Assembly: GCA_965203275.1 (NCBI GenBank)
Contig: OZ241865.1
Span: 340,581 to 404,580 of the forward strand
Length of the DNA stretch: 64,000 bases
Direction of reading: 5' to 3'
From: Bdellovibrionales bacterium
Lineage (GTDB): Bacteria > Bdellovibrionota > Bdellovibrionia > Bdellovibrionales > JAUICD01
Shown: one piece after another, positions 1-64,000 of the stretch
Numbering within the stretch: position 1 is the first letter of the stretch
How the letters are laid out: the number at the start of each line of letters is the position of its first letter
The notes under the pieces: generated by a model
Told to the model about the DNA's origin: nothing
The model's database searches: none
The model's input: the letters and a program-made list of their open reading frames with translations, nothing else
Position numbers and translations under genes: made by a program

Positions 1-627
1 ATCGTCGGTGAAATCAGGATTACCAATAACCCCTAAATTACCCACTGCTCCTATTCTAAACGTCACTGAACTGCCCTGATTATCTATAGCTAAAGCACCA
101 GAGCGAGGAGAGGTCCATGTTCCACTTGCACCTATGCAAGCACTTTCTGTCGTGTGTGATGAAATACTACAAGAACCACTTCTTGTTCCTTCAGTTATTT
201 TGATGGAGCCTCCACGAAGAGATACTCCTGCATATGGAACAAGACAATCTGGACAAGCTGCATGTGTATTGACTATATTTTGATTGCTCGTAGTAGCAAG
301 AGGACCCATATATCCTATTAACCGGGTTGTACTGTTAATATTATTATTGACAGCATTCCTTTGAGCTGTAGGCCAACCAACCATATAACGTACATCTCCA
401 TTCACATCAAAACCTAGCTGTTCAAAATTGGACGTGCCATAGTCCCACTCCATAATAAATGATATTTCAGCAGTATAAATATTGGCCAGCATAGTTTTTG
501 CTTCTGCCTGCATAGCCTTTACTTTGAACTTCCGATATTGTGGAACAGCAAAAGTGGCCAATAATCCAATAATAGAAACCACCACTAAAAGTTCTATGAG
601 AGAAAATCCTGCTTTATTGAGTTTCAT
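1..627 (-). CDS. type IV pilin (PilA-like); the 3' end of the gene runs off the window
   Basis: Absent from the ORF track because it is open at position 1. My translation from the ATG at 627-625: MKLNKAG/FSLIELLVVVSIIGLLATFAVPQYRKFKVKAMQAEAK..., a prepilin class III signal with G-1, F+1, E+5. GGGAG SD lies about 9 nt upstream. Paralogous to the gene at 653-1366. Confidence 0.8.
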   Translation of the reverse strand, partial: MKLNKAGFSLIELLVVVSIIGLLATFAVPQYRKFKVKAMQAEAKTMLANIYTAEISFIMEWDYGTSNFEQLGFDVNGDVRYMVGWPTAQRNAVNNNINSTTRLIGYMGPLATTSNQNIVNTHAACPDCLVPYAGVSLRGGSIKITEGTRSGSCSISSHTTESACIGASGTWTSPRSGALAIDNQGSSVTFRIGAVGNLGVIGNPDFTDD

Positions 628-652
628 AATAATTAACTCCCTTTCATATATT

Positions 653-1366
653 TCATAGACCGCTTTTTACATTTTCAAGGTTTTTATGTTCATCTAAAAC
701 CCATTCATCATTGATATCTCCTCCAAGATTGCCAATAGCTCCAATTACAAAAAATATATAACCACTAGGGTTATTACGTATCGCAGAGGCCCCTTTCCGC
801 CATGCTCTATAATAATTATTCCAAGTACCACCTGCATTAGTACAAGCATTCGGATTTGCACCTGCTGCACCTTCACCTACACTACATCGACTCGCCCTGG
901 CAGGTGTTATCTCAATAGCATTAGCTATATTTGTTGCAGACTTATCGGCACCAGCTCGCACACAAGATGGGCAAAGCTTGTGTGTGTTGACTATATCTTG
1001 ATTGGTACTAGTAGCAAGAGGGCCACGATAACCTTGAAGTCCAGCACGACTTGTGACATTGATCTGTAAAGCTCCAGATCCACCACTTCGATTGTTAGGA
1101 TTCCATCCTACCATATAAGTAATCTCCCCTTGCCCCATTTCAAAACCCATTTGTTCAAGATTAACTGTACCTAGTCCCCATTCATTTATAAAAGTCATCT
1201 CTGCTGCATATATACCTGACAAAAGAGTCTTTGCCTCTGACTGCATGGCCTTTCTTTTAAAGCTACTGTATTGAGGAATAGCTATGGTAGCTAAAACACC
1301 AATAATAGCCACTGTCACCATGACTTCTATTAAAGAAAAACCATCCGATAACTTCAAATGTTTCAT
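653..1366 (-). CDS. type IV pilin (PilA-like)
   Basis: N-terminus MKHLKLSDG/FSLIEVMVTVAIIGVLATIAIPQYSSFKRKAMQSEAK is the canonical prepilin leader plus hydrophobic alpha1 helix. Cys residues in the C-terminal half. In tandem with the 1-627 pilin. Confidence 0.85.
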   Translation of the reverse strand: MKHLKLSDGFSLIEVMVTVAIIGVLATIAIPQYSSFKRKAMQSEAKTLLSGIYAAEMTFINEWGLGTVNLEQMGFEMGQGEITYMVGWNPNNRSGGSGALQINVTSRAGLQGYRGPLATSTNQDIVNTHKLCPSCVRAGADKSATNIANAIEITPARASRCSVGEGAAGANPNACTNAGGTWNNYYRAWRKGASAIRNNPSGYIFFVIGAIGNLGGDINDEWVLDEHKNLENVKSGL

Positions 1367-1492
1367 TTGTTATAAAAACCTTTTTTACATTTTTATAAAG
1401 TTAAAAAATAAATTTAATAATTCCAATGATTTAGCATTGTAATCTTCACATAAGTTATTAAGATAAAGTACGTGTCATTGCTAGCTAGACCT

Positions 1493-1668
1493 TTGTTAGA
1501 CTTTTTCACTTCCATTTATAAATGGAGGGTTTTTAATTTTTTATCTCAACATAACTTTCTTATCGTTTATTATGACACAAAACTTCATACCTTTGTTGAA
1601 AAAATCAAATATTTTTATATTTTGTATCATAAAGAATCACTTTTTGAATTTTTGTATCATTTTAAATG
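1493..1668. other. conserved AT-rich non-coding block, copy 1 (copy 2 at 17471-17640)
   Basis: Shares with copy 2 the start TTGTTAGACTTTTT, an identical 20-mer TCTTATCGTTTATTATGACA (1558-1577 vs 17527-17546), and the motif ATTTTGTATCA..AAGAATCACTTTTT..AATTTTTGTATCAT. The ORF 1472-1669 is not conserved in copy 2. Confidence 0.5.
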
Positions 1669-1699
1669 ACTTTGAATGATTTTGAATGACTAAAATAAA

Positions 1700-1775
1700 T
1701 GGTAGGGACAGCCGGATTCGAACCGACGACATCCACTTTGTAAGAGTGACGCTCTACCAACTGAGCTATGTCCCT
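1700..1775 (-). tRNA. tRNA-Val (anticodon TAC), CCA encoded
   Basis: Reverse complement AGGGACA TA GCTC AGTTGGTA GAGC G TCACT CTTACAA AGTGG ATGTC GTCGG TTCGAAT CCGGC TGTCCCT A CCA folds as a cloverleaf. It has a 7-bp acceptor stem, a GTTCGAATC T-loop and the anticodon loop CT-TAC-AA. Confidence 0.9.
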
Positions 1776-1780
1776 TGTTT

Positions 1781-2390
1781 TCACTCAAAATGAGCCACAC
1801 CTCTGGTGTGTTTTTGGGCATTGCTCTGACAGCTATCGCTGTCTAAAAAGAGCAATGCCGCAAAAAACTGCTCATTTTGAGTAGGGAGGATCTCCTCGTT
1901 TCTTAACATCATGTTAAGGAAAAAGTTCCTTCTATTATTATCTTACTTTGCAAATCTATCAGGTCAAGCCCTTTTCAGAGAATGGAAAGGTCAATTTATT
2001 TTCACTAAAAGTAAACTGACCTCTGGTCACTTTTGGGCAGTTAGCCCGACGGCGGTAGCCGTCGGGCTAACTGCCCAAAAGTGACCAGAGGCATGATTTA
2101 TTTTGAGTGAATTAGAAGCATATCTTGTTTCCTTAACATAGTGTCAGAAGCAAGGAGATCCTTCTCTACTCAAAATGAACAAGCTTTTGAGGTAGCCAGC
2201 CTTTTACGACGGCGTGAGCCGTCGGGCTGGCTACCCAAAAGTGGCCAGAGGCCAGTTCATTTTGAGTGAGATGTTAAGGAAACAAGATATCTATTCCCGG
2301 TATCAGGCAATCAAGCATCCCGGGATCTGATGCCTGACTACCGGTTTGCCGGATCCCGGATTCCAGATCCCAGATCCCAGATCACGGGTC
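1781..2390. repeat. intergenic mosaic of palindromic repeat modules (block A)
   Basis: Three roughly 105-110-nt palindromic modules, e.g. 2002-2110 TCACTAAAAGTAAACTGACCTCTGGTCACTTTTGGGCAGTTAGCCCGACGGC-GGTA-GCCGTCGGGCTAACTGCCCAAAAGTGACCAGAGGC...TTTTGAGTGA. CTTAACAT..ATGTTAAGG modules and a CCGGATCCCGGAT-type GC islet (2330-2390) are also present. Confidence 0.9.
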
Positions 2391-2826
2391 CATACAAAAG
2401 GAAAGTATCCTAGCACCTAAACATCTATAAAAAATAAAAAATACATGATTTTTTTTAAGTTTTGTTTCAATATAATAATGCTATCTTTAATAACTAACAA
2501 ATTCTAAATTCAGGGCAATCAGGCAATCAAAGTATGTAAAAATTATATAAATGTAAACAGAGCGTCAATAAAAAAGTAAATAAATTAAAAAAATATCTTA
2601 ATTTTTACAAAAATTCTTGCATTTTTTTTGAAAATAGTGCATATAAGATAAAAAATAACAGTAAAAAGTTAAAAATTTGATTTCTTTTTTTAGCTTTAAT
2701 AAATTTAAATTTAGTAAACTTTAATAAAAATGTAAGCTTTAATAAAAATAAATGTTAGAAAAAACCACAATAAACAATAAAATTAATAAATATAACAATA
2801 ACAAAACAATAACAAAAGGAGGAATT

Positions 2827-4488
2827 ATGAAACATTTATTATACACTTTATCATTAACATTTATTTTTGGAAATTTTGCTCAAGCAGCAAATGTACCAAA
2901 AGTATTTTGCAGTCATTCTTACTGGCCAGCCACTGTATCAGATGTACAAGGTGTTTTAAATAGTCAGTCAGAAGCTGATTTGAATCAATCTTGTGGTGCA
3001 GAAGGTCATAGAGCCATTCACTTTGCATTAATGCAAAATGCTGACTTTGAAACCATTAAAACTCTTGTAACAAAAGGTGCTGATGTGACAATTAAAAATG
3101 CAGCTGGTGAAAATGCTGTTTACCTTGCTTTGCAACATCCATCTCAAGAGGTTTATCAATATGTCTTAAATGCTGCCACACAAACAAACGGATATCGCAC
3201 CGCTATTTTAGAGGCTGCCATTGAAGAAATCATGACAGAAGAGACGGCTCGATTGCATTCCTTTCAAAACATGCCATCTTTTAATGATCATGCAAACAAT
3301 GATAGCGAAAACTTTGATTTGTACATCCAGCAATTAGAAGATAGCATTGAAGAACTTAAAGAAAATGTTGAAACTTTTGAAGCAAGATTAGCTACAGAAC
3401 AAGTCGAACAAAATAAAAATGCATTACAAGACCGGATTAAATACAACAATAAATTATTAACGTATTATACACATTTAATAGAACATTATCAAAATGTAGC
3501 TCTACATCAACAGGAACATGGGCAAAAAGTAGCTGATTATTATACTCAATACTATAGCAATTATACACCTGATCCCTGGCACAGAAATGCTCCTGTCGGT
3601 GTTTATGTGTCTTTTGATGTAGGAACTGTTCTTAAAACCATGTTTGATTTGAATAATACTTCTGATGGTCTTCCTACAAATTGTGATACCTTCTTACCTC
3701 CTAGCTCTTTCTCATTACCTCTCACTCATACAAGTTGTATGAACTATGCAGATCGTTGGAAAACACCTTTTGAAACACAAGTGGGTGTGACAGCAGGTGT
3801 GATGTTAGGCTATGGATTTCAACCTTTCTCTACCGATAAAGTCACTCTCAGAGTTGAGGCAGAATATGCACGTCGTCAAATCAGTGGTAATAATACTTGG
3901 TCTTCTGCTGTTTTAGGGCCAAAAGATTCTGAGTTTGCCTTTACACATGAAAGCTTCTCAGAATTAAACACCAATCAGTACTTTGCAAATATTTATGCAG
4001 ATTTTCCTAAACTGTTGAGCAAATTAGGTGCAGGACTTCACAATCTAACACCTTACGTAGGATTTGGTTTTGGTAATCTGGATCCCAATATGGATTACAC
4101 TTCCGTCTGGTATCGGCATAAAGAAGGAGAGTCTCTCTCTCGTCAAGGCGTCAATCCTAACGCTGCAGGTACTATTTCTGTCGGAAACTTTAAATTTGAA
4201 GGAGATAATTCCCCTGCCACACAATGGATTTTTGGAGCAGACTACACTCTGACTAAAAGAATTAAACTAGGGCTTAGAGTACGTATGATGCAAATCCATC
4301 AAGAATTTACATCAAGTGATCATTATTGGCAGCTTTTAAGAAACCATCAATCAAGGACATCTCCTCACAACGGTCGTCCTATCACTTATAACACCAGTGT
4401 AGATGAATTAAACTTTTCTGATGTCACTATGCAGTTAAAAGTTTTCTTAGGTAAAAGGAGCAAAAAACCTACTCGTACCTCATTTTAA
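2827..4488 (+). CDS. secreted ankyrin-repeat / coiled-coil protein with a C-terminal outer-membrane beta-barrel-like domain
   Basis: AAAGGAGG SD before the ATG at 2827; the ORF is open from 2752. Signal peptide MKHLLYTLSLTFIFGNFAQA. ANK motif GHRAIHFALMQNADFETIKTLVTKGADVTIKNAAGENAVYLA. Glu/Gln-rich heptad region. The C-terminal third has alternating aromatic/Gly strands and ends in Phe (..TRTSF), as in OMPs. Confidence 0.6.
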   Translation: MKHLLYTLSLTFIFGNFAQAANVPKVFCSHSYWPATVSDVQGVLNSQSEADLNQSCGAEGHRAIHFALMQNADFETIKTLVTKGADVTIKNAAGENAVYLALQHPSQEVYQYVLNAATQTNGYRTAILEAAIEEIMTEETARLHSFQNMPSFNDHANNDSENFDLYIQQLEDSIEELKENVETFEARLATEQVEQNKNALQDRIKYNNKLLTYYTHLIEHYQNVALHQQEHGQKVADYYTQYYSNYTPDPWHRNAPVGVYVSFDVGTVLKTMFDLNNTSDGLPTNCDTFLPPSSFSLPLTHTSCMNYADRWKTPFETQVGVTAGVMLGYGFQPFSTDKVTLRVEAEYARRQISGNNTWSSAVLGPKDSEFAFTHESFSELNTNQYFANIYADFPKLLSKLGAGLHNLTPYVGFGFGNLDPNMDYTSVWYRHKEGESLSRQGVNPNAAGTISVGNFKFEGDNSPATQWIFGADYTLTKRIKLGLRVRMMQIHQEFTSSDHYWQLLRNHQSRTSPHNGRPITYNTSVDELNFSDVTMQLKVFLGKRSKKPTRTSF

Positions 4489-4504
4489 TCCATCGTATGG
4501 TTTG

Positions 4505-5503
4505 GTTCACTAAAAGTGAACGGACTTTTGAGGCAATGACCATTTTATCGACGGCTACCGCCGTCGTAAAAGGCTAGCTACCTCAAAAGCTTGTTCATTT
4601 TGAGTAGAGGAGGATCCTTTTATTCCTTTACAGCATGTTAAGGAAACAAGATATGTTTCTAAAATGTTTTTAAGGAGTACGGCTCTGCCTGCAATAAAAG
4701 AACTTTTTCCTTAACATTTCACTCAAAATGAACTGGCCTCTGGCCACTTTTGGGTAGCTAGCCCGACGGCTACCGCCGTCGTAAAAGGCTAGCTACCTCA
4801 AAAGCTTGTTCATTTTGAGTAGAGGAGGATCTTTTTATTCCTTTACAGCATGTTAAGGAAACAAGATATGTTTCTAAAATGTTTTTAAGGAGTACGGCTC
4901 TGCCTGCAATAAAAGAACTTTTTCCTTAACATTTCACTCAAAATGAACTGGCCTCTGGCCACTTTTGGGTAGCTAGCCCGACGGCTACCGCCGTCGTAAA
5001 AGGCTAGCTACCTCAAAAGCTTGTTCATTTTGAGTAGAGGAGGATCCTTTTATTCCTTTACAGCATGTTAAGGAAACAAGATATGTTTCTAAAATGTTTT
5101 TAAGGAGTACGGCTCTGCCTGCAATAAAAGAACTTTTTCCTTAACATGTGGTCAAGAGACGAAGAGATCCTCCTTACTAAAAGTGGTCAGGCTTTCTAGG
5201 TTGCCAGCTTTTGAGAAGGCGAATAGCCTTCGGCTGGCAACCAGAAAGTGACCAGAGGTCAGACCACTTTTAGTGAACCAAAAACATCTTGTTTCATTAA
5301 CATCGTGTTCTTCTGGGATCCGGGAACCGGGATCCGGCAACCCGGCATCAGAAAGAACTCTTTTTCCTTAACATGGTGTAAAAAAACGAGGAGATCCTCC
5401 CTACTCAAAATGAGCAGTTTTTTGCGGCATTGCTCTTTTTAGACAGCGTAAGCTGTCAGAGCAATGCCCAAAAACACACCAGAGGTGTGGCTCATTTTGA
5501 GTG
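4505..5503. repeat. intergenic palindromic-repeat mosaic (block B) with a 215-bp composite unit repeated about 3 times in tandem
   Basis: CCGTCGTAAAAGGCTAGCTACC recurs at 4561, 4776 and 4991, giving a 215-bp period. Palindromic modules, a CTTAACAT module and a GC islet at about 5300-5345 follow. Confidence 0.9.
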
Positions 5504-5591
5504 CGACAGACCTAAAGTCCAAACTATATTTTTTTTGAAAAAAACTATGCGAAAGGATATATTTTTTATATTTTTGTGTTAAAATAGTTAT

Positions 5592-6434
5592 ATGGAGCAA
5601 AAAACAATCATTTATATATCTATAGCAAGTATTTTATGTTTACTGGGGGTTTTTTACTTTTATAAGAGTTCATCCCCAGTAGATATAGATCAAGATATGG
5701 AAGATGCAAACTTCACTCTGTCAAAAGGAGCATTAGAGCAAGCTAGCCGAGTCCCTTCCCAAGAGACAAAAAAAAATCTACCTCTTATATTAGAAGACCC
5801 TGAAGAAGAAATTAACTTAGATGATTATGACAGGGAAGATATAGATGAATTTTTAAACAAACATTATCCTTCCCCCAATGCTGATTATCTATGGCAAGCA
5901 GTACAAGATGACAGTGGTCAGATCACAGGATGGGTTGGTGACGGGGATGTTTCTTCATCTGATGGAATATGGGGATGGGCTAAAGAGTTAGCTCCTCTTT
6001 TTGGTGTCACACCAAATCAAATAGCTCAACCTCAAGTCTCTGATGCAGGTACTATAGGTACTAACTACTACCTTCAACAGGTTGTCAATGGTTATGAGGT
6101 TTATGGTGCTGCTCTACAGGTCTTTGTAAATAAACAAACAGGACGCGTTTATCAAATCAATGATCATTTAAGAGAAGTCCGTGAATTTGACACAACAATA
6201 CAAGTTTCAAGAGAAGAAGCCAGACAAAAGGCTATTGATCATTTTCAAGGAGATAGCCCTCAAGAGATCAATCCTAGCAAGTATCCAAATCCCCAGCTTT
6301 ATGTAGGACGAGATAACTCTCAACAGCTCGGATGGATATTCGATATTAAAACAGATAACAATGTCATGAACGTTATTGTCGGAGCTATAGATGGCCAAAT
6401 ATTATTTAGTCAAGGCACCCGCATTTTCCACTAA
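5592..6434 (+). CDS. membrane-anchored protein with FTP/PepSY-like propeptide domains and no protease domain
   Basis: N-terminal TM segment IIYISIASILCLLGVFYFY. YYLQQVVNGYEVYGAALQVFVNKQTGRVYQIND resembles the fungalysin/thermolysin propeptide motif and is followed by a PepSY-like segment (VSREEARQKAIDHF...). Assignment by motif only. Confidence 0.5.
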   Translation: MEQKTIIYISIASILCLLGVFYFYKSSSPVDIDQDMEDANFTLSKGALEQASRVPSQETKKNLPLILEDPEEEINLDDYDREDIDEFLNKHYPSPNADYLWQAVQDDSGQITGWVGDGDVSSSDGIWGWAKELAPLFGVTPNQIAQPQVSDAGTIGTNYYLQQVVNGYEVYGAALQVFVNKQTGRVYQINDHLREVREFDTTIQVSREEARQKAIDHFQGDSPQEINPSKYPNPQLYVGRDNSQQLGWIFDIKTDNNVMNVIVGAIDGQILFSQGTRIFH

Positions 6435-6497
6435 AAATCAATATATTTCTTATTATTTCAGGATGCTCAAATCTCAAATATTATAGAATTTCACAGC

Positions 6498-7775
6498 TTA
6501 TATAATATTTTTGTTAAAAGTTTTAGAAGGGGGAGAGGATTCCATATAGAGAGGAAAAGACTGGCTGAGTTGTTTGACCTCTTGCTTTATAGATTGCAAT
6601 TTTTCTTTATGGTCTATACAGTGGATAGCTTTATGGATCCAAGAAGCAATGCATTTCATCTCTGTGGAACCCATGCCTCTTGTGGTTAAAGCTGGTGTTC
6701 CAATTCTTATACCACTTGTCACAAAAGGAGATCTTTTTTCATTAGGGACAGTATTTTTATTCACTGTGATGCCTGCCATACCTAGAGCTTTTTCCGCAAC
6801 TTTACCTGTGATCTCCGTACGTGATAAGTCTAATAGCAAGAGATGATTGTCTGTCCCTCCTGTGACCAAATCAAAATTTTTATTCAAAAGCTCATCGGCT
6901 AAAATTTGAGCATTGTCTATGACTTTTTGTGTGTATGCTTTAAACTCAGAGGTCAGAGCCTCTTTAAAGGCAACTGCTTTAGCTGCAATGACATGTTCTA
7001 AAGGGCCTCCCTGTAGACCAGGGAAAATCTTTGAATTGATTTTTCGAGCGTTTTCTTCTGTTTGAGTTAAGATCAATCCCCCCCGAGGTCCACGTAAGGT
7101 TTTATGTGTTGTGCTGGTGATAAAATCAGCTACATCTACAGGGGAGTCATGCACTCCGCCTGCTACGAGTCCTGCAAAGTGAGCCATGTCCACGAGCAGA
7201 GTTGCTCCCACCTCAGAAGCTATTTCCTTAAATTTTACAAAGTCTAATTGACGGGGGTAGGCACTATAGCCTGCAATCAAAATATGAGGCTTATATTCTT
7301 TAGCTAAGGCACGAATATGATCATAGTTAAGAAGATTTGTTTGAGGGTCTAACCCATAAGAAACTACAGAAAAAAGTAACCCACTGAAATTAACAGGAGA
7401 TCCATGAGTTAAGTGACCTCCATGACAAAGGTCCATCCCCATAATCACATCCCCTGGCTTGGCCACAGCAAGATAGGTTGCCATATTGGCTTGTGACCCT
7501 GAATGGGGTTGTACATTTGCATAAGCTACATTAAAAAGCTCTTTTGCTCTATCAATAGCTATTTGTTCTATTTGATCTATAAATTGGCAACCTCCATAAT
7601 ATCTCCGCCGGGGATACCCTTCTGCATATTTATTAGTTAAAATAGAACCTTGAGCCTGCATGACTGCGTCAGAGACATAATTTTCAGAAGCAATCATCTC
7701 TAACCCATGTAGCTGTCTTATTTTTTCTTGTTCAATAGCCTCTTGAATTTGGAAGTCTGTTTGTTTTAAATCCAT
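6498..7775 (-). CDS. glyA: serine hydroxymethyltransferase
   Basis: Full-length SHMT signature: [27 protein letters not shown]-Lys motif [25 protein letters not shown]. Confidence 0.97.
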
Positions 7776-7970
7776 AAATTCTCTTTTTAAATAGCTTTAG
7801 TTTTATTTTTTTTTGTATACTTAAAATAAATCTTTTTATTTGATTATTTTTGATTATTGACAAATGAGTTTACAAGTAGAGTTTAAACATTTTAGCATAG
7901 AAGTAAAGTTATTTCAAGATTTTATGGATGGCCAATATACAAATAAAAACTTTATTGTTTGAAGCTTCTT

Positions 7971-8762
7971 ATGAAAAAATATAATTTTTGGTTTTATTTG
8001 CTTGTCTTTTCAAGTGTGTTTATACACACAGCTTGCAGTCATAAGTCTCAACGTAGAGTCCATCAAACAAATCTTCATTTACAACTAGGCAGTCAATTTT
8101 TAAGTGCGGGTAATTATCCAGCAGCTTTTAGGCAATTGACTAGAGCTAAAGATTTACATCCTAATGACCCTGTAGTACATAATCTTTTGGCCTTAACTTA
8201 CACTGCTAGAAATAAATTTCAGTTAGCAGAAACTTATTTTAAAAGGGCTTTACAATTAGATCCCCAATATTCAGAAGCTAGAAATAACTTAGGCCGTCTG
8301 TATATTCGACTCAAAAGATACCCCAGTGCTATCCGAGAGATTAAAAAGGCTATGGAAGATCTCAAGTACCATTCACCAGAAAAAAGTCATGTCAATTTAG
8401 GAATAGTGTATTACGTGACAGATCGACTTCATTTAGCAGAAGAGAATTTTTTACAAGCTCTTGAATTAAATAATAAATATTGTCCTGGATACATTTTTCA
8501 TGGGAAAACACTTTTAAAACAAAGGAAATTTCAACAAGCTTCTACGACCTTTGATGATGCTATCAAGGTTTGTGATAATTTTGATGAGCCTTTTTATTAT
8601 AGTGGATTAAGCCATTGGCATGCAGGTTCTAAAGCGAAGGCTAAAGTGAGATTTGAAAACCTCTTAACTATTTACCCTCAAACAAAATATCGTAACAAAA
8701 CTCAAATATATCTTAACAAATACTTTGCTGAAAACAAAACAGCTCCACAAAATGCTTACTAA
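7971..8762 (+). CDS. TPR-repeat (lipo)protein, PilF/PilW-like
   Basis: ATG at 7971; the ORF is open from a TTG at 7959. Signal sequence with a possible lipobox (..FIHTAC). Several TPR units (LALTYTARNKFQLAETYFKRALQLDPQYSEARNNLG...). Size and architecture fit T4P-associated TPR lipoproteins, but the assignment is tentative. Confidence 0.6.
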   Translation: MKKYNFWFYLLVFSSVFIHTACSHKSQRRVHQTNLHLQLGSQFLSAGNYPAAFRQLTRAKDLHPNDPVVHNLLALTYTARNKFQLAETYFKRALQLDPQYSEARNNLGRLYIRLKRYPSAIREIKKAMEDLKYHSPEKSHVNLGIVYYVTDRLHLAEENFLQALELNNKYCPGYIFHGKTLLKQRKFQQASTTFDDAIKVCDNFDEPFYYSGLSHWHAGSKAKAKVRFENLLTIYPQTKYRNKTQIYLNKYFAENKTAPQNAY

Positions 8763-8828
8763 ATGAAATTATAAGTAAGTTAAACTTTGATGATTTGAAA
8801 GCCTCAAAATCTATAAATTCTAAAGAAT

Positions 8829-10046
8829 TTAAGTCTTATCTTGACAAGCTTTTAAAAAAGCCAAAGCTTCTTTTTTACTTTGCACTTTATTATTTAGTTG
8901 GGCTTTTCTTAAAGCTTTAAGCATATATCCTAAACGTTGACCTGAGGGAAACCCCATGGCTTTTAAATCATGCCCTGAAAAAAAATGTGGGGGTAGTTGT
9001 GGGTAATCTTGTTTTATTTGAGAAAGCTTATTTAAAATATCTTTTCTTTCAAATGTTTTAAGCAAAGAACAAATGTCTTCAAAATGAGGATCAGCGACAA
9101 TCTGTCTGAAATCAGCTAAAGATTTATTTTCTATGCCGTCTCTGACAAGACAAGACAAAGATAAAATCCAATGGATATTTTTGTCAGACATCTTTATTTT
9201 TTTAAAAAAAACTTTTGTATATTTAAGAGGCCAATGATAGGTCATAGCTGCTAAGCGGGCATTGAGAGAGCCATAAAGAGTGATCACAGGCCATTGCAAA
9301 CAGGGAAGATCTACACCTTTTAAAAAAGCATCAAAAAGATTTGTGGATTCGAGCAATTCAAGTCCTTTTTGATGGTTTGGGGCCATCAAAGTTTTAGAAA
9401 GTTCTTGTTTGATACGCTCTATGCTCACCAAAGTGATTTGAGATCTTTTAACTTTAATGGCTTTAAGTGTTTTACTTTCTATGTTCCAATTGAGTTGAGC
9501 AGCAAAACGGATGGCACGCAATAACCTTAAAGCATCTTCTGAGAATCGTTCTTCGGCTATGCCAATGGCTCGGATTTGTTTCTGCACAATATCTTTATAG
9601 CCTTCTACAAAATCCATTAGTTTATTATTGAGTGTATCAAAAAACAAACCATTGCAGGTAAAGTCTCTTCTCTGTGCATCTGTTTCAGGTGTTGCAGATG
9701 TGATTTGTTCAGGGTGTCTTCCATCTTTATAATCACCGTCGCTTCGGAAAGAAGTGATTTCATAATCTTGAGTGTTTCCGCATACAATGATTGTGCCGAA
9801 GGCTTTCCCCACAGAAAGTGTCTTAGGAAAAAGCTTTTCTATATCAGAAGCCAGAGCATCTGTTGCAAAGTCAATATCTGTAGGTGTTATACCGCATAAG
9901 GCATCTCGCAGGCAACCTCCTACAAGCCATGCCTTATAGCCAGCTTTATTAAAATGTTGAACAATATATTGAATATCGGGCCATTGTGGTAAAGATTGAA
10001 AAAACAATAAAAGGTCTGTTGAATGAAAAGTCATTTTTTTATTCAT
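8829..10046 (-). CDS. cca: tRNA nucleotidyltransferase (CCA-adding enzyme) / poly(A) polymerase family
   Basis: Motifs WLVGGCLRDALCG..DIDFAT, RRDFTCNGLF, ERFSEDALRLLRAIRFAAQL. Start is uncertain: the ORF is open to 10082 (TTG), and I chose the ATG at 10046. Confidence 0.85.
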   Translation of the reverse strand: MNKKMTFHSTDLLLFFQSLPQWPDIQYIVQHFNKAGYKAWLVGGCLRDALCGITPTDIDFATDALASDIEKLFPKTLSVGKAFGTIIVCGNTQDYEITSFRSDGDYKDGRHPEQITSATPETDAQRRDFTCNGLFFDTLNNKLMDFVEGYKDIVQKQIRAIGIAEERFSEDALRLLRAIRFAAQLNWNIESKTLKAIKVKRSQITLVSIERIKQELSKTLMAPNHQKGLELLESTNLFDAFLKGVDLPCLQWPVITLYGSLNARLAAMTYHWPLKYTKVFFKKIKMSDKNIHWILSLSCLVRDGIENKSLADFRQIVADPHFEDICSLLKTFERKDILNKLSQIKQDYPQLPPHFFSGHDLKAMGFPSGQRLGYMLKALRKAQLNNKVQSKKEALAFLKACQDKT

Positions 10047-10127
10047 GGCATACATATTTTTATTTGTCAAACTACAAAACAATCATGTATAGCCAGAGGC
10101 TTTAGTAATGATAAAGAGAGCTTTTTT

Positions 10128-10850
10128 TAACATCGTATTTATCCGGGATCTGGGATCCCGGGATCCGGGATCTGGCAACCCGGCATCAAAAGGAACTCTT
10201 TTTCCTTAACATTTCACTCAAAATGAGCCACACCTCTGGTGTGTTTTTGGGCATTGCTCTGACAGCTATCGCTGTCCAAAAAGAGCAATGCCTCAAAAAT
10301 CTGCTCATTTTGAGTAGGGCGGATCTCCTTGCTTCTGACACCATGTTAGGGAAAATTTCTTTTATTACCTCAAGGGCAAGCGGATTTACGAATGAAGGAC
10401 TTTTTCCTTAACATCGTGTAAAGAGACAAGAGGATTCTTCCTACTAAAAATAAACGGATTTTTGAGGCAATCAGCCTTTGATCGACGGCGAGAGCCGTCG
10501 GAAGGTGTAAGAAAGAACGTTTTCCTTAACATGGAGTTAAGGAACGAAGATATCCTTCCTACTAAAAGTGGTCAAGCTTTCTAGGCAATGACCATTTTGT
10601 CAATGGCGAAAGCCATTGCGGTCATTGCCCAAGGTGTAAGAAAGAACTTTTTCCTTAACATGTGGTCAAGAGACGAAGAGATCCTTCTTCCTAAAATTGA
10701 ACAAGCTTTTGAGGTAGCCAGCCTTTGATCGACGACGACAGTCGTCGGGCTGGCTATCCAAAAGTGACCAGAGGTCAGTTCAATTTTAGGGAAACAGAGG
10801 CATGATGCATTTTGAGTGAAAATGACGGCTGGTTTACTTTTAGTGAAACA
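10128..10850. repeat. intergenic palindromic-repeat mosaic (block C)
   Basis: Same module set as block A: a GC islet at 10140-10185, then several palindromic modules with different apical stems (GGGCATTGCTCTGACAGC-TATC-GCTGTC..., GGCAATGACC...GGTCATTGCC, GCCAGCC...GGCTGGC). Confidence 0.9.
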
Positions 10851-10966
10851 AATGATGTATTTAGACAAAAGAGTCCCTTGTGGTCTCTTTTTTTATTTAA
10901 AGTTTAAAGATTTGATTGTCTTTTTATTTATACCATAATAGTCTTTTAAAAAATAAGGGGGATATT

Positions 10967-11905
10967 ATGCTATTTCAAAGGAAAAAAATTGCTGTGATTG
11001 GCAGTGGATTTGTAGGAGCAACAGCTGCCCATCAATTAGCTTTTAAGGAGCTAGGAGATGTGGTTCTGTTAGACATTCATGAAGGTATGACAAAAGGTAA
11101 AGCTCTTGATTTGTTGGAGTCTTCCCCTATTTCATATTTTGATAGCCACATTACAGGAACAAAAGACTACAAAGATATTTCCAATTCTGATCTCATCATT
11201 ATAACAGCTGGATTACCTCGCAAGCCAGGCATGAGCCGTGATGACTTACTTGCTACTAATGCTAAAATTATGAAGGAAGTTTGCTCAGGCATTAAGCAAC
11301 ATGCACCTGACAGTATTGTCATTGTAGTCTCTAACCCTTTAGATGCTATGGCCTACATTGCTAAAAAAGAGCTAAACTTTCCAAGAAATCGCATTTTAGG
11401 TATGGCAGGTGTTTTAGATAGCGGTAGATTTAAAACCTTCATTGCTCAAGAACTTCATGTTTCTGTTAAAGATGTACATGCTTTTGTTTTAGGAGGACAT
11501 GGGGATACTATGGTCCCTTTACCACGTCTTTGCTCTGTGGGAGGTATTCCTTTATTAGAGCTACTCAGTCAAAATCAGGTGGATGCTTTAGTAGAGAGAA
11601 CACGTAAGGGAGGGGCTGAAATTGTTAGGCTTTTAAAAACAGGTTCGGCTTATTATGCTCCCTCTGCCAGTGCTGTGCAAATGGCTGAAGCTATTTTAAA
11701 AGGACAAAATCGCCTTTTACCTTGTACTGCTTATTTAAAAGGGGAATTTGCTGTCCATGATCTTTTTATTGGAGTGCTTTGTGTTTTAGGTGCAAATGGA
11801 TTAGAAAGAGTCATTGAGTTTCAATTAACACCAGAAGAACAAAAACACTTTGATCATTCTGTTCGTGCTGTCAAAGAGCTTGTCAACAAACTTGAAACCT
11901 TTTAA
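10967..11905 (+). CDS. mdh: malate dehydrogenase (LDH-like family)
   Basis: KIAVIGSGFVGATAAHQLA Rossmann motif, ITAGLPRKPGMSRDDL, VLGGHGDTMVP. GGGGGA SD before the ATG at 10967; the ORF is open from 10916. Confidence 0.95.
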   Translation: MLFQRKKIAVIGSGFVGATAAHQLAFKELGDVVLLDIHEGMTKGKALDLLESSPISYFDSHITGTKDYKDISNSDLIIITAGLPRKPGMSRDDLLATNAKIMKEVCSGIKQHAPDSIVIVVSNPLDAMAYIAKKELNFPRNRILGMAGVLDSGRFKTFIAQELHVSVKDVHAFVLGGHGDTMVPLPRLCSVGGIPLLELLSQNQVDALVERTRKGGAEIVRLLKTGSAYYAPSASAVQMAEAILKGQNRLLPCTAYLKGEFAVHDLFIGVLCVLGANGLERVIEFQLTPEEQKHFDHSVRAVKELVNKLETF

Positions 11906-11972
11906 TATGTGTGCTTTTTAAATATTTCTAATATGCAATAACTTTTAGACAGAAAAATAAAGCACATCTTAA

Positions 11973-13825
<1,853 letters not shown>

Positions 13826-13889
13826 GATATAAGTTCCTCTCTATTTTTGTTTGTCTTGTTTGTCATAACTTTGTCATAACCATAAATGA

Positions 13890-14189
13890 TTAGTTATGTT
13901 TTTTACGGGCTATCGTTTTATTTAAATCGTTTCTTAACTCCTTGCCCACTTTAAAAAAAGGTAACTTTTTTTGCTTAATAGAAATCACACGGCCTGTCCT
14001 AGGATTTCTCCCTTTATAGGCATTGTATTGACGATTGGCAAAAGAGCCAAACCCTCTAATTTCAATGCGAGCATTTTTTAATATAGCATCTTTCATGGTA
14101 TTAAAAATAGTATCTACCACTAATTCTGCCTTCCCCTTTGTGATCTTTGCCTTTTGAGCAATGACTTGCACCAAATCTGATTTGTTCAT
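13890..14189 (-). CDS. IHF/HU family DNA-binding protein (IHF-like)
   Basis: MNKSDLV..., RIEIRGFGSF, GRNPRTG, FKVGKELR. This is the typical IHF beta-arm signature in a 99-aa protein. Confidence 0.9.
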   Translation of the reverse strand: MNKSDLVQVIAQKAKITKGKAELVVDTIFNTMKDAILKNARIEIRGFGSFANRQYNAYKGRNPRTGRVISIKQKKLPFFKVGKELRNDLNKTIARKKHN

Positions 14190-14609
14190 TGTAACCTTCC
14201 TCTCTGTTTGAAATTAAATATTTCATAAGTTTATTCTTATCTTAATCTATATATTTTCTAAAATATAGCATCTTTCATTATAAATATCACATCTATTAAA
14301 ATATAAAGTGTTTATTTTGTAAACAGAATATGTCTATTATGTAGTCACATTTAAGTTATTGAAAATATTATGCTTTTGCAAAATACCCCTATTTAAAGGC
14401 TTTATTATAGTCACTTTAAATTTTATCTCGTCATAGAGATATTTGAGGGTCTGTGTTTAAAACATAATAATTTTAAGTACTTATATGTTTTTTTTAATAT
14501 TCTAAAAGTTTGGCAACTTCTTTGCAACATAATTTTTTGAGGAGAATTGTATTTTTTGCGAGCCGTTTTTGCGGGTTGCTGTAACAAACCATAAGAGAAG
14601 GGGTAAATC

Positions 14610-16517
14610 ATGAAAAATAAATTATATGTCTTTTTATTAATTCCAATGGCTTTTGCTATGACATCTTTTAATATACAAACCCTTAACCATGAGGGAAGAT
14701 CTGAAATGGCTAGTAATAGTGATCCAAATGCATTAAAACATGCCTTAAGAGCATCAAGAGGAGCATCAGGCGGTCTTATTTCTGCTCCTTCTTTATTAAC
14801 ACAACAAACTGGAACAACTATAGAAACTCCTGTTTTAGAAAGCCGTAGCATTGTATCAGGAAATCCAGCACCAGCACCAGCAGAAGTAGCTGAACCTGAA
14901 ACAGTTGAACAAGATGCAGAAGCTTCAGATGCAGGTGCAAATGAAGTAGGTGGACAAAATGTAGGAACTTCAAGTGTAGCTGAAGGTACTACAGCAGTAG
15001 AGGTTGCAGATGAACAACCAGAAGAACCAGCAGAAGCTACTACAGTAGAGGTTGCAGATGCAGATGAACCAGAAGAACCAGCAGCAGACAATAACCCTAC
15101 TACTACAGCTCCAGCAAATACACCTATAGCTGAGCTAATCCAAAATATGCAAAAGGTTGTTTCCGGCATTGGTCCTACAGATCTTCCTTTTGATGTAAAT
15201 GGAGATAGAAAAGCAGATACTCATTTAAAGGTAAGTTTTGAAGAAGTCACATCTTCTGGTCCGCGTCCTCTCAATGTTAATAGTGGAAATGATGAGGATA
15301 AGGTTATTTTAAAGGTTGAATCTAACACTTTTGAAAGTATTGGTTTAGAGGCAGAATCAGGAGTTTCTTGTGAATGCGATAATGAACAGAGCTTTCAGAT
15401 AGAATTGACACGGAGTGATCTTGGTTTAGAACCTGGTGAAGATTTAGATGAAGAAAAAATCAAAAAAATTGTAACTAATCATGCTGATCAAATCATTGCT
15501 CAGATCAACAATAATAGAAATGCACAACATCAGGCCAGCCTGGAAGAGCAAGATTGTAGCAAAAAAGGACATAAAAGTGCAAAACTAAGATGTTTTATTA
15601 AGCAAGTTAAAGACAATAAAGATAAAGATGAATCTTTAGCTACCATTGAGGAGATATTAGATGATCTAGCTTACAGTACAAAAAAGTCAGACGAGAGGCT
15701 TTTTGAACAGACTTTAAAGAAGCTAAAAGGTGATGAGGACCTTGTGGCATTAAAAGAGAAGTTTGAAAAAAGCCAAGAGGTGAGAGTTGCTGCTGATGAG
15801 CATAAAGAAAAAATGCATAATTGGAATAAAGAGATCACAGAAGCGACAGAAGCTTATAACACAGCAGAAAATTATATGGCTCAGATAGAAATGCGTGGTT
15901 TTAGTACTCCTATGGATCAACATAATTATCAAATAGCACTTCAGAATATGCGTCATGCTGAAACAGTGATGTACTCCACACAGCTTAAGATGCATACAGC
16001 TCGAAGAGCTTTTAACACTCACTTTAACAGCATTGTTGGAAATTTAAGTTCAAGTCAAGTCACTGCTGCTAGAAATTATGCTTTCCCTAAGAGCCTCAGA
16101 AACAATATGGCTGTTATACCTTCAAGTAGCCGATTTGGACTTTCTACAACATTGGGAGGAGGCCCTCTTTCAAGACGACCTCTCCGTTCAAGAAACTTTA
16201 GAGATGGTTCTTTTATGGATAGAAGAGATCGTTACTCTTTAAGAACTCCTTCAATTCTTTTAGATGATGGGGTATCTCACAGATCAGGTCGTAATGATCT
16301 ACGCGGTGGTGGTTATAATATCAGAAGCAGAAGAGGAAGAGGTGTGCGTACACCGTATCAATTTGATGCTTTGAGTAGACCTAGAGATTTAAATATTGAT
16401 AGAGTAGCTCCAAGACAACAAGCCCCAAGAGTTCGTTCACAGAGGAGTCAAAGAGTTCCTAGGAGAAGGGGCGGTGGTTATGTCCAAAGAACAAGTAACA
16501 ACAACAGAACCCGATAG
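14610..16517 (+). CDS. secreted hypothetical protein: acidic low-complexity region, coiled coil, Arg/Gly-rich tail
   Basis: AAGGGG SD. Signal peptide MKNKLYVFLLIPMAFAMTSF. (V)EVADxxEPEEPA repeats, a Lys/Glu-rich helical middle, and a C-terminal RGG/RSR-rich 150 aa. No family recognised. Confidence 0.6.
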   Translation: MKNKLYVFLLIPMAFAMTSFNIQTLNHEGRSEMASNSDPNALKHALRASRGASGGLISAPSLLTQQTGTTIETPVLESRSIVSGNPAPAPAEVAEPETVEQDAEASDAGANEVGGQNVGTSSVAEGTTAVEVADEQPEEPAEATTVEVADADEPEEPAADNNPTTTAPANTPIAELIQNMQKVVSGIGPTDLPFDVNGDRKADTHLKVSFEEVTSSGPRPLNVNSGNDEDKVILKVESNTFESIGLEAESGVSCECDNEQSFQIELTRSDLGLEPGEDLDEEKIKKIVTNHADQIIAQINNNRNAQHQASLEEQDCSKKGHKSAKLRCFIKQVKDNKDKDESLATIEEILDDLAYSTKKSDERLFEQTLKKLKGDEDLVALKEKFEKSQEVRVAADEHKEKMHNWNKEITEATEAYNTAENYMAQIEMRGFSTPMDQHNYQIALQNMRHAETVMYSTQLKMHTARRAFNTHFNSIVGNLSSSQVTAARNYAFPKSLRNNMAVIPSSSRFGLSTTLGGGPLSRRPLRSRNFRDGSFMDRRDRYSLRTPSILLDDGVSHRSGRNDLRGGGYNIRSRRGRGVRTPYQFDALSRPRDLNIDRVAPRQQAPRVRSQRSQRVPRRRGGGYVQRTSNNNRTR

Positions 16518-16530
16518 ATATTTTCAAAGT

Positions 16531-17350
16531 GTGACCGACGGTTCAGTGCCGTCGGGCTAACTACCTAGAAAATCCATTTATTTAATTCACTAAAAGTAAA
16601 CCAGCCTCTGGCTGTTTTTGGGCATTGGCTCACTAAAAGTGGTCTAGCCTCTGGCTACTTTCTGGTTGCCAGCCGAAGGCTATTCGCCTTCTCAAAAGCT
16701 GGCAACCTAGAAAGCTTGACCACTTTTAGTAGGAAGGAAACCTTCATTTCTTAACACCATGTTAAGGAAAAAGTTCTTTCTTACACCTTTTGGCTACCGC
16801 CGTCGATCAAAGGCTGATTGCCTCAAAAATCCGTTTACTTTTAGTAATGAGGATCCCTTCGTCTCTTTACACGATGTTAAGGAAAAAGTTCCTTCTGTTT
16901 CACTAAAAGTGGTCTAGCCTCTGTTTCCCTAAAATTGAACTAGCCTCGGCTACTTTTGGGCAGTTAGCCCGACGGCTACTGCCGTCGATCAAAGGCTAAC
17001 TGCCTAGAAAATCCATTTATTTTGAGTAGGGGAGGATCCTTTTTTCTCTTAACAGCATGTTAAGGAAAAAGTTCTTTTTGAACCCGCCAAGGGCTCAGGA
17101 GGAAATTTTTTAGATGCAAAAATTCATTACAATCAATGCTCTGATGCCGGTTTGCTGGATCCCGGATCCTGGATCCCGGATCCCGGTTCCCGGATCCCAG
17201 ATCCCGGATGAAAATCATGTTAGGGAAACAAGATGTTTATCGCAATGGCTTTCGCCATTGGCAAAATGGTCATTGCCTCAAAAATCTATACATTTTGAGT
17301 AGGGGAGGATCTCCTTGCTTTTTAACACCATGTTAGGGAAACAAGATATT
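16531..17350. repeat. intergenic palindromic-repeat mosaic (block D)
   Basis: Several palindromic modules, CTTAACAT modules and a GC islet at 17150-17210 (GGATCCCGGATCCTGGATCCCGGATCCCGGTTCCCGGATCCCAGATCCCGGAT). Confidence 0.9.
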
Positions 17351-17427
17351 CGTTTTTATGGATTTCTTTGAAAAGGTAAGGAATTTAGGTTTGAAAATTA
17401 GAAATCAAGTGATTTCAGCTATTTAAT

Positions 17428-17455
17428 ACTGTGACTTTTGTATAAAAGTTACAGT
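17428..17455. promoter_or_regulatory. 28-bp palindromic site 1: ACTGTGACTTTT-GTAT-AAAAGTTACAGT
   Basis: Two 12-nt arms in inverted orientation around a 4-nt asymmetric core. Paired with site 2 at 17773-17800. Confidence 0.4.
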
Positions 17456-17470
17456 ATTAAGTGTTTGTAA

Positions 17471-17640
17471 TTGTTAGACTTTTTTAGGTCGACTTTAGAA
17501 ATTTCTAATTTTTCGTCTAACACAATTCTTATCGTTTATTATGACATAAAACTTTATATTTTTGTTAAAAAAAATCAAAAAAAGTGACATTTTGTATCAA
17601 AAAGAATCACTTTTTTTAATTTTTGTATCATCTTGAAACA
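17471..17640. other. conserved AT-rich non-coding block, copy 2
   Basis: Homologous to 1493-1668 (see that entry). Lies between the two 28-bp palindromic sites, upstream of the pilin gene at 18369. Confidence 0.5.
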
Positions 17641-17772
17641 CTTTACTAATCTTTAAGACATAAGATCAGAAAAATGAGCAATGGTTTTTCATTTTTGTTT
17701 TATAACTTTTGATTTGTTTGATTTTTCAAAACAATTTTCTTGCAAAAAATTGCCTGTTTTTTGCTCTTTCAA

Positions 17773-17800
17773 ATTGTGACTTTTATACAAAAGTTACAGT
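17773..17800. promoter_or_regulatory. 28-bp palindromic site 2: ATTGTGACTTTT-ATAC-AAAAGTTACAGT
   Basis: Arms are identical to site 1 apart from one base. The core ATAC is the reverse complement of the site 1 core GTAT. Confidence 0.4.
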
Positions 17801-17837
17801 GCTAAGTCATTGAAATCACTAGGTCGTTTAGGATGGG

Positions 17838-18352
17838 TTCATTAAAAGTGGCCAGAAGCTGGTTTACTTTTAGTGAAAAGGAAATCAATAGAAGGAAATC
17901 TTTTTCCTTAACATTGTGTAGAGGAGTAAAAGGATCCTTCTCTACTCAAAATAAACAGACTTTTGAGACATTGCTCTTTTTGGACAGCGATAGCTGTCAG
18001 AGCAAACGTCAGAAGGAGATCTTTTTCCTTAACATCGTGTCAAAAGAGGAAAGGATCCTTCCTACTAAAAGTGGTCAGGCTTTTGAGGCAATGACCATTT
18101 TGTCAAAGGCGAAAGCCTTTGCGGTCATTGCCCAAGGTGTAAGAAGGAACTTTTTCCTTAACATCTTGTTAAAAAACGAGGAGATCCTCTCTACTAAAAG
18201 TAAACGGACTTTTGAGATAGCCAGCCTTTGATCGACGGTGAGAGCCGTCGGGCTGGCTATCCAAAAGTGACCAGAGGTCAGTTTACTTTTAGTGAAACAG
18301 AGGCTAGACCACTTTTAGTGAAACAGAGGCATGATTTATTTTGAGTGAAACA
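17838..18352. repeat. intergenic palindromic-repeat mosaic (block E)
   Basis: Same modules as the other blocks. It sits between the conserved block and the pilin start codon. Confidence 0.9.
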
Positions 18353-18368
18353 AACCGTGGAGGTTATT

Positions 18369-19061
18369 ATGGAACGTTTAATTAAGAATCAAAAAGGTTT
18401 TAGTTTAATTGAATTAATGGTCGTCGTGGCTATTATTGGATTATTGGCCGCTATTGCTATACCACAGTATAGTCGGTTTCAAAAAAGGGCAATTCAAACA
18501 GAGGCAAAAAGTGGTTTAAGTGGTTTATTTGTAGCACAAAAGGCATTTATAACAGAATGGAATTATGCAACATCCGATATGGACCAGCTAGGTTATGATA
18601 TTGATGGAAATCAAAATAATTATACTATTGGCTTTGCAGGAGCAACTACCAGCACAAGAGATGCAGAGTCGAATCCAGCTAATTATAGAGGACCAAAAGC
18701 AGAATCTAATAACGCAAATCAAAATTTCAATGTGGGTAAAACTATGCCTGCAACAGTAACAGCTAATAATGACGCAGCTTTTAGCGGTACGGCAGGACAT
18801 GCATGTGCTGATAATGCAGGCGGTACAGCTTGTGATGCTGCTTCTGTCGCTGCAAACTGTGTTTGGCGAGGTGGCTCTTGTCAAGCACCACTTCAAAATG
18901 GTCTATATATAAGTGGAACAAGCGGGATAAATTATTTAGCTGGAGCTGTGGGATACCTGGGAACAAAAGACACAGGTATAGTTGATGATGATCTTGATGT
19001 TTGGACTATTAACCATGAGCGTACGTTAGTGGTTAGTCAGGACGGAACAGATAAAGATTAA
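18369..19061 (+). CDS. type IV pilin (PilA-like)
   Basis: GGAGG (18359-18363) sits 5 nt before the ATG at 18369; the track ORF starts at a GTG at 18345 inside a repeat. MERLIKNQKG/FSLIELMVVVAIIGLLAAIAIPQYSRFQKRAIQTEAK. Cys-rich C-terminal region. Confidence 0.85.
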   Translation: MERLIKNQKGFSLIELMVVVAIIGLLAAIAIPQYSRFQKRAIQTEAKSGLSGLFVAQKAFITEWNYATSDMDQLGYDIDGNQNNYTIGFAGATTSTRDAESNPANYRGPKAESNNANQNFNVGKTMPATVTANNDAAFSGTAGHACADNAGGTACDAASVAANCVWRGGSCQAPLQNGLYISGTSGINYLAGAVGYLGTKDTGIVDDDLDVWTINHERTLVVSQDGTDKD

Positions 19062-19101
19062 TCACATAATCCTTTAATTTTAAGGTTTAAGCATGATGAG
19101 T

Positions 19102-19137
19102 ATATGGGTCGTTTGCTACGGCCCATATATTTTTTTT
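19102..19137 (+). terminator. rho-independent terminator after the pilin gene
   Basis: ATATGGGTCG-TTTGCTA-CGGCCCATAT: a 10-bp stem with one G-T pair, followed by ATTTTTTTT. Confidence 0.75.
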
Positions 19138-19143
19138 AACAAT

Positions 19144-19168
19144 AAGGGTTTAACGGCCCTTTTATTTT
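19144..19168 (+). terminator. second short hairpin plus T-tract
   Basis: AAGGG-TTTAACGG-CCCTT then TTATTTT. Near-duplicate of the hairpin at 19461. Confidence 0.4.
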
Positions 19169-19208
19169 AGTTTTATTAATTTTTAACCAAACCATAAGGG
19201 GGTAAATT

Positions 19209-19442
19209 ATGCCAGTACAAGTTTTATATTTTTTAACAGGTTTTGCACTTAGCGAACTTAGACATATTCATTATCATGGAGGCCTAAACGAATGCAAAAG
19301 GGCAGGCGGTGACTTTAATAAAGTTAGACCATTACACAAAAACCAGGATGTAATGGATTCTATAAAAGACATGTTCAGACAGACAGCGTTTCTTTACAAG
19401 TCATTTGAAGGATTTTTCTCTAAGAAATCTTTTAAGAAGTAA
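19209..19442 (+). CDS. small hypothetical protein (77 aa)
   Basis: AAGGGGG SD 6-7 nt upstream of the ATG. Bracketed by terminator-like hairpins. No recognisable motif. Confidence 0.45.
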   Translation: MPVQVLYFLTGFALSELRHIHYHGGLNECKRAGGDFNKVRPLHKNQDVMDSIKDMFRQTAFLYKSFEGFFSKKSFKK

Positions 19443-19460
19443 AGTGGAAAACATGTTTTT

Positions 19461-19489
19461 AAGGGCTTAACCGCCCTTTTGTTTTTTTA
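19461..19489 (+). terminator. rho-independent terminator
   Basis: AAGGGC-TTAACC-GCCCTT followed by TTGTTTTTTT. Confidence 0.65.
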
Positions 19490-19601
19490 TCATTTTGATA
19501 CAAATCACTGATATTTCTTAAAAAATTCTCAAATAATAGTTAAGTCCCTTGAAAAGATGCCGATACAGTACTTAAGGCTATTAAGTAGCTTAGAGAAGTA
19601 T

Positions 19602-20726
19602 ATGTATCTTAGAATAACCATTATCTTATTGTGTTTGTCTTTATTTGGATGCGGTGGGAGCAAGTCATCCACTTCCATAACACCAACACCATCACCAGAC
19701 AAGTCAGGACCCGGAGTAAATCAAAGCCCGAGTCCAGTAGCAAGTCCAAGCCCGACATTGCCAAATTGCAATTCAAAGTTTATTGGCTTGCCTATTCTTA
19801 ATATAAGAAAACCATTAATCAATGAAGCCACTGTTGATGATGGAGAGGCTTTAAGACGAGCTAGTGAAGATGGACATGTAGAAAATGTAAAGGCATTGCT
19901 AGAAAAGGGTACAGATATAAATAGTCAAGACAGCAAATATGGCAAGACGGCCTTAATGTTGGCTAGTCAGTCTAATCATATAGAGATTGTAGGGTTATTG
20001 CTAGCGACTGATGCCAATGTGAACATTCAAGACAACTATGGCACGACGGCTTTAATGTATGCTAGCAATGGTCGTAAACACCATCACCAACACCAGACTG
20101 AGATTGTAAAGCTATTGCTAGCGACCGATGCCAATGTGAACATTCAAGACAACTATGGCATGACGGCTTTAATGTTGGCTAGTCGTGAGGGCTATGGCTA
20201 TATAGAGATTGTAAAGCTATTGCTAGCGACTTGTGCTGATGTCAATCATCAAGACAAATATGGCACGACGGCTTTAATGTATGCTAGCAATGGTCGTACT
20301 GAGATTGTAAAGCTATTGCTAGAGGCCGGAGCGAACGTCAATCATCAAACAAAAAAAGGATGGACGGCTTTAATGCATGCTAGTCGTACTGAGATTGTAA
20401 AGCTATTGCTAGCGGCCGGAGCTGATACCGACTTTCAAGACAGAAGAGGCCGAACAGCTTTAATATGGGCAAGCTTATATGGCCATGTTGAGCTTGTAAG
20501 GCTATTGCTAGCGGCCGGAGCTAACGTCAATATTCGAAATAATGAAGGGAATACGGCTTTAATAGCCGGTTTAAGAAGAGATATTGAGATTGTAAGGTTA
20601 TTGTTAGAGGCCGGTGCTGACGTTAACCTTCAAAACAAAGCAGGGAAAACGGCTTTATATTATGCAAGACAGGATGGTCGTACTGAAGTTGTAAGGTTAT
20701 TGCTAGCGGCCGGAGCTACAGAATAA
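19602..20726 (+). CDS. ankyrin-repeat lipoprotein (about 9 ANK units)
   Basis: The ORF is open from 19557; the Met at 19602 gives MYLRITIILLCLSLFGC (lipobox LFGC). Pro/Ser-rich linker, then repeated G.TALM.AS..G..EIVKLLLA.GA.VN units. Confidence 0.85.
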   Translation: MYLRITIILLCLSLFGCGGSKSSTSITPTPSPDKSGPGVNQSPSPVASPSPTLPNCNSKFIGLPILNIRKPLINEATVDDGEALRRASEDGHVENVKALLEKGTDINSQDSKYGKTALMLASQSNHIEIVGLLLATDANVNIQDNYGTTALMYASNGRKHHHQHQTEIVKLLLATDANVNIQDNYGMTALMLASREGYGYIEIVKLLLATCADVNHQDKYGTTALMYASNGRTEIVKLLLEAGANVNHQTKKGWTALMHASRTEIVKLLLAAGADTDFQDRRGRTALIWASLYGHVELVRLLLAAGANVNIRNNEGNTALIAGLRRDIEIVRLLLEAGADVNLQNKAGKTALYYARQDGRTEVVRLLLAAGATE

Positions 20727-20818
20727 TACCAATTCTATATTTGTCTCAAAGTGAGAATCTTTTTTTTTATCTTTTTTTCACATAAATCATTAAGTCAGAC
20801 TAAAGTCATACCGATATT

Positions 20819-21589
20819 ATGCTTATGGCAGGTTTTATTATTATTTCTCTAGCAATATTTTTTTGTTTTTTGATCTTTGGCAATCGGTCAGATCCCAGGA
20901 AACAATTATTGTATGCTTGTGATAACGGACATACAGATGTTGTAGGGATATTGATAGAAAGTAAAGCTGATATTGACATTAAAGGAGAAGCTGGCCAGAG
21001 GGGTTTAATGATGGCAAGCTATAACGGATATACAGATATTGTATTGTTATTGCTAGAGGCTGGAGTCGATGTCAATATTCAAAGCCAAGATGGCTGGACG
21101 GCTTTATTATTTGCTAGTACAAACGGCCACGAGGAAATTGTAAGGCTTTTATTATTATCAAATGCAAATGCTGATATTCAAACTTATAAAGAAGGCTTTA
21201 CGGCTTTACTAGTAGCAAGTGCTAAAGGTCATATAAAGATTGTAAGGCTTTTATTAGCAGATGGTGCAAATCCAGATATTCAAGACAATGACAATGGAAC
21301 AGCTTTATTGGGAGCTTGTATATTTGGTCATATAGGGATTATAAGGCTTTTATTGGACTTTGGAGCAAACATCGACGTCCAGGGGAAAAAAGGTATGACA
21401 GCTTTAATGTTGGCTAGTTATTTAGGACGTACAGAGATAGTAAGGATGTTGCTAGAAGACAATGCAGACGTAGAAATAAAAACCAGAGATGGGTGGTCGG
21501 CTATAAGCATAGCTCTTTCAAAGAATTACAAAGACATATATGATATGTTGTTTATGGCTATGGTTAGAAAATATAAATTAATAAGTTAG
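20819..21589 (+). CDS. membrane-anchored ankyrin-repeat protein (about 7 ANK units)
   Basis: N-terminal TM segment GFIIISLAIFFCFLIF, then repeats GWTALLFASTNGHEEIVRLLLLSNANADIQ and similar. Confidence 0.85.
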   Translation: MLMAGFIIISLAIFFCFLIFGNRSDPRKQLLYACDNGHTDVVGILIESKADIDIKGEAGQRGLMMASYNGYTDIVLLLLEAGVDVNIQSQDGWTALLFASTNGHEEIVRLLLLSNANADIQTYKEGFTALLVASAKGHIKIVRLLLADGANPDIQDNDNGTALLGACIFGHIGIIRLLLDFGANIDVQGKKGMTALMLASYLGRTEIVRMLLEDNADVEIKTRDGWSAISIALSKNYKDIYDMLFMAMVRKYKLIS

Positions 21590-21762
21590 CTATTATATAT
21601 TGAGATTTGTCTCACATATCAATCTTTATTCTTATATTGATTGCCATGCCTTCTTTGAAGTCTCAAACATCGAAACTTTACAAACCATTCTATTAAACCC
21701 ACTGGATGATACTTGATTGTTTTTTTCTATAAAACCATGTATCTTTTGACTTTTTTAAAGCT

Positions 21763-21951
21763 GTGTTGCACTTTGAAGTAAACCAGAGTGGGAGACACAG
21801 CTTGAATATCAAACAATATGTAGCTTATTATAGAGTATCAACATCAAGGCAAACTATTGGCTTGCAAGCTCAGGAGACAATGGTCAAAGCCTATCTTAAA
21901 GATCAATGCCCCCCTATCAAATCATTCACAGAAAAGGAAAGTGGCAAGTAA
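21763..21951 (+). pseudogene. serine recombinase (resolvase/invertase) N-terminal fragment
   Basis: KQYVAYYRVSTSRQTIGLQAQETMVKAYL....FTEKESGK matches the catalytic N-terminus (Y.RVST..Q...L..Q) but stops after ESGK. No continuation is found in any frame. Confidence 0.6.
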
Positions 21952-22127
21952 TACAGGGACTCAATCAAGAGTAGCCGACTTTAATCATTATGATAAATTC
22001 TGACAACAATAAAAATATCGACACGAAGGGTCAAAGGAGTTGACTTCGATGATGATCTTTTACGTTCTGTGTGGTAGGTAAATAAATATTTAAATATTCC
22101 AAAGAAATATCCTTTATAGGAGGTAAA

Positions 22128-22550
22128 ATGGAAAAGAAATTAATAACAGTTTTGATTTTCACAGTGACTTTGCTGAATCAAAGTCTTACATGGGCTACCT
22201 GGGGCTATCTGGATAGATATCCAAATCATGGTTTTGAGCCTAAAGCCATTACAGATGTTAGCATTAAGGCAAACTGGACGTGTTGCGAAAGAACGCAGTT
22301 AATGTATCATAGCTCCGAAGGCAATACCAGTAAGGTAAAGGAATTGCTAGAGACCGGTGCCGATCCAAATGTTCAAGATGATAATGGCTGGACACCTTTA
22401 AATTATGCTACTTATAACGGACATATTGAAATTGTAAAGCTACTGCTAGATGCTGAAGTAGACATCAGGCCTCAAGACATAAGGTTATCTAGAGAGGGCG
22501 GGCATGAGGATATTGAAAATCTCTTATTAGATGCCATTGATACAGAATAA
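22128..22550 (+). CDS. small secreted ankyrin-repeat protein
   Basis: AGGAGG SD. Signal peptide MEKKLITVLIFTVTLLNQSLTWA. ANK units TQLMYHSSEGNTSKVKELLETGADPNVQDDNGWTPLNYATYNGHIEIVKLLLDAEVD. Confidence 0.8.
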   Translation: MEKKLITVLIFTVTLLNQSLTWATWGYLDRYPNHGFEPKAITDVSIKANWTCCERTQLMYHSSEGNTSKVKELLETGADPNVQDDNGWTPLNYATYNGHIEIVKLLLDAEVDIRPQDIRLSREGGHEDIENLLLDAIDTE

Positions 22551-22688
22551 GACCAAAGATTGGTAGGACTCCCACTTATAGTTTTTATTAAAATAGGTAT
22601 TAAGGCTTGACATTAAAACAAAATAGGTTATAGATAATTGCCAAACAGGGGAGGAAGCAGAAGGATAGTTAATTGATTTTAAAGATTC

Positions 22689-22757
22689 TTAAATGTTTTC
22701 ATAATGGATTTTATCACAGGCATACATTAAAGCGGTCTTACCTTTATTTTCAGTCAT
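22689..22757 (-). pseudogene. 22-codon ankyrin-repeat remnant
   Basis: GAGGAG SD plus ATG gives MTENKGKTALMYACDKIHYENI*. This is a single partial ANK consensus (GKTALMYA), probably a gene fragment. Confidence 0.3.
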
Positions 22758-23064
22758 AGTTCATCTCCTCTCTGTTTGTTAAAAAAATCATTTTAAACTT
22801 TGAAAGTGAGTTTATTTGAGTTTCATAATTTTTTTATGTTTTTTATTGTCTCTTTTAGAGACACTTAAATAAAAACGTCTATCTTTTCTCTAAAGTTTAT
22901 GCTACGAAATCCCGACTAAATAGACGTGCATGCTCTAAAGGCTAAATCACTATCGAAACCAATTTATATTCATGAATAAAAAATAAACATAAATAATAAA
23001 AAAACATGGATAATAAAAGAGAGAGGAAAACACTTTATGAATTGATCCATCAGTAGATATTAAT

Positions 23065-23289
23065 TTGATCTTGGATTTTTTTGTAAAACATCCTATATTT
23101 TCCCTTATTATATTATTTATTGCAGGGATGATATGGTTCTGTTTTTGGACTTTATATCGACAGCTATCTAACCATTTATCTACACAAATCAAAGAGATTA
23201 AGGAAGATATTAAAGAAGTGAAACAAGAGGTTAAAGAAAAGATTAACGAGGTTAAGGAAGATATAAGAAGGTTCAAGATGATAATGTAA
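23065..23289 (+). CDS. small TM plus coiled-coil protein, possibly frameshifted
   Basis: TTG start, TM segment IFSLIILFIAGMIWFCFWTL, then EIKEDIKEVKQEVKEKINEVKEDI. A similar Lys/Glu-rich reading frame continues in another frame to 23411. Confidence 0.35.
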   Translation: MILDFFVKHPIFSLIILFIAGMIWFCFWTLYRQLSNHLSTQIKEIKEDIKEVKQEVKEKINEVKEDIRRFKMIM

Positions 23290-23499
23290 AAATAAAAGAA
23301 GATAATGTAAAAATAATAGAAACCATAAATATATTGGGTAAAAACGTTGAGAAGTTAATGACAATCCAAGAAAAGACAGTATCTTTGCTTAAAAAAAATA
23401 ATATACTATAATTAATTTCTACTGTTGTAGATGCTTCGCCTACTACTTCTTTGGTTTTTGCTATTCTGTATATAGAATTTCTACTTCCGCAGACTCCGC

Positions 23500-24857
23500 T
23501 TGCTCCTTAAAAACATTTTAGAAGTATATCTTGTTTCTTTAACATGGTATTTATCCGGGATCCCGGGATCTGGGATCCGGCAGTCAGGCAAGGATAAAAC
23601 GAACGCTTTCTTTCCTTAACATTTCACTCAAAATGAGCCACACCGCTGGTGTGTTTTTTGGTGTTGCCTGCAAAGGCTTTCGCCTTTGACAAAATAGGCA
23701 ACACCTAAAAAATCCGCTCATTTTGAGTAGAGAAGGATCCTTTTATTCTTTTACACCATGTTAAGGAAATTTTTCTTTTATTGTCTTTACAATGAAGGAA
23801 CTTTTTCCTTAATATTTCACTCAAAATGAGCCACACCGCTGGTGTGTTTTTTGGTGTTGCCTGCAAAGGCTTTCGCCTTTGACAAAATAGGCAACACCTA
23901 AAAAATCCGCTCATTTTGAGTAGAGGAGGATCCTTTTATTTTTTTACACCATGTTAAGGAAATTTTTCTTTTATTGTCTTTACAATGAAGGAACTTTTTC
24001 CTTAACATTTCACTCAAAATGAGCCACACCGCTGGTGTGTTTTTTGGTGTTGCCTGCAAAGGCTTTCGCCTTTGACAAAATAGGCAACACCTAAAAAATC
24101 TGCTCATTTTGAGTAGAGAAGGATCCTTTTATTCTTTTACACCATGTTAAGGAAATTTTTCTTTTATTGTCTTTACAATGAAGGAACTTTTTCCTTAACA
24201 TGGAGTTAAGGGACGAAGGGATCCTCCCTACTAAAAGTAAACGGACTTTTGAGGTAGCCAGCCTTTGATCGACGGCGGTAGCCGTCGGGCTGGCTACCCA
24301 AAAGTGACCAGAGGTCAGTTTACTTTTAGTGCAAAATAGAAGGTCCAAAAAGTAAGAATGATATATACAAAGAAATTGAAGTAAAAACAAATTTTAGTAG
24401 TGAGCGTCTAGCCGATCGCCTCAAAATTGACCTTTCGTTTCTCTGAAAAGGGCTTGACCTGGTGGATATATGAAATTAGAAATAGAATATTCAAGGAAAG
24501 GAAATTTTTCCTTAACATTTCACTCAAAATGAGCCACACCGCTGGTGTGTTTTTTGGTGTTGCCTGCAAAGGCTTTCGCCTTTGACAAAATAGGCAACAC
24601 CTAAAAAATCCGCTCATTTTGAGTAGAGGAGGATCCTTTTATTCTTTTACACCATGTTAAGGAAATTTTTCTTTTATTGTCTTAAGAGCAAGCTCAATGC
24701 AATGAAGGAACTTTTTCCTTAACATGGAGTAAAAAAATGAGGAGATCCTCCCTACTAAAAGTAAACGGACTTTTGAGGTAGCCAGCCTTTGATCGACGGC
24801 GGTAGCCGTCGGGCTGGCTACCCAAAAGTGACCAGAGGTCAGTTTACTTTTAGTGCA
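23500..24857. repeat. intergenic palindromic-repeat mosaic (block F) containing a 193-bp composite unit in tandem
   Basis: Track ORFs 23705-23914, 23898-24107 and 24091-24390 are offset by exactly 193 nt and nearly identical. A further copy lies at about 24500-24700. GC islet at 23555-23590. Confidence 0.9.
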
Positions 24858-24876
24858 AAATAGATAGAAGGTCCAA

Positions 24877-25461
24877 ATGTCGTTTGTAAATTATAATGCA
24901 AAAGAAATTCATTGTAAGATTGTCTACTATGGTCCGTCTTTAGGGGGCAAGACCACCAATGTGCAGTGGATTTTCCAAAAGACCACACAAGATCCTAAAT
25001 CTAAATTAATGAGTTTAAATATAGAAAATGAAAGAACAGTTTTTTTTGATTTCTTACCTTTATCACTTGGTGATATTCGGGGTTTTAAAACACGCTTTCA
25101 TCTTTATTCTGTTCCTGGGCAAATGGTGTATGATGCTAGTCGAAAGCTTATTTTAAAGGGGCTGGATGGTGTTATCTTTGTAGCTGATAGTCAAATAGAG
25201 AGGATGGAAGAAAACTTACAATCTCTTGAAAATCTTAAAACCAATTTAGAACAACAAGGTTATAATATTCATCAAATTCCCTTAATTTTTCAATACAATA
25301 AAAGAGATTTACCTAATATTATGCTTGTCAATGAGTTGCGATCGCAACTGAATAAATACAATGCTCCTGATTTTGAAGCCAGTGCAGTGCAAGGGGTTGG
25401 AGTTTTTGAATCTCTTAAACCTCTTTCTAAAAAAATCATTAATATTTTAAAGGGTGGGTAG
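24877..25461 (+). CDS. mglA: Ras-like GTPase MglA
   Basis: Collinear with my recollection of Myxococcus MglA: MSF.NY...EI.CKIVYYGP.L.GKTTN, FFDFLPLSLG.IRGFKTRFHLY.VPGQ, SRKLILKG.DGV.FVADSQIERMEEN, QYNKRDLPN. Confidence 0.9.
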   Translation: MSFVNYNAKEIHCKIVYYGPSLGGKTTNVQWIFQKTTQDPKSKLMSLNIENERTVFFDFLPLSLGDIRGFKTRFHLYSVPGQMVYDASRKLILKGLDGVIFVADSQIERMEENLQSLENLKTNLEQQGYNIHQIPLIFQYNKRDLPNIMLVNELRSQLNKYNAPDFEASAVQGVGVFESLKPLSKKIINILKGG

Positions 25462-25477
25462 TTTTGTCTCACTTGAT

Positions 25478-27148
25478 CTAGGTATTTTTATATTGAGGTC
25501 CTCCGCCTCCTTCTGGAGGAGTCCATGAAATATTATCAAAGGGACACTTAATATCGCAGGTTTTACAGTGAATGCAATTGGTATAGTTGATTTGAAGTCT
25601 TTTTTGATTTGTTTTTTGTCCTGAATTATTTTCTTGAGGGACCATTTCATAGACATGGGCAGGGCAGAAAAAATGACAAGGGGAGCCAAATTTTTCATAA
25701 CAGGTCTGGCTACAAATATTTGTATCTTGAACAAGTAAATGATTGGGTGAATCTTCTTCGTGTTGAGTACCGGTTAAATAGACACTAGAGAGTTTATCAA
25801 AAAAAAGCTTTCCATCTGGGGGTGGTAACTGATTGTCTGGATGTTTCTCTCTATCGGACCCCCATATATCTAAAATAGGTGCTGTCGTTTGAAAATCTTT
25901 TGGAATAACATGCTTTACCATAGAACGACCTTTCATCAATGTTTGCATGGCTAATAGAGGGGCTGATACAAAGAGACCTTGACTGAGGGTGTGATGAAAG
26001 TTACGCACTTTATAAAGTTCTTTTTGAATATAACTGCTGGCAACCTTTGCTTGGTAAGATTTTAATGTTTGTTGAGAAAAGTCATTTTGAACAAGAGCAT
26101 CACAGGCTACTTCTGCTGCTAACATACCTGATTTCATAGCCAGATGAATACCTTTAAGTTTTTGATCGTCTACCATTCCAGCCGTATCTCCAACGACCAT
26201 CATGCTGTCATGGTAAAGTTGAGGCATAGAATGCCATCCTCCAGCGGGGATGACTCTTCCTCCATACTCGATGACTTCTCCTCCTTGGATCATTTTATAA
26301 ATAAAGGGATGCTTTTTAAATTTTTGAAGTTCTCTATGAGGATCAAACAAAGGGTCTTGTGTTGACAAGTATCCTACGAGGCCAATAATGATGCGATCTT
26401 CTTTCAATGTATAGATAAACGTGCCACCCATAGACTCTTTGAGTGGGTATCCAAGTGTATGAATGACTTGACCGGGGGGTGTAGTGCCTTGAGGCATTTG
26501 GATTATTTCCTTAACTCCTTCAGAATAGGTGTCAGGAGCTTTGTTTTTTCTGAGATGAAGTTGTGTTGCTACTTTTTTAAAAAGGGAACCTCTAGGACCT
26601 TCTGCAAAGATAGTTATTTTAGCTTTTAGGTCCATACCCATTTCAAAGTTAGATTTTTTAAGCCCTTTTTTATCCCGCCCTTTATCGCCAGTTCTGACAC
26701 CTACGATTCGGTTGTTTTCATAAAGGGCTTGAGTGGCAGCAAAGCCAGGTAAAACATCAATGCCTAAGTTTTCTGCCTTTTGAGCTAACCATTGATTGAG
26801 TAAAGAAAGAGAGATAATAAAATAGCCTTTGTTATTGAGTGGAGGAGGTATGAAAGGAAATTTTATTTTACAGTGATCTGTTAAATAATAGATGGCTTCT
26901 TTTTTTACGGGTGTGGCTAGGCAAGCTGATAGAGCTTCAGAGATTTCTTGAGGTTCAAGGAGTTCTTTTAAGGCTATGGTATTGAGTATAGCTCCTGAAA
27001 GGCTATGGTTACCTATTTGACAGCCTTTTTCTAAAACCAAAATAGAAGGCTGATCTATGTGCTTATTGCGTTTAATTAATTGTTGAAGGTGAATGGCTGT
27101 TGATAAACCAGCAACCCCTCCACCTATAATAAGAATGTCAACTTCCAT
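25478..27148 (-). CDS. electron-transfer flavoprotein:ubiquinone oxidoreductase (ETF-QO)
   Basis: N-terminal FAD fold DILIIGGGVAGLSTA. C-terminal 4Fe-4S region CPAHVYE....NCIHCKTCDIKCP..NI.W..PEGGGGP. Confidence 0.93.
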   Translation of the reverse strand: MEVDILIIGGGVAGLSTAIHLQQLIKRNKHIDQPSILVLEKGCQIGNHSLSGAILNTIALKELLEPQEISEALSACLATPVKKEAIYYLTDHCKIKFPFIPPPLNNKGYFIISLSLLNQWLAQKAENLGIDVLPGFAATQALYENNRIVGVRTGDKGRDKKGLKKSNFEMGMDLKAKITIFAEGPRGSLFKKVATQLHLRKNKAPDTYSEGVKEIIQMPQGTTPPGQVIHTLGYPLKESMGGTFIYTLKEDRIIIGLVGYLSTQDPLFDPHRELQKFKKHPFIYKMIQGGEVIEYGGRVIPAGGWHSMPQLYHDSMMVVGDTAGMVDDQKLKGIHLAMKSGMLAAEVACDALVQNDFSQQTLKSYQAKVASSYIQKELYKVRNFHHTLSQGLFVSAPLLAMQTLMKGRSMVKHVIPKDFQTTAPILDIWGSDREKHPDNQLPPPDGKLFFDKLSSVYLTGTQHEEDSPNHLLVQDTNICSQTCYEKFGSPCHFFCPAHVYEMVPQENNSGQKTNQKRLQINYTNCIHCKTCDIKCPFDNISWTPPEGGGGPQYKNT

Positions 27149-27153
27149 AATAT

Positions 27154-28344
27154 TTAGCTTAGATTGTTTAGTTTTTTCTGTATTTCTCGTATTTTGTTCT
27201 CTGTGGACTCTGTGATTTTTGCAATGGTTGAAATATCCATGTTATTTTTAAGCATTTTTAAGATAATATCTTGCCTACCTTCTTGCCTACCTTCTTGCCT
27301 ACCTTCTTGCCTACCTTCTTGCCTACCTTTCTCTCGGCCAATCTGAATGCCTTTCTCTTGGCCAATCTGAATGCCTTCTTCTCGGCCAATCTGAATGCCT
27401 TTTTTCATAGTTCCTTCTATGGTAAAATCAAATGCTTCCATAATATTTTCTCCTCCTAATTGTTGGGTCACTTCTTTTGAAGCTGATTGAACAACTTCTT
27501 TACTTAACTGATTATTGTACTGATAAAAATAAGTCATCGCTTTAGTGATGAGTTCTATTATATACTTTTTATCGGTACTTTGCGACACTTTTTTCACAAA
27601 TGAAAAAAATTTTATGAAAAAATCATGCTGTTCCTTTGTACTTTTTCTACTATCTAAAGACCAAATACCCTGAAATAAATGCAAAATAGGGCTGATCATT
27701 GAACCTTTTGCCTTCGCTTCTATATCATAAACCGATAGATCAAATGGTACATAAGAAAAATTCATAAGGTAAGGAGCAATAAGACTGCGAGAATGATCAG
27801 GAAAATAACCTTGAGATTCTAAGTAATCATGGAAAGAAATAGGCACTGTCCATTTTTTCATCCCGTGATAAAAAACAATAGGAATTACTGGATAACCATA
27901 TTTTTCATAGACTGTAGCCTGATATTTTAACAATTGTTTTAAGACATTATGGTCTGGCCAGCTTTTGTGTTCTAAGAGAAAGATAAATTTGACTGTTTTT
28001 TGAGAGTTTTTAAGGGTCAATGAAATAAGAAGATCTATTTGCATTTCTATACCTGCTATTAAAACATTCTTTTCTATTTTGAGCGAATCAAGGTTAAAAA
28101 GATTTAGAAATGCCTGAGAAAAAACAAGTTTTAGAAAAGCTAATATGTTCTCTACATTATCAAAAAATCTCTTGAAAGACAAGTCATGGACATGAGCTTG
28201 AGAAATAGCTTGTTGCCTTTCTTTTTGAGCTTGATTCTTAAGATGATTTTGTTTCACTTGATTCATTTTGCATAGAATAAACATATCTTGATGGAATGTC
28301 AAATACGTTTGTTTCATTGTTTCACTAAAAGTGGGCTGTTTCAC
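27154..28344 (-). CDS. Rpn/YhgA-like PD-(D/E)XK nuclease ('putative transposase') with C-terminal tandem peptide repeats
   Basis: HDLSFKRFF...IDLLISL....FIFLLEHKSWPDHNVLKQLLKYQATVYEKYGYPVIPIVFYHG fits the Rpn/Transposase_31 core. C-terminus has GIQIGREE/GIQIGQEK/GIQIGREK then (EGRQ)x5. The first 9-26 codons overlap an intergenic repeat, so the true start may be the Met at 28317 or 28266. Confidence 0.75.
   Translation of the reverse strand: MKQPTFSETMKQTYLTFHQDMFILCKMNQVKQNHLKNQAQKERQQAISQAHVHDLSFKRFFDNVENILAFLKLVFSQAFLNLFNLDSLKIEKNVLIAGIEMQIDLLISLTLKNSQKTVKFIFLLEHKSWPDHNVLKQLLKYQATVYEKYGYPVIPIVFYHGMKKWTVPISFHDYLESQGYFPDHSRSLIAPYLMNFSYVPFDLSVYDIEAKAKGSMISPILHLFQGIWSLDSRKSTKEQHDFFIKFFSFVKKVSQSTDKKYIIELITKAMTYFYQYNNQLSKEVVQSASKEVTQQLGGENIMEAFDFTIEGTMKKGIQIGREEGIQIGQEKGIQIGREKGRQEGRQEGRQEGRQEGRQDIILKMLKNNMDISTIAKITESTENKIREIQKKLNNLS
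27270..27401. repeat. in-frame coding tandem repeats: 12 nt x5 (27270-27329), then 24 nt x3 (27330-27401)
   Basis: CTTGCCTACCTT x5 encodes (EGRQ)5 on the minus strand. TCTCTCGGCCAATCTGAATGCCTT-like x3 encodes the GIQIGREx units. Confidence 0.95.
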
Positions 28345-29130
28345 TAAAAGTGGTCTAGCCTCTGGCTACTTTTGGGCAATGACCGCAAAGGCTTTCGCCT
28401 TTGACAAAATGGTCATTGCCTCATTTGATTTGCACTAAAAGTAAACTAGCCTCTGGCTACTTTTGGACATTGCTCTGACAGCTATCGCTGTCCAAAAAGA
28501 GCAATGTCTCAAAAGTCCGTTTACTTTTAGTAGGGAAAGATCCTCTTGTCTCTTAACATGATGTTAAGGAAAAAGTTCCTTCATTGTAACCCGCTTGCTC
28601 TTAAGACAATAAAAGAAAAATTTCCTTAACATGGTGTAAAGGAATAAAAAGATCCTTTTCTACTCAAAATAAATGGATTTTCTAGGTAGTTAGCCTTTGA
28701 TCGACGGCGACAGCCGTCGGGCTAACTGCCAGAAAACATGCCAGAGGCATGATTTATTTTGAGTGAAATGTTAAGGAAAAAGTCGTCCTCTTTCTACCGC
28801 CCACACACGGGCGAGGTTGGCTCACTAAAAGTGGTCTAGCCTCTGGCTACTTTTGGGCAATGACCGCAAAGGCTTTCGCCTTTGACAAAATGGTCATTGC
28901 CTCAAAAGCCTGACCACTTTTAGTAATGAGGATCCTCTCGTCTCTTAACCACATGTTAAGGAAAAATTTCCTTAACATGGTGTCAGAAGCAAGGAGATCC
29001 GCTCTACTCAAAATGAGCAGATTTTTGAGGCATTGCTCTTTTGGGACAGCGTGAGCTGTCAGAGCAATGCCCAAAAACACACCAGAGGTGTGGCTCATTT
29101 TGAGTGAAATGTTAAGGAAAAAGTCGTCCT
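28321..29130. repeat. intergenic palindromic-repeat mosaic (block G), abutting the distal end of the CRISPR array
   Basis: Same module family as the other blocks. Contains the orphan CRISPR repeat at 28790-28813. Confidence 0.9.
28790..28813 (-). CRISPR. orphan truncated CRISPR repeat (24 of 28 nt)
   Basis: CTTTCTACCGCCCACACACGGGCG followed by AGGTTGG instead of TAAC. The 29 nt to its left (GAGTGAAATGTTAAGGAAAAAGTCGTCCT, 28761-28789) are duplicated at 29102-29130 beside the first full repeat. Confidence 0.8.
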
Positions 29131-29881
29131 CTTTCTACCGCCCACACACGGGCGTAACATAATGAGGCTCTAACTAAAACCCTTAAAGTTCTTTCTACCG
29201 CCCACACACGGGCGTAACACGTTCCTAGTGAGACAATTAATGACGTTAAACTTTCTACCGCCCACACACGGGCGTAACAATTACCTCTCAGTGTAATATC
29301 CTCGTCCATTCTTTCTACCGCCCACACACGGGCGTAACAATTACCTCTCAGTGTAATATCCTCGTCCATTCTTTCTACCGCCCACACACGGGCGTAACAA
29401 TTACCTCTCAGTGTAATATCCTCGTCCATTCTTTCTACCGCCCACACACGGGCGTAACTTAAAGACGATGAGTTTAGGATTCAAGTGCTTGCTTTCTACC
29501 GCCCACACACGGGCGTAACTTAAAGACGATGAGTTTAGGATTCAAGTGCTTGCTTTCTACCGCCCACACACGGGCGTAACTTAAAGACGATGAGTTTAGG
29601 ATTCAAGTGCTTGCTTTCTACCGCCCACACACGGGCGTAACGAGGTACTCTAGTCATTGCTTCTTCTTTTACACTTTCTACCGCCCACACACGGGCGTAA
29701 CTCACACTCACTGCCAAAGTTGGCACACTTCTTCTTTCTACCGCCCACACACGGGCGTAACAAATTCTAAGAGAGTTTTGGAAAAAAGAAAAACTTTCTA
29801 CCGCCCACACACGGGCGTAACAAAAATCACATTGTAAGTGAAGATAGCCGGTTCTTTCTACCGCCCACACACGGGCGTAAC
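29131..29881 (-). CRISPR. CRISPR array: 13 identical 28-nt repeats and 12 spacers of 32-33 nt (8 unique)
   Basis: The plus-strand repeat CTTTCTACCGCCCACACACGGGCGTAAC starts at 29131, 29191, 29251, 29311, 29371, 29431, 29492, 29553, 29614, 29674, 29734, 29794 and 29854. In cas orientation it reads GTTACGCCCGTGTGTGGGCGGTAGAAAG: stem CGCCC/GGGCG, loop GTGTGT, 8-nt 3' tail. Confidence 0.97.
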
Positions 29882-29923
29882 ACTTCTATAAAAACATTTA
29901 ACAATAACAAATAGTTAAACATT
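29882..29923 (-). promoter_or_regulatory. putative CRISPR leader (AT-rich, 42 nt between the cas2 stop and the first repeat)
   Basis: Position and AT-richness only. The leader may extend into the 3' end of cas2. Confidence 0.45.
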
Positions 29924-30208
29924 TCAATTTATTTCTATTAAATGATTAAAAATACCTTCATCAGTTTGACGGCTCTTTAAATCACCAAAAACATAAGAGC
30001 GAAACCCTAAGTGATGAGTCCCATCAGACCATATAAACACCACTCTAAAATCTTCATTATTTTTTCTTAACTCTTTTAAAATATCTTCTCTAATACCATT
30101 TTTAGGCCAAACCCATACATCCATTGCAATTCTCCAGCAATATCTGCCAATGATCCCACGGGCTTTATGACTTTTTTCTTTTAAAGCATCATTAATAATA
30201 ACAATCAT
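29924..30208 (-). CDS. cas2: CRISPR-associated endoribonuclease Cas2 (I-E-like)
   Basis: 94 aa. MIVIINDALKEKSHKARGIIGRYCWRIAMDVWVW... parallels my recollection of E. coli Cas2 ([33 protein letters not shown]). ATGA overlap with the cas1 stop. Confidence 0.85.
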   Translation of the reverse strand: MIVIINDALKEKSHKARGIIGRYCWRIAMDVWVWPKNGIREDILKELRKNNEDFRVVFIWSDGTHHLGFRSYVFGDLKSRQTDEGIFNHLIEIN

Positions 30209-31077
30209 TTGCTTTCTTGCTTAAAAACTTCATTCAATGTTTTGACTAAATAATCTAAAACATCTATTCCTAAAACTAATTTCATAAACTGATTCTTTAT
30301 TTCTGTTAAACTCCACTCTTTTTTAACAGCAAGAAAAGACAACTCTAAAGCAATCACAGGTTTAACCACATCAGCGAGATCGTAAGACAAACCTCCTCCT
30401 TTTGTCCTGCCATGCAGTATGCCAATATTAGGATCATAACCTAAATGTAAAATTGTTAAATCTGCAAGTGAATAAGACAAAAAGTTTAAAAAAGTCAGAG
30501 GATCTTTTTTACCTCTATAAGGCTTTCCTCTTTTCACAAAAGGCACTCCATAATCAATAGCTAATAACTTATAAGCCTCTCTAGCCCATGCTCCTTCCTT
30601 TGCTAAAAGGGTATTAATATTGTCCCCTTCTTGAGCAGATGGAAATTCAAGTAATTTCACAGAAGAATATTTTTTTATAAAAGTAGCTCTCTTTTGAAAA
30701 AGAATCTTTGCAACATTTATTCTTCTTTTCTCATCAAATATGACATCATGTTGCCTGATACGAGGAGAAGGAGATCTATGCTGTGTAGAGCATAAATAAA
30801 GAGGAGCAGCATTCCCACCCATCACACCAATCAAGCAACCTCTCGATGAGATAATTCTCATAGATTCTGATGTGATACTTGTCCCTGGCCCTAAAAACAA
30901 CCCCCCTATTCCACACACAGGAATAGAATACTCCTCTTTTAAACCCTTCTTGAAAATTCTTATATCGTTATCCTTTCTCTTGATCTTACTATATTCTATA
31001 TAATAAAAAGGAATTCTTCTCGATAGAGGAATCAAGGGTTGTACTTCATCAATACTTATATACTTTCTTTTATTCAT
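30205..31077 (-). CDS. cas1: CRISPR-associated integrase Cas1 (I-E-like)
   Basis: 290 aa. LGPGTSITSESMRIISSRGCLIGVMG, EGAWAREAYKLLAIDYGVPF, PNIGILHGRTKGGGLSYDLADVVKP align with the Cas1e blocks [61 protein letters not shown]. Confidence 0.9.
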   Translation of the reverse strand: MNKRKYISIDEVQPLIPLSRRIPFYYIEYSKIKRKDNDIRIFKKGLKEEYSIPVCGIGGLFLGPGTSITSESMRIISSRGCLIGVMGGNAAPLYLCSTQHRSPSPRIRQHDVIFDEKRRINVAKILFQKRATFIKKYSSVKLLEFPSAQEGDNINTLLAKEGAWAREAYKLLAIDYGVPFVKRGKPYRGKKDPLTFLNFLSYSLADLTILHLGYDPNIGILHGRTKGGGLSYDLADVVKPVIALELSFLAVKKEWSLTEIKNQFMKLVLGIDVLDYLVKTLNEVFKQESK

Positions 31078-31094
31078 TTTTTAATTAACATATT

Positions 31095-33611
31095 TTATTT
31101 CTTTAAAATTTTTAATAAATCTTCTTTAACCAATCCAAACTTTTTATGATACACCCGATGCTCTGTTTTATTGTTATCTTGATCTTTGAGATGTTCTGAT
31201 AAGCATTGATTAATTTCTTCATCAACATGAGAACACAATAAAGGTCTCTCTAACTTAAAGCCATAAATCTTAATGTACTTATTAAATTCAAAAACTTCTT
31301 CACTATTATTGATTTGATTAGCCTTTTGACATTTACTTTTTGTTTCTAAACATACCCTCATAGCTTCTGTTATTTTTGTAATAAACCAGTCTCTACTTTC
31401 ACTGAGCAAACAGACTCCTTGCAATTGCTTGACTGGTTGGCCATCATCATCTACAACACAGGCACTTAAAAGCCGAGATTCCCCTCTAAATAAACTATTA
31501 AACACTTGTGCTTTTTTGTTTTTCCCTGATAAAGACCTTTTTGGAATATACTTATTCAAATCTTTAATAGCTTCTGTTTGTTGTCGCTCTAAAATTTCAC
31601 AAGATACTTTGATATTTTCATCAGTCCAAAAATTATCATAAGCTTTCATAAGATCTCTTATGGTGATAAAATTTCCATCCTGCTGTTGAATAAAATCTAA
31701 AAGATAACCCTGCCATTTTTTATGAATTTCTTGAAAATCAGCTTTTCTTTTATTAAAAAACTTTTCTGTCTCATCATTGTAGATAAAACATATCTGTGCA
31801 TCTTTTTTATTCTCAAATCGATTGATTCTTCCAGCAGTTTGACAGTCCGCATGAGGTTGCGATAATTCTACAAGAGCTTTTTGAAAGCTTAAGTTATAAG
31901 AAGATTGCAACATCTTTGATGTGATCACTGATTTGTCACTGATGAGTATCTTTTTTGATCCATGCTCTTGCAAAATAGATTCTAATAATTCTTTTTTATC
32001 CTCATCAGTGAAATAAGAATGAATAAGTTTTATTTGATCTGTCTGTGCTTTTAAAAGTTTAGCAAAAATTTCTTGGCTATTTTCTACTCTTAAAAAAGAA
32101 TACAAACAATCAGGTTTAAATGTATTGATTTTTTCTATTTTCATGCTTTGAGCAGAGATTTTAAATTTATGGTTCTCTCTGGCTGAAAGCTGATCTCTTT
32201 TAAAAACACAGCTATCTTCTACAGAGATGTATTTTAATAAAGAAGGGTCTGGTGTGCCACTCAACATCAACGTTTTAACTTCTGAGTGAAGCCAACGGCT
32301 CCTTATTGTGAGTATTTCTTTTAAAGCAGGGATCATTTTAGGGTGTTCTTTAAACTCATGGAATTCATCTAAAACCAAATGAGAGCGAAGCATCTTAATA
32401 AATTCAGAAGACTGGCTCCTCTTATAATAAGGGCTTAAAAACCTATCAAAAACCATAATATTAATATCTGAAGTTAAAAGCTCGCTACTTTTTTCTGCCT
32501 CCGGATTACAACGTTTTCTTTCTCCATTAAAAACACCTTCTATTTTGATATTATGATATTTACCATAAATTCTTTTACAATCTTCCTTAATGGAATAAAA
32601 CAAACCTGTCACCTGATGTTGTCTTGGCAAAGCTATGATCAATGGATGTTTATTTTGACAGTGATGCCACCAATAAAGAGCAATGCTGGTCTTACCTCCA
32701 GCAGGATCAACTCCACAAACAGCAAGTTTTTTATTAGACTTAGACATTTTATAAGCTAAATCATTTTGTTCTTTGCTCTTTGAGTTTTTATTAAGATTTT
32801 CCATAATATGAAATGGTAGCTTTTTTTCTGCAAAAATTGATTTTCTATCTTTCCAGTTTTGTAAAAACTCTTGAAGTTCAGTGATATCCCATAAAGACAC
32901 AGCTCTATCAGATTCAAGAAGTAAGTTAAGACAAATTTGTTTAAAGGCATTATCATAAACAGTTTCTGATTCGTGTTTGAAAAACTTAGGACATTGTATT
33001 TCTTCAATATCATCATTGGGTTCTTCTAAATCAGGTTTATTGCTATTCTGATCATACAAAGGAAAAGAATCAAAAAGCTCTTTAACAAACTTATATATAT
33101 TCTGTTTTATATTGTCTTCTTCTATTTTCTCAAATATGACTTTAGAATTTTCAAATCTTAATGTATCTTCTTTATCATTACAATTAGCAGGATGATGCCA
33201 ATAAACAGAATGACGAACAATATCTTTAATTTTTCCATTATTAAATCTTACAAAGTTAGCAATGTAGGCCCATGAAATTTCATTATGAAATGGTCCTTTA
33301 AAACTTTTTGGCCTAAAAGATTCAGCATCCATGGGTATCTCTTTGAAATCATCTTTGACGTTTGATTTGCTGTGAATATATTTTTGAAAATCTTTTGAGA
33401 CCTTCCCTATATCATGGAGCAGGCCAGCAGAGATCAAACATTTATTGAGTTGTCTTTCTTTATCAGGTTTGAAGTTTAATGATTTGAGCAGTAAGTGACC
33501 ATAAAGGGCTACAGCCATAGAATGCTCTTTTAAAGGTTGCCCTTTTGTGTTAGCTAATAAAGTGCTTTCATTATTTTTTTGCTTTTGATTCATTGTCTTT
33601 TTCCCAATCAT
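31095..33611 (-). CDS. cas3: Cas3 HD nuclease / SF2 helicase
   Basis: N-terminal HD motifs (HSMAVAL, LLHDIGKVSKDF, HNEISW, VYWHHP). Helicase motif I GVDPAGGKTSIAL, motif II LVLDEFHEF, motif VI QTAGRINR. The start may be the internal Met at 33593. Overlaps the upstream gene by about 40 nt. Confidence 0.9.
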   Translation of the reverse strand: MIGKKTMNQKQKNNESTLLANTKGQPLKEHSMAVALYGHLLLKSLNFKPDKERQLNKCLISAGLLHDIGKVSKDFQKYIHSKSNVKDDFKEIPMDAESFRPKSFKGPFHNEISWAYIANFVRFNNGKIKDIVRHSVYWHHPANCNDKEDTLRFENSKVIFEKIEEDNIKQNIYKFVKELFDSFPLYDQNSNKPDLEEPNDDIEEIQCPKFFKHESETVYDNAFKQICLNLLLESDRAVSLWDITELQEFLQNWKDRKSIFAEKKLPFHIMENLNKNSKSKEQNDLAYKMSKSNKKLAVCGVDPAGGKTSIALYWWHHCQNKHPLIIALPRQHQVTGLFYSIKEDCKRIYGKYHNIKIEGVFNGERKRCNPEAEKSSELLTSDINIMVFDRFLSPYYKRSQSSEFIKMLRSHLVLDEFHEFKEHPKMIPALKEILTIRSRWLHSEVKTLMLSGTPDPSLLKYISVEDSCVFKRDQLSARENHKFKISAQSMKIEKINTFKPDCLYSFLRVENSQEIFAKLLKAQTDQIKLIHSYFTDEDKKELLESILQEHGSKKILISDKSVITSKMLQSSYNLSFQKALVELSQPHADCQTAGRINRFENKKDAQICFIYNDETEKFFNKRKADFQEIHKKWQGYLLDFIQQQDGNFITIRDLMKAYDNFWTDENIKVSCEILERQQTEAIKDLNKYIPKRSLSGKNKKAQVFNSLFRGESRLLSACVVDDDGQPVKQLQGVCLLSESRDWFITKITEAMRVCLETKSKCQKANQINNSEEVFEFNKYIKIYGFKLERPLLCSHVDEEINQCLSEHLKDQDNNKTEHRVYHKKFGLVKEDLLKILKK

Positions 33612-34731
33612 ATTTTTTAAATTCTTTTATTCCTGCTTTTCTTAATTGATATATCTCTACAAAAATTGGATCTTTTGTCTCATAACCACGTCCCATTTCC
33701 TCAAGGCCATCATAATCCACAAAAACCACACCTCCTTCGCCCCATCTAGCTAGGTTTGGCCCTTGTTTGAACTTTTGGATCATATCTTCCCAAGCCGAGG
33801 AATTTTGGTTTTCTTCAAAAGCTTCTTGTGATAAATAAATATCAAAATCCACACAAGCAATATAAGCCGGTGTCCCCCTCACAACAGAATAATATTGTTT
33901 ATCTATCCATTGTTTGGTATTATTCAAATCAGTAAAAACACTAAATTTGCCATAACGAGATTTTTTTATTTGATCTAAAAAATCAGTATCTAAGTCACAT
34001 AAATGGCAAATTTTTTCTATCAGCTTTAAAACTTGTGTACTTATAGATTTTTCATCTTGTATTCTTTTTAAAGCTGTATTGATACCATCTTTTAATTTTG
34101 ATTGAGGGATTTTTTCATCTATAATTTGACTTAGTTTGAGTGCATCTTGTTTTAACTTTTCATATTCTTCTTTATTTTTCTTATATGTAATAACAGTTTC
34201 TTGAAAGAGAGAATAAATATTTGAAAGAGATAAAGACAAGGAAGCAGATTGTAATATCTTCACTAAAGGCTTTCCTAAAAGTTTTATTGTGGGATCCGCA
34301 TGTTCAAAAGGATGGTTATGGAGATTCACTTTAGGGTGATCAGAAAATTCAGATTTTTTATAATGGGTGTCTTTCCTTTCAAAAAAAGTCGTGATATGAG
34401 GTTCTGATATTTTTTTAATAGCTACTGTTTGTACTATGGCATCTAAGGTAGAATTAAGCTTTTGAATAGACGGCTTTTGACTATCTTCTATTTTCTTTAT
34501 CTTTTGCGTCTCCCCCATAAGGTAAGAAAATAATCCCTTGAGAGAACTCTCCCTGACAAGAGATAAGACTTTTTGAGAGCTATGTTTGGGGTGAGGAATT
34601 AATTTAATATCCTTTTCTCCTGTCTCTTGTGGTGGATAAAGAAATAATTTGCCAATTTTTATTCTCTCCCATGCTTTGTCTTGCCTGATATAAATACCGC
34701 CTGACCGGACTTTTAATTTAATGTATGACAT
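33571..34731 (-). CDS. Cas5-like Cascade subunit with a large helical insertion (candidate large-subunit substitute)
   Basis: GAGGA SD 6 nt before the ATG at 34731; the track ORF starts at a TTG at 34737. N-terminus YIKLKVRSGGIYIRQ....SSLKGLFSYLMGE resembles the Cas5e beta1 plus helix (YLILRLAGPMQAWGQ...TRSGLLGLLGACLG). The middle 200 aa or so are Lys/Glu-rich and helical. Family assignment is tentative. Confidence 0.5.
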   Translation of the reverse strand: MSYIKLKVRSGGIYIRQDKAWERIKIGKLFLYPPQETGEKDIKLIPHPKHSSQKVLSLVRESSLKGLFSYLMGETQKIKKIEDSQKPSIQKLNSTLDAIVQTVAIKKISEPHITTFFERKDTHYKKSEFSDHPKVNLHNHPFEHADPTIKLLGKPLVKILQSASLSLSLSNIYSLFQETVITYKKNKEEYEKLKQDALKLSQIIDEKIPQSKLKDGINTALKRIQDEKSISTQVLKLIEKICHLCDLDTDFLDQIKKSRYGKFSVFTDLNNTKQWIDKQYYSVVRGTPAYIACVDFDIYLSQEAFEENQNSSAWEDMIQKFKQGPNLARWGEGGVVFVDYDGLEEMGRGYETKDPIFVEIYQLRKAGIKEFKKYDWEKDNESKAKK

Positions 34732-34733
34732 AA

Positions 34734-35666
34734 TCAATCCTCAGTTACTTCTTTAAATTCTTTGAAAAAATGATGAAATTCTATCTTACTTAATTCTTCT
34801 TTCAGTTTAGACTCTTCAGCATCTATTGTATCTTCACCATCAAAAAAAGAAACTTTAAGTGATCCCTTTTGATAAGCTAATCTGGATCCTGCTTTTAACC
34901 CATGAATACTACGTATTCTTAGAAAAACAACTTTCACAAGGTGCCTTATTTGTTTTTGATTCAATAAAATCCCCTCTCTTGGAACTTTATAAATAGCATC
35001 TTTGTCAATGTATTTTTTGATTTCAAGAGCAGAGTCGACACCATGTTTTTCAAAATACTCTTTAAGAAGCTCTAAACATTTATCTTTATCTTTTTTGTTG
35101 ATCATAGAAAAATCGTTATCTACCCCATAGAGAGATAAAAATTGAAGCTCTTTAAGATTTATCCCACCTAAAAGCTTTTGTTTCCTATAGGGCAGGTTAT
35201 CTTTTGAAAACATGGACGTATCACTTTTATCTTCACCCTTTTTATTTTTCTCTTTTCCTTCTTTTGGCTTAGAACTACTCCCTTGATCAAAAACAATATC
35301 TAAATGATCAGTAGTTACCGCATCTGCTATATGTAAAGGAGAACATTTTTTAAATCCATCATCGGGTGATAAATAACCTCTTAAAAGCCCTACTTCTGAG
35401 GCTACCATTTCAATAAATTTATCAGCAAAAATTTTATTTGAAGGTTGTCTGGGTTGAAGGTCTTTAAATATCTCATGCCTCAAACAACGCGAAGATGTGT
35501 AATCTTTTCTTCTCTTTTGACTTTGATCTACATTTTGAATTTCAGTGAAAGTCTTTGCACACAAATGATTCTCATGTCCATCTCTTTTACCAACTTTGTT
35601 GTAATTATAGACACCCCAAACATCTAAAAGACCTTCAAAGGTAATAGTTTTAATTGATTGACTCAT
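34734..35666 (-). CDS. cas7: Cas7 (Cascade backbone, RAMP)
   Basis: AAGGAGG SD. DYTSSRCLRHEIFKDL matches the Cas7 motif (.S..slR...r). KCSPLHIADAV resembles the second conserved strand. 310 aa, a typical Cas7 size. Confidence 0.7.
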   Translation of the reverse strand: MSQSIKTITFEGLLDVWGVYNYNKVGKRDGHENHLCAKTFTEIQNVDQSQKRRKDYTSSRCLRHEIFKDLQPRQPSNKIFADKFIEMVASEVGLLRGYLSPDDGFKKCSPLHIADAVTTDHLDIVFDQGSSSKPKEGKEKNKKGEDKSDTSMFSKDNLPYRKQKLLGGINLKELQFLSLYGVDNDFSMINKKDKDKCLELLKEYFEKHGVDSALEIKKYIDKDAIYKVPREGILLNQKQIRHLVKVVFLRIRSIHGLKAGSRLAYQKGSLKVSFFDGEDTIDAEESKLKEELSKIEFHHFFKEFKEVTED

Positions 35667-35677
35667 AATAATCCTCC

Positions 35678-36235
35678 TTATTTCATTAAAATTAATCCAT
35701 AGCCGTAGGATTTTCTAGATCCTACGCCCTTACTTAAAGCTTGATTGAATTTATGATGATCTAAAATATGAAATTTTCCCTCAATGCTAAAAATATTGTG
35801 AATAGTAAAATAAATATCCTTTTTATCTTCTCTCCGAGGTCCAAGAAACTGACAGGATACCTGATCTCCCTTGAGACCTGTCATAAAGCAAAACTTCTCT
35901 AAGGCTTTATCTTGGTTTATTTGAGGATAGATGTTTTTTTGTCCTCTTTTATTTTCCGGAATAATATTTTTTTTGTGTCTATTGCAAAACGAAACATGAG
36001 TTTCTAATGCCACTGTCTTATCATCCTCATTGATTAGACTCATTTTTTGAGTGCTGTGATGTAATGGTTTAGCAGGTGGAAGTGTGGAAAGAACATACAG
36101 CAAATCACCTTGAGACAGTGACGGACAGATATTTTGAGGAGAATTAAATAACTCTCTAATCAATGAATGAACAGAAGAATAACCAGCTTCAAATAAAGAA
36201 AAACAATAAATATTTACTTGATTTTTCAATGTCAA
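35678..36235 (-). CDS. cas6: Cas6 endoribonuclease (Cas6e/CasE-like)
   Basis: 185 aa. TTG start 5 nt after GAGG. C-terminus IFSIEGKFHILDHHKFNQALSKGVGSRKSYGYGLILMK parallels E. coli CasE VCFEGVLTINDAPALIDLVQQGIGPAKSMGCGLLSLAPL (glycine-rich loop). Confidence 0.75.
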   Translation of the reverse strand: MTLKNQVNIYCFSLFEAGYSSVHSLIRELFNSPQNICPSLSQGDLLYVLSTLPPAKPLHHSTQKMSLINEDDKTVALETHVSFCNRHKKNIIPENKRGQKNIYPQINQDKALEKFCFMTGLKGDQVSCQFLGPRREDKKDIYFTIHNIFSIEGKFHILDHHKFNQALSKGVGSRKSYGYGLILMK

Positions 36236-36264
36236 AATGACCTCACTTTAAATTGAGAAAAAAA

Positions 36265-36309
36265 CTGAACAGAAATATTCTGAGCAGAAATATTCTGAAC
36301 AGAAAGATT
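36265..36309. promoter_or_regulatory. three tandem 15-bp iterons about 30 nt upstream of cas6
   Basis: CTGAACAGAAATATT / CTGAGCAGAAATATT / CTGAACAGAAAGATT at 36265, 36280 and 36295. Confidence 0.4.
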
Positions 36310-36741
36310 TAAGTTTCTTCTTTCAAATTTTTCTTGGAACTCTTTTCCTTGTTTTTTGTCAAAGTTTGATGAGGGGATGGATTGTCAAACTACATTAAAA
36401 TATTTTCCTAACCACATTAACCTCTCCCCCTTTTCATAATCTATCGTCATAGTCAGACCAAGACTTTAGTCTTTATGAAAGGAAATTTTATTTATATGAA
36501 AAGTGTTTCATATTGAGGCAAAAAAGCAGGGCAGGACTCTTTAAACCCTTAAGTGCTAGATTCTAAATGCTCGATTTACTGCAATGAACAAAGAGAATAC
36601 AAAGAGCGTCATTATAATAATACTGAAAATCTACATGAACATTTGAAGGTTGTTAAGCTCAGGCAAACTCAGGAAAAAACAGATATTGTCATCCCTAACC
36701 TAAACTGAGAGGCCCCAAAAAAGCTTTGCTGGTATTTTTAT

Positions 36742-38141
36742 GAGCTTGTCCCTGATATCGGTGAAAATAGACGGCTCATAAATTAGTTTTTAATTGTTTT
36801 TTCTTTTTGTCAATAATAATTTTTTTTAAACTTTGTTCTAATTGTTCTAAATCTTTAAATCCTTTAATGCTTTTGAAATGTTTTTCTGCTTCCAATAGAC
36901 TCACAGCAGACCATCTTAAAACTTGATCTGAAGAAGAACTCCAATTCTTTACCCTCCGAACTTTTTCCCTCACAACTGAAAAAACAGACTCAATAGGATT
37001 TGTCGATGATAATGACCTCCTTAAAAGTAATGAAACTCCAAGCTTGATCGTTGTCAGTGTCTCCATCTCTGCCTCTTTTAAAGATGTGAATGCTGAATGA
37101 TTGACCCGCTTTAACCAGCTTAATAAAGACTCATGCTCTAACTTCGATGACAACTCATCTGGCATACCATGTAACTTCTTCCAACGACTCTTAAACTCTA
37201 TGTGACGACTTGGAGGTAAGCAACTCAGAATATTTCTCTCTTTATGCTGAATACAACGCTGAACTACTGAACGACCTGAAAATACTCTATCTATTCCCTT
37301 CCTTAATGCTTTGCTACCATCAATCACAAAAAGATAACCCTTCTCTTTATCAAGACCACGACCTATAAGTCCCTCCAGAAGATCACGGCAAACTTCCCAA
37401 CTCTCTGTATTGCCTTCTTTAAGACCTAATATAACCTTCTTACCTTGATCTGTGATTCCTAAGGCCACTATAACCAGCGTAGAACCAATACCCACTCCAT
37501 CTATCATTATCGCTGGAAACCTGTACTTACTTAAATCACGATTGTTAATCGACTCAAGGGCTTGTTTAGATGACTTATTAAAAACTCTACTCACACTACT
37601 CCTAGAAAGTTTAAGCCCTCCTGAAATATCATCTAAAAGATGATTGTAATTCCGTGATGAAACTCCACTCATGGCATGTTTTAAAACACGATCACTGAGT
37701 ATGTCATAGTGTTGAAGGGCTGAATAGATCTTAAGCCTCACTTCACGACCTGACTGCTTAACACGAGGCTTCCTAACCTGCAACTTTTGACCACCTGCAA
37801 GTATGCTACCTTTATCACTACCAGCTCTATGATATGGTGTATCTCTATGACGACCATAACGCTCACCGCAAAGCTCTAATAGCTCTGCTTCAAAAAAACC
37901 ATAGACCGAACAAAGAATAGATGACTTGATCTCATCCTCTACAATCTGACGAATTTCTGACAAAGTATTGGCTGAAACTTGAAATGAATGACTATTTTTG
38001 GTACACTTCATAATGGCTCCTTTCTTTTTATTTTTAAAAGTTAATTGTTAATAAAATTTGGTTGGCTGAAATATGCCAACCAGGAGCCTTCTATCTTAAC
38101 ATCTTCTCTAAGAAAAATTCACCGAATTATAGGACATGCTC
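36742..38141 (-). mobile_element. IS256-family insertion sequence (1400 bp) with imperfect terminal IRs and an 8-bp target-site duplication
   Basis: Left end GAGCTTGTCCCTGATATCGGTGAAAAT versus the reverse complement of the right end GAGCATGTCCTATAATTCGGTGAATTT (about 19 of 27 matches). Direct repeat ATTTTTAT at 36734-36741 and 38142-38149. Confidence 0.85.
36776..38011 (-). CDS. IS256/Mutator-family transposase
   Basis: 411 aa. AIMIDGVGIG...VIVALGI, LFVIDGSKALRKG, VQRCIQHKERNIL, NPIESVFS are typical DDE Mutator-family blocks. Confidence 0.9.
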   Translation of the reverse strand: MKCTKNSHSFQVSANTLSEIRQIVEDEIKSSILCSVYGFFEAELLELCGERYGRHRDTPYHRAGSDKGSILAGGQKLQVRKPRVKQSGREVRLKIYSALQHYDILSDRVLKHAMSGVSSRNYNHLLDDISGGLKLSRSSVSRVFNKSSKQALESINNRDLSKYRFPAIMIDGVGIGSTLVIVALGITDQGKKVILGLKEGNTESWEVCRDLLEGLIGRGLDKEKGYLFVIDGSKALRKGIDRVFSGRSVVQRCIQHKERNILSCLPPSRHIEFKSRWKKLHGMPDELSSKLEHESLLSWLKRVNHSAFTSLKEAEMETLTTIKLGVSLLLRRSLSSTNPIESVFSVVREKVRRVKNWSSSSDQVLRWSAVSLLEAEKHFKSIKGFKDLEQLEQSLKKIIIDKKKKQLKTNL

Positions 38142-38145
38142 ATTT

Positions 38146-39459
38146 TTATTCTTTTGAAGGAGTGTAGGGGCTAATATAAAGGGTTAAATTTTCTATTTTT
38201 TTAACTATCACTTCCTGATCTAATGTGACTTGAGAGTCACTGATGGCATTCCAAATACTTCCACCTAGGGCTACTTTGCATTTTCTATCTGAAATATTAG
38301 AAACCTGTACAACCACCCCTTTATCCATTAACACACTTTCTTGACCATAGTGAAAACCAGGAAGGCTACGTGTTTTTAATGCAATACGCCCTAACAAAAT
38401 CATCAACAAACCAAAGCCTATAGCAACAGGGATCATACTGATCAAAGGAAGTTCATAGCCAAATTTATTTTCATCAAATAAAAAAACACCTCCCATCACA
38501 AAAGACACAATGCCACCTATTCCTAAAGCTCCAAAGCTAGGAACAAAAGCTTCCCCTATCATAAATCCAATGCCAACTAACATAAGCAGTAATCCTGCCC
38601 AAGAAACATCTAACTTATGAAAACTCATTAAAGAGATGACAAGTCCTATAATCCCTGCCACCCCTGGGACAAGAGTTCCTGGATGAGTGATCTCATAATA
38701 TAAAAGCAGTAGACTCCCCATAAATATAAAATAAATAAGAAAAGGCTCTGTGAAAATATCTAAAAGTTTGAAGCGAAAGCCTATATGAAATGGTTTAATG
38801 GATGATGTTTTTACAGATGTGACCTGACCTGATACCATTTGCACCTCTTTCCCTGAAGCTTGCTGTAAAAAGTCTGCCTTTGATATGGCTACAAAATCAA
38901 TAGCCCCCATTTCAAGAGCTTCTTTTGCTCCTACAGATTTGGCTTCTGTGACCATATCTCTGCCAAATTTTTGACTGCGACCACGTTTTTCTATTAAGCC
39001 CTCAATCCAGCTGAGGGTATCATTGATAACCTTTTTTTTCATATCTTCGGGTATATCTTGACCTCCAGCTTGTATGGGAGTTGCAGCTCCTATATTGGTA
39101 GATTCCATTGCCCCTGCTATGTGGCAAGCTTGCATAATAATAGCTCCAGCACTGGCTGCATGAGCTCCTGCAGGATAAATTAAGCAAAGGTAAGGGATAG
39201 GAGAATTGAGAATTTGCTCTACAATCAAACGGGTTGTTTGCATCACTCCACCCGGAGTATTCACTAATAAAAGAATGCTAGAACAAGATTCTGAGATAGC
39301 CTTTTGTTGTCCCCTTTCAATATAATCATAAACAGCTACACCAATGCTACTTTCTATTTTCATCTCTAAGGTGCAATTAGCCTGCACTTGTATGGGGAAA
39401 ATAAACAAATAAAGTCCTATTAAATAAAAAAATATTATTTTAAAACACATTTTGTGCAT
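38146..39459 (-). CDS. NfeD-family membrane-bound ClpP-class serine protease
   Basis: Signal sequence, ClpP-like domain (LLVNTPGGVMQTT...AHAASAGAIIMQACH), about 5 TM helices, and a C-terminal OB-like beta domain (GVVVQV....VALGGSIWNA). Confidence 0.85.
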   Translation of the reverse strand: MHKMCFKIIFFYLIGLYLFIFPIQVQANCTLEMKIESSIGVAVYDYIERGQQKAISESCSSILLLVNTPGGVMQTTRLIVEQILNSPIPYLCLIYPAGAHAASAGAIIMQACHIAGAMESTNIGAATPIQAGGQDIPEDMKKKVINDTLSWIEGLIEKRGRSQKFGRDMVTEAKSVGAKEALEMGAIDFVAISKADFLQQASGKEVQMVSGQVTSVKTSSIKPFHIGFRFKLLDIFTEPFLIYFIFMGSLLLLYYEITHPGTLVPGVAGIIGLVISLMSFHKLDVSWAGLLLMLVGIGFMIGEAFVPSFGALGIGGIVSFVMGGVFLFDENKFGYELPLISMIPVAIGFGLLMILLGRIALKTRSLPGFHYGQESVLMDKGVVVQVSNISDRKCKVALGGSIWNAISDSQVTLDQEVIVKKIENLTLYISPYTPSKE

Positions 39460-39713
39460 TTTATGCTTTCACCTCAATGATCATTTTTATGCGTTTTGCT
39501 TGAATAAATAAAGGTTCTATAAAATATTCATATTTCTTACCTTACCTATATTATCTTATACTTTGAGGAGTAAATAAAATAAAATCTTATTATAAGTATA
39601 AGCAATATTTATTTTCTAACTTTTTGTTTTTGTTTTGAATCTATAAGATATTTTCTCTTAAAGGATACATCGGCTTTATGGATTCTTATTTTGAGACAAA
39701 TATAGAATTGATA

Positions 39714-40994
39714 TTATTCTGTAGCTCCGGCCTCTTGCAATAACCTTGCAATTTCAGTACGGTTATGTCCACTAGATTGACGTCTAGTAGTCCATAATAA
39801 AGCCGTACGGCCATTATTGTCTTGATGATTGACGTTAGCTCCGGCCGCTATCAATAACTTTACAATCTCTACATGGCCTCTATCACTAAAAACATTTCTT
39901 ATCCAGTCTATAGATTCGTTATAATGATCGATTGAAGACACCACTATTGGATACTTTCCTTTCTGTAGGAGTCCATTAACAGCATGCATTAAAGGTGTCT
40001 CCCCATCTGCATTTGCTCGATTGACGTTAGCTCCGGCCGCTATCAATAGCTTTACAATCTCTGTATGGCCCCACTTACTAGCCAGCAATAAAGCTGTCTC
40101 GTCCTTCTTTGAGAAATAACGCACAAATCGACTTCTAATGTTTGGATCGGCTCCAGCCGCTAGCAATAACTTTACAACCTCTGTATAGCCATCCTTACTA
40201 GCCCACATTAAAGCCGTATAGCCACCATAGCCTTGATAATTGACGTTAGCTCCGGCCGCTATCAATAACTTTACAGATTCAATGGTTTCAAGCATGAAGG
40301 GAGTCTTGCCACTAGCATACATTAAAAGTGTATTGTGGGTTTTGTCCACCGGCATATTAACATTCATACAAGTACTTTTTAAAAATAGCTTTAAAATTTC
40401 TGTATTTTTGACAAGGGACTTTCTAAACAAAGAATACCCTTTATAAGAAACCTTGTTATTATGTATAAAACCACCCTCAGAGTCTCCAGCCTCGTCCTCT
40501 TTAGTATACGAAAGACTACCAGGGTCTGCTCCGGCCGCTAGCAAATTCTTTATACCCTCTATATCACCATTAATAACAGCCTGTTTTAAATTTGCACGAC
40601 CATGACGAGGCCTGCAAGTGTATGTTGTTGGAGTTGGTCTTAAAACTACCTGTGGAGCTGGAGTTGGTCCTGGAATCAGAGTTGCCGTTGGTTCTGGAAT
40701 CCGATCTGGAGTTGGTCCTGGAATTGGAGCTGTAGATGGTCCCGGAGTTGGAGATGGTCCGGGAGTCGGAGCTGGAGTTGCCGTTGGTCCTGGAGTCGAA
40801 GTTGTAGATGGTCCTGGAACCGGAACTGGAATCGAAGCTGGCTTTTGTTCTATTTGAGAACTGGACGTCTTACTGTCAAAACGGCTTTTCGCACAGTTGT
40901 TAAAACTGAATACCAAACAAGACAAAATAAGCAATGCTAACGATAAATAAGCAAGCCTTTTTTTAGATTTTAGATTTTTAAACATTTTAAACAT
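39714..40994 (-). CDS. ankyrin-repeat exported protein/lipoprotein; paralogue of 19602-20726
   Basis: Signal anchor ..LALLILSCLVFSFNNC. Pro/Thr-rich linker (PVPVPGPSTTSTPGPTATPAPTPGPSPTPGPS), then ANK units with HTEIVKLLIAAGANVN. The last codons and about 40 nt of 3' flank are near-identical to the other gene. Confidence 0.85.
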   Translation of the reverse strand: MFKMFKNLKSKKRLAYLSLALLILSCLVFSFNNCAKSRFDSKTSSSQIEQKPASIPVPVPGPSTTSTPGPTATPAPTPGPSPTPGPSTAPIPGPTPDRIPEPTATLIPGPTPAPQVVLRPTPTTYTCRPRHGRANLKQAVINGDIEGIKNLLAAGADPGSLSYTKEDEAGDSEGGFIHNNKVSYKGYSLFRKSLVKNTEILKLFLKSTCMNVNMPVDKTHNTLLMYASGKTPFMLETIESVKLLIAAGANVNYQGYGGYTALMWASKDGYTEVVKLLLAAGADPNIRSRFVRYFSKKDETALLLASKWGHTEIVKLLIAAGANVNRANADGETPLMHAVNGLLQKGKYPIVVSSIDHYNESIDWIRNVFSDRGHVEIVKLLIAAGANVNHQDNNGRTALLWTTRRQSSGHNRTEIARLLQEAGATE

Positions 40995-41094
40995 GTTGTA
41001 CCGACCTTAATAAAGATTGATTTATTTATTTATCTAAATACCTTATCGGCAGGTTTTAAAATTTACTTAAAAAAATATAGGGAAATTAACTTAA

Positions 41095-42219
41095 AATGCA
41101 TAGATTTTTGAGACAATGACCATTTTAGTGACCATTTTATTGACAGCGTGAGCCGTTAACGTTTTTCCGGGATCCGGGATCTGGCATCCGGCAACCGGCA
41201 ACCCGGGATCCGGGATCTGGGATCTGGGATCCGGCAACCGGCAACCCGGGATCCGGCAGTCAGGCATCAGGCAACAGATCCCGGAACCCGGAATGCCTGC
41301 TTGCCTGATCCCGGATCCCGGGACCCGGGATCTGGGATCTGGGAACCGGCAACCCGGCATCAAAATGACTTTTTCCTTAACATGTAGTTAAGAGATGAGG
41401 AGATCCTCCTTACTAAAAATAAACGGATTTTTGAGGCAATCAGCCTTTGATCGACGATCCTTTTATTCCTCTACACCATGTTAGGGAAACAAGATATTCG
41501 AGAGCCGTCGGGCTGATTGCCCAAAAACAGCCAGAGGCTGGTTTATTTTTAGTGAAACAACTCCTTAACATTGTGTTTATCCGGAATCTAGGATCCGGGA
41601 TCTGGCAACCGGCAACCCGGCATCAGAAAGAACTCTTTTTCCTTAACATGGTGTCAAAAAACGAAGAGATTCTTCCTACTAAAAATAAACGGATTTTTGA
41701 GGTTGCCAGCATTTAAGAAGGCGAATAGCCTTCGGCTGGCAACCCAAAAGTGACCAGAGGTCAGTTTACTTTTAGTGAAACAAACTCCTTAACATCGTGT
41801 TTTTCCGGGATACGGGATCAGGAAACCGGCAACCCGGCATCAGAAAGAACTCTTTTTCCTTAACATGGTGTCAAAAAACGAAGAGATTCTTCCTACTAAA
41901 AATAAACGGATTTTTGAGGCAATCAGCCTTTGATCGACGACGAAAGTCGTCGGGCTGATTGCCCAAAAACAGCCAGAGGCTGGTTTATTTTTAGTGAAAC
42001 AACTCCTTAACATCGTGTTTTTCCGGGATACGGGATCAGGAAACCGGCAACCCGGCATCAGAAGGAAATCTTTTTCCTTAACATGGTGTCAAAAAACGAA
42101 GAGATCCTCCTCTACTCAAAATAAATGAATTTTCTAGGCAGTTAGCCTTTGATCGACGACGACAGTCGTCGGGCTAACTGCCAGAAAACATGCCAGAGGC
42201 ATGATTTATTTTGAGTGAA
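41095..42219. repeat. intergenic palindromic-repeat mosaic (block H) including the largest GC-rich islet (41166-41360)
   Basis: CCGGGATCCGGGATCTGG / GGCAACCGGCAACCCGGGATCC oligo-repeats, followed by at least four palindromic modules and CTTAACAT modules. Confidence 0.9.
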
Positions 42220-42349
42220 AATAATACAAACTATAAGAAAAATTTATGCATAGAGGATTTTTTATTTTACATACTTCATTTATTATATTATGACTTTTTT
42301 AAAATTAAAAACAGCAATTCAAACATAACAAAAACAGGAGGATTAAAAT

Positions 42350-43738
42350 ATGAGAAAACAACTTAGATGGACTATAACTGATCCAACAAGACCTATGCTT
42401 TATCTATATCCTATAGATAGCGTAAGTCTTTCACCTATGACTATTTTAAATCGTATATCTATTGGTCAAAGTTCAAGCAATCATTTGCAATTACCTTGCT
42501 CTGGTGTGTCAAAATACCATTTGTGCATTGAAAAAAGCGATAAAGGCTTTCTTGCTAGAGATTTAGGGAGTGAGACAGGCACTTACTTAAACGGAACTCA
42601 TATCAATGAAGCCTATTTATCTGAAGGAGATCGCTTAAGGATAGGTCATCAAGAATGGCTGATCTCTTTTATCCATAAAGACAATCACTTCCAAGAAGAA
42701 AATAATACTTATCTTCAATCTCAAAACGAAGTATGGAATAAAAGTCTACAATGCTTATCAAGGTATAGTAAAAAAGACTTACCTATTTTACTTCAAGGAG
42801 AATCAGGTGTAGGCAAGGAAGTCATTGCAAGGCATATCCATGACAAGTCTCCTCGCCGGCATGGTTTATTTGTTGCTGTGAATTGTAGTTCTCTTAAAGA
42901 TTCTTTGATAGAAAGTGAACTTTTTGGCCATATTAAAGGTAGTTTTACAGGAGCTACTTCTAATCGAAAAGGAGCATTTGAAGCAGCTCGCAGGGGAACT
43001 TTGTTTTTAGATGAAATAGGAGATCTTGATATTCATCTTCAACCTAAACTTTTAAGAGCTATTGAAAACAAAGAAATCCGTCCTGTAGGAAGTGATTCTA
43101 CAATTAAAACAGACGTAAGAATCATTGCAGCCACTCATAGAGATCTACCATCATTGATTCTACAGGATAAATTTCGATCTGATCTTTTCTTTAGATTAAA
43201 TGTGATTCAAATAAAGATCCCAGCTCTAAGAGAACGTATGGAAGATTTTGAAAGCATTTTATTCAAATTTGCAAGAGAGATGCAGGTAAAATTCCATCAA
43301 CCTGTGATTCAAAAAATTAAAGGATATCATTGGCCGGGTAATATCAGGGAGTTAAAGAACTTTGTAGCTCGTGCATCTGTTGTATGCAAAGATAAAGTGT
43401 GTGTTACTGATTTACCATATTTGATTAACAGCCCTCTTATACGACCTCCCCTATCATCAAGTTCAACAAGCCTGATAGATAAACTGATCTCTGAACAATT
43501 GTTATCTCTTGACAAATTACAAAATGATTCTATTCTAAGAGAGGTGGAAAAAATCATTATAACAGATGCTCTTATAAAACATAAAGGTCATCAAACTTCC
43601 ACTGCAAAGTTCTTAGGAGTTTCAAGAAGTACACTGCATTCACGTATACAACAACATAGAATTAACATTGATAAAAAAATAGAAGAAATCAAATCAGATA
43701 TGCAAAATGTTCAAAATGAAAACAACATCTTAAAATAA
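42350..43738 (+). CDS. sigma-54-dependent transcriptional activator with an N-terminal FHA domain
   Basis: AGGAGG SD. FHA-like region (IGQSSSNHLQL..SGVSKYHLCI......ARDLGSETGTYLNG). AAA+ motifs LLQGESGVGKEVIARHIH, GSFTGA (GAFTGA variant), GTLFLDEIGDL. C-terminal Fis-type HTH TAKFLGVSRSTLHSRI. Confidence 0.9.
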   Translation: MRKQLRWTITDPTRPMLYLYPIDSVSLSPMTILNRISIGQSSSNHLQLPCSGVSKYHLCIEKSDKGFLARDLGSETGTYLNGTHINEAYLSEGDRLRIGHQEWLISFIHKDNHFQEENNTYLQSQNEVWNKSLQCLSRYSKKDLPILLQGESGVGKEVIARHIHDKSPRRHGLFVAVNCSSLKDSLIESELFGHIKGSFTGATSNRKGAFEAARRGTLFLDEIGDLDIHLQPKLLRAIENKEIRPVGSDSTIKTDVRIIAATHRDLPSLILQDKFRSDLFFRLNVIQIKIPALRERMEDFESILFKFAREMQVKFHQPVIQKIKGYHWPGNIRELKNFVARASVVCKDKVCVTDLPYLINSPLIRPPLSSSSTSLIDKLISEQLLSLDKLQNDSILREVEKIIITDALIKHKGHQTSTAKFLGVSRSTLHSRIQQHRINIDKKIEEIKSDMQNVQNENNILK

Positions 43739-43770
43739 AGCTTTATAATTATTGTTTGCAAAGGGTTATT

Positions 43771-44016
43771 ATGTTGAATATTGGTCTTATGGAATGGATT
43801 TTTTTATTCATAATAGTTCTTCTAGTTATAGGACCTGAGCAACTTCCTCAAATGACACAAATGATATTACGCACAATCAATGAACTCAAAAGAGCTATAA
43901 ATTCCATCAAAATACATGATTTTACAAAAGACTTTAACAAGAATACATCCAGTACAAATACAAAGTCTTCTATTAAAAAAAATCTTCCACCTCATTTCAA
44001 AATAACCAAAGAATAA
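43771..44016 (+). CDS. Sec-independent translocase TatA/TatB family (TatB-like)
   Basis: AAGGG SD before the ATG at 43771; the ORF is open from a TTG at 43756. MLNIGLMEWIFLFIIVLLVIGPEQLPQ is the TM segment plus hinge, followed by an amphipathic helix. Confidence 0.8.
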   Translation: MLNIGLMEWIFLFIIVLLVIGPEQLPQMTQMILRTINELKRAINSIKIHDFTKDFNKNTSSTNTKSSIKKNLPPHFKITKE

Positions 44017-44041
44017 CAACTTAAATTATTTAAGATATGCC

Positions 44042-44782
44042 ATGACTGGACAAAATGATCCTTTAAACTCAACAAGTCAAGATACATTGATTGGTCATTT
44101 AATTCAATTGAGAAAAAGACTGATTTACTCTTTATATGGGATATTCATTGGTTGTTTGCTGTGTTGGCTAGGGAGTGATTTTTTATTTGCTATCATTAGA
44201 ATGCCCATAGAGCCTTTTCTTACCACAGATTCCAAAGGTTTGATCTATACTGGTGTGATGGATAAATTTATGGCCTATATAAAGATTTCTTTTTTAGGAG
44301 GTATTATTTTTACCTGTCCTTATTGGCTTTATCATGTATGGATTTTCATAGCCCCTGGACTTTATCTCAAAGAAAAAACATATACATTTATATTTGTGAT
44401 CTTAGGGAGTCTTCTTTTTTTAACAGGTGTGGCTTTTGTTTACTTTATTGTTTATGATTTGGTATTTTATTTTTTAATGAATTTTGGAGACCCTCAAGAT
44501 GTTCCGCTTATTTCTATAGATAAATATCTTTCCTTTTTCATCACGACCACACTTGTCTTTGGTTTAGCTTTTGAGCTACCACTTATTTTGACTTTTTTAT
44601 CTTTGATGGGCATATTATCTCGAAAAGACCTTATAGAAAAAAGACCTTATGCTATTGTTTTACTAGCTATTTTATCAGCACTGCTCACCCCTCCAGATGT
44701 GATCAGCATGGCTCTTATGATGGGTCCATTGCTTTTACTCTACGAAATATCTATTTTTGCAGTAGGAGTTATCTCAAAATGA
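44042..44782 (+). CDS. tatC: Sec-independent translocase TatC
   Basis: 246 aa, six TM segments. H..ELRKRL-like LIGHLIQLRKRLIYSL near the N-terminus, and LTPPDV near the C-terminus. Confidence 0.9.
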   Translation: MTGQNDPLNSTSQDTLIGHLIQLRKRLIYSLYGIFIGCLLCWLGSDFLFAIIRMPIEPFLTTDSKGLIYTGVMDKFMAYIKISFLGGIIFTCPYWLYHVWIFIAPGLYLKEKTYTFIFVILGSLLFLTGVAFVYFIVYDLVFYFLMNFGDPQDVPLISIDKYLSFFITTTLVFGLAFELPLILTFLSLMGILSRKDLIEKRPYAIVLLAILSALLTPPDVISMALMMGPLLLLYEISIFAVGVISK

Positions 44783-44874
44783 ACAACACTATTCTTTTTA
44801 AAATATTTAAGTGGTTGTTGGCTATCCTTTTAGGCAGTCTCCTTTTAGCAAGCTTCTATAAAAGTATACTCTGA
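44779..44874 (+). CDS. 31-codon hydrophobic mini-ORF overlapping the tatC stop (ATGA)
   Basis: MNNTILFKIFKWLLAILLGSLLLASFYKSIL*: a single TM-like segment with ATGA start/stop coupling to tatC. Below the ORF-track size cut-off and speculative. Confidence 0.3.
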   Translation: MNNTILFKIFKWLLAILLGSLLLASFYKSIL

Positions 44875-45076
44875 TCTTTTACTATGAAAATAAATAGCTT
44901 GAGATTATTGTTATAATTATTTAAAATAATTGTATTTTTTAACTTTAAGCAATATTTATTTTTTACATATTTGTATTTATAGTTGATCTAATATCAAGGT
45001 ATAAAATAATTATTATAAGAAAAGTTTTTTGACAATATGTTTAAAATATGTCAGTTTAAAATACGTTATTATAAAA

Positions 45077-47773
45077 ATGAAAAATAATAACGACAAAGAA
45101 AAAGTGAGAAGTCTCGTGCCGGTAAAATCATCCCACAAAAAACTTGTCATTGTAGAGTCTCCCACAAAGGCTCGCACTATACGTAAGTTTTTAGGACAAA
45201 ACTTTGATGTGATCTCTTGTATGGGACATGTCAGAGACCTTCCTAGCAGTGCTAAAGATATTCCAGAAAAATACAGAAAAGAATCTTGGTCTAAACTAGG
45301 TGTTAATGTGGATAGAGATTTTTCACCTCTTTATTGTGTTCCTCCAAAAAAGAAAAAAACTATTACAGAGCTTAAACAAAAGCTCAAAAATGCTTCTGAG
45401 CTTTATTTAGCAACAGATGAAGATAGAGAAGGTGAAAGTATCTCATGGCATCTTTTAGAAATTTTAAAACCTAAGGTGCCTGTTAAAAGGATGGTTTTCC
45501 ACGAAATCACTCGCAAAGCTATTTTAGAATCTTTAGAAAGTACTAGACAAATTAACGAAGATTTAGTCAGAGCCCAAGAGGCTCGTCGCATATTAGATCG
45601 CTTAGTTGGCTACACCATTTCACCCCTTTTATGGAAAAAAATTGCTTATGGTTTATCTGCTGGTAGGGTGCAATCAGTTGTTGTGCAAATTCTCACAGAA
45701 AGAGAACTTGAAAGAATGAAATTTATTTCCGCAGATTATTGGAACTTGCTTGCTGAGCTTTCACCTCAATCTTCTCAGACTCAAGAGACACCACTTCCTG
45801 AAAAGCAAACATTTCAGGCTAAACTGCTCAGTCTTGACAATAAAAAAATAGCCAAAGGTCAAGACTTTGATCCAGAGACAGGGAAGCTTTTTAAAAATAA
45901 ACAAGTAGACACACTATGGCTCTCAAAAGAAAAAGCTGAGAAATTAAGACAAGAAATCCAATCTGCTACTTGGAAAGTGATAGAAGTTAATAAAAAAACA
46001 CTTTATCGAAAGCCCCCTTCTCCATTTATTACTTCTACTTTGCAACAAGATGCCAGTCGTCGTTTCAGATGGGGAGCTACCCATGTTATGAGAGTAGCTC
46101 AGGCTCTTTATGAACAAGGGCATATCACTTATATGAGGACAGATAGCACTTTTATTTCTAGTCAAGCTATTAACACTGTCAGACAGTCTATACAAAAACT
46201 TTATGGTAAAGAGTATTTACCAGATCGGCCTAGAAGTTATGCCTCAAAAAAAGTCAAAGGGGCTCAAGAAGCCCACGAAGCTATTCGCCCTTCCGGCACA
46301 GACTTTCAACATCCCAGTCAAATGAAACTTGAAAAAGACCAATTAAAACTTTACGATTTGATATGGAGACGAACCATAGCCTCTCAAATGACTGACTCAA
46401 AACAAAGACAAGTTAGTTTCAGGATTCAAGCTCATCAAGCTATTTTTTCAGTATCAGGTACAACTATTGAATTTCTTGGCTTTTTAAAAGCTTATGAGGA
46501 GGGCCGAGATGAAGCTAAAGATGAAGAAAACATTATCTTACCTGATCTCCAAGAAGGGGATCTTTTGACCTGCCATAAAATAGAGTCTACTTTGCATAAG
46601 ACCAAACCTGCTGCTAGATACACAGAAGCTAGTATTATTCAAACTATGGAGAAAAGAGGCATTGGCCGTCCTTCTACGTATGCACCCACCATCTCTACCA
46701 TCACGCAGAGGGGATATGTGATCAAGCAAAACTCTGTTTTGATCCCGACCTTTACAGCATTGGTTGTCTCACAATTACTTAAAAGTCATTTACCGGATTA
46801 TGTAGAATCAGAATTTACTTCTGAGATGGAAGAATCTTTAGATAATATTGCAGAGGGCCGGTTAGATTGGGTGAAATATTTAAAAGGCATTTATTTTGGA
46901 GATGCTGGACTGAAAGATCTCGTCAAGAAGCAAGAAGAAGAAATTGACCCAAATGAAGCACGATCGCTTAATGGCATTGAAGAGTTTAAACAAAAAGACT
47001 TAGATCAATTTGAATTTCGAGTGGGTAAATATGGAGCCTATGTGTGTAAGGAAGGCACAGAAGGCAAAGTCTGTGCTTCTATTCCAGATGTGCAACCTCC
47101 CGCAGAAGTCGATGCAGAGTGGATCAATAAACTCATAGAGAAAAAGCTAACAGGAGCAGATGCCTTTGGCAAAGACCCTCAAACTGGCCAACCTATTTAT
47201 TTATTAGAAGGTAGGTATGGACCTTACATTCAGTTGGGGGAATTAGGAGATGCCTTAGGACTTAGTAAAACTTCTATTAAAAGAGCTTCTATTCCTAAGC
47301 ATCTATCCTCTGAAGATCTCACCCTAGAGCAAGCTCTTTTTTTATTATCTCTCCCTAAAACTCTAGGCCATCATCCTCAAGATAAAAAACCCATCAAAGT
47401 AGGGAATGGACAATTTGGTCCTTATATAGTGCATGAAAAAGATTACAGATCTATACCTAAAGAAGACAATCTTTTTAGTATTGATTTGAAAAGAGCTTTA
47501 GAGTTACTTGCTCAGGAAAAAAGAGGCCGAGGGCGAAAAGCTCAAACACCTTTAAAAGAATTAGGCCGCCATGAAGAAAAACCTCTGGCTATTTATGAGG
47601 GTCGGTATGGTCCTTATATCAAGTGGGACAAAAAAAACTATGCCCTGCCAAAAGATGTACCACTTGAAAAAGTCAACTTAAAGAAAGCTATTGAAATTAT
47701 AGACAATAAAATAAAAGAAGACCCTAAATTCAAAAGTAAAAAAAGTTATAAGAAAAAAGCAAGTAAAAAGTAA
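45077..47773 (+). CDS. topA: DNA topoisomerase I
   Basis: Toprim LVIVESPTKARTIRKFLG, ATDEDREGE, active-site region GHITYMRTDS. The C-terminal repeats G(R/K)YGPYI x4 are the Zn-less Topo C-repeat type. The ORF is open from a TTG at 45029. Confidence 0.95.
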   Translation: MKNNNDKEKVRSLVPVKSSHKKLVIVESPTKARTIRKFLGQNFDVISCMGHVRDLPSSAKDIPEKYRKESWSKLGVNVDRDFSPLYCVPPKKKKTITELKQKLKNASELYLATDEDREGESISWHLLEILKPKVPVKRMVFHEITRKAILESLESTRQINEDLVRAQEARRILDRLVGYTISPLLWKKIAYGLSAGRVQSVVVQILTERELERMKFISADYWNLLAELSPQSSQTQETPLPEKQTFQAKLLSLDNKKIAKGQDFDPETGKLFKNKQVDTLWLSKEKAEKLRQEIQSATWKVIEVNKKTLYRKPPSPFITSTLQQDASRRFRWGATHVMRVAQALYEQGHITYMRTDSTFISSQAINTVRQSIQKLYGKEYLPDRPRSYASKKVKGAQEAHEAIRPSGTDFQHPSQMKLEKDQLKLYDLIWRRTIASQMTDSKQRQVSFRIQAHQAIFSVSGTTIEFLGFLKAYEEGRDEAKDEENIILPDLQEGDLLTCHKIESTLHKTKPAARYTEASIIQTMEKRGIGRPSTYAPTISTITQRGYVIKQNSVLIPTFTALVVSQLLKSHLPDYVESEFTSEMEESLDNIAEGRLDWVKYLKGIYFGDAGLKDLVKKQEEEIDPNEARSLNGIEEFKQKDLDQFEFRVGKYGAYVCKEGTEGKVCASIPDVQPPAEVDAEWINKLIEKKLTGADAFGKDPQTGQPIYLLEGRYGPYIQLGELGDALGLSKTSIKRASIPKHLSSEDLTLEQALFLLSLPKTLGHHPQDKKPIKVGNGQFGPYIVHEKDYRSIPKEDNLFSIDLKRALELLAQEKRGRGRKAQTPLKELGRHEEKPLAIYEGRYGPYIKWDKKNYALPKDVPLEKVNLKKAIEIIDNKIKEDPKFKSKKSYKKKASKK

Positions 47774-47845
47774 AATATGTGTTATAATAAATAAATAGGC
47801 TACTTTTGTAGGCAACAGCATAATTATTGTATCGGAGATAATCAA

Positions 47846-49945
47846 ATGAAGTTTCATCAATACTATTGGCAGCATTGGCAACAAAAATGTTCAAATCAAA
47901 TGAAAAAGGCCTCTCAAGGGCTTTTAAAATATTTATACAAATGCAAGTTCTTGTTTATATTACTCATCTTTGTTTATCTTTTCAGTGTTCATCTTTTAAA
48001 CAGCAATAAAGCTATTGCAGCTTCTTTAGATTGTCCCTTTTTGCATCCTATTATCACGGCTATGCTTCAAGATCATATTATACATAGTCAGATCACAGTC
48101 AATTTAGAGCATAAGACAATCGATCAATATATTAAATTTTTAGATAGCTCTAAAATTTACCTTCTCCAATCGGATGTCAATAGGATTAAAAGATTAATGA
48201 AAGGCATTTATAAAAACTTACAGCAACAGTCCTGTCAAACACTTATGACTATTCAGCAGATTTATTTGAAAAGAACAAAAGAGCGTATGGAATTTGCTCA
48301 AAGATTTTTAGGTAAAAACTACAAATTGAACTCAAAAGAGCAAATTCATTTAGATGCTTCTAAAAGAAAGTATCCTAAAACAAAAGCTCAATTAGAGAAT
48401 TTTCAAAAAAAGTATATTCATTTCCAGATGGCTAATTTTATGGTTGCTGATATGAATCTTAATGAAGCGAAACAGCAAGTTCTTAAGAGGTATCAAAGGG
48501 AATTTAACCAGCTTTCTAGTAGAAAGCCAGAAATTCTTTACGCTAATTTTTTGTATGCAGTCGCCAGAAGTCTTGATCCACACTCTGACTTTCTCTCTAA
48601 AGATCGCTTAGAGGATTTTGAAATGCAGATGAAGTTATTTTTAGAAGGCATAGGAGCTTCTTTAAGCTCTGAAAATGGTTACACTGTGATAGAAAATCTT
48701 ATAAAAGGTGGAGCTGCGGAAGCTTCTGGTCTTTTAGAAGTAGAAGATAAAATTTTAGCTGTTGCTCAAGGAACCAAAGGTTCTTTTGTCCCTATTATTG
48801 ACATGCCCCTCAACGAGGTTGTGCAGTTGATTCGAGGACCTAAAGGCACAAAAGTACGTTTAAAGATTCTACGCCCTGTACCGGGTAAAAAGCCAAAACA
48901 TTTTCAAATCACACTCATACGTCGCAAAATTAACTTAGAAGAAAATGCTGCAAGTATTCGCTATGTTGATCATGTCAATAAAACTTCTAAAAAGAGAAAA
49001 AAGAAAATTTCTGTTTTAGATTTACCTTCATTTTACCTGGATTCTCAGAGAAAAGGCCGGTCCTCCTATAAGGATGTTAAAAAACTTCTTCAACAAGTAA
49101 GAAAAAGAAAAGCTGATGGCTTGGTTTTGGATTTATCTTCAAATGGTGGTGGCAGTTTGACAGAAGCAGTGAAGGTGGCAGGGCTTTTCTTTAAAACTGG
49201 TAATGTCGTAAAAACATCTGGGAAAACTCGAAATATGACAACATCCGAAATATTAAGTGACAAGGATACTCAGGTCGATTATGCAGGACCTCTTGTGATT
49301 TTAACCAGCCGATTGAGTGCCAGTGCCTCTGAAATTGTTGCAGGAGCTTTACAAGATTATGGACGTGCTGTGATTGCAGGAGCTGATCATACGTATGGCA
49401 AAGGAAGTGTGCAGTCTGTGATCAATTTATCTAAAGACATTGGAGCTTTTAAAATTACAATGGGTATGTTTTTTATCCCAGGGGGAGGATCCACACAGCA
49501 TACAGGAGTGATCTCTGATATTATTTTCCCCAGTGTTTATGCCAGAGAAGATGTTGGAGAGCAGTATTTAGATTATTCTTTACCTCCTAAAAAAATTAAA
49601 CCTTTTATTTCTCAAACAGCTTTTGTAGATAAAGGGCGTCAAGCTTGGAAAAAAGTGACAAAAAGTATTTTAAAAAAATTAGCTCATCAATCTCAAAGAC
49701 GAATAGGTAAGAGCAAGGATTTTAAGGAAATTCAAGATGAAATTAAAAAGAATAAAGAACGTGATCATATTATTCATATATCAGAAATTTTAAATGAAAA
49801 TGAAGACTTGAAAGAGAAAAAAGAAATTGCAAAACAAAAACGACGTGATCCTGATTTTAAAGAGAAAGAATACATGAAAAGAGCCGATATTAAAGAAGCT
49901 GTCAATATTGCAGCAGATCTTGCTGACTTATTGCATTCAAAGTAG
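47846..49945 (+). CDS. prc: tail-specific (C-terminal processing) protease, S41 family
   Basis: GGAG SD 8 nt upstream. PDZ region GIGASLSSENGYTVIENLIKGGAAEASG. Catalytic region LDLSSNGGGSL, LTSRLSASASEIVAGALQDYGRAVIAG..TYGKGSVQ. Confidence 0.9.
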   Translation: MKFHQYYWQHWQQKCSNQMKKASQGLLKYLYKCKFLFILLIFVYLFSVHLLNSNKAIAASLDCPFLHPIITAMLQDHIIHSQITVNLEHKTIDQYIKFLDSSKIYLLQSDVNRIKRLMKGIYKNLQQQSCQTLMTIQQIYLKRTKERMEFAQRFLGKNYKLNSKEQIHLDASKRKYPKTKAQLENFQKKYIHFQMANFMVADMNLNEAKQQVLKRYQREFNQLSSRKPEILYANFLYAVARSLDPHSDFLSKDRLEDFEMQMKLFLEGIGASLSSENGYTVIENLIKGGAAEASGLLEVEDKILAVAQGTKGSFVPIIDMPLNEVVQLIRGPKGTKVRLKILRPVPGKKPKHFQITLIRRKINLEENAASIRYVDHVNKTSKKRKKKISVLDLPSFYLDSQRKGRSSYKDVKKLLQQVRKRKADGLVLDLSSNGGGSLTEAVKVAGLFFKTGNVVKTSGKTRNMTTSEILSDKDTQVDYAGPLVILTSRLSASASEIVAGALQDYGRAVIAGADHTYGKGSVQSVINLSKDIGAFKITMGMFFIPGGGSTQHTGVISDIIFPSVYAREDVGEQYLDYSLPPKKIKPFISQTAFVDKGRQAWKKVTKSILKKLAHQSQRRIGKSKDFKEIQDEIKKNKERDHIIHISEILNENEDLKEKKEIAKQKRRDPDFKEKEYMKRADIKEAVNIAADLADLLHSK

Positions 49946-49967
49946 TTTGATGTCTCATTGCTTTTTT

Positions 49968-50073
49968 AGGGGAGGGGGGTGAGAAAAAAGGGGAGTGGGG
50001 TAGATAAGAAAAAGGGGGATGAGAAAAGGGGGATGAGAAAAAAGGGGGATGAGAAAAAAAGGGAGTGAGGAAT
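49968..50073. repeat. polypurine G-tract tandem repeat (GGGGGATGAGAAAA-like units)
   Basis: AGGGGAGGGGGGTGAGAAAAAAGGGGAGTGGGGTAGATAAGAAAAAGGGGGATGAGAAAAGGGGGATGAGAAAAAAGGGGGATGAGAAAAAAAGGGAGTGAGG. The plus strand has no C at all and at least 8 runs of 4 or more G. Confidence 0.9.
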
Positions 50074-50141
50074 ACAAATCAAAAGTATAGAATTTGAAAT
50101 TTATAAAGCCAAGCTCTTCTTAAAACTTATAAAATGCAACT

Positions 50142-50498
50142 ATGAATGAGCAAAATCACACAAATAAATTATTTGGATATTTTCCAAACGAATTTGTCAA
50201 GAAAGATAGCATCAAACCTATTATTAGCTGTCTTATAGTTATCTCTACTATGATGCTGATAGTTTTTGCTAAAATGGAAGTTCGTAGGCTTGGGTATGCT
50301 GTTTTTAAACTCACAAAAACAGAACACCAAATGACAGATGCCTACCGTAAAAAACAAATTTTTCTGGCAGGACTGAATAGACCTGAACGTATTGAACACC
50401 TTGCTCGTGAAAAACTTCATCTTAAAAAAGCTAGAAAAGATCAAATCATCCAGCTTGTTGCAGAACAAACAGCCCTCAGATACTCAACAGATCATTAA
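50142..50498 (+). CDS. ftsL: cell division protein FtsL-like
   Basis: 118 aa with one TM segment (IISCLIVISTMMLIVFA) and a coiled-coil periplasmic tail ending ..RPERIEHLAREKLHLKKARKDQI, the typical FtsL C-terminal motif. Confidence 0.6.
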   Translation: MNEQNHTNKLFGYFPNEFVKKDSIKPIISCLIVISTMMLIVFAKMEVRRLGYAVFKLTKTEHQMTDAYRKKQIFLAGLNRPERIEHLAREKLHLKKARKDQIIQLVAEQTALRYSTDH

Positions 50499-50508
50499 CT
50501 CTTTTTCT

Positions 50509-51130
50509 CTCACTAAAAATAAACCAGCCTCTGGCTGTTTTTGGGCATTGCTCTGACAGCTTACGCTGTCTAAAAAGAGCAATGTCGTTGCTTCACTAAA
50601 AGTGGTCTGACCTCTGGTCACTTTCTGGCGATGACCACGATGGCTTTCGCCATCGGTAAAATGGTCATCGCCTAGAAAGCTTGACCACTTTTAGTAGGAA
50701 GGATATCTTCGTTCCTTAACTCCATGTTAAGGAAAACGTTCTTTCTTACACCTGCTTGCCGGGTTGCCGGATCCCAGATCCCGGATAAACACGATGTTAA
50801 GGAAACAGAGTTTCATTTTTTTATTTTTTTTTTATTCTCTTTTAGATTCTGCGTAACTCTCAAAAAAAAGTAATTAAGAGGAGGATGGGGCAACGGGAGG
50901 CTGAAGATCTTCCGCAAATTGAGCTTGCTCCTTAAAAGCAAGCTCAATTGAGGACTTCGGAAGGCTCCCGTTGCCCCATCCTCAAGTAAAAACAAAATGG
51001 AAAAGCAGAATCGAAGGGCGGTGGGTGGGGTTAGGGAGAATCCTCTTGTCTCTTGACTACATGTTAGGGAAACAAAACGCCTTTCCTGCCTGATGCCGGG
51101 TTGCCGGATCTCAGATCCCGGATAAACACG
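50509..51130. repeat. intergenic palindromic-repeat mosaic (block I) enclosing a unique 103-nt GC-rich hairpin (50881-50983)
   Basis: Two palindromic modules, GC islets at about 50755-50790 and 51090-51125, and CTTAACAT modules. Confidence 0.85.
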
Positions 51131-51138
51131 CAAGATGT

Positions 51139-51444
51139 TCACTTCTTTTTATTTTTGCTCTCTTGACTCCTTTTACTTTTATTTTTTGCTTCTTTGATAG
51201 CTGCTAACATTCTGCTACTGGGTACAGTTGCAGAAACGTTGTTGCCTGCTTCAATTTTGAAGTACTCAGGAATTGATTTTCTTGAGACAACTGTGCGACG
51301 ACCTCCTCTTTGAGAAAGAGTTACTGTATCTTTATCAAATTTTATAATCCTTCCTGTAATTGTCGCATTTTTATAAATTCCTGCAAAAACAGGAGTTATA
51401 CACAAAATAATTCCTCCGGTAATTAAAATTATTAAAGTCTTCAT
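51139..51444 (-). CDS. small secreted hypothetical protein (101 aa)
   Basis: AAGGAGG SD. Signal peptide MKTLIILITGGIILCITPVFA. Lys-rich tail. Confidence 0.6.
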   Translation of the reverse strand: MKTLIILITGGIILCITPVFAGIYKNATITGRIIKFDKDTVTLSQRGGRRTVVSRKSIPEYFKIEAGNNVSATVPSSRMLAAIKEAKNKSKRSQESKNKKK

Positions 51445-51477
51445 TGTTTAATCCTCCTTAGGTTGTTTCTTCGTTTG

Positions 51478-52431
51478 TTAAAAAGCTCCCCTTCCCCTTC
51501 TTCTACTTGGAGTTTCTGGCCATGAAGGTGGTTGTGCTACTATTGCATCTTCTTCTACTACTCCTCTATCAACTTTTGTTCCTGCTTCATGTATACAATC
51601 AATTGCTGTTGGACATTTACCATTTCTAAGACGAGAACATGAAGCAAAATTAGAATACGCATTCCTTCCCTCACGAGTGAATCCAATATCACACTGAACG
51701 TATGAAGCACATAACTGAGTTGTTCCACAGCCATTGTTGCTAATAAGATAAGGATCTATATCAATAGTGTCTATACTATAAGGAATATCATACCCAATAT
51801 AACGACAGTTAATGAGATCTCTAGTTGAACTGGGGGTACGATTACGAGTTGGACTAGAGTTATTATTACTGATAATATCGCGTATTGTACCCATTCGGCT
51901 ACTGGGAAGGAGATCTTTCTTGCTGTAAAAGTATGTATCATTCCTTAGTCCATATCCCCCTTCTGCAACTTCAATTTGATCTTCACGGTCTAATATTATG
52001 TCTTTTTCTGCTAGTTGATCCATAACCCACCGATTTTCGCGTAAGGGAATATTATAATAATTCTTGATTGGCCCTGCTACGTCTGCATCTCTTTTGCCAA
52101 TGTTAAGATGAACGATCTCTCTTTTTCTAGTACGAGGATTAGTGATTAGCAGTCCTAAACTACTAAGCTTTGTCTCATTATCAATATAGCCACTCGCACC
52201 TTCACAGTTCATTCTCACCGATCTCGATGATGACGACGCACAAGAAGATGTCGAACCTATGAGTCTAGGACATCTTGACTGGACTACATCAACATATTCA
52301 TCACAATACACAGCACTTACTCTTGCCTGTACAACAGAACTCAAACCCACTACACTGCAAAATGACAGAATAGCTGGTAATAAAGATTTTGATTGCATTA
52401 TTTTCCAAAATAAATATTTTAACTTTTTCAT
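51478..52431 (-). CDS. secreted Cys-rich hypothetical protein (317 aa)
   Basis: AAGGAGGA SD. Signal peptide ending ..VVQA. About 16 Cys residues. No family recognised. Probably co-transcribed with 51139-51444. Confidence 0.65.
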   Translation of the reverse strand: MKKLKYLFWKIMQSKSLLPAILSFCSVVGLSSVVQARVSAVYCDEYVDVVQSRCPRLIGSTSSCASSSSRSVRMNCEGASGYIDNETKLSSLGLLITNPRTRKREIVHLNIGKRDADVAGPIKNYYNIPLRENRWVMDQLAEKDIILDREDQIEVAEGGYGLRNDTYFYSKKDLLPSSRMGTIRDIISNNNSSPTRNRTPSSTRDLINCRYIGYDIPYSIDTIDIDPYLISNNGCGTTQLCASYVQCDIGFTREGRNAYSNFASCSRLRNGKCPTAIDCIHEAGTKVDRGVVEEDAIVAQPPSWPETPSRRRGRGAF

Positions 52432-52448
52432 TTTTAAATCCTCCTTTG

Positions 52449-52895
52449 GCTCACTAAAAGTAAACTAGCCGCTGGCTACTTTTGGGTAGCCAGCCCGACG
52501 ACTCTCGTCGTCGATCAAAGGCTGGCTACCTCAAAAGTCCGTTTACTTTTAGTAGAAAGGATCCTTTCGTCTCTTAACACCATGTTAAGGAGTTTGTTTC
52601 ACTAAAAGTAAACCAACCTCTGGTTGCTTTTGGACATTGCTCTGACAGCTATCGCTGTCTAAAAAGAGCAATGTCTCAAAAGTCCGTTTACTTTTAGTAG
52701 AAAGGATACTTTCCTCTTTTAACTACATGTTAAGGAAACAATTCCTTCTTACACCTGCTTACCGGATCCCAGATCCCGGATAAACATCATGTTAAGGAAA
52801 CAAGGTGTTCGTTTCATCTTCCTTTTCCTTTTATTGCCGGACTGCCTGTCTACCGGATCCCGGATGAACACTATGTTAAGGAAAAAGTTCCTTCA
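52449..52895. repeat. intergenic palindromic-repeat mosaic (block J)
   Basis: Two palindromic modules plus GC islets at about 52765-52790 and 52845-52865. Confidence 0.9.
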
Positions 52896-53032
52896 TCAGA
52901 TATGTTTCATTTTGAAACATACTCATTAAGAATGATCTTTGATTAAGTAAGAAATATAATAAGAAATAAGAAATAGTTTGCTGGTGGATAAATTATAAAA
53001 AAAGGCTAAATACCTAGAAAACCCTTTATTGC

Positions 53033-53078
<46 letters not shown>

Positions 53079-53204
53079 AACCTTTCAGTGAAATTTGTTG
53101 TCATAAATAAACCACCTTTCACTATTATTATCGGCTAAAATACTTTTACCACTTTAATTTTATTTAAAATTTAGGCTTTTGTCTTACTTAAAAGCATGTC
53201 TTGT

Positions 53205-53572
53205 CTCACTAAAAATAAACCAGCCGTTTGCTTCACTAAAAGTAAACCAACCTCTGGTTGCTTTTTGGCGATGACCACGACGACTTTCGTCGTCGATAAA
53301 ATGGTCATCACCTCAAAAGTCCGTTTACTTTTAGTAGAAAGGATCCTCTCCTCTTTTAACACCATGTTAAGGAAAAAGAACTTCATTCGTAAACCCGCTT
53401 GCTCTTGAGGTAATAAAAGAAATTTTCCTTAACATAGTGTAAAGGAATAAAAGGATCCTCCCTACTCAAAATAAATAGATTTTCTAGGCAGTTAGCCTTT
53501 GATCGACGGCGGTAGCCGTCGGGCTAACTGCCATAAAACATGCCAGAGGCATGATTTATTTTGAGTGAAATG
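53205..53572. repeat. intergenic palindromic-repeat mosaic (block K)
   Basis: Three palindromic modules directly downstream of the giant gene. Confidence 0.9.
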
Positions 53573-53582
53573 TTATTGCTGA

Positions 53583-56500
53583 CTATCCTCTAGGTATTCC
53601 ATCAGGCATTTCACTTGGTATATTGGGGCGATTATCATGCCATATAATACAGCGGAAAATATGAAGTCGACATATTAAAGCCCGACGACAACTCACACTA
53701 CTTCCTCCATGTTGCCCTACACATTTCCATCTATGAAACTCATCACGTTCAGTTACATCCTGAATAGCTCCTGAGCGACAACCATGACCTCTTGGTTTTG
53801 TGTTACATTTACCATTGATAGGTCTATTTCTCTGACAAGATTGATTTGTGCCACCATTGAGTCCTTCACAAGTCCATCTAAATAGATCATCTGTATCTGC
53901 ATGTCCGTTGGGATTAGATCTTCCTGCAGAACAAGCATATTTTTGAGCGGTATTACATACACCGTTTATAGTTTTAGGTTTTTGACAATTCGTCGCTGTT
54001 GTTCCACCATGTTCTCCTACACAATGCCACTTATAATCTGTGCGGGTATCGGCAATGGCATTGTCATTGGCTTGCCCACTTTGACAACCATTGCGTACTT
54101 CGTTGTTGCAAGCCCCATTGACAGGTTTGTGTTTTTGACAATTCGTCGCTGTTGTTCCACCATGCTGTCCCACACATTGCCACTTATAATGCATATCTGT
54201 ATCTTCAATGGCACCATCGTTAGCCTGTCCGGCTTGACAACCATTGCGTACATCATTATTGCAAGCTCCATTGACAGGTTTGCGTTTTTGACAATTCGTC
54301 GCTGTTGTTCCACCATGTTGCCCTACACAATGCCACTTATAATCTGTGCGGGTATCAGCAATAGCGTTGTCATTGGCCTGTCCAGTTCGGCAACTATTTC
54401 TAACAGCATTATTGCAAGCCCCATTGACAGGTTTTAGTTTTTGACAATTACTGACTGTTGTTCCACCATGTTGTCCTACACATTGCCATTTATAATGCAG
54501 GTCTGTATCGGCAATGGCATTGTCATTGGCTTGCCCTACTCGACAACCATTTCGAACAGCATTATTGCAAGCTCCATTGACAGGTTTGCGTTTTTGACAA
54601 TTCGTCGCAGTTGTTCCACCATATTGTCCTACACATTGCCATTTATAATGCATGTCTGTATCTGCTGCATCTTTGAGCGAACCACTTTGACAACTATTTC
54701 GGACAGCGTTATGGCAGGCACCATTGACAGGTTTGCGTTTTTGACAATTAGTCGCTGACGTTCCACCATGTTGTCCTACACATTGCCATTTATAATGCAG
54801 GTCTGTATCTGCTACATCTTTGAGCGAACCACTTTGACAACTATTTCGAACAGCATTATTGCAGGCACCATTAACAGGTTTGAGTTTTTGACAATTAGTC
54901 GCTGTTGTTCCGCCATGTTGTCCTACACATTGCCATTGATAATGTGTATCTGAATCTGCTAGATCTTTAAGCAGACCAGTTTGACAACGATTTTGAATAG
55001 CATTGTTACAAGCTCCATTGATTGGTTTAAGTTTTTGGCAATTTGTAACTGTTTGTCCGCCATGTTGTCCTATACACTGCCATTGATAATGTGTATCTGA
55101 ATCTGCTACATCTTTGAGCAAACCAGTTTGACAACGATTTTGAACAGCATTATTGCAAGCCCCATTAACAGGTTTGCGTTTTTGACAATTAGTCGCCGTT
55201 GTTCCACCATGTTGCCCTACACAATGCCACTTATAATCTGTGCGGGTATCAGCAATGGCATTGTCATTGGCCTGTCCAGTTCGACAGCCATTTTGAACAG
55301 CATTATTGCAAGCTCCATTAACAGGTTTGCGTTTTTGACAATTCGTCGCCGTTGTTCCGCCATGTTGTCCTACACAATGCCACTTATAATGCAGGTCTGT
55401 ATCTGCAATGGCATTGTCATTGGCCTGCCCAGCTTGACAACCATTTTGGAGGGCATTATTGCAAGCCCCATTGACAGGTTTGCGTTTTTGACAGGTTGTA
55501 GCTGTTCCACCATGTTGTCCTATACATTGCCACTTATAATGCATATCTGTACTAGCTATATTACGACTACTGGCTTGTCCAGCTTGACAACCATTGCGTA
55601 TGTTATTATTGCAAGCCCCATTGACAGGTTTGAGTTTCTGGCAGTTAGTGGCACTTCTTCCGCCGTGTTGTCCTACACATTGCCATTGATAATGTGTATC
55701 TGAATCTGCTACATCTTTGAGCGAACCACTTTGACAACCATTTCGAACAGCATTATTACAAGCCCCATTGACGGGTTTAAGTTTTTGGCAATTTGTAACT
55801 GTTTGTCCGCCATGTTGTCCTACACAATGCCACTTATAATGTGTGTTGCTATCGGCAATGGCATTGTCATTGGCTTGCCCTGTTCGACAGCCATTTTGAA
55901 CTGCATTATTGCAAGCTCCATTGACAGGTTTGAGTTTTTGACAGGTGGTGGCTGTTGTTCCACCATGTTGCCCTACACAATGCCACTTATAATGTGTGTT
56001 GCTATCGGCAATGGCGTTGTCATTGGCTTGCCCTGTTCGGCAACCATTTTGAACAGCATTATTACATGCTCCATTGACAGGTTTTAGTTTTTGACAGGTA
56101 GTGACTGTTGTTCCCCCATGTTGCCCTATACATTGCCATTGATAATGTGTATCTGTACTAGCTATGTTACGGGCTTGTCCAGCTTGACAACCATTGCGTA
56201 CGTTATTATTACAAGCCCCATTGACAGGTTTTGATTTTTGACAATTAGTCGCCGTTGTTCCGCCATGTTGCCCTACACAATGCCACTTATAATCTGTGCG
56301 GGTATCGGCAATGGCATTGTCATTGGCTTGCCCTGTTCGGCAACCATTTTGAACAGCATTATTACATGCTCCATTGACAGGTTTTAGTTTTTGACAATTA
56401 GTTGCTGTTGTTCCACCATGTTGCCCTACACAATGCCATTTATAATCTGTGCTGGTATCGGCAATAGCATTGCTATTGGCTTGTCCAGTTCGACAGCCAT

Positions 56501-59500
56501 TTTGAACAGCATTATTGCAAGCTCCATTGATTGGTTTGAGTTTTTGACAGGTGGTGGCTGTTGTTCCGCCATGTTGTCCTACACATTGCCACTTATAATG
56601 TGTGCTACTGTCGGCAATGGCATTGCTATTGGCTTGCCCTGTTCGGCAACCATTTTGAACAGTATTATTACAAGCTCCATTGACAGGTTTTAGTTTTTGA
56701 CAATTACTAGCCGTTGTTCCGCCATGTTGCCCTACACAATGCCACTTATAATGTGTGTTGCTGTCAGCAATAGCATTGCTATTGGCTTGTCCAGTTCGAC
56801 AGCCATTTTGAACGGCATTGTTACAAGCTCCATTGACAGGTTTGAATTTCTGGCAGTTAGTGGCACTTCTTCCGCCATGTTGTCCTACGCACTGCCATTT
56901 ATAATGTGTATCTGAATCTGCCACATCTTTAAGCAAGCCAGCTTGACAACGATTTTGAACAGCATTATTACAAGCTCCATTGATGGGTTTAAGTTTTTGA
57001 CAGGTAGTGACTGTTGTTCCACCATGTTGCCCTATACATTGCCATTTATAATGTGTATCTGAATCTGCTACATCCTTGAGCAGACCAGTTTGGCAACGAT
57101 TTCGAACTGCATTATTGCAAGCTCCATTGATGGGTTTGAGTTTTTGACAAGTGGTGACATTTGTTCCGCCGTGTTGTCCTACACAATGCCACTTATAATG
57201 TGTGTTGGTATCAGCAATAGCATTGCTATTAGCTTGTCCAGTTCGACAGCCATTTCGAACTGCATTATTGCAGGCTCCATTAACAGGTTTTGCTTTTTGG
57301 CAATCTGTAGCTGCTCTTCCTCCATGTTGCCCTACACATTGCCACTTATAATGTGTATCTGAATCTGCTACATCCTTGAGCAGGCCAGTTTGACAACGAT
57401 TTTGAACAGCATTATTGCAAGCCCCATTGATAGGCTTGAGTTTTTGACAATTAGTAACAGTTGTTCCACCATGTTGCCCTAAACAATGCCACTTATAATG
57501 TGTATTGGTGTCAGCAATAGCATTGTCATTGGCTTGTCCTACTCGGCAACCATTTTGAACAGCATTATTGCAAGCCCCATTGACAGGCTTAATTTTTTGA
57601 CAATTTTCTGCATTTTGTCCATTTCGGCCCACACACTGCCATTTATAATGTGTGTCGGTATCGTGTGTGTCATTTAATTTGCCTGCTTGACAATCATTTG
57701 TAATGGCATTATTACATTGTCCATGTTCAGATATAGAAAACTGACAATTACTATCCGTTGTTCCACCATTTCTGCCAACACAATCCCACTTATGAAATCC
57801 ATTAGCATTGGGTTTGCGTTGAGCCGTACCTGATAAACAACGATCTCTTTGTGTATTGTCACAACGGCCATTATTTGTGTTCCATTGACAGGAGGCAGTT
57901 GTTCCACCACGTTGTCCTTCACAAGACCACTTCTTTATATTAGGATTTTGACGATCAAAACCTGCATTGACGAATTTACCACTTTGGCAATTAAGAGTTA
58001 AATAATTACAGGCTCCATGTACTGGTTTTATTTTTTGACAATTAATGGCTGTTGTTCCGCCATGTTGCCCCAGACATTTCCATCTATAATGTGTACTGGT
58101 ATCATCAATGGCACTGTCATCAGCTTGCCCAACTCGGCAACCATTTTGAACAGTATTATTGCAAGCCCCATTGACAGGTTTTATTTTTTGACAATTAATG
58201 GCCGTTGTTCCGCCATGTAAACCTGCACAATGCCACCTATAATGTGTGTTGGTATCAGCAATAGCATTGTCATTGGCTTGCCCTGCTCGACAACCATTTT
58301 GAACAGCATTATTACAAACTCCATTGCTTGGCTTTAATTTTTGACAATTAATGGCTGTTGTTCCGCCATGTTGCCCTACACATTGCCATCTATAATGAGT
58401 GTTGGTATCAGCAATAGCATTGTCATTGGCTTGTCCTACCCGACAACCATTTTGAACGGCATTATTGCAAGTTCCATTAATTGGTTTTATTTTTTGACAA
58501 TTAATGGCTGTTGTTCCACCATGTTGTCCTACACAATGCCACTTATAATGTGTGCGGGTATCAGCAAGAGCATTGTCATTAGCTTGCCCTGCCCGACAAC
58601 CATTTTGAACAGCATTATTACAAACTCCATTGATTGCTTTTAGTTTTTGACAATTGGTAGCCGTTGTTCCGCCATGTTGCCCTACACAATGCCATCTGTA
58701 ATGAGTGTCTGTATCAGCAATGACATTGTCATTTGATTGCCCTTTTTGACAGCCATTTTGAACGGCATTATTACAAGCTCCATGGACAGCTTTAAATTTT
58801 TGACAATTGGTAGCTGTTGTTCCGCCATGTTGCCCTACACAATGCCACCTGTAATGGGTGTCTGTGTCAACAACAGCATTGTCATTGGCTTGACCTTTTT
58901 GACAGCCATTTTGAACGGCATTGTGACAGACTCCATTAATTGGTTCATTTTCACTATTAAGTGCAACAGATCCCCTTTGACATGTATGATGACTTGGTCT
59001 GTCTTCTGCAGTTCCAAAAAAGCAAATATCTTCATCTGTCGGACAATAACTATAATAAGCTTGCTGGTAAGATGAATCTCCTTTGATGGCTGTGACCTCT
59101 ATTTCAAATTCTTGACATTCTCTGCTTGATATAGAATATAAAGGAGCAAAATTCTGCTTGGGATCTTCTATAGATCTTCTTTTGTCATCACCTGTTGTAG
59201 TTGTAGGAAACATATCAACTCTGCCATTAACACAGTTGATAGGGTATATCTGTGAGCCTTTTTGAAAAGAACAACTATCTGCTGCTGCAATATCAACTGC
59301 TATATACTGAGAAGATAATCTATCGTGTTTATAGATGGCATTACTTTCTAAAGACATAATAGCATTCTGTCCATCACTATCTAAAATAAGAGGCGGATTA
59401 AAATAAGGAGATGTATCTTCAGTGACTTGAAGTGTTTTTTGTCTGTAAACAGTACATTGACTCTCTGAAGATTCTACAGGATTGGCTTTGACTTCTAGGA

Positions 59501-60251
59501 TTAAATCAGAACCTACAGAAGCTGTCGTAGGGATATTAAAAGTAACAGTTCCAGCTTCTGAAGTGATCACCTGTTGAGATGGTAATGTGACCCTCCACCG
59601 AATAGAAGAAAATAAAAGAGGATCTCGAATAGTGAAAGTTGCTGATTGACCTACATTTACTGCACCGCTTTGTAACTTAATTTCTAAAATATCAGTTTGG
59701 GAACAAGTTTCTCCTATAACAACTATTTTGTTAAATTGACCTAGTAGGTTATTCATGTCCACTGTTTTATATGATTTTGCAAAGATATTATAAATTCCAG
59801 GTTGAACAAAACGGTGTTTATAAGTAGCAGTGCTACTAGTGGCTTTATTCACAATTGTTTCAAAACCTTTCTTGATAGTCCATTGAAAGTAATTAGAGAG
59901 AGGATCTGCGTGAATGACCTGCATATTCACATTGGTATTAATAGGAAAATAATTAACAGGATCTATTTCATTCCCCTGTTCATTGATAAAGACTATACTT
60001 CCTTTATTACTATTAGGAGAAGATCTTATTTCATCATCATCATCTTCTTCATCACTCTGCTCCTTTTGCTGTTGTTGCTGTTGCTGTTGTTGTCGCTGTC
60101 GTTGTGGATTTTCATTATCTGAAGATACAAGAGAATTAGGCTCACAATTTTGAAATAACAAAATACATGTCAAGGTCAATAAAACCATAAAAGCTATGAC
60201 ATGTACCTTTCCATAAAGATGGCTTATAAGTTTATCATTTTGTGTTGACAT
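53583..60251 (-). CDS. giant exported protein (2222 aa): poly-Q/acidic tract, PKD/Ig-like region, then 35 tandem 49-51-aa four-Cys repeats
   Basis: N-terminal anchor VIAFMVLLTLTCILLFQNC, Q11 run plus DEEDDDDE. PKD-like segment (YFQWTIKKG...ATYKHRFVQPGIYNIFAKSY). Repeats have consensus GACNNAVQNGCRTGQANDNAIADTNTHYKWHCVGQHGGTTATNCQKLKPVN. Confidence 0.85.
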   Translation of the reverse strand: MSTQNDKLISHLYGKVHVIAFMVLLTLTCILLFQNCEPNSLVSSDNENPQRQRQQQQQQQQQKEQSDEEDDDDEIRSSPNSNKGSIVFINEQGNEIDPVNYFPINTNVNMQVIHADPLSNYFQWTIKKGFETIVNKATSSTATYKHRFVQPGIYNIFAKSYKTVDMNNLLGQFNKIVVIGETCSQTDILEIKLQSGAVNVGQSATFTIRDPLLFSSIRWRVTLPSQQVITSEAGTVTFNIPTTASVGSDLILEVKANPVESSESQCTVYRQKTLQVTEDTSPYFNPPLILDSDGQNAIMSLESNAIYKHDRLSSQYIAVDIAAADSCSFQKGSQIYPINCVNGRVDMFPTTTTGDDKRRSIEDPKQNFAPLYSISSRECQEFEIEVTAIKGDSSYQQAYYSYCPTDEDICFFGTAEDRPSHHTCQRGSVALNSENEPINGVCHNAVQNGCQKGQANDNAVVDTDTHYRWHCVGQHGGTTATNCQKFKAVHGACNNAVQNGCQKGQSNDNVIADTDTHYRWHCVGQHGGTTATNCQKLKAINGVCNNAVQNGCRAGQANDNALADTRTHYKWHCVGQHGGTTAINCQKIKPINGTCNNAVQNGCRVGQANDNAIADTNTHYRWQCVGQHGGTTAINCQKLKPSNGVCNNAVQNGCRAGQANDNAIADTNTHYRWHCAGLHGGTTAINCQKIKPVNGACNNTVQNGCRVGQADDSAIDDTSTHYRWKCLGQHGGTTAINCQKIKPVHGACNYLTLNCQSGKFVNAGFDRQNPNIKKWSCEGQRGGTTASCQWNTNNGRCDNTQRDRCLSGTAQRKPNANGFHKWDCVGRNGGTTDSNCQFSISEHGQCNNAITNDCQAGKLNDTHDTDTHYKWQCVGRNGQNAENCQKIKPVNGACNNAVQNGCRVGQANDNAIADTNTHYKWHCLGQHGGTTVTNCQKLKPINGACNNAVQNRCQTGLLKDVADSDTHYKWQCVGQHGGRAATDCQKAKPVNGACNNAVRNGCRTGQANSNAIADTNTHYKWHCVGQHGGTNVTTCQKLKPINGACNNAVRNRCQTGLLKDVADSDTHYKWQCIGQHGGTTVTTCQKLKPINGACNNAVQNRCQAGLLKDVADSDTHYKWQCVGQHGGRSATNCQKFKPVNGACNNAVQNGCRTGQANSNAIADSNTHYKWHCVGQHGGTTASNCQKLKPVNGACNNTVQNGCRTGQANSNAIADSSTHYKWQCVGQHGGTTATTCQKLKPINGACNNAVQNGCRTGQANSNAIADTSTDYKWHCVGQHGGTTATNCQKLKPVNGACNNAVQNGCRTGQANDNAIADTRTDYKWHCVGQHGGTTATNCQKSKPVNGACNNNVRNGCQAGQARNIASTDTHYQWQCIGQHGGTTVTTCQKLKPVNGACNNAVQNGCRTGQANDNAIADSNTHYKWHCVGQHGGTTATTCQKLKPVNGACNNAVQNGCRTGQANDNAIADSNTHYKWHCVGQHGGQTVTNCQKLKPVNGACNNAVRNGCQSGSLKDVADSDTHYQWQCVGQHGGRSATNCQKLKPVNGACNNNIRNGCQAGQASSRNIASTDMHYKWQCIGQHGGTATTCQKRKPVNGACNNALQNGCQAGQANDNAIADTDLHYKWHCVGQHGGTTATNCQKRKPVNGACNNAVQNGCRTGQANDNAIADTRTDYKWHCVGQHGGTTATNCQKRKPVNGACNNAVQNRCQTGLLKDVADSDTHYQWQCIGQHGGQTVTNCQKLKPINGACNNAIQNRCQTGLLKDLADSDTHYQWQCVGQHGGTTATNCQKLKPVNGACNNAVRNSCQSGSLKDVADTDLHYKWQCVGQHGGTSATNCQKRKPVNGACHNAVRNSCQSGSLKDAADTDMHYKWQCVGQYGGTTATNCQKRKPVNGACNNAVRNGCRVGQANDNAIADTDLHYKWQCVGQHGGTTVSNCQKLKPVNGACNNAVRNSCRTGQANDNAIADTRTDYKWHCVGQHGGTTATNCQKRKPVNGACNNDVRNGCQAGQANDGAIEDTDMHYKWQCVGQHGGTTATNCQKHKPVNGACNNEVRNGCQSGQANDNAIADTRTDYKWHCVGEHGGTTATNCQKPKTINGVCNTAQKYACSAGRSNPNGHADTDDLFRWTCEGLNGGTNQSCQRNRPINGKCNTKPRGHGCRSGAIQDVTERDEFHRWKCVGQHGGSSVSCRRALICRLHIFRCIIWHDNRPNIPSEMPDGIPRG
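53682..58934 (-). repeat. coding tandem repeat array: about 35 units of 147-153 nt inside the giant gene
   Basis: Runs from the first repeat Gly (aa 440, 58934) to ..SCRR (aa about 2190). Two interleaved subtypes: QNGC(R/Q).GQAN(D/S)NAIAD (51 aa) and QN(R/S)CQ(T/S)G(L/S)LKDVADSD (49 aa). Confidence 0.9.
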
Positions 60252-60678
60252 TCTGCTTCCTATTCTATCTTTAACAAAATTCGCTTTATCATCTATGAAT
60301 ATTTTTTATGTATACTCTAGTCATCGGCAGGAAGTTTTTAAAACTTAAGACCTACTTAAAAAAAAATTATATCTAATGCTTTCCAAAAATAAAGTTGATA
60401 GATTTCAATGATTTACAAAAATAAAAAAAATATGTTACGGCAGTTTGAGTATTTGTGGTGAGGTTTTAGACAGTTCATTAAAATTGCTAAATGCAAAATT
60501 TGCATAAAATAAACAACAAGGTCTTGCTTTATAAATGGCTTTCAATTAAAGTGGCTTTTAAAATAGTTATAAGAGCAGTCAATTTGTATTTTTTAAGCTA
60601 TAAACTATTTTGATGTTTTACATTATTAGATGTTTAATTGGTTTTAACTTTTTAATTAATTAATAAGAGGAGTGTCAT

Positions 60679-61755
60679 GTGAGCCAAGCAAGTAAAAAGT
60701 TAAATTTTGCGGAATACATTTGGTTAGATGGGGCCAGCCCTGTTCAAGAGTTGCGTTCTAAAACCAAAATGTTATTTTATAAGGAAGATCGAGATTTAAG
60801 TTCTTTCCCTGAATGGAGTTTTGATGGTTCTTCAACTTGGCAAGCTTTAGGTAGAAATTCTGATTGTATCTTAAAGCCTGTCTTTTCAGCACCAGATCCA
60901 TTAAGAGATGGAGAACACTATCTTGTTCTTTGTGAAGTTTTAAATGCAGATGGCACCCCACACCCTACAAACAAAAGGGTTGGTTTGTCTGATCTGATAA
61001 AAAAGGTGTCTGATCAAGACCCTTATATTGGTTTTGAGCAAGAGTACACTCTCTTTTCAGGAGAGTTGGAGTCAGAAATGTGGCCAGTGGGTTGGCCTAA
61101 AGGAGGTTATCCTATTCCTCAAGGTCCTTTTTATTGTGGTGTAGGAGCAGGTCGTGTCTATGGGCGTGAAATTGCAGAAGAACATGCTCAAGCGTGTGCC
61201 TTAGCCAACTTAAATATTTATGGTATCAATGCAGAAGTGATGCTTTCTCAATGGGAGTTTCAAGTAGGTTATCGTGGTCGAAAAGACGAACCATCTGATC
61301 CTCTCACAATAGCAGATCACCTTTGGATTGCTCGCTATCTTCTCAAGCGTATTGCTGAAAGTTGTGATGTTTCTGTTTCTTTTTACAATAAACCTATTTT
61401 AGGAGATTGGAATGGAGCAGGTATGCATACAAACTTTTCTACAAAAGCTATGCGAAGCAAAGGTCAAGGTCAGGGAATAGAGGCTATTCATGCAGCTATT
61501 GCCAAATTAGAAGCTCATCATCATGACCATATCAAGAATTATGGTCATAACTTAAAACTGCGTTTGACAGGTCTTCACGAGACTTGCCATATTGATGAGT
61601 TCAAAGCAGGGGTTTCTAATCGAGGAGCTTCTATACGTATTCCTTTGTCAACGCATCAAGCTGGTTGTGGTTATTTTGAAGATAGAAGACCTGGTGCAAA
61701 TGCTGACCCTTATGTCGTTGCAACACAAATTGTCAGTACAGTTTGTGGCAATTAA
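60679..61755 (+). CDS. glnII: glutamine synthetase type II (eukaryote-like GSII)
   Basis: GTG start after AGAGGAG. AEYIWLDG..ELRSKTK, PEWSFDGSST, FEQEYTLF, PQGPFYCGVGA, NAEVMLSQWEFQVG, WNGAGMHTNFST, NRGASIRIP, YFEDRRPGANADPY. Collinear with my recollection of animal/plant GS. Confidence 0.93.
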   Translation: MSQASKKLNFAEYIWLDGASPVQELRSKTKMLFYKEDRDLSSFPEWSFDGSSTWQALGRNSDCILKPVFSAPDPLRDGEHYLVLCEVLNADGTPHPTNKRVGLSDLIKKVSDQDPYIGFEQEYTLFSGELESEMWPVGWPKGGYPIPQGPFYCGVGAGRVYGREIAEEHAQACALANLNIYGINAEVMLSQWEFQVGYRGRKDEPSDPLTIADHLWIARYLLKRIAESCDVSVSFYNKPILGDWNGAGMHTNFSTKAMRSKGQGQGIEAIHAAIAKLEAHHHDHIKNYGHNLKLRLTGLHETCHIDEFKAGVSNRGASIRIPLSTHQAGCGYFEDRRPGANADPYVVATQIVSTVCGN

Positions 61756-61787
61756 TTTTAAGTACAACAGTTTAAATTTTGACAAGT

Positions 61788-61819
61788 GGCCCTTTAAATA
61801 AATATAAGGGTCTTTTTTT
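61788..61819 (+). terminator. rho-independent terminator after the GSII gene
   Basis: GGCCCTT-TAAATAAATAT-AAGGGTC (7-bp stem, one G-T pair) followed by TTTTTTT. Confidence 0.55.
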
Positions 61820-61869
61820 ATATTTTCTCTAATTTTAACTTCTAAAATAACAGGTCATTAAAAAGAAAT

Positions 61870-62028
61870 TTTAAGAATAAAATGATCGTTTCTGTCTTGC
61901 AGTATGGATGGACTTCCATTTATCAACAGATGACATACTGTTTTTATTTTTAACTTTTGTGTCTATTATAGATAAAACTATATACCAAACTATAGATGCT
62001 AAACTTGTTGCAAAAAGTATTTTAAGCA
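61870..62028 (-). CDS. 52-aa small membrane protein (hypothetical)
   Basis: GGAGG about 11 nt upstream. MLKILFATSLASIVWYIVLSIIDTKVKNKN... has one TM segment. Below the ORF-track cut-off and speculative. Confidence 0.3.
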
Positions 62029-62358
62029 TAAATGTAAATACCTCCTTAATTCTGATAACCCTCTATAATATATTATAGCAATTACTATGCCAAATAATAA
62101 TGCACTTATTGGCTATAACAGTGTCTAATCTTTAGACAAGTGTTAATATCTTTTAAACACTTACAACTGTAGCAAATATTTTGACTTAAAAGAGAGCCGC
62201 TCATCTCTCAAGTATTAAAATATTTTACCTTCAGTGTTTGTTGTATATTATTCATACAATAAGGCTATAGACTTTTGTAGAGAATTATCTTCTGCCCTTC
62301 AAAAAATCTTTATGCAAAAGCTATACTAAAGTATGAATTTACATTAAAGAGGTGTCCC

Positions 62359-62781
62359 TTGTTTAAAACTCTACATATTTGTCTTGAAGTCTATGGTTGT
62401 TGCACCTTAGAAATAGATAATGTTTTTAGTTCCCTCTACGACCATATCAAACCTTGGACTCTTATTCCTAGTCCACCTCACAAAACCAATCTTTTAATTG
62501 TATCAGGTTGGCTTGCTCCACAACTTCAAACACATATTAAATTAGTTTATGAAAAACTTCTCACAGATAAAAAAGTTATTGCTATAGGTGTTTGCTCTCT
62601 TTCAGGTGTTGTTTATCAAACAAAACAGCAAACAAATGTATCAGTGGATCAAATTTTACCTGTATCTGTTTTTGTTCCTGGTTGTCCTCCTTCGCCAGAG
62701 CAAATTATATCAGGAATCAAGCTCGCTTTAGATACTAAAATACCCAGCAAAAGTAAGGATAACTTTTTAAATGTTTACTGA
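62359..62781 (+). CDS. NuoB / group-4 hydrogenase small-subunit-like Fe-S protein (short form)
   Basis: TTG start 6 nt after GAGG. All four N2-type ligands are present: GCCTLE, IGVCSLSG, VPGCPP. IVSGW motif. Only 140 aa, shorter at the N-terminus than typical NuoB. Confidence 0.7.
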   Translation: MFKTLHICLEVYGCCTLEIDNVFSSLYDHIKPWTLIPSPPHKTNLLIVSGWLAPQLQTHIKLVYEKLLTDKKVIAIGVCSLSGVVYQTKQQTNVSVDQILPVSVFVPGCPPSPEQIISGIKLALDTKIPSKSKDNFLNVY

Positions 62782-64000
62782 CGTTCACCCAAAGACTTCT
62801 TTAAACTTCTTTAAAAAGTCTGAATTACAGACTTCAGAAATTTCATATATTCAAGAGGATGATTTTTGGAATATATTTGTAAAGCTTAAAGAAATGAGAC
62901 TTTGTCATCCGTTGATTCTTCTTAAAGTTCCTCAAGGTGTTTTTCTCTGTTTAAAACTTTTAAGGCCTTTTTTAGAATATCATTTTTTAGTTCAAACTTC
63001 AGAAAAGCACACTTTTTGTAAGAAACTGCAATCTTTTTTTGTTAAAGAAAATTCTTTTATAAAAAATCACTTCAATTTAAATATACAACATATCCAACAG
63101 GAAGCTCTTTTAAACAAAATGCAAACATTACCTCCTAACATGAGCCTTCACTGGTCTAGCAAAATAGATCCTTTTGAAGGAGTTGCTCTCAGTTGGGCTT
63201 TGGCCGGTGTTTATGAAAATGCTTGGCAAATTGTTCCTCCTTTTAAAGCGATCCTCTTGCGTACTTTTGCTTGTGAACTGCAAAGAGTTTTATGGGGACT
63301 GCAATATTTAAAAGGTATTTGTCAACAACTTCAGTGGGATTTTTGGAAAGATCTGTGGTTAGATTACAGAGAATGTTTTTTTCAAATACAAGAGCTGGCT
63401 TTTCATCATCGTATTTTTCCTCATTTTATTGTCATAGGAGGGGTCCATCAAGAGATCAATCAAGGCCATCAAAGACTTATTGAAAAATATCTTTTAGAAA
63501 TCACTCCATCTCTGTCTGATCACATCCGTCAGTTTGTAGAAAAAACAAAATACCCATTAAAAGATTTTCTTCCTCTGGATAGAGATGAATTAGAAAAGGC
63601 GACATGGGGAGGAATGGTGGCTAAAGCATCACAAAGTTTTTGGGATGCTCGTCTTTTTGCTTCTTATGGATTAGAAAAGTATGCCCCTCTTTTACTTCCA
63701 TCAAATAAACCTCCATTAGGCGACGCATTCGATCGTTTGCAATGTGTAGCAGACAATATCTTGTATTCTTTAAGACATCTTACAGTATTGCTTTTTGACT
63801 TATCAAAACAAAGCAACGCACCTCTTGCTATAGCCATCTGTCAAGAACAAATGAAAGATCCTAAGGGATGTGTTTTTGTTGTAGAAGGATCGAGTGGTCC
63901 TATTTATGCATCAGTATTTAATTGGCAAATAGATATTTCAACATCAAGGACGAGAGGTTATAAGTATTTACCTCATTTCTTATCAAAAATAGCAGATAAA
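62771..64000 (+). CDS. divergent NuoC/NuoD-like (hydrogenase large-subunit-like) protein; 3' end beyond the window
   Basis: Absent from the track because it is open at the window end. The ATG at 62771 overlaps the upstream stop. My translation gives ...RTFACELQRVLWGLQYL, IGGVHQEI, GGMVAKASQSFWDARLF, GDAFDRLQCVADNILYSL, VVEGSSGPIYASV, which resemble NuoD blocks. The first 90 aa or so could be NuoC-like. Very diverged. Confidence 0.55.
   Translation, partial: MFTDVHPKTSLNFFKKSELQTSEISYIQEDDFWNIFVKLKEMRLCHPLILLKVPQGVFLCLKLLRPFLEYHFLVQTSEKHTFCKKLQSFFVKENSFIKNHFNLNIQHIQQEALLNKMQTLPPNMSLHWSSKIDPFEGVALSWALAGVYENAWQIVPPFKAILLRTFACELQRVLWGLQYLKGICQQLQWDFWKDLWLDYRECFFQIQELAFHHRIFPHFIVIGGVHQEINQGHQRLIEKYLLEITPSLSDHIRQFVEKTKYPLKDFLPLDRDELEKATWGGMVAKASQSFWDARLFASYGLEKYAPLLLPSNKPPLGDAFDRLQCVADNILYSLRHLTVLLFDLSKQSNAPLAIAICQEQMKDPKGCVFVVEGSSGPIYASVFNWQIDISTSRTRGYKYLPHFLSKIADK

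Follow-up and report, generated by a model that had tools for sequence, protein, structure and literature searches.

What becomes of the effector of a type I CRISPR–Cas system when the locus has no gene for Cas8 or Cas11, and from which subtype does such an effector descend? To our knowledge, I-F2 is the sole characterised type I system that functions without a large subunit. The question is raised here by a locus in a 64,000-nt stretch of DNA from a Bdellovibrionales bacterium, hereafter the window. A first-pass annotation, made from the sequence alone, had read this locus as a three-protein Cascade (Cas6, Cas7 and an enlarged Cas5) built on an I-E chassis and convergent with I-F2. We propose that it is a type I system whose interference module is, very probably, homologous to the minimal I-F2 (I-Fv) module, though deeply diverged from it.

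The ORF map places six tightly packed ORFs in a minus-strand block, 36235-29924, in the order cas6-cas7-cas5-cas3-cas1-cas2, with the array following. The map and the exact repeat copies confirm the six co-oriented genes and the array where the first-pass annotation had put them, and the gene order is, as it had said, non-canonical. Successive genes, from cas6 to cas2, are spaced by +11, -4, -41, +17 and -4 nt; therefore, there is no room inside the locus for another gene, be it cas8, cas11 or cas4. An ORF for Cas8e (Cse1) or Cas11 (Cse2) is absent from the locus and its flanks in the ORF map and in searches of Pfam, NCBIfam and PADLOC. Cas5, Cas7 and Cas6, a CRISPR array and Cas1–Cas2, the marks of a type I system, are all present, and the earlier description of a type I locus that encodes an HD-helicase Cas3 together with Cas1, Cas2, Cas6, Cas7 and an enlarged Cas5, lacking Cas8, Cas11 and Cas4, is upheld. 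The three-protein Cascade is supported as the best reading of the gene set, and the locus is apparently a complete, active six-gene CRISPR immune system.

Might the locus nevertheless be incomplete on its own, needing a large and/or small subunit, or some other factor, encoded elsewhere in the genome? The analysis covered the 64-kb window, the whole genome being about 2.58 Mb in size, and Cas8 is used by all type I systems except I-F2. However, the flanking ORFs of the window match no Cas family, and ankyrin-repeat models are their only defence matches. Moreover, the six-gene module recurs in some 35-55 metagenomic loci, whose named records are Bdellovibrionales or Bacteriovoracaceae. The set cas6-cas7-cas5-cas3-cas1-cas2-array travels through differing, unrelated genomic neighbourhoods with no seventh gene in common, and none of the related loci examined has space for a further cas gene. 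Finally, the closest characterised relative functions without Cas8 or Cas11 (PMC4937334, PMC12956352). We therefore regard a missing subunit as unlikely.

Profile searches gave clear matches for two of the interference proteins. The backbone subunit Cas7 (34734-35666, minus strand; 310 aa) matches the NCBIfam Cas7fv model NF040577 at 6e-30, with 104.6 bits against an equivalog cutoff of 200, and the PADLOC Cas7fv model at 5e-22; its precomputed Pfam match is PF28157, Cas7fv-like. In the PDB it matches chains 5o6u_C and 9g44_F (8e-10), and it shares 32% identity with Legionella Cas7fv across 223 aa. By these sequence matches, Cas7 is a Cas7fv homologue. The Cas7e and Cas5e family models of NCBIfam and PADLOC match none of the locus proteins.

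Cas3 (31095-33611, minus strand; 838 aa), whose gene overlaps the preceding one by 41 nt, combines an HD nuclease with a superfamily-2 helicase and has no N-terminal Cas2 domain. It scores 55.3 bits against TIGR01596 cas3_HD (cutoff 43.45), exceeds the cutoffs of the Pfam models Cas3_HD, DEAD and Cas3-like_C_2, and carries the motifs LLHDIGK, YWHH, GGKT, DEFH and QTAGRINR. The PADLOC Cas3fv model matches at 3e-55, spanning profile positions 100-922 of 951, as against 3e-13 for Cas3e. Its sole PDB match is 9g44_A, the I-F2 Cas3 (7e-29), and it is 27% identical to Legionella Cas2-3 across 649 aa, from Legionella residue 109 onward. In a small tree, built like the other Cas trees by neighbour joining alone from few taxa, Cas3 joins I-F2 at 100% bootstrap, apart from I-F1 and I-E. 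Its sequence thus places it specifically in the Cas3fv kind, as sister to the I-F2 Cas2-3.

The 386-aa protein between them, Cas5 (33571-34731, minus strand; 388 aa if read from a TTG at 34737), is more elusive. It matches nothing in Pfam, NCBIfam, PADLOC or the PDB sequence profiles, and the Cas5fv sequence models (Pfam PF20158 and NCBIfam cas5fv) give nothing at E<=1. In a confident AlphaFold2 model from a 38-sequence alignment (pLDDT 88.6, pTM 0.71), a helical domain is inserted into the RAMP core and spans approximately residues 125-283. Foldseek matches this model to 5o6u_F, which is Cas5fv, at 1.3e-6 and to 9g44_B at 4e-5; the probability is 1.0 for each, and the TM-scores are modest (0.40 and 0.44). 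Cas5fv chains are its sole high-probability matches, and chains of Cas5e rank no better than E>2. As modelled, then, the protein is homologous in structure to Cas5fv. Alignment with hhalign pairs the helix-1 motif SSLKGLFSYLMGE with TVLGVLNRLIGDQ of Cas5fv at a probability of only 8.9%; given this value, the lack of a model match and the modest TM-scores, the insert itself is no more than a candidate homologue of the Cas5fv insert.

The outer genes of the block tell a more mixed story. The cas6 gene (35678-36235, minus strand) encodes 185 aa from a TTG start. Related Cas6 proteins begin at residues aligned with 'NIYCFS' of the window protein, and the true start may lie at an alternative codon about six codons after the TTG. 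The C-terminal motif GVG..KS.G.GL is common to the six family members that were aligned. Cas6 exceeds the cutoff of Pfam PF08798 (8e-8) and matches the PADLOC Cas6e model at 1e-8; the model for type IV Cas6 aligns over almost its full length. A profile of the Cas6 family finds only Cse3/CasE chains in the PDB (4e-6 to 0.02), and hhalign gives probabilities of 81-83% with Cas6e of E. coli and of Streptomyces, but only for the last 40-50 residues. The likeness does not extend beyond the glycine-rich C-terminal region, and the score against the TIGR01907 equivalog is 19.5 (cutoff 45.2). Likeness to Cas6f (Csy4) was not found, with an hhalign probability of 0.1%. Cas6 is therefore best seen as a small RAMP endoribonuclease akin to Cas6e and type IV Cas6, and it is predicted to process the pre-crRNA.

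The integrase Cas1 (30205-31077, minus strand; 290 aa) exceeds the cutoff of TIGR00287 cas1 (1.5e-28). The NCBIfam Cas1e and Cas1f models are nearly equal on it, at 6e-33 and 1.5e-32, whereas among PDB chains those of I-F Cas1 match at 1e-21 and E. coli Cas1e at 3e-11. A small neighbour-joining tree sets it on a separate lineage. The gene for Cas2 (29924-30208, minus strand; 94 aa) is free-standing, confirming the earlier statement that cas2 is unfused, and it directly follows cas1 in every related locus. It matches PADLOC Cas2 at 3e-5 and, weakly, Pfam PF09707, the I-E/I-F kind of Cas2 (1.2e-4; 22.5 bits, cutoff 24.7).

It is here that an I-E origin has to be weighed, that is, a system derived from I-E that lost Cas8e and Cas11 by itself and arrived at a three-protein Cascade convergent with that of I-F2. 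The Cas6 of the Cas6e kind, the free-standing Cas2 with its weak PF09707 match, the marginal lead of the Cas1e model in NCBIfam and the adaptation genes adjoining the array, as in I-E, would all fit such a history. The interference proteins do not: Cas7 matches Cas7fv and not Cas7e, Cas3 goes with Cas3fv and I-F2 by both score and bootstrap, and the Cas5 model matches Cas5fv chains well ahead of Cas5e, while Cas1 is itself nearer to I-F Cas1 structures. The Cas7fv, Cas3fv and Cas5fv matches led us to reject an independent reduction of the I-E effector, and an I-E origin is very unlikely. Thus, the claim that Cas6, Cas1, Cas2 and Cas3 all resemble I-E proteins holds for Cas6, on the Pfam and PDB matches, but not for Cas3 or Cas1, and neither the I-E chassis nor the convergence is borne out. 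Because of the Cas7 and Cas3 matches and those of the Cas5 model, we take the three-protein Cascade to be homologous to that of I-F2. The suggestion of a possibly undescribed type I variant stands as regards the variant, but we place it within or next to I-F2.

The clade is rare and, although related to I-F2, has diverged deeply from it; it is most probably a sister lineage of canonical I-F2 in which Cas2 and Cas3 are unfused and the nuclease is of the Cas6e type. Our comparison used I-F2 of Shewanella putrefaciens CN-32 (PDB 5O6U, 5O7H, 9G44) and Legionella and Acinetobacter plasmid loci (L011, L012). Shared with I-F2 are the three-protein Cascade without Cas8 or Cas11, a Cas7fv-like backbone, a Cas5 modelled with an inserted helical domain, a Cas3 of the Cas3fv kind, and 28-nt repeats with a GC hairpin and an 8-nt tail of the ..AGAAA type, separated by 32-nt spacers. 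By contrast, I-F2 has a Cas2-Cas3 fusion (Cas2-3f2), Cas6f (Csy4) and the gene order cas1-cas2/3-cas7-cas5-cas6, as in L011 and L012, and its hosts are Gammaproteobacteria rather than the Bdellovibrionales or Bacteriovoracaceae of the named records here. Further differences are that the present Cas5 escapes the Cas5fv sequence models, that Cas7 falls under the Cas7fv cutoff and that Cas1 is a separate lineage. With I-E (E. coli K-12 cas3-casABCDE-cas1-cas2), the locus shares a free HD-helicase Cas3, free Cas1 and Cas2 adjoining the array, a Cas6e-like nuclease and crRNAs with a predicted 8-nt 5′ handle; however, it lacks Cas8e and Cas11, its Cas7, Cas5 and Cas3 lie outside the I-E families, cas3 stands downstream of the effector genes, and the repeat is 28 nt rather than the 29 nt of I-E. 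With I-F1 (csy1-4 with cas2-3), it shares a similar repeat architecture and a Cas1 nearer to I-F than to I-E, but it has no Cas8f (Csy1), Cas2-3 fusion or Cas6f, and the I-F1 Cas3 falls outside the present clade in the small neighbour-joining tree.

In the CRISPR array (29131-29881, minus strand), 28-nt repeats alternate with 12 spacers of 32-33 nt, the repeat GTTACGCCCGTGTGTGGGCGGTAGAAAG being present in 13 exact copies against 0 expected from 100 shuffles. An AT-rich leader-proximal segment of 42 nt (29882-29923, minus strand) extends from the cas2 stop to repeat 1. RNAfold reproduces the repeat structure given by the first-pass annotation, with a GC stem of 5 bp, a loop of 6 nt and a 3′ tail of 8 nt; stem and tail are I-F-like in their geometry. 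Among the relatives, whose repeats are conserved with an invariant 3′ part GGGCGGTAGAAAG, a sixth stem pair is possible (G-C, G-U or A-U) and covaries. Eight of the 12 spacers are unique: spacers 5-7 are one identical 33-mer, and spacers 8-10 are one identical 32-mer. A search for protospacers of the array spacers found none. An orphan partial repeat CGCCCGTGTGTGGGCGGTAGAAAG (28790-28813, minus strand), probably a remnant, lies within a duplicated copy of the array trailer.

Is the locus, then, a decaying, inactive remnant? The triplicated spacers and the duplicated trailer with its orphan repeat could be taken in this way, as could the IS (Mutator family) and YhgA-like transposase gene that flank the locus, and in one relative (L002), gene calling splits the cas3 region into separate ORFs of 357 and 456 aa. 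Against this, the six ORFs and their catalytic motifs are intact, the 13 repeats do not differ from one another, and family members in many genomes retain 45-75% identity. In addition, a sister assembly is 100% identical in the cas region over 6520 nt and has one more spacer at the leader end, which indicates recent polarised acquisition. We give hardly any credence to decay.

How would a homologue of the I-F2 module with these parts work? The I-F2 Cascade is active with just Cas5, Cas6 and Cas7; its PAM is read by the Cas5 helical domain, and Cas3 docks at the Cas5–Cas7 interface (PMC4937334; PMC12956352). By analogy with the solved I-F2 complexes, the array would be transcribed from its cas2-proximal end and the Cas6e-like nuclease would cut every repeat at the 3′ base of the GC hairpin. 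Each crRNA would then be 60-61 nt long; its 5′ handle would be the 8-nt GUAGAAAG, and Cas6 would remain bound to its 20-nt 3′ hairpin. The Cas5fv-like subunit, the predicted 5′-handle cap and PAM reader, would close one end, and about six Cas7fv-like subunits would coat the 32-nt spacer. The helical insert of Cas5 may stand in for Cas8 in reading the PAM and wedging the duplex, and loops of Cas7, rather than Cas11, may hold the displaced strand. The free-standing Cas3 would dock directly at the Cas5–Cas7 end and degrade the target. Spacers would be acquired by a separate Cas1–Cas2 integrase, as in I-E, and not by a Cas1–Cas2/3 complex.

Our literature search found no published description of the six-gene variant. 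It is tempting to propose, as a possibility somewhat short of an even chance, that the clade is an uncatalogued I-F2 sister lineage which joins a Cas8/Cas11-less Cas5–Cas7 effector and a Cas3fv-type nuclease to the free Cas2, free Cas3 and Cas6e-type nuclease typical of I-E. If so, and if it branches before canonical I-F2, a new variant or subtype name would be justified, and engineering would gain a second compact Cascade (about 2.65 kb) that had evolved independently; I-F2 itself is under development as a compact tool for genome editing and gene regulation. The second lineage of this minimal design is far diverged, with about 27-32% identity in Cas3/Cas7 and a Cas5 without detectable sequence similarity, and with the current curated models for cas5fv, cas7fv and cas6f, such loci would stay in part unannotated or untyped. 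Of the Cas8-less design, a Cas5 with a modelled helical insert and counterparts of Cas7fv and Cas3fv have been kept here, which marks them as probable essentials of the mechanism. The Cas2-3 fusion, Cas6f and the I-F2 gene order have not, and therefore they appear dispensable. The clade also bears on the relationship among I-E, I-F1 and I-F2: if it branches before canonical I-F2, the minimal Cascade predates the Cas2-3 fusion and the recruitment of Cas6f, and I-F2 is not simply a reduced I-F1. Relatives with a Cas3–Cas1 fusion exist as well (L009), which suggests a different coupling of interference to adaptation.

Six co-oriented genes lie on the minus strand of the window, in the order cas6 (36235-35678), cas7 (35666-34734), a gene for a 386-aa Cas5-like protein (34731-33571), cas3 (33611-31095), cas1 (31077-30205) and cas2 (30208-29924). 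The ORF list and an exact repeat count agree with the first-pass annotation, which had reported this gene set and the array that follows it. The spacings between the genes are, in order, +11, -4, -41, +17 and -4 nt, and therefore an extra gene cannot fit within the set. The array (29881-29131) starts 42 nt past the cas2 stop and consists of 13 exact copies of GTTACGCCCGTGTGTGGGCGGTAGAAAG, of which none would be expected by chance. Folding of the repeat gives a 5-bp GC stem, a 6-nt loop and an 8-nt 3′ tail, the same architecture that had been read from the sequence. A promoter scan gave a result no better than shuffles.

The closest affinities of Cas7 and Cas3 are with type I-F2 (I-Fv). For Cas7, the NCBIfam Cas7fv model scores 6e-30, and the 104.6 bits fall short of the equivalog cutoff of 200; the PADLOC Cas7fv model scores 5e-22, and Cas7 has a precomputed Pfam assignment to PF28157, “Cas7fv-like”. 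Its relatives in the PDB are the I-Fv/I-F2 Cas7 chains 5o6u_C and 9g44_F alone (8e-10), and it shares 32% identity with the Cas7fv of Legionella. For Cas3, the best PADLOC model is Cas3fv (3e-55), followed by Cas3b (4e-30), with Cas3e reaching just 3e-13; the sole PDB match is 9g44_A, the I-F2 Cas3 of S. putrefaciens (7e-29). The BLASTP alignment of Cas3 to a canonical Cas2-3 fusion begins at residue 109 of the fusion, and therefore the Cas2 domain is missing from Cas3. The HD, Walker A, DExH and motif VI signatures are all kept in this alignment.

The 386-aa protein is less readily placed, as it finds no match in Pfam, NCBIfam, PADLOC or a PDB sequence-profile search. Its family is small: an index of 5.8 billion proteins contains 35 members, and an exhaustive profile search of 1.84 billion yields 38 representatives. 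For canonical Cas5fv the number of relatives exceeds 2,200, and every one of them carries PF20158. A PDB profile search with the family returned Ras matches alone, which we judged spurious. A first AlphaFold model, built from 31 close homologues, was poor (pLDDT 60.5) and had no Foldseek match. Modelling became informative only after the distant members from the exhaustive search had joined the alignment, which gave a confident model (pLDDT 88.6, pTM 0.71). In the predicted fold, residues from about 125 to 283 form a helical domain that interrupts a beta-rich RAMP core. The best Foldseek matches of this model in the PDB are 5o6u_F, which a sequence search identifies as Cas5fv (E=1.3e-6, TM 0.40/0.44, probability 1.0), and 9g44_B (4e-5, probability 1.0), and Cascades containing Cas5e surface only at E>2. 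In an hhalign comparison of the family with a Cas5fv alignment, the helix-1 motif SSLKGLFSYLMGE falls opposite TVLGVLNRLIGDQ, in register, at a probability of 8.9% that is not significant. From the predicted structure we conclude that the 386-aa gene product would be a Cas5 of Cas5fv architecture. Its helical insert may be either a homologue of the AH domain or a separate insertion at the same site. Membership in a Cas8 family, a possibility named in the first-pass annotation, is not what emerged: the sequence-model searches gave no match, and Foldseek led to Cas5fv chains.

Neighbour-joining trees with 100 bootstraps were made with references from I-E (E. coli K-12, Streptomyces), I-F1 (Photobacterium) and I-F2 (Legionella, Acinetobacter). 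Given the few taxa and the simple method, we take tree placement as supporting evidence only. In the small Cas3 tree, this clade and L010, a more distant relative described below, group with the I-F2 Cas2-3 proteins at 100% support, with I-F1 and I-E outside. The Cas1 and Cas2 trees, of the same limited sampling, place these proteins in lineages of their own, apart both from I-F, in which I-F1 and I-F2 are joined at 99-100%, and from I-E. The locus is homologous to I-F2 in Cas7 and Cas3 and, by structure, in Cas5. It had been proposed that the system is built on an I-E chassis and merely converges on I-F2. This is not supported by the Cas7, Cas3 and Cas5 relationships. In the small trees of Cas3 and Cas1, phylogenies that had been suggested as a check, Cas3 groups with I-F2 to the exclusion of I-E and Cas1 belongs with neither I-E nor I-F. 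The accompanying idea of a three-protein Cascade, on the other hand, gains support from the same Cas7 and Cas3 homology and the Cas5 architecture shared with I-F2.

The remaining proteins are of more mixed affinity. Cas1 scores nearly equally with the Cas1e and Cas1f models, and against structures it matches I-F Cas1 (1e-21) more strongly than E. coli Cas1e (3e-11). Cas2 has a weak match to PF09707, and nothing usable came from comparing it with the Cas2 domain of Cas2-3 by BLASTP or with the PDB by phmmer. Cas6 scores above the cutoff for PF08798 (Cse3/CasE), and a six-sequence profile of its family finds Cse3/CasE chains alone in the PDB. In hhalign, the comparison with the E. coli and Streptomyces Cas6e proteins gives 81-83% probability, confined to the C-terminal 40-50 residues, against 0.1% for Cas6f. 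Cas6 also matches the PADLOC Cas6e and type IV Cas6 models. The latter, together with the third Foldseek match of the 386-aa model, a IV-A3 Cas5 (4e-3, probability 0.30), raise the question of a type IV affinity, which we reject in view of the intact HD-Cas3 and the presence of an adaptation module.

The locus thus differs from I-F2 in that the Cas2-3 fusion, Cas6f and the I-F2 operon order are all missing; with respect to the curated models, its Cas7 falls below the Cas7fv cutoff and its Cas5 lies outside Cas5fv. The locus differs from I-E in having no Cas8e, Cas11, Cas7e, Cas5e or Cas3e. How, then, might such a system work? The I-F2 Cascade is functional with Cas5, Cas6 and Cas7 alone; the AH domain of Cas5 recognises the GG PAM and wedges the duplex, loops of Cas7 guide the non-target strand, and the Cas5-Cas7 interface is the docking site for Cas3 (PMC4937334; PMC12956352). 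Because Cas7 and Cas3 are homologous to their I-F2 counterparts and Cas5 has the same architecture, the window locus would most likely, by analogy, operate by an I-F2-like scheme. Two steps would depart from it: crRNA would be processed by a Cas6e-type enzyme, leaving a predicted 8-nt GUAGAAAG handle, and adaptation would be carried out by a free Cas1-Cas2 pair instead of Cas1-Cas2/3. In the searchable literature we found no description of this architecture, no I-F2-like system with unfused Cas2 and Cas3 or with Cas6e, and no type I-F system in Bdellovibrionota. The text of the 2025 classification by Makarova et al. refers to just an I-F1/I-F2 intermediate, placed in a figure. The existence of the Pfam family “Cas7fv-like” indicates that the Cas7 family has already been noticed.

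Every fetched related locus that spans the whole region carries cas6, cas7fv-like, cas5-like, cas3, cas1, cas2 and an array. The full module is found in a Bdellovibrionales MAG (L002/L004), a Bacteriovoracaceae MAG (L003/L007) and a Pseudobdellovibrio sp. (L008); L005 and L006 are genome-scan matches with the same kind of array, the gene order being listed for the other loci. Since the flanking genes are unrelated from locus to locus, the conserved unit is the six genes. Where relatives of the window's cas genes carry a name, they come from Bdellovibrionales or Bacteriovoracaceae MAGs. All repeats in the related arrays are 28 nt long with an invariant 3′ part, GGGCGGTAGAAAG, and a sixth potential stem pair is G-C, G-U or A-U; the canonical I-F2 repeat (GTTCACTGCCGTATAGGCAGCTTAGAAA in the Acinetobacter reference) has the same geometry. 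A scan of JGI metagenomes for the repeat pattern gave one further array and 22 other stretches with one pattern copy each, which we estimate to be chance matches.

Two relatives depart from this plan. In L009, Cas3 and Cas1 form a single 1216-aa ORF (10021-13671), with a Cas3fv-like HD-helicase at residues 8-704 and Cas1 at 925-1198, whereas in I-F the fusion joins Cas2 to Cas3. Such a fusion hints at a physical coupling between interference and adaptation in this clade as well. L010, on an 8.6-kb contig from which cas1 and cas2 are absent, has the order cas3, cas7fv-like, cas5-like and Cas6e-like cas6, preceded on the opposite strand by a WYL-domain gene and an unassigned 502-aa ORF. Its gene order is I-F2-like, yet its nuclease is of Cas6e type; L010 possibly connects canonical I-F2 with this clade. 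The representative search also returned P0111, a 1010-aa protein in which Cas5-like residues 1-350 are fused to a Cas3 helicase without an HD domain, the helicase part matching positions 295-830 of the Cas3fv profile; it may have arisen by deletion or be an artefact of assembly. In L002, a single repeat copy (7312-7339) lies about 1.2 kb upstream of cas6, distant from the main array, and recalls the regulatory, stand-alone repeat-like elements known from other cas loci. A Pseudomonas paraeruginosa plasmid region (L014, 4450-10189) encodes a RAMP protein, Cas6f, an ATP-dependent DNA helicase, annotated merely as such, which we take to be of DinG type, and a Cas1f; it looks like a type IV-A system with an I-F-type Cas1.

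The repeats, the catalytic motifs and a sister assembly bear on activity. No sequence difference separates the 13 repeats of the window array, and none of the catalytic motifs is disrupted. The sister assembly, L001, is 100% identical in the cas region over 6520 nt, and its array has one additional spacer on the side nearest cas2. When genomes match otherwise, an extra unit at the leader end is what recent integration by Cas1-Cas2 would be expected to leave, and it also fixes the orientation of the array. Of the 83 unique spacers in seven arrays (L001, L002, L003, L005, L006, L008 and L009), 45 start with A (54%, p=1.4e-5) and 25 (30%) with AA, for which the background frequency is 10.5% (p=8.6e-7). 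Such a 5′ bias could stem from acquisition that is linked to a PAM or to a ruler. Protospacers were found neither by exact scans of IMG/VR and JGI metagenomes with the window or sister-assembly spacers, nor by blastn of a 3436-nt concatenate of the seven arrays' spacers against 50,697 phage genomes.

The 12 spacers in the window array comprise 8 different sequences, because two occur three times each in tandem: the 32-mer AATGGACGAGG... (29279-29310, 29339-29370, 29399-29430) and the 33-mer CAAGCACTTG... (29459-29491, 29520-29552, 29581-29613). The 33-nt spacer is present four times, not three, in the sister assembly. Repeat-mediated slippage, recombination or a long-read assembly effect could be the source. 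The array trailer, with the 3′ part of the last repeat (29068-29154), is duplicated 341 nt downstream (28727-28813, 90% identity), the copy including an orphan partial repeat at 28790-28813. Each trailer copy is followed by a terminator-like hairpin on the minus strand (29092-29078 and 28751-28737). Between the copies lie several short repeated elements that are present elsewhere in L001 too. The triplicated spacers and the orphan repeat were absent from the first-pass annotation.

The ORFs flanking the locus contain no further Cas family. A Mutator-family IS (about 36741-38141; transposase ORF 36776-38011) lies between nfeD and cas6 and is missing from the near-identical sister assembly; this insertion, some 500 nt upstream of cas6, is thus a recent polymorphism. 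The ORF immediately downstream of the array (27154-28344) is YhgA-like (Transposase_31), with a low-complexity repeat at its C-terminus (GIQIGREEGIQIGQEKG...GRQEGRQEGRQEGRQ). A 2222-aa ORF at 53583-60251 has a significant family match in neither Pfam nor PADLOC. Three ankyrin-repeat proteins and an Arf-like small GTPase, typical of eukaryotes, are encoded around the locus (19557-21589, 24877-25461, 39714-40994), which suggests a lifestyle tied to a eukaryotic host.

Follow-up and report, generated by a model that had tools for sequence, protein, structure and literature searches.

The type I-F2 (I-Fv) systems, arranged as cas1-cas2/3-cas7fv-cas5fv-cas6f, assemble a Cascade in which the helical domain of Cas5 reads the PAM and wedges the duplex in place of Cas8, while Cas5 also helps to position Cas3 and the role of Cas11 is filled by the wrist loops of Cas7 and not by Cas5 (PMC12956352). 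The described structures are those of Cas5fv from Shewanella putrefaciens CN-32 (5O6U, 5O7H, 9G44), whose helical domain is PF20158. Type I-E systems consist of Cas8e, Cas11, Cas7e, Cas5e and Cas6e, and their Cas5e is only about 225 aa long and is without a helical insertion.

The locus described here lies in a window of 64,000 nucleotides, the whole stretch of contig OZ241865.1 that was analysed. Gene X (33571..34731, minus strand, 386 aa) is read, with a probability of roughly 0.7, as the Cas5 subunit in a minimal Cascade of type I that has neither Cas8 nor Cas11 and is a divergent relative of type I-F2. By comparison with I-F2, its helical domain probably takes over target-DNA recognition from the large subunit that the locus lacks. 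The system is a rare, previously unannotated I-F2 relative from Bdellovibrionota-type MAGs.

Gene X and its operon

ORF calling and translation placed the ATG of gene X at 34731 and its stop codon at 33571-33573, and confirmed the predicted ORF as real, with the peptides quoted for it (YIKLKVRSGGIYIRQ, SSLKGLFSYLMGE, YYSVVRGTPAYIACVDF and LARWGEGGVVFVDYDG) all within the translation. The minus strand had been left unstated in the original prediction. An alternative in-frame TTG is located at 34737, two codons 5' of the ATG, and a Shine-Dalgarno sequence (GAGGA) lies 6 nt ahead of the ATG. The gene starts 2 nt after the end of the cas7 stop codon, to which gene it is translationally coupled, and its 3' end overlaps the start of cas3 by 41 nt. 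A search of 5.8 billion protein clusters returned 35 homologues at E<=1e-39, and the family comprised 31 cluster representatives with identity down to about 23% and invariant motifs. As the same cas neighbourhood also surrounded the homologues in every context inspected, gene X is not a chance ORF. In the loci compared there was one copy per locus, adjoining cas7 in the effector operon. X was the least conserved cas protein among the related loci (45-48% identity compared with 57-89% for the others), and on these sequence comparisons it appears to be the fastest-evolving cas gene, with the helical core as its fastest-evolving part. Such rapid divergence is in keeping with a subunit that works where host meets virus and is exposed to PAM choice and anti-CRISPR pressure.

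The operon is tightly packed in the order cas6-cas7-X-cas3-cas1-cas2-CRISPR, all on the minus strand. The cas7 gene (34734..35666, 310 aa) encodes a Cas7fv-like backbone protein for which Cas7fv was the best and only NCBIfam family matched (6e-30, 104.6 bits against a cut-off of 200), and the assignment was repeated with PADLOC Cas7fv (5e-22), the PDB chain of Cas7fv 5o6u_C (7.8e-10) and a precomputed PF28157 Cas7fv-like match. The protein was about 31-32% identical to Cas7fv of I-F2 (32% to that of Legionella). The cas6 gene (35678..36235, 185 aa) encodes a Cas6e-like endoribonuclease that matched Cas6e-type profiles only (PF08798, 33 bits against a cut-off of 25; PADLOC Cas6e, 1.3e-8), had no similarity to the Cas6f of I-F2 loci and is not Cas6f/Csy4. 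An IS256 element is located directly upstream of cas6 in the window and is missing from the sister assembly. The cas3 gene (31095..33611, 838 aa) encodes a Cas3fv-like HD nuclease and helicase that is not fused to Cas2; PADLOC Cas3fv matched at 3.3e-55 over profile positions 100-922 of 951, and the protein was 27% identical to I-F2 Cas2-3 in an alignment beginning past the Cas2 domain of the latter. When searched against 72,556 plasmids, cas7 and cas3 found I-F2 loci only. Cas1 (30205..31077, 290 aa) belongs to the I-F/I-E clade (NCBIfam Cas1e 5.7e-33, Cas1f 1.5e-32), and its best matches among the same plasmids were annotated Cas1f, I-F2 plasmids included (1e-29). Cas2 (29924..30208, 94 aa) is stand-alone and was matched by PF09707 (E 1.2e-4, just under cut-off) and PADLOC Cas2 (2.9e-5). 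The scores of all components fall short of the curated I-F2 cut-offs.

No cas8 or cas11 was found in the window or in the related loci (L001, L002/L005, L006-L009, L011/L012), as had been predicted for this locus. The accompanying statement that X sits in the expected place of a large subunit was imprecise, since X follows cas7, which is the exact site of cas5fv in I-F2.

The CRISPR array (29131..29881, minus strand) consists of 13 identical 28-nt repeats (GTTACGCCCGTGTGTGGGCGGTAGAAAG) and spacers of 32-33 nt, some of them duplicated, with its leader on the cas2 side. A degenerate terminal repeat (ACCTCGCCC...) is located at 28790..28817 on the minus strand in a duplicated trailer segment. The repeat has a 5-bp stem and a 6-nt loop that leave an 8-nt 5' handle, GUAGAAAG, and is kept in related loci with variation in the loop. 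This geometry is that of the canonical I-F2 repeat, with the UAGAAA handle core in common. Searches with the array spacers found no protospacers. All ORFs are intact and the array of the sister assembly contains one additional spacer at its leader end, and from these sequences the system looks live.

Fold and domain organization of X

X had no match among Pfam, NCBIfam and PADLOC models, the Cas5 and Cas8 profiles of these collections included, or among PDB sequences. The NCBIfam Cas5fv equivalog HMM matched neither X nor any of 25 relatives at E<=1, and PADLOC matches among these relatives were weak and in single members (Cas5b 1.6e-3, Cas5fv 0.032, Csm3 8.6e-4). In the AlphaFold2 model (pLDDT 81.9, pTM 0.58) strands were predicted at 3-15, 44-57, 104-116, 289-301 and 327-339 (327-330 and 334-339) and helices through about 124-275, so that beta strands at both termini flank alpha helices, in agreement with the beta/alpha ends and helical middle originally described. 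A Foldseek comparison of the full model with the PDB gave Cas5fv of the Shewanella type I-F2 Cascade as the sole significant fold match, with 5o6u_F at the top (E 1.7e-5, prob 1.0, 407 aligned columns) and 9g44_B second (E 2.8e-3), followed by type IV-A3 chains and then Cas7e, all at E>0.06; no Cas8 of any subtype was among the matches. Cas7fv accounts for chains C and F of entries 5O6U/9G44, which leaves Cas5 as the identity of the 336-aa and 331-aa chains. Global superposition of X and Cas5fv was poor (TM 0.27-0.30, rmsd about 15 A), and the Foldseek match is a local 3Di/aa score probably carried by the RRM halves.

Pairwise alignment of X and Cas5fv detected no similarity (E 8), while hhalign placed X 52-141 on Cas5fv 42-130 (E 4.8e-4) and, with RRM-only profiles, reached E 7.8e-5 at a probability of 62%. 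The profile-profile probabilities were just 32-62% over 35-86 columns, and what was recovered is the Cas5 alpha-1 motif only. This motif (SSLKGLFSYLMGE in X) aligned gap-free with Cas5fv, with G66 and G73 of X at the invariant G56 and G63 of Cas5fv. In the family alignment of the glycine-rich loop, GPxxAxWGEGG, P325 and G334 were invariant and G324 and E332 nearly so. As modelled, X thus has the RRM/ferredoxin-like fold and C-terminal glycine-rich loop of a Cas5, and the Cas5-like assignment in the original prediction was upheld by the fold match and the alpha-1 motif.

Model strands, hhalign and conserved columns define the N-terminal RRM/palm half (34369..34731, minus strand, aa 1-121), which includes beta1 (VRSGG), a variable disordered loop at 19-39, the alpha-1 motif and an invariant FFERxD at 116-121. 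The inserted all-helical domain (33877..34368, minus strand, aa ~122-285) was delimited by a domain-only model and by the position of Cas5fv_helical. The C-terminal RRM half (aa 286-345 by model strands), which holds the glycine-rich loop, and the tail occupy 33574..33876 on the minus strand; the tail of about 45 aa is conserved (LRxAGxKxKKYDWE) and canonical Cas5fv has no such tail. The parts of X measure 121, 164 and 101 aa and those of Cas5fv 110, 156 and 71 aa in the same order, and the insertion point in X is collinear with that of PF20158, which covers Cas5fv 111-266 and is of similar size. A helical insertion is present as predicted, although it spans about 165 aa rather than 200, since residues 78-102 fall in the Cas5fv-aligned half of the RRM. 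The Lys/Glu/Gln richness ascribed to the middle is not specific to it (26.1% compared with 27.5% N-terminally and 27.7% C-terminally); its distinguishing marks are low Gly (1.8%) and high Leu. Nor did the heptad-like character point to an extended coiled coil, as the modelled helices are 21 residues or shorter and form a compact bundle.

When modelled alone the helical domain gave a confident structure (pLDDT 88, pTM 0.82) that had no fold match in the PDB or BFVD and no 5O6U/9G44 match at E<=10. Its hhalign comparison with Cas5fv was not significant (E 0.35), and PF20158, which scores 229 bits in canonical Cas5fv, was found in 0 of 25 family members even at E 10. Nothing that resembles the domain in sequence or fold emerged from these searches, be it the helical domain of Cas5fv, a Cas8, a Cas11 or any other protein. 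The domain is basic (net charge +5), is the least conserved region of X, and carries an extra expansion of about 110 aa in eight homologues. It may be an extremely diverged form of the Cas5fv helical domain or a replacement for it. The suggestion that an internal start supplies a Cas11-like product was not borne out: across seven loci no position within the helical region had a recurring pair of Shine-Dalgarno and start codon, and the sole recurrent pair was formed by the GEGG codons (GAAGGAGG) at residue 338, from which a product of at most 50 aa would result.

Proposed role and alternative readings

On the model of I-F2, the RRM of X would cap the 8-nt 5' handle of the Cas6-processed crRNA beside the first Cas7, and the helical domain would reach over the PAM duplex, read the PAM and wedge the strands apart, replacing Cas8. 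The Cas7 backbone would guide the displaced strand and, together with Cas5, recruit the stand-alone HD-helicase Cas3. The PAM-reading role is proposed purely by positional analogy. The most conserved motifs of X flank the insertion, FFERxD on one side and FSxFT...T(K/R)xW...VRGxP (263-288) on the other; by collinearity we infer that these junctions are the counterparts of Q113 and K253, the PAM-contacting residues of Cas5fv, and the motifs are assumed to be close in space. Because Cas7, Cas3 and Cas1 are I-F2/I-F-like and the insertion point is collinear, shared ancestry with I-F2 is the most parsimonious source of the Cas8-less layout, which speaks against the independent origin raised in the original prediction; a weaker form, replacement of the domain, survives, as no resemblance to the helical domain of Cas5fv was detected.

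That replacement is a tentative alternative, in which an unrelated domain displaced the Cas5fv helical domain or entered the same permissive RRM loop in an independent insertion and serves the same function. The confident domain-only model without counterpart and the negative profile searches are in its favor, as is the tolerance of the domain for large indels. Cas7 and Cas3 of locus L011 are 26% and 25% identical to those of the window, as distant as those of canonical I-F2 (31% and 27%), and despite that distance the X of L011 is clearly homologous to the window X (E 5e-16) where Cas5fv is not (E 8). However, the insertion is collinear with that of Cas5fv and similar in length, all-alpha domains diverge fast and Foldseek is weak for repacked helical bundles, the helical core evolves fastest within the X family, and it is more parsimonious that the Cas7fv/Cas3fv lineage lost Cas8 just once. 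It is possible, if doubtful, that the whole locus represents an unclassified Cas8-less type I lineage at the variant or subtype level, sister to I-F2, that kept or regained a nuclease of the Cas6e type along with separate Cas2 and Cas3 and whose Cas5 carries a structurally novel helical module non-homologous to that of Cas5fv. If true, Cas8 would have been replaced a second time, independently, at one and the same insertion site, and the PAM would probably be read by a different chemistry.

It is unlikely that the helical domain acts mainly in a Cas11-like or Cas3-docking capacity, stabilising the R-loop and guiding the non-target strand within X or as a separate product while the PAM is read elsewhere. 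The locus is without Cas11, the domain is basic and I-F2 Cas5 aids Cas3 positioning (PMC12956352), but neither a Cas11 fold similarity nor a recurrent internal start in the helical region was found, and in I-F2 the wrist loops of Cas7 take the Cas11 role. There is little to recommend X as a Cas8-type large subunit reduced in size or as what is left of a Cas8-Cas5 fusion, with the 5' handle capped differently. Its 386 aa fall between the sizes of Cas5 and small Cas8 proteins and no Cas5 profile matches it, yet the two leading Foldseek matches are Cas5fv and none is a Cas8, X carries RAMP hallmarks (beta1, the alpha-1 motif and the glycine-rich loop), and the order cas7-X is that of cas7fv-cas5fv. 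We know of no type I Cascade entirely without Cas5. A decaying or inactive relic in which X drifts is the least probable reading. The IS256 element next to cas6, the duplicated spacers, the missing protospacers and P0036, an X-Cas3 fusion without HD domain from another metagenome, would agree with decay, whereas all six cas ORFs are intact and tightly overlapping, relatives about 23% identical to X keep its motifs unchanged, the operon is kept in several MAG lineages, and the sister assembly, without the IS, has gained a leader-proximal spacer.

Comparison with described type I systems

A Cas5 subunit related to Cas5fv remains the preferred reading of X, and the analogy with Cas5fv drawn in the original prediction was apt with respect to the Cas5-like fold, the helical insertion and the absence of cas8 and cas11. 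Both proteins are split RRMs with a collinear helical insertion of about 160 aa, and both are encoded directly 3' of a Cas7fv-type gene in a locus without cas8 or cas11. The crRNAs are alike, with a 28/32 repeat-spacer pattern and a UAGAAA-type 5' handle. X is longer (386 aa compared with 337 aa), has the additional conserved tail and a variable N-terminal loop, matches neither PF20158 nor the NCBIfam Cas5fv model, and has a helical domain with no detectable likeness to that of Cas5fv in fold or sequence.

At the level of the system, the locus shares with type I-F2 a three-protein Cascade (Cas5, Cas7 and Cas6), 28-nt repeats and 32-nt spacers, and its Cas7, Cas3 and Cas1 are closest to I-F2/I-F counterparts. 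The Cas2-Cas3 fusion is a hallmark of I-F, whereas here cas2 and cas3 are separate with cas1 between them, and the Cas6 is Cas6e-like where that of canonical I-F2 is Csy4 (PF09618 at 1e-55). The order here is cas6-cas7-cas5-cas3-cas1-cas2 with the array past cas2, and the hosts are Bdellovibrionota-type MAG chromosomes, in contrast to the gammaproteobacterial mobile elements that carry I-F2. Type I-E has in common with the locus the Cas6e-type signature, a stand-alone Cas3 with an N-terminal HD domain, a stand-alone Cas2 and an array downstream of cas2, but the locus is without Cas8e and Cas11, and its Cas7 and Cas3 were not detectably I-E-like among plasmids.

The cas operon and its CRISPR array

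The window encodes an I-F2-like system that lacks Cas8 and whose Cas5 is highly divergent. The cas genes and the array were tightly packed on the minus strand and included a Cas6e-like gene (cas6, 35678-36235; PF08798 above cut-off), cas7 (34734-35666) with Cas7fv as its sole family match (6e-30), the gene for the divergent Cas5-like protein, hereafter X (33571-34731), cas3 (31095-33611) with HD and helicase domains (PADLOC Cas3fv, 3e-55), cas1 (30205-31077) of the I-F/I-E clade, a stand-alone cas2 (29924-30208) and a CRISPR array of 13 repeats (29131-29881). Alignment of cas3 to PADLOC Cas3fv began only at profile position 100 and a Cas2 domain is therefore lacking. There was no trace of cas8 or cas11 at the locus, nor space for either. 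Rfam gave no match at the locus and only one tRNA in the window (1703-1775), and a promoter scan was at background with 35 sites against 33 expected.

The array repeat (GTTACGCCCGTGTGTGGGCGGTAGAAAG) folds into a stem of 5 bp, after which comes a tail of 8 nt (GUAGAAAG), the future crRNA 5' handle. The twelve spacers comprised only eight unique ones, two of which, 33 nt (CAAGCACTTG...) and 32 nt (AATGGACGAGG...) long, each occurred in three tandem copies. The sister assembly L001 had four and three copies of these, respectively, plus an extra leader-proximal spacer (AACGCCTGAG...). The tandem copies are either real duplications of repeat-spacer units or assembly slippage. The one additional spacer in L001 points to a recent acquisition at the cas2 end and is a sign of CRISPR activity. 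The array trailer was duplicated 341 nt downstream (28727-28813 and 29068-29154). Each copy comprised a terminator-like hairpin and a repeat, and the repeat of the distal copy was degenerate. The duplication accounts for an orphan degenerate repeat at 28790-28817.

Approximately 540 nt upstream of cas6 was an IS256-family transposase (36776-38011, minus strand; NCBIfam 2e-56), which was absent from the otherwise 98-100% identical L001, indicating a recent insertion with a possible effect on the promoter of the cas operon. A family of repeats, each 140-370 nt long and 76-100% identical, was dispersed across the window including both CRISPR-cas flanks (approximately 5127-5503, 10198-10501, 16625-17071, 18022-18299, 23611-24859, 28341-28904, 41311-42220 and 52593-53575) and may be MITE-like elements. 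A minus-strand gene (39714-40994) encoded a 426-aa protein with a signal, a Pro/Thr-rich linker and several ankyrin repeats, and an ankyrin-repeat gene was also located next to the related locus L002. Such genes are unusual for free-living bacteria and fit a predatory or host-associated lifestyle.

Domain layout and identity of the Cas5-like protein

The X reading frame of 386 codons was confirmed and lies on the minus strand, with a Shine-Dalgarno sequence (GAGGA) 6 nt upstream of the ATG, a gap of 2 nt from the cas7 stop codon and an overlap of 41 nt between its 3' end and the start of cas3. All peptides quoted in the original prediction were found in its translation. An AlphaFold2 model built from 35 homologues (pLDDT 81.9, pTM 0.58) had strands at residues 3-15, 44-57 and 104-116, then at 289-301 and 327-339, and helices only (residues ~124-275) between both strand sets. 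A helical insertion had been expected and was present, with a modelled size of ~165 aa (~122-285) and not ~200 aa. Its reported Lys/Glu/Gln richness was not specific, at 26-28% in all three parts of X, and the longest modelled helix had 21 residues, which makes the insert a bundle and not a coiled coil. Conserved columns included VRxGG in beta1, SS-h-x-G-h-h-S-Y-L-x-G-E in alpha1, FFERxD, FSxFT...T(K/R)xW...VRGxP, DFD and GPxxAxWGEGG. Between the first strands is a ~20-aa loop (…WERIKIGKLFLYPPQETGEKD…; residues 19-39, window 34615-34677) that only part of the family possesses and that was predicted to be disordered (pLDDT 33-39).

Profile searches gave no Pfam, NCBIfam or PADLOC match for X, and 25 relatives were likewise without a usable match. 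BLASTP against a canonical Cas5fv from a Legionella plasmid found no similarity, and an iterated search with a broader profile of X retrieved 41 proteins, all unannotated, with no bridge to Cas5fv. Ras GTPases matched by the close-family profile among PDB sequences (E 0.01-0.07) were noise inflated by many near-identical Ras entries; with the broader profile these matches were gone and nothing else was found.

Structure comparison identified X as Cas5-like. The best Foldseek match of the model in the PDB, and the sole one below E 1e-3, was 5o6u_F, Cas5fv of the Shewanella I-Fv R-loop complex (E 1.7e-5, probability 1.0, 407 columns), followed by 9g44_B (E 2.8e-3), the Cas5fv chain of the I-F2-Cas3 structure from 2026, with all others above E 0.06. 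The window Cas7 matched 5o6u_C and 9g44_F, which are Cas7fv, so that the 336-aa and 331-aa chains are Cas5. A profile-profile comparison of X with 22 canonical Cas5fv sequences aligned X 52-141 collinearly with Cas5fv 42-130 (E 4.8e-4; E 7.8e-5 and 62% probability with inserts removed), centred on the Cas5 alpha-1 motif and placing the nearly invariant G66 and G73 of X on the invariant G56 and G63 of Cas5fv. Pfam Cas5fv_helical (PF20158) spans residues 111-266 of the 337-aa Cas5fv. Based on this span and the profile alignment, both proteins have an RRM half, a ~160-aa helical insert that begins at the aligned position, and a second RRM half.

An internal start yielding a Cas11-like product had also been proposed. 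Internal starts with an SD-like sequence in X were limited to a weak AGGA+GTG pair at V157 and to two GTG codons, 335 and 338, which stem from the GAAGGAGG codons encoding the GEGG loop. In a comparison of seven loci, SD and start pairs in the helical region never shared a position; the sole recurrent internal pair was at residue 338, with a product of at most 50 aa. The helical domain fold was not Cas11-like, and the proposal was not supported.

Family distribution and origin of the helical domain

Thirty-five close relatives of X (44-100% identity) were found among 5.8 billion protein clusters, and searching all 1.84 billion representatives with HMMER gave a family of 31 proteins down to ~23% identity. 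None carried a Pfam annotation and the sole named relative was a 'hypothetical protein'. The close-family profile led to four MAG loci, and the hosts were MAGs labelled Bdellovibrionales or Bacteriovoracaceae. Every retrievable context, including those of the most distant members, featured a Cas7fv-like gene, X and cas3-cas1-cas2 in this order, with a Cas6e-like gene close by. Eight members (P0010, P0014, P0015, P0016, P0018, P0020, P0021 and P0022, e.g. L008:8001-9485) were 467-500 aa long owing to an additional ~110-aa Lys/Glu-rich insertion inside the helical domain, which is an expansion hotspot. In the metagenomic P0036 (1010 aa), residues 1 to ~350 of X were fused in frame to a Cas3 lacking its first ~200 residues (HD nuclease domain); it is either a nuclease-less deletion derivative or an assembly artefact.

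X was the fastest-evolving cas gene in the family, with 45-48% identity between the window and loci L005-L008 compared to 63-66% for Cas7, 57-65% for Cas3, 56-65% for Cas6, 78-83% for Cas1 and 82-89% for Cas2. The helical core (151-262) was its least conserved segment, with a mean pairwise identity of 39% against 62-78% in the RRM parts.

The X insert is probably a diverged ortholog of the Cas5fv helical domain (probability about 0.6), which is moderately likelier than its replacement by another domain. The neighbouring genes favour inheritance with I-F2, as the window Cas7 was 32% identical to Cas7fv, Cas3 was 27% identical to the I-F2 Cas2-3 over 649 residues starting past the Cas2 domain, the matches of both among 72,556 plasmids were confined to four I-F2 loci, and Cas1 had its best matches to Cas1f, also on those plasmids. 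Several results nevertheless leave room for replacement as the less likely alternative, among them the fast divergence of X and of its helical core and the ~110-aa expansions. The helical domain modelled alone (pLDDT 88, pTM 0.82) had no significant match in the PDB or BFVD, Cas5fv included, its hhalign comparison with Cas5fv was null, and PF20158 matched no family member. Moreover, the Cas7 and Cas3 of the related locus L011 are as far from those of the window as are the I-F2 proteins, and the L011 X was still recognisable (E 5e-16) whereas Cas5fv was not.

Proposed mechanism and relation to type I-F2

The analysis established where X lies in the operon, its predicted fold of Cas5 type, the lack of Cas8 and Cas11 and a repeat hairpin of Cas6 type with its 8-nt handle. 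The mechanism is modelled on the I-F2 structures (PMC12956352). X would cap the crRNA 5' handle, its helical domain would span the PAM duplex and wedge it open, and Cas7 would guide the displaced strand and, with Cas5, dock the stand-alone Cas3. Cas5fv probes the PAM with Q113 and K253, residues positioned at both junctions of its helical domain (PMC12956352). The most conserved X motifs, FFERxD (116-121) and the 263-288 block, are located at the same two junctions and are candidate PAM and wedge residues by analogy. No protospacer turned up in four viral and two metagenome scans for five spacers from the window, L001 and L002/L005, using patterns wild-carded at every sixth position except for that of a twice-acquired related spacer, wild-carded at two variable positions. 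A PAM could therefore not be derived. Together, the window and L001 have nine unique spacers, none of which matched any other part of the window when up to six mismatches were allowed.

No description of this arrangement was found in the searchable literature, setting aside an unnamed 'I-F variant intermediate between I-F1 and I-F2' mentioned for a figure of Makarova et al. 2025. The Cas8-less concept is already known; the lineage, the mosaic architecture and a helical module without a structural relative are new. Type I-F2 is valued because no type I effector is more compact and because it is the one case of Cas5 in the Cas8 role, and the effector genes here total ~2.65 kb, making this a second candidate compact Cascade with a possibly different PAM. 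As current annotation profiles miss this Cas5, such loci are typed as incomplete or orphan. The family also offers an evolutionary test case for the turnover rate, or swapping, of a PAM-reading module and is relevant to the order of events, namely whether Cas8 was lost before or after the Cas2-3 fusion and Cas6f arose.

The Cas8-less design extends past the canonical gammaproteobacterial I-F2 to Bdellovibrionota-type genomes, where the architecture differs: the nuclease is Cas6e-like, and Cas2 and Cas3 are unfused. In contrast to type I-F2 members, the system has neither a Cas2-3 fusion nor Cas6f, and X was missed by the Cas5fv profile and the helical-domain profile. Its Cas7 scored under the equivalog cut-off, with Cas7fv as the sole family match. 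A canonical I-F2 repeat (GTTCACTGCCGTATAGGCAGCTTAGAAA) shares the 28/32 geometry and the UAGAAA handle core with the window repeat. The system is related to I-F2 and, by analogy, would act like it.

What the first reader, a model, noticed from the sequence alone, without database searches (positions are those of the whole stretch)
53583..60251. 2222-aa exported protein made of 35 tandem four-Cys repeats of an unrecognised type
Seen: after an N-terminal anchor, a poly-Q (11 consecutive Q in a QRQRQ11 tract, about 60060-60104) plus acidic tract, and about 350 aa of PKD/Ig-like sequence, the protein consists of 35 consecutive 49-51-aa units. The consensus is G-A-C-N-N-A-V-Q-N-G-C-R-T-G-Q-A-N-D-N-A-I-A-D-T-N-T-H-Y-K-W-H-C-V-G-Q-H-G-G-T-T-A-T-N-C-Q-K-L-K-P-V-N. 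Four Cys are invariant (spacing C-x7-C-x18/20-C-x11-C), with a W-x-C-x-G-x-x-G-G core. Two subtypes alternate irregularly (..GQANDNAIADT.. and ..GLLKDVADSD..), and the terminal repeats are the most diverged. DNA identity between internal units is high, so the array should be recombinogenic. I cannot assign the repeat to a known domain family. Inference: a disulfide-stabilised beads-on-a-string surface fibre or adhesin, possibly length-variable.
Basis: partly seen in the sequence, partly recalled or inferred. Interest (0 to 1): 0.65.

Follow-up and report, generated by a model that had tools for sequence, protein, structure and literature searches.

The report
Giant lipoprotein of 35 disulfide mini-domains
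A 2222-residue bacterial surface protein is built from 35 tandem copies of a small four-cysteine, all-beta domain that no domain or structure database I could search recognises; the domain is nevertheless widespread in metagenomes, and the protein most likely forms a long, lipid-anchored stalk or adhesin.

Summary
An intact 2222-aa ORF lies on the minus strand at 53583-60251. It has 35 tandem units of 47-51 aa, each with four invariant Cys, one invariant Trp and conserved Gly. Minor corrections apply: the poly-Q run is 9 consecutive Q, not 11; the "PKD/Ig-like" label for the N-terminal 360 aa has no support; and unit DNA identity averages 82%, so it is moderate rather than very high.

The unit matches nothing in Pfam, NCBIfam, PDB sequences or profiles, or Foldseek against PDB. 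It is not an orphan, though. A profile of the 35 units finds 1294 protein clusters, often next to typical extracellular domains. AlphaFold2 with a family alignment gives a very confident two-unit model (pLDDT 97) in which each unit is a compact five-strand beta mini-domain.

The N-terminus is a signal peptide ending in an "FQNC" motif. That motif is conserved in at least 17 relatives, which also share a Cys-containing N-terminal module of about 330 aa. Three paralogues in this genome have different C-terminal ends. Unit numbers range from 13 to about 55 among relatives, and the arrays show concerted evolution.

Best reading: a lipid-anchored, disulfide-stapled surface stalk or adhesin. It is a new domain family inside a familiar kind of protein.

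The parts
53583..60251 (-). Complete coding sequence of the 2222-aa protein, stop codon included
   Evidence: Single uninterrupted ORF. The identical product is called on the 2.58-Mb source contig ctg22194_51x_c. AGGAAG lies 5 nt upstream of the ATG.
60144..60251 (-). Signal peptide with a lipobox-like end, aa 1-36: two Lys in the n-region, an 18-aa hydrophobic core, then F-Q-N-C36
   Evidence: Sequence read. 'FQNC' at the end of the hydrophobic segment is conserved in at least 17 homologues that carry the same N-terminal module. Another predicted lipoprotein in the window ends in FNNC.
60030..60104 (-). Low-complexity linker, aa 50-74: QRQRQ9 followed by an acidic tract (DEEDDDDE, aa 67-74)
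   Evidence: The orthologue P0008 also has Q-rich tracts at this position.
58935..60014 (-). Conserved N-terminal module, aa 80-439. It is about 330 aligned positions long, has 8 invariant Cys, and belongs to no known family.
   Evidence: Alignment A4 of 12 homologues: 27-54% identity to the window copy and 29 invariant columns. No Pfam match at E<=0.01. No PDB profile match; best E 0.35.
53673..58934 (-). Array of 35 tandem four-Cys units of 47-51 aa, aa 440-2193
   Evidence: Codon positions 1+2 are 89% identical between units and position 3 is 70%. AlphaFold2 model of units 17-18: pLDDT 97.1.
57579..58016 (-). Island of three divergent units (7-9, aa 746-891), conserved in position with units 3-5 of the orthologue P0008
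   Evidence: Units 7, 8 and 9 match P0008 units 3, 4 and 5 (55-62% identity). For units 7 and 8 this is better than any match within the window array (47%, 41%). Unit 9 has a closer match in its own array (unit 14, 67%).
53586..53672 (-). C-terminal tail, aa 2194-2222: ...CRLHIFRCIIWHDNRPNIPSEMPDGIPRG
   Evidence: Conserved almost word for word in P0008 (CRIHIFTCIIWHDNRPNIPSEMPQTIPGL) and in no other family member examined. No Pfam or NCBIfam match.
53539..53553 (-). Terminator-like hairpin plus T-run, 30 nt after the stop codon
   Evidence: This is a consensus scan only.

Best explanation
**What it is.** The gene encodes a cell-surface fibre of an uncultured Gram-negative bacterium with low G+C.

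**How it is made and anchored (inferred).**
- The N-terminal signal peptide sends the protein through Sec.
- The conserved Cys36 of the atypical lipobox 'FQNC' is lipidated and tethers the protein to a membrane.
- A Q-rich and acidic linker and a conserved N-terminal module of about 330 aa, which contains Cys, sit next to the membrane.

**The array.** The 35 units each fold as an independent all-beta mini-domain of about 50 aa (predicted with high confidence). Two disulfides are inferred to lock each unit, about 70 in total. Joined head to tail, the units would form a stiff rod. Its length is roughly 100 nm, estimated only from domain size. The rod holds the short, conserved, Cys/His-containing C-terminal tail away from the cell.

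**What it does (inferred).** It works as a stalk or spacer with an adhesive tip or surface, that is, an adhesin or a coat fibre.

**How it evolves.**
- Shown by comparison with relatives: the array grows, shrinks and homogenises by unequal recombination between units.
- Shown by comparison with relatives: the edge units and an internal three-unit island stay fixed.
- The three paralogues in this genome share the anchor, N-module and stalk plan. They carry different C-terminal ends, which fits a common stalk presenting different tips.
For: **The gene is real.**
- The ORF is intact and lies on a contig whose name gives 51x coverage and circular status.
- All units differ at the DNA level. The maximum identity is 93% and the longest exact repeat is 80 nt.
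- Third codon positions diverge far more (70% identity) than positions 1+2 (89%). This indicates purifying selection on each unit and argues against assembly duplication.

**The unit is a real, conserved domain.**
- C3, C11, W30, C32 and C44 are kept in 770 of 772 units from 168 proteins.
- AlphaFold2 with a 99-row family alignment gives pLDDT 97.1 and pTM 0.77, with five strands per unit.

**It is extracellular.**
- The signal peptide ends in a conserved FQNC.
- Family members carry signal peptides or lipoboxes.
- They combine the unit with FG-GAP, RCC1, Big_7/13, fn3, TSP1, Laminin_G_3, Peptidase_S8, PPC and DUF285 domains.
- The genome encodes LolA, TatA/TatC, a TonB-family protein (PF13103 TonB_2), PQQ-type beta-propeller repeats as in BamB-like proteins, and a MacB/FtsX-type ABC transporter with its ATPase, which points to a diderm cell.

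**Stalk logic.**
- The paralogues P0163 and P0164 lie on the same chromosome. They have the same N-terminal plan and different C-termini.
- Unit number varies among relatives: 13, 14, 25, 30, 35 and about 55.
- Internal units are closest to units of their own array (84-98%) and less close to the orthologue's (at most 78%). Edge and island units are positional orthologues.
Against: - The lipobox is atypical, with Gln at -2 and Asn at -1. Lipidation is therefore not certain, and the segment could be an uncleaved signal anchor.
- Surface exposure of a lipoprotein in a diderm needs a dedicated route. I found none near any of the three paralogues.
- With the anchor at the N-terminus, the most conserved non-repeat module is near the membrane, and the distal tip is only a 29-aa tail. 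That is small for a ligand-binding head.
- I could not read disulfide connectivity or inter-domain geometry, because the tool returns no model coordinates.
- There is no expression, localisation or ligand evidence.
- The organism and its habitat are unidentified.
Confidence: 0.6

Rival explanations
1. Multivalent lectin-like fibre. Under this reading the four-Cys units are the ligand-binding elements themselves, for example binding a glycan or polysaccharide on a host, prey or particle surface. The 35 copies would then give avidity rather than mere length.
For: - Several polar or aromatic positions outside the Cys/Gly scaffold are conserved family-wide: N9 75%, D23 83%, T24 57%, T26 62%, Y28 75%.
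- The unit occurs with Laminin_G_3 and other binding modules.
- The only suggestive fold match is an uncultured-phage protein annotated with a chitobiase/hexosaminidase C-terminal domain (BFVD, E 0.015, probability 1.00). Such proteins are often carbohydrate-active.
Against: - No sequence or profile similarity to any carbohydrate-binding family appears in Pfam.
- The conserved residues could equally be structural, forming the core, turns or inter-domain contacts.
- The two subtypes differ exactly in the D18-D23 loop. That argues against one fixed binding site.
Confidence: 0.2
2. Envelope-internal or released structural protein. Here the protein is not surface-exposed. It would lie in the periplasm or along the inner face of the outer membrane, or it would be shed into the medium as a matrix or biofilm component.
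For: - By default the Lol pathway places lipoproteins on the periplasmic face of the outer membrane, and LolA is encoded nearby.
- No surface-export system is linked to any paralogue.
- Disulfide formation only requires the periplasm.
Against: - A linear rod of 35 domains would exceed periplasmic width many times over.
- Homologous units occur in proteins with plainly extracellular architectures. One example is P0009, which has a signal peptide, 29 units and a C-terminal transmembrane anchor with a basic tail.
Confidence: 0.12
3. Artefact. Under this reading the array length is an assembly expansion, or the gene is a pseudogene in the real population.
For: - Related arrays on low-coverage long-read contigs are riddled with frame changes (L002 at 2x, L003 at 5x, and L004).
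- The orthologue P0008 contains 100% identical three-unit blocks, which assemblers can mis-count.
- The two records that carry the window protein appear to be the same assembly deposited in ENA and NCBI, so there is no independent replicate.
Against: - The contig name gives 51x coverage and circular status.
- All 35 units are distinguishable. Identity is at most 93% and the longest exact repeat is 80 nt, far shorter than long reads.
- The frame stays open for 6.7 kb, and substitution patterns show selection.
- The paralogue P0163 is reproduced almost identically, with the same unit count, as P0013 in a different sample.
Confidence: 0.04

Closest known systems
Leptospira LigA/LigB (lipoprotein adhesins with tandem Big_2 domains); comparison from my own knowledge, not tested here
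   Same: Both have an N-terminal lipoprotein signal followed by a long run of tandem, independently folded beta domains that form an extended surface fibre. In both, paralogues share the N-terminal part and differ at the C-terminus. The lipobox is relaxed; Asn at -1 is tolerated in spirochaete lipoproteins.
   Different: The repeating unit here is a four-Cys domain of about 50 aa, not a Cys-free Big_2 Ig fold of about 90 aa. No Big_2 match was found. The array has 35 units rather than 12-13. No sequence relationship exists.
Extender regions of giant Gram-negative adhesins (MpIBP, LapA, SiiE, BapA; BIg/Cadherin-like repeats); from my own knowledge
   Same: Dozens of near-identical tandem domains act as a length-setting stalk. 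Copy number varies between strains. Concerted evolution occurs within the array.
   Different: Those adhesins are secreted by a type I system. They carry a C-terminal RTX signal and an N-terminal retention module, and Ca2+ rather than disulfides stiffens them. Here there is a Sec/lipoprotein-type N-terminus, no RTX motif, and no adjacent type I secretion genes.
Eukaryotic disulfide-stapled mini-modules in tandem (EGF, thrombospondin type 1 repeat, Sushi/CCP, fibronectin type I)
   Same: The physical principle is the same. All-beta modules of 40-60 aa are held by 2-3 disulfides, have an invariant Trp or Gly, and are strung as rigid rods in extracellular proteins. TSP1 domains even co-occur with the unit in some bacterial proteins.
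   Different: The Cys pattern C-x7-C-x18/20-C-x11-C with W-x-C-x-G-x-x-G-G matches none of them. Pfam models for these families do not hit the unit. In P0126 the TSP1 hits lie outside the four-Cys units. Foldseek against PDB finds no match.
Bacterial Cys-rich repeats already modelled (Myxococcus cysteine-rich repeat TIGR02232, DUF4215)
   Same: These are also Cys-rich tandem repeats in secreted proteins of Gram-negative bacteria.
   Different: A 251-aa, five-unit query produced no NCBIfam or Pfam match to them even at E<=1. As I recall it, their motif (CGNG..E.GE.CDDGN) is unrelated.

Membership tests
Bacterial lipoprotein (Lgt/LspA substrate) | Signal peptide with a basic n-region and a hydrophobic h-region that ends directly at a Cys | tested here: met
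   K7 and K15 form the n-region, aa 16-33 are hydrophobic, and C36 follows. The Cys is conserved at this position in at least 17 homologues.
Bacterial lipoprotein (Lgt/LspA substrate) | Canonical lipobox [LVI][ASTVI][GAS]C | tested here: inconclusive
   The sequence is F-Q-N-C, with Q at -2 and N at -1, so it is non-canonical. The motif is nevertheless strongly conserved, and a second protein in the window ends in FNNC. No lipoprotein predictor was available, and acylation cannot be tested here.
   No family at E<=0.01. Only Ig_VWA7 appears, at E 0.014 and 16 bits against a cut-off of 27. A profile of 12 homologues finds no PDB relative.
Thrombospondin type 1 repeat | WSxW layer, CSxTCGxG motif and six Cys; Pfam TSP_1, TSP1_spondin or TSP1_ADAMTS match on the unit | tested here: not met
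   No TSP1 match on the window units. In P0126 the TSP1 hits and motif lie outside the four-Cys units; in P0031 the single motif match lies within the span of its units but has no Pfam TSP1 hit.
EGF / Sushi / FN1 and other known disulfide mini-domains | Family Cys pattern and a Pfam match, or fold similarity to a solved member | tested here: not met
   No Pfam match. Foldseek against PDB gives a best E of 5.7 and TM<=0.28. A PDB profile search gives a best E of 0.39 to an unrelated protein. One caveat applies: Foldseek is weak for domains of about 50 aa.
RTX / type I-secreted giant adhesins | C-terminal RTX nonapeptide repeats with a T1SS signal, and adjacent T1SS genes | tested here: not met
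   The C-terminal tail has no Pfam or NCBIfam match. The neighbours are glutamine synthetase, hydrogenase-like genes, Tsp protease and TopA.
The new four-Cys unit family itself (defined here by profile A1) | G-x-C-x(6-9)-C-x-x-G ... W-x-C-x-G-x-x-G-G ... C in units of about 50 aa, tandemly arranged, in secreted proteins | tested here: met
   A1 finds 1294 cluster representatives at E<=1e-3 and 122 at E<=1e-30. The four Cys and the Trp are kept in 770 of 772 units.

The most novel reading that the evidence does not exclude
The four-Cys unit defines a previously undescribed superfamily of extracellular rod-forming mini-domains, and its fold is absent from the PDB. The superfamily is used by many uncultured bacteria, probably by archaea (P0009-type architecture), and possibly by phages (BFVD hit). 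Within it, the 'FQNC lipoprotein + N-module + variable-length four-Cys stalk + interchangeable tip' proteins would be a lineage-specific family of surface fibres in a probably host-associated bacterium rich in ankyrin proteins.
Probability: 0.5. Interest if true: 0.55.

Novelty: new variant of a known kind. Interest (0 to 1): 0.45.

Why it matters
**A missing domain family.** Giant repetitive surface proteins are a familiar class. The building block here is not familiar. It is a compact, confidently predictable, disulfide-stapled beta domain, found in more than a thousand protein clusters, with no Pfam or NCBIfam model and no solved relative. Defining it would annotate a recurring piece of metagenomic "dark matter" and would add a bacterial counterpart to the EGF, TSR and Sushi type of rod module.

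**A case study in array evolution.** The locus shows fixed edge and island units while the interior is independently amplified and homogenised. One relative has a perfect three-unit higher-order repeat. The three paralogues suggest a common stalk carrying different tips.

**Limits.** None of this overturns a concept. The value lies in annotation, structural biology and possibly protein engineering (small rigid spacers), not in a new mechanism.

Tried and rejected
**Family libraries**
- Pfam and NCBIfam on the N-terminus, five units and the C-terminus gave only sub-threshold noise.
- Pfam on 37 family members found no model covering the unit.
- PHROGs gave one weak hit to a family of unknown function, E 3e-4.

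**Solved structures**
- PDB sequence search found nothing.
- PDB profile searches with the unit and with the N-module found nothing meaningful.
- Foldseek against PDB gave no match.
- Foldseek against BFVD gave one borderline phage hit.

**Structure prediction**
- Single-sequence AlphaFold2 of four units failed, with pLDDT 50. The later model was confident only once the family alignment was supplied.

**Word-indexed protein search (search for homologous proteins)**
- It returned only 5 and 7 fragments.
- With the N-module profile it returned nothing, even though P0008 and others exist.
- Its negatives are therefore uninformative here.

**Collection scans**
- tblastn against GenBank phages and PLSDB plasmids found no match.
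- JGI metagenome scans with the N-module and with the unit found nothing.
- The GTDB genome scan with TopA, meant to name the organism, gave only a 49%-identical hit on a contig labelled Anaerolineaceae. The organism stays unidentified.

**Other checks**
- The vWA idea for the C-terminus of paralogue P0163 rests on a DxSGS-like motif seen by eye. Pfam does not confirm it.
- No sigma-54 promoter lies upstream of the gene.
- Literature searches for the motif and for 'FQNC' found nothing relevant.
- Disulfide connectivity could not be inferred from loss patterns, because all four Cys are essentially never lost. No model coordinates are available.
- The + strand ORFs of 100-191 aa inside the array are antisense by-products of the repeat, not genes.

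Full report
**1. What is in the sequence**

The minus strand carries one uninterrupted ORF, 53583..60251, encoding 2222 aa. AGGAAG lies 5 nt before the ATG. A terminator-like hairpin lies 30 nt after the stop codon. The identical protein is called on a 2,582,838-bp contig named ctg22194_51x_c. I read that name as 51x coverage and circular, following an assembler naming convention I recall; this was not verified.

Tandem Repeats Finder reports periods of 153 and 306 nt over 53971-58945. Splitting the protein at G-x-C gives 35 consecutive units of 47-51 aa, from aa 440 to 2193. Their alignment has invariant G1, C3, C11, G14, W30, C32, G34, G38 and C44.

Of the 152 Cys in the protein, 140 lie in the array. 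Two subtypes alternate irregularly. One is 51 aa with GQANDNAIADT. The other is 49 aa with G(L/S)LKDVAD. A divergent island sits at units 7-9, and the last two units are also divergent.

Corrections to the finding:
- The Q run is 9 consecutive Q, not 11. There are 11 Q in QRQRQ9, at window 60066-60104.
- The first units are not especially diverged.
- Among the twenty 153-nt units, DNA identity averages 82% and reaches 93% at most. The longest exact repeat is 80 nt.

**2. Is it real?**

Between units, codon positions 1+2 are 89% identical and position 3 only 70%. Each unit has therefore been evolving under purifying selection for a long time. An assembly expansion would instead produce identical copies.

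All units can be told apart by reads much shorter than long reads. The frame is open over 6.7 kb. A paralogue from the same chromosome, P0163 (1516 aa), recurs nearly identically as P0013 (1514 aa) in a different sample.

By contrast, related arrays on low-coverage contigs (L002 at 2x, L003 at 5x, and L004) change frame many times. This shows what a poorly supported copy looks like. I rate the artefact reading at about 4%. Read mapping would settle it.

**3. The unit is unknown to the libraries but is not an orphan**

The following searches found no match to the unit:
- Pfam-A and NCBIfam, at E<=1 for a five-unit query.
- Pfam on 37 other proteins that contain the unit.
- PDB sequences.
- A PDB profile search with a 99-row alignment.

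An exhaustive HMMER search with the 51-position profile of the 35 units tells a different story. Against 1.84 billion cluster representatives it finds 1294 proteins at E<=1e-3, 478 at E<=1e-10 and 122 at E<=1e-30. Many hits are very large, for example 3421 aa with 33 matched stretches and 2655 aa with 45.

In 772 near-full-length units from 168 of these proteins, the four Cys and the Trp are kept in 770. G14, G34 and G38 are kept in at least 96%.

These proteins begin with signal peptides or lipoboxes. They combine the unit with FG-GAP, RCC1, Big_7/13/3_3, fn3, TSP1, Laminin_G_3, Peptidase_S8, PPC, PKD_3 and DUF285 domains. This is the usual toolkit of extracellular proteins.

One member, P0009, has a signal peptide, 29 units and a C-terminal transmembrane anchor with a basic tail. 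To me this looks archaeal, but that is my impression only.

In P0126 the TSP1 domains sit outside the four-Cys units, so the unit is not a divergent TSP1 repeat.

**4. Fold**

AlphaFold2 on four units without an alignment failed, with pLDDT 50. I then supplied an alignment of 99 two-unit segments cut from the window protein and its homologues (A3). The two-unit model reached mean pLDDT 97.1 and pTM 0.77.

Each unit has the same five short strands, at about residues 2-4, 10-13, 15-17, 27-33 and 41-47, and no helix. The high pTM for a two-domain chain suggests a defined inter-unit orientation, that is, a stiff rod. This is an inference.

Foldseek against PDB gave nothing, with a best E of 5.7 and TM<=0.28. 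Against BFVD there was one borderline hit, to an uncultured-phage protein annotated with a chitobiase C-terminal domain (E 0.015, probability 1.00, 94 columns, 21% identity). That protein may carry the same unit.

Two caveats apply:
- Foldseek is insensitive for 50-aa domains.
- I had no AFDB library and no model coordinates, so I could not read disulfide pairing or rise per unit.

**5. The rest of the protein**

The N-terminus (MSTQNDKLISHLYGKVHVIAFMVLLTLTCILLFQNC...) has a basic n-region and an 18-aa hydrophobic core. It ends in F-Q-N-C36. The same 'FQNC', at the end of the hydrophobic segment, occurs in at least 17 homologues. Another predicted lipoprotein in the window, an ankyrin protein, ends in FNNC.

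I therefore read FQNC as this lineage's relaxed lipobox and Cys36 as the lipidated residue. This is an inference, because the -1 and -2 residues are non-canonical.

After a Q-rich and acidic linker comes a module of about 330 aligned positions, aa 80-439. It is shared by the same homologues at 27-54% identity and has 8 invariant Cys. It has no Pfam match and no PDB profile match.

The 29-aa C-terminal tail (CRLHIFRCIIWHDNRPNIPSEMP...) is conserved almost verbatim in the orthologue P0008 only.

**6. Paralogues and array dynamics**

The same chromosome encodes two more proteins with the FQNC signal, the N-module and four-Cys units. They are P0163 (1516 aa) and P0164 (1482 aa), at distant loci. 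They carry different C-terminal regions, and P0164 has extra Cys-rich inserts. No secretion system or conserved partner gene flanks any of the three.

P0008 is the orthologue, 1919 aa with 30 units, on a 2.10-Mb contig from another sample. Comparison with it shows three things:
- Window units 7, 8 and 35 have their best matches at P0008 units 3, 4 and 30 (55% identity), not inside their own array. Unit 9 best matches P0008 unit 5 (62%), although it has a closer match in its own array (unit 14, 67%).
- Every other internal window unit is closest to another window unit (84-98%) and only 61-78% identical to any P0008 unit.
- The interior of P0008 is a three-unit higher-order repeat with 100% identical copies.

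This is concerted evolution with fixed anchor units.

Unit counts among relatives with the same N-module are 13 (P0012), 14 (P0013/P0163), 25 (P0006), 30 (P0008) and 35 (window). L004 has roughly 55 units over 8.5 kb, with frameshifts. Length variability between lineages is thus shown. Variability within a population was not tested.

**7. Context**

The window has 36.5% G+C, and the gene has 40.7%. The genome encodes LolA, TatA/TatC, a TonB-family protein (PF13103 TonB_2), PQQ-type beta-propeller repeats as in BamB-like proteins, and a MacB/FtsX-type ABC transporter with its ATPase. This points to a diderm.

At least three ankyrin-repeat proteins were seen. Together with the poly-Q tract, they hint at life in association with a eukaryote. 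This is only a hint.

I could not name the organism. A GTDB scan with TopA found only a 49%-identical hit.

**8. Interpretation**

The best-supported reading, at about 0.6, is a Sec-exported, probably lipid-anchored surface fibre. The 35 disulfide-stapled mini-domains would form a long, stiff stalk. Its length is on the order of 100 nm, estimated from domain size only. The stalk projects a small conserved tip, and the protein serves as an adhesin or a spacer/coat fibre. The paralogues reuse the same stalk with other tips.

The rivals are:
- The units themselves are lectin-like binding sites that give avidity (about 0.2).
- The protein is periplasmic or shed, not surface-displayed (about 0.12).
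- The array is an artefact (about 0.04).

It works like the Leptospira Lig proteins or the extender regions of giant RTX adhesins. Physically it resembles arrays of eukaryotic EGF, TSR or Sushi modules. It fails the membership tests I could apply for each of these.

**9. Verdict**

This is a new domain family within a known kind of protein. It is useful for annotation and structural biology, but not conceptually surprising. Interest is about 0.45.

Noticed in passing
window 53034-53074: A perfect (AG)x20.5 dinucleotide microsatellite lies in the 1.15-kb gap between the giant gene's stop codon and the start of the next minus-strand gene. It could be a slipped-strand switch site. Its role is unknown.
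   Followed up: no
window 4507, 10441, 16822, 17942, 18191, 24228, 24752, 28508, 41410, 41676, 41893, 52530, 52675, 53312: A dispersed intergenic repeat with the core CTACTAAAAGTAAACGGACTTTTGAG occurs 14 times in 64 kb at up to 3 mismatches, against 0 expected. Downstream of the giant gene it is part of units of 79-147 nt, present in direct and inverted copies. It looks REP- or MITE-like.
   Followed up: partly
window 51478-52431 (-): This 317-aa protein has a signal peptide and many Cys. It has no Pfam, NCBIfam or PHROGs match. It is the next gene downstream of the giant gene. L001 also has an unannotated 306-aa gene at the matching position.
   Followed up: partly
window 19557-20726 (+) and 39714-40994 (-); also L008 3063-4130: Several ankyrin-repeat proteins are present. 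Two have lipobox-like N-termini, LFGC and FNNC. This suggests interaction with a eukaryotic host.
   Followed up: partly
window 31095-35666 (-): A Cas3-like HD nuclease/helicase lies at 31095-33611. It is followed by two ORFs with no Pfam match, at 33571-34737 and 34734-35666. This may be a divergent type I CRISPR-Cas or another defence module. TRF was run only on 53000-61000, so I did not look for a CRISPR array.
   Followed up: no
window 36776-38011 (-): A Mutator-family transposase lies between the Cas3 region and the NfeD and ankyrin genes.
   Followed up: no
L006 10001-15760 (P0008) and 6803-9565 (P0059): In a related 2.1-Mb genome the orthologue has a three-unit higher-order repeat with 100% identical copies. 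A 920-aa paralogue with the same FQNC signal and N-module sits directly upstream.
   Followed up: partly
L004 about 2630-12131: A relative on a 20-kb contig has the N-module followed by about 8.5 kb of four-Cys units, with 66 profile hits and roughly 55 units. After the 18th unit there are dozens of frame changes. I cannot tell whether this is a decayed gene or an error-rich assembly.
   Followed up: partly
window 60679-61755 (+): A short (358-aa) glutamine synthetase is transcribed divergently from the giant gene. In the source contig it is followed by hydrogenase- or complex-I-like subunit genes.
   Followed up: no
window aa 403-424 of the giant protein (about 58980-59045): The end of the N-terminal module (CPTDEDICFFG...HHTC) has the spacing C-x6-C-x-x-G...H-x-C. 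This resembles the first half of a unit and its W-x-C. It may be a degenerate capping unit. This was seen by eye only.
   Followed up: no
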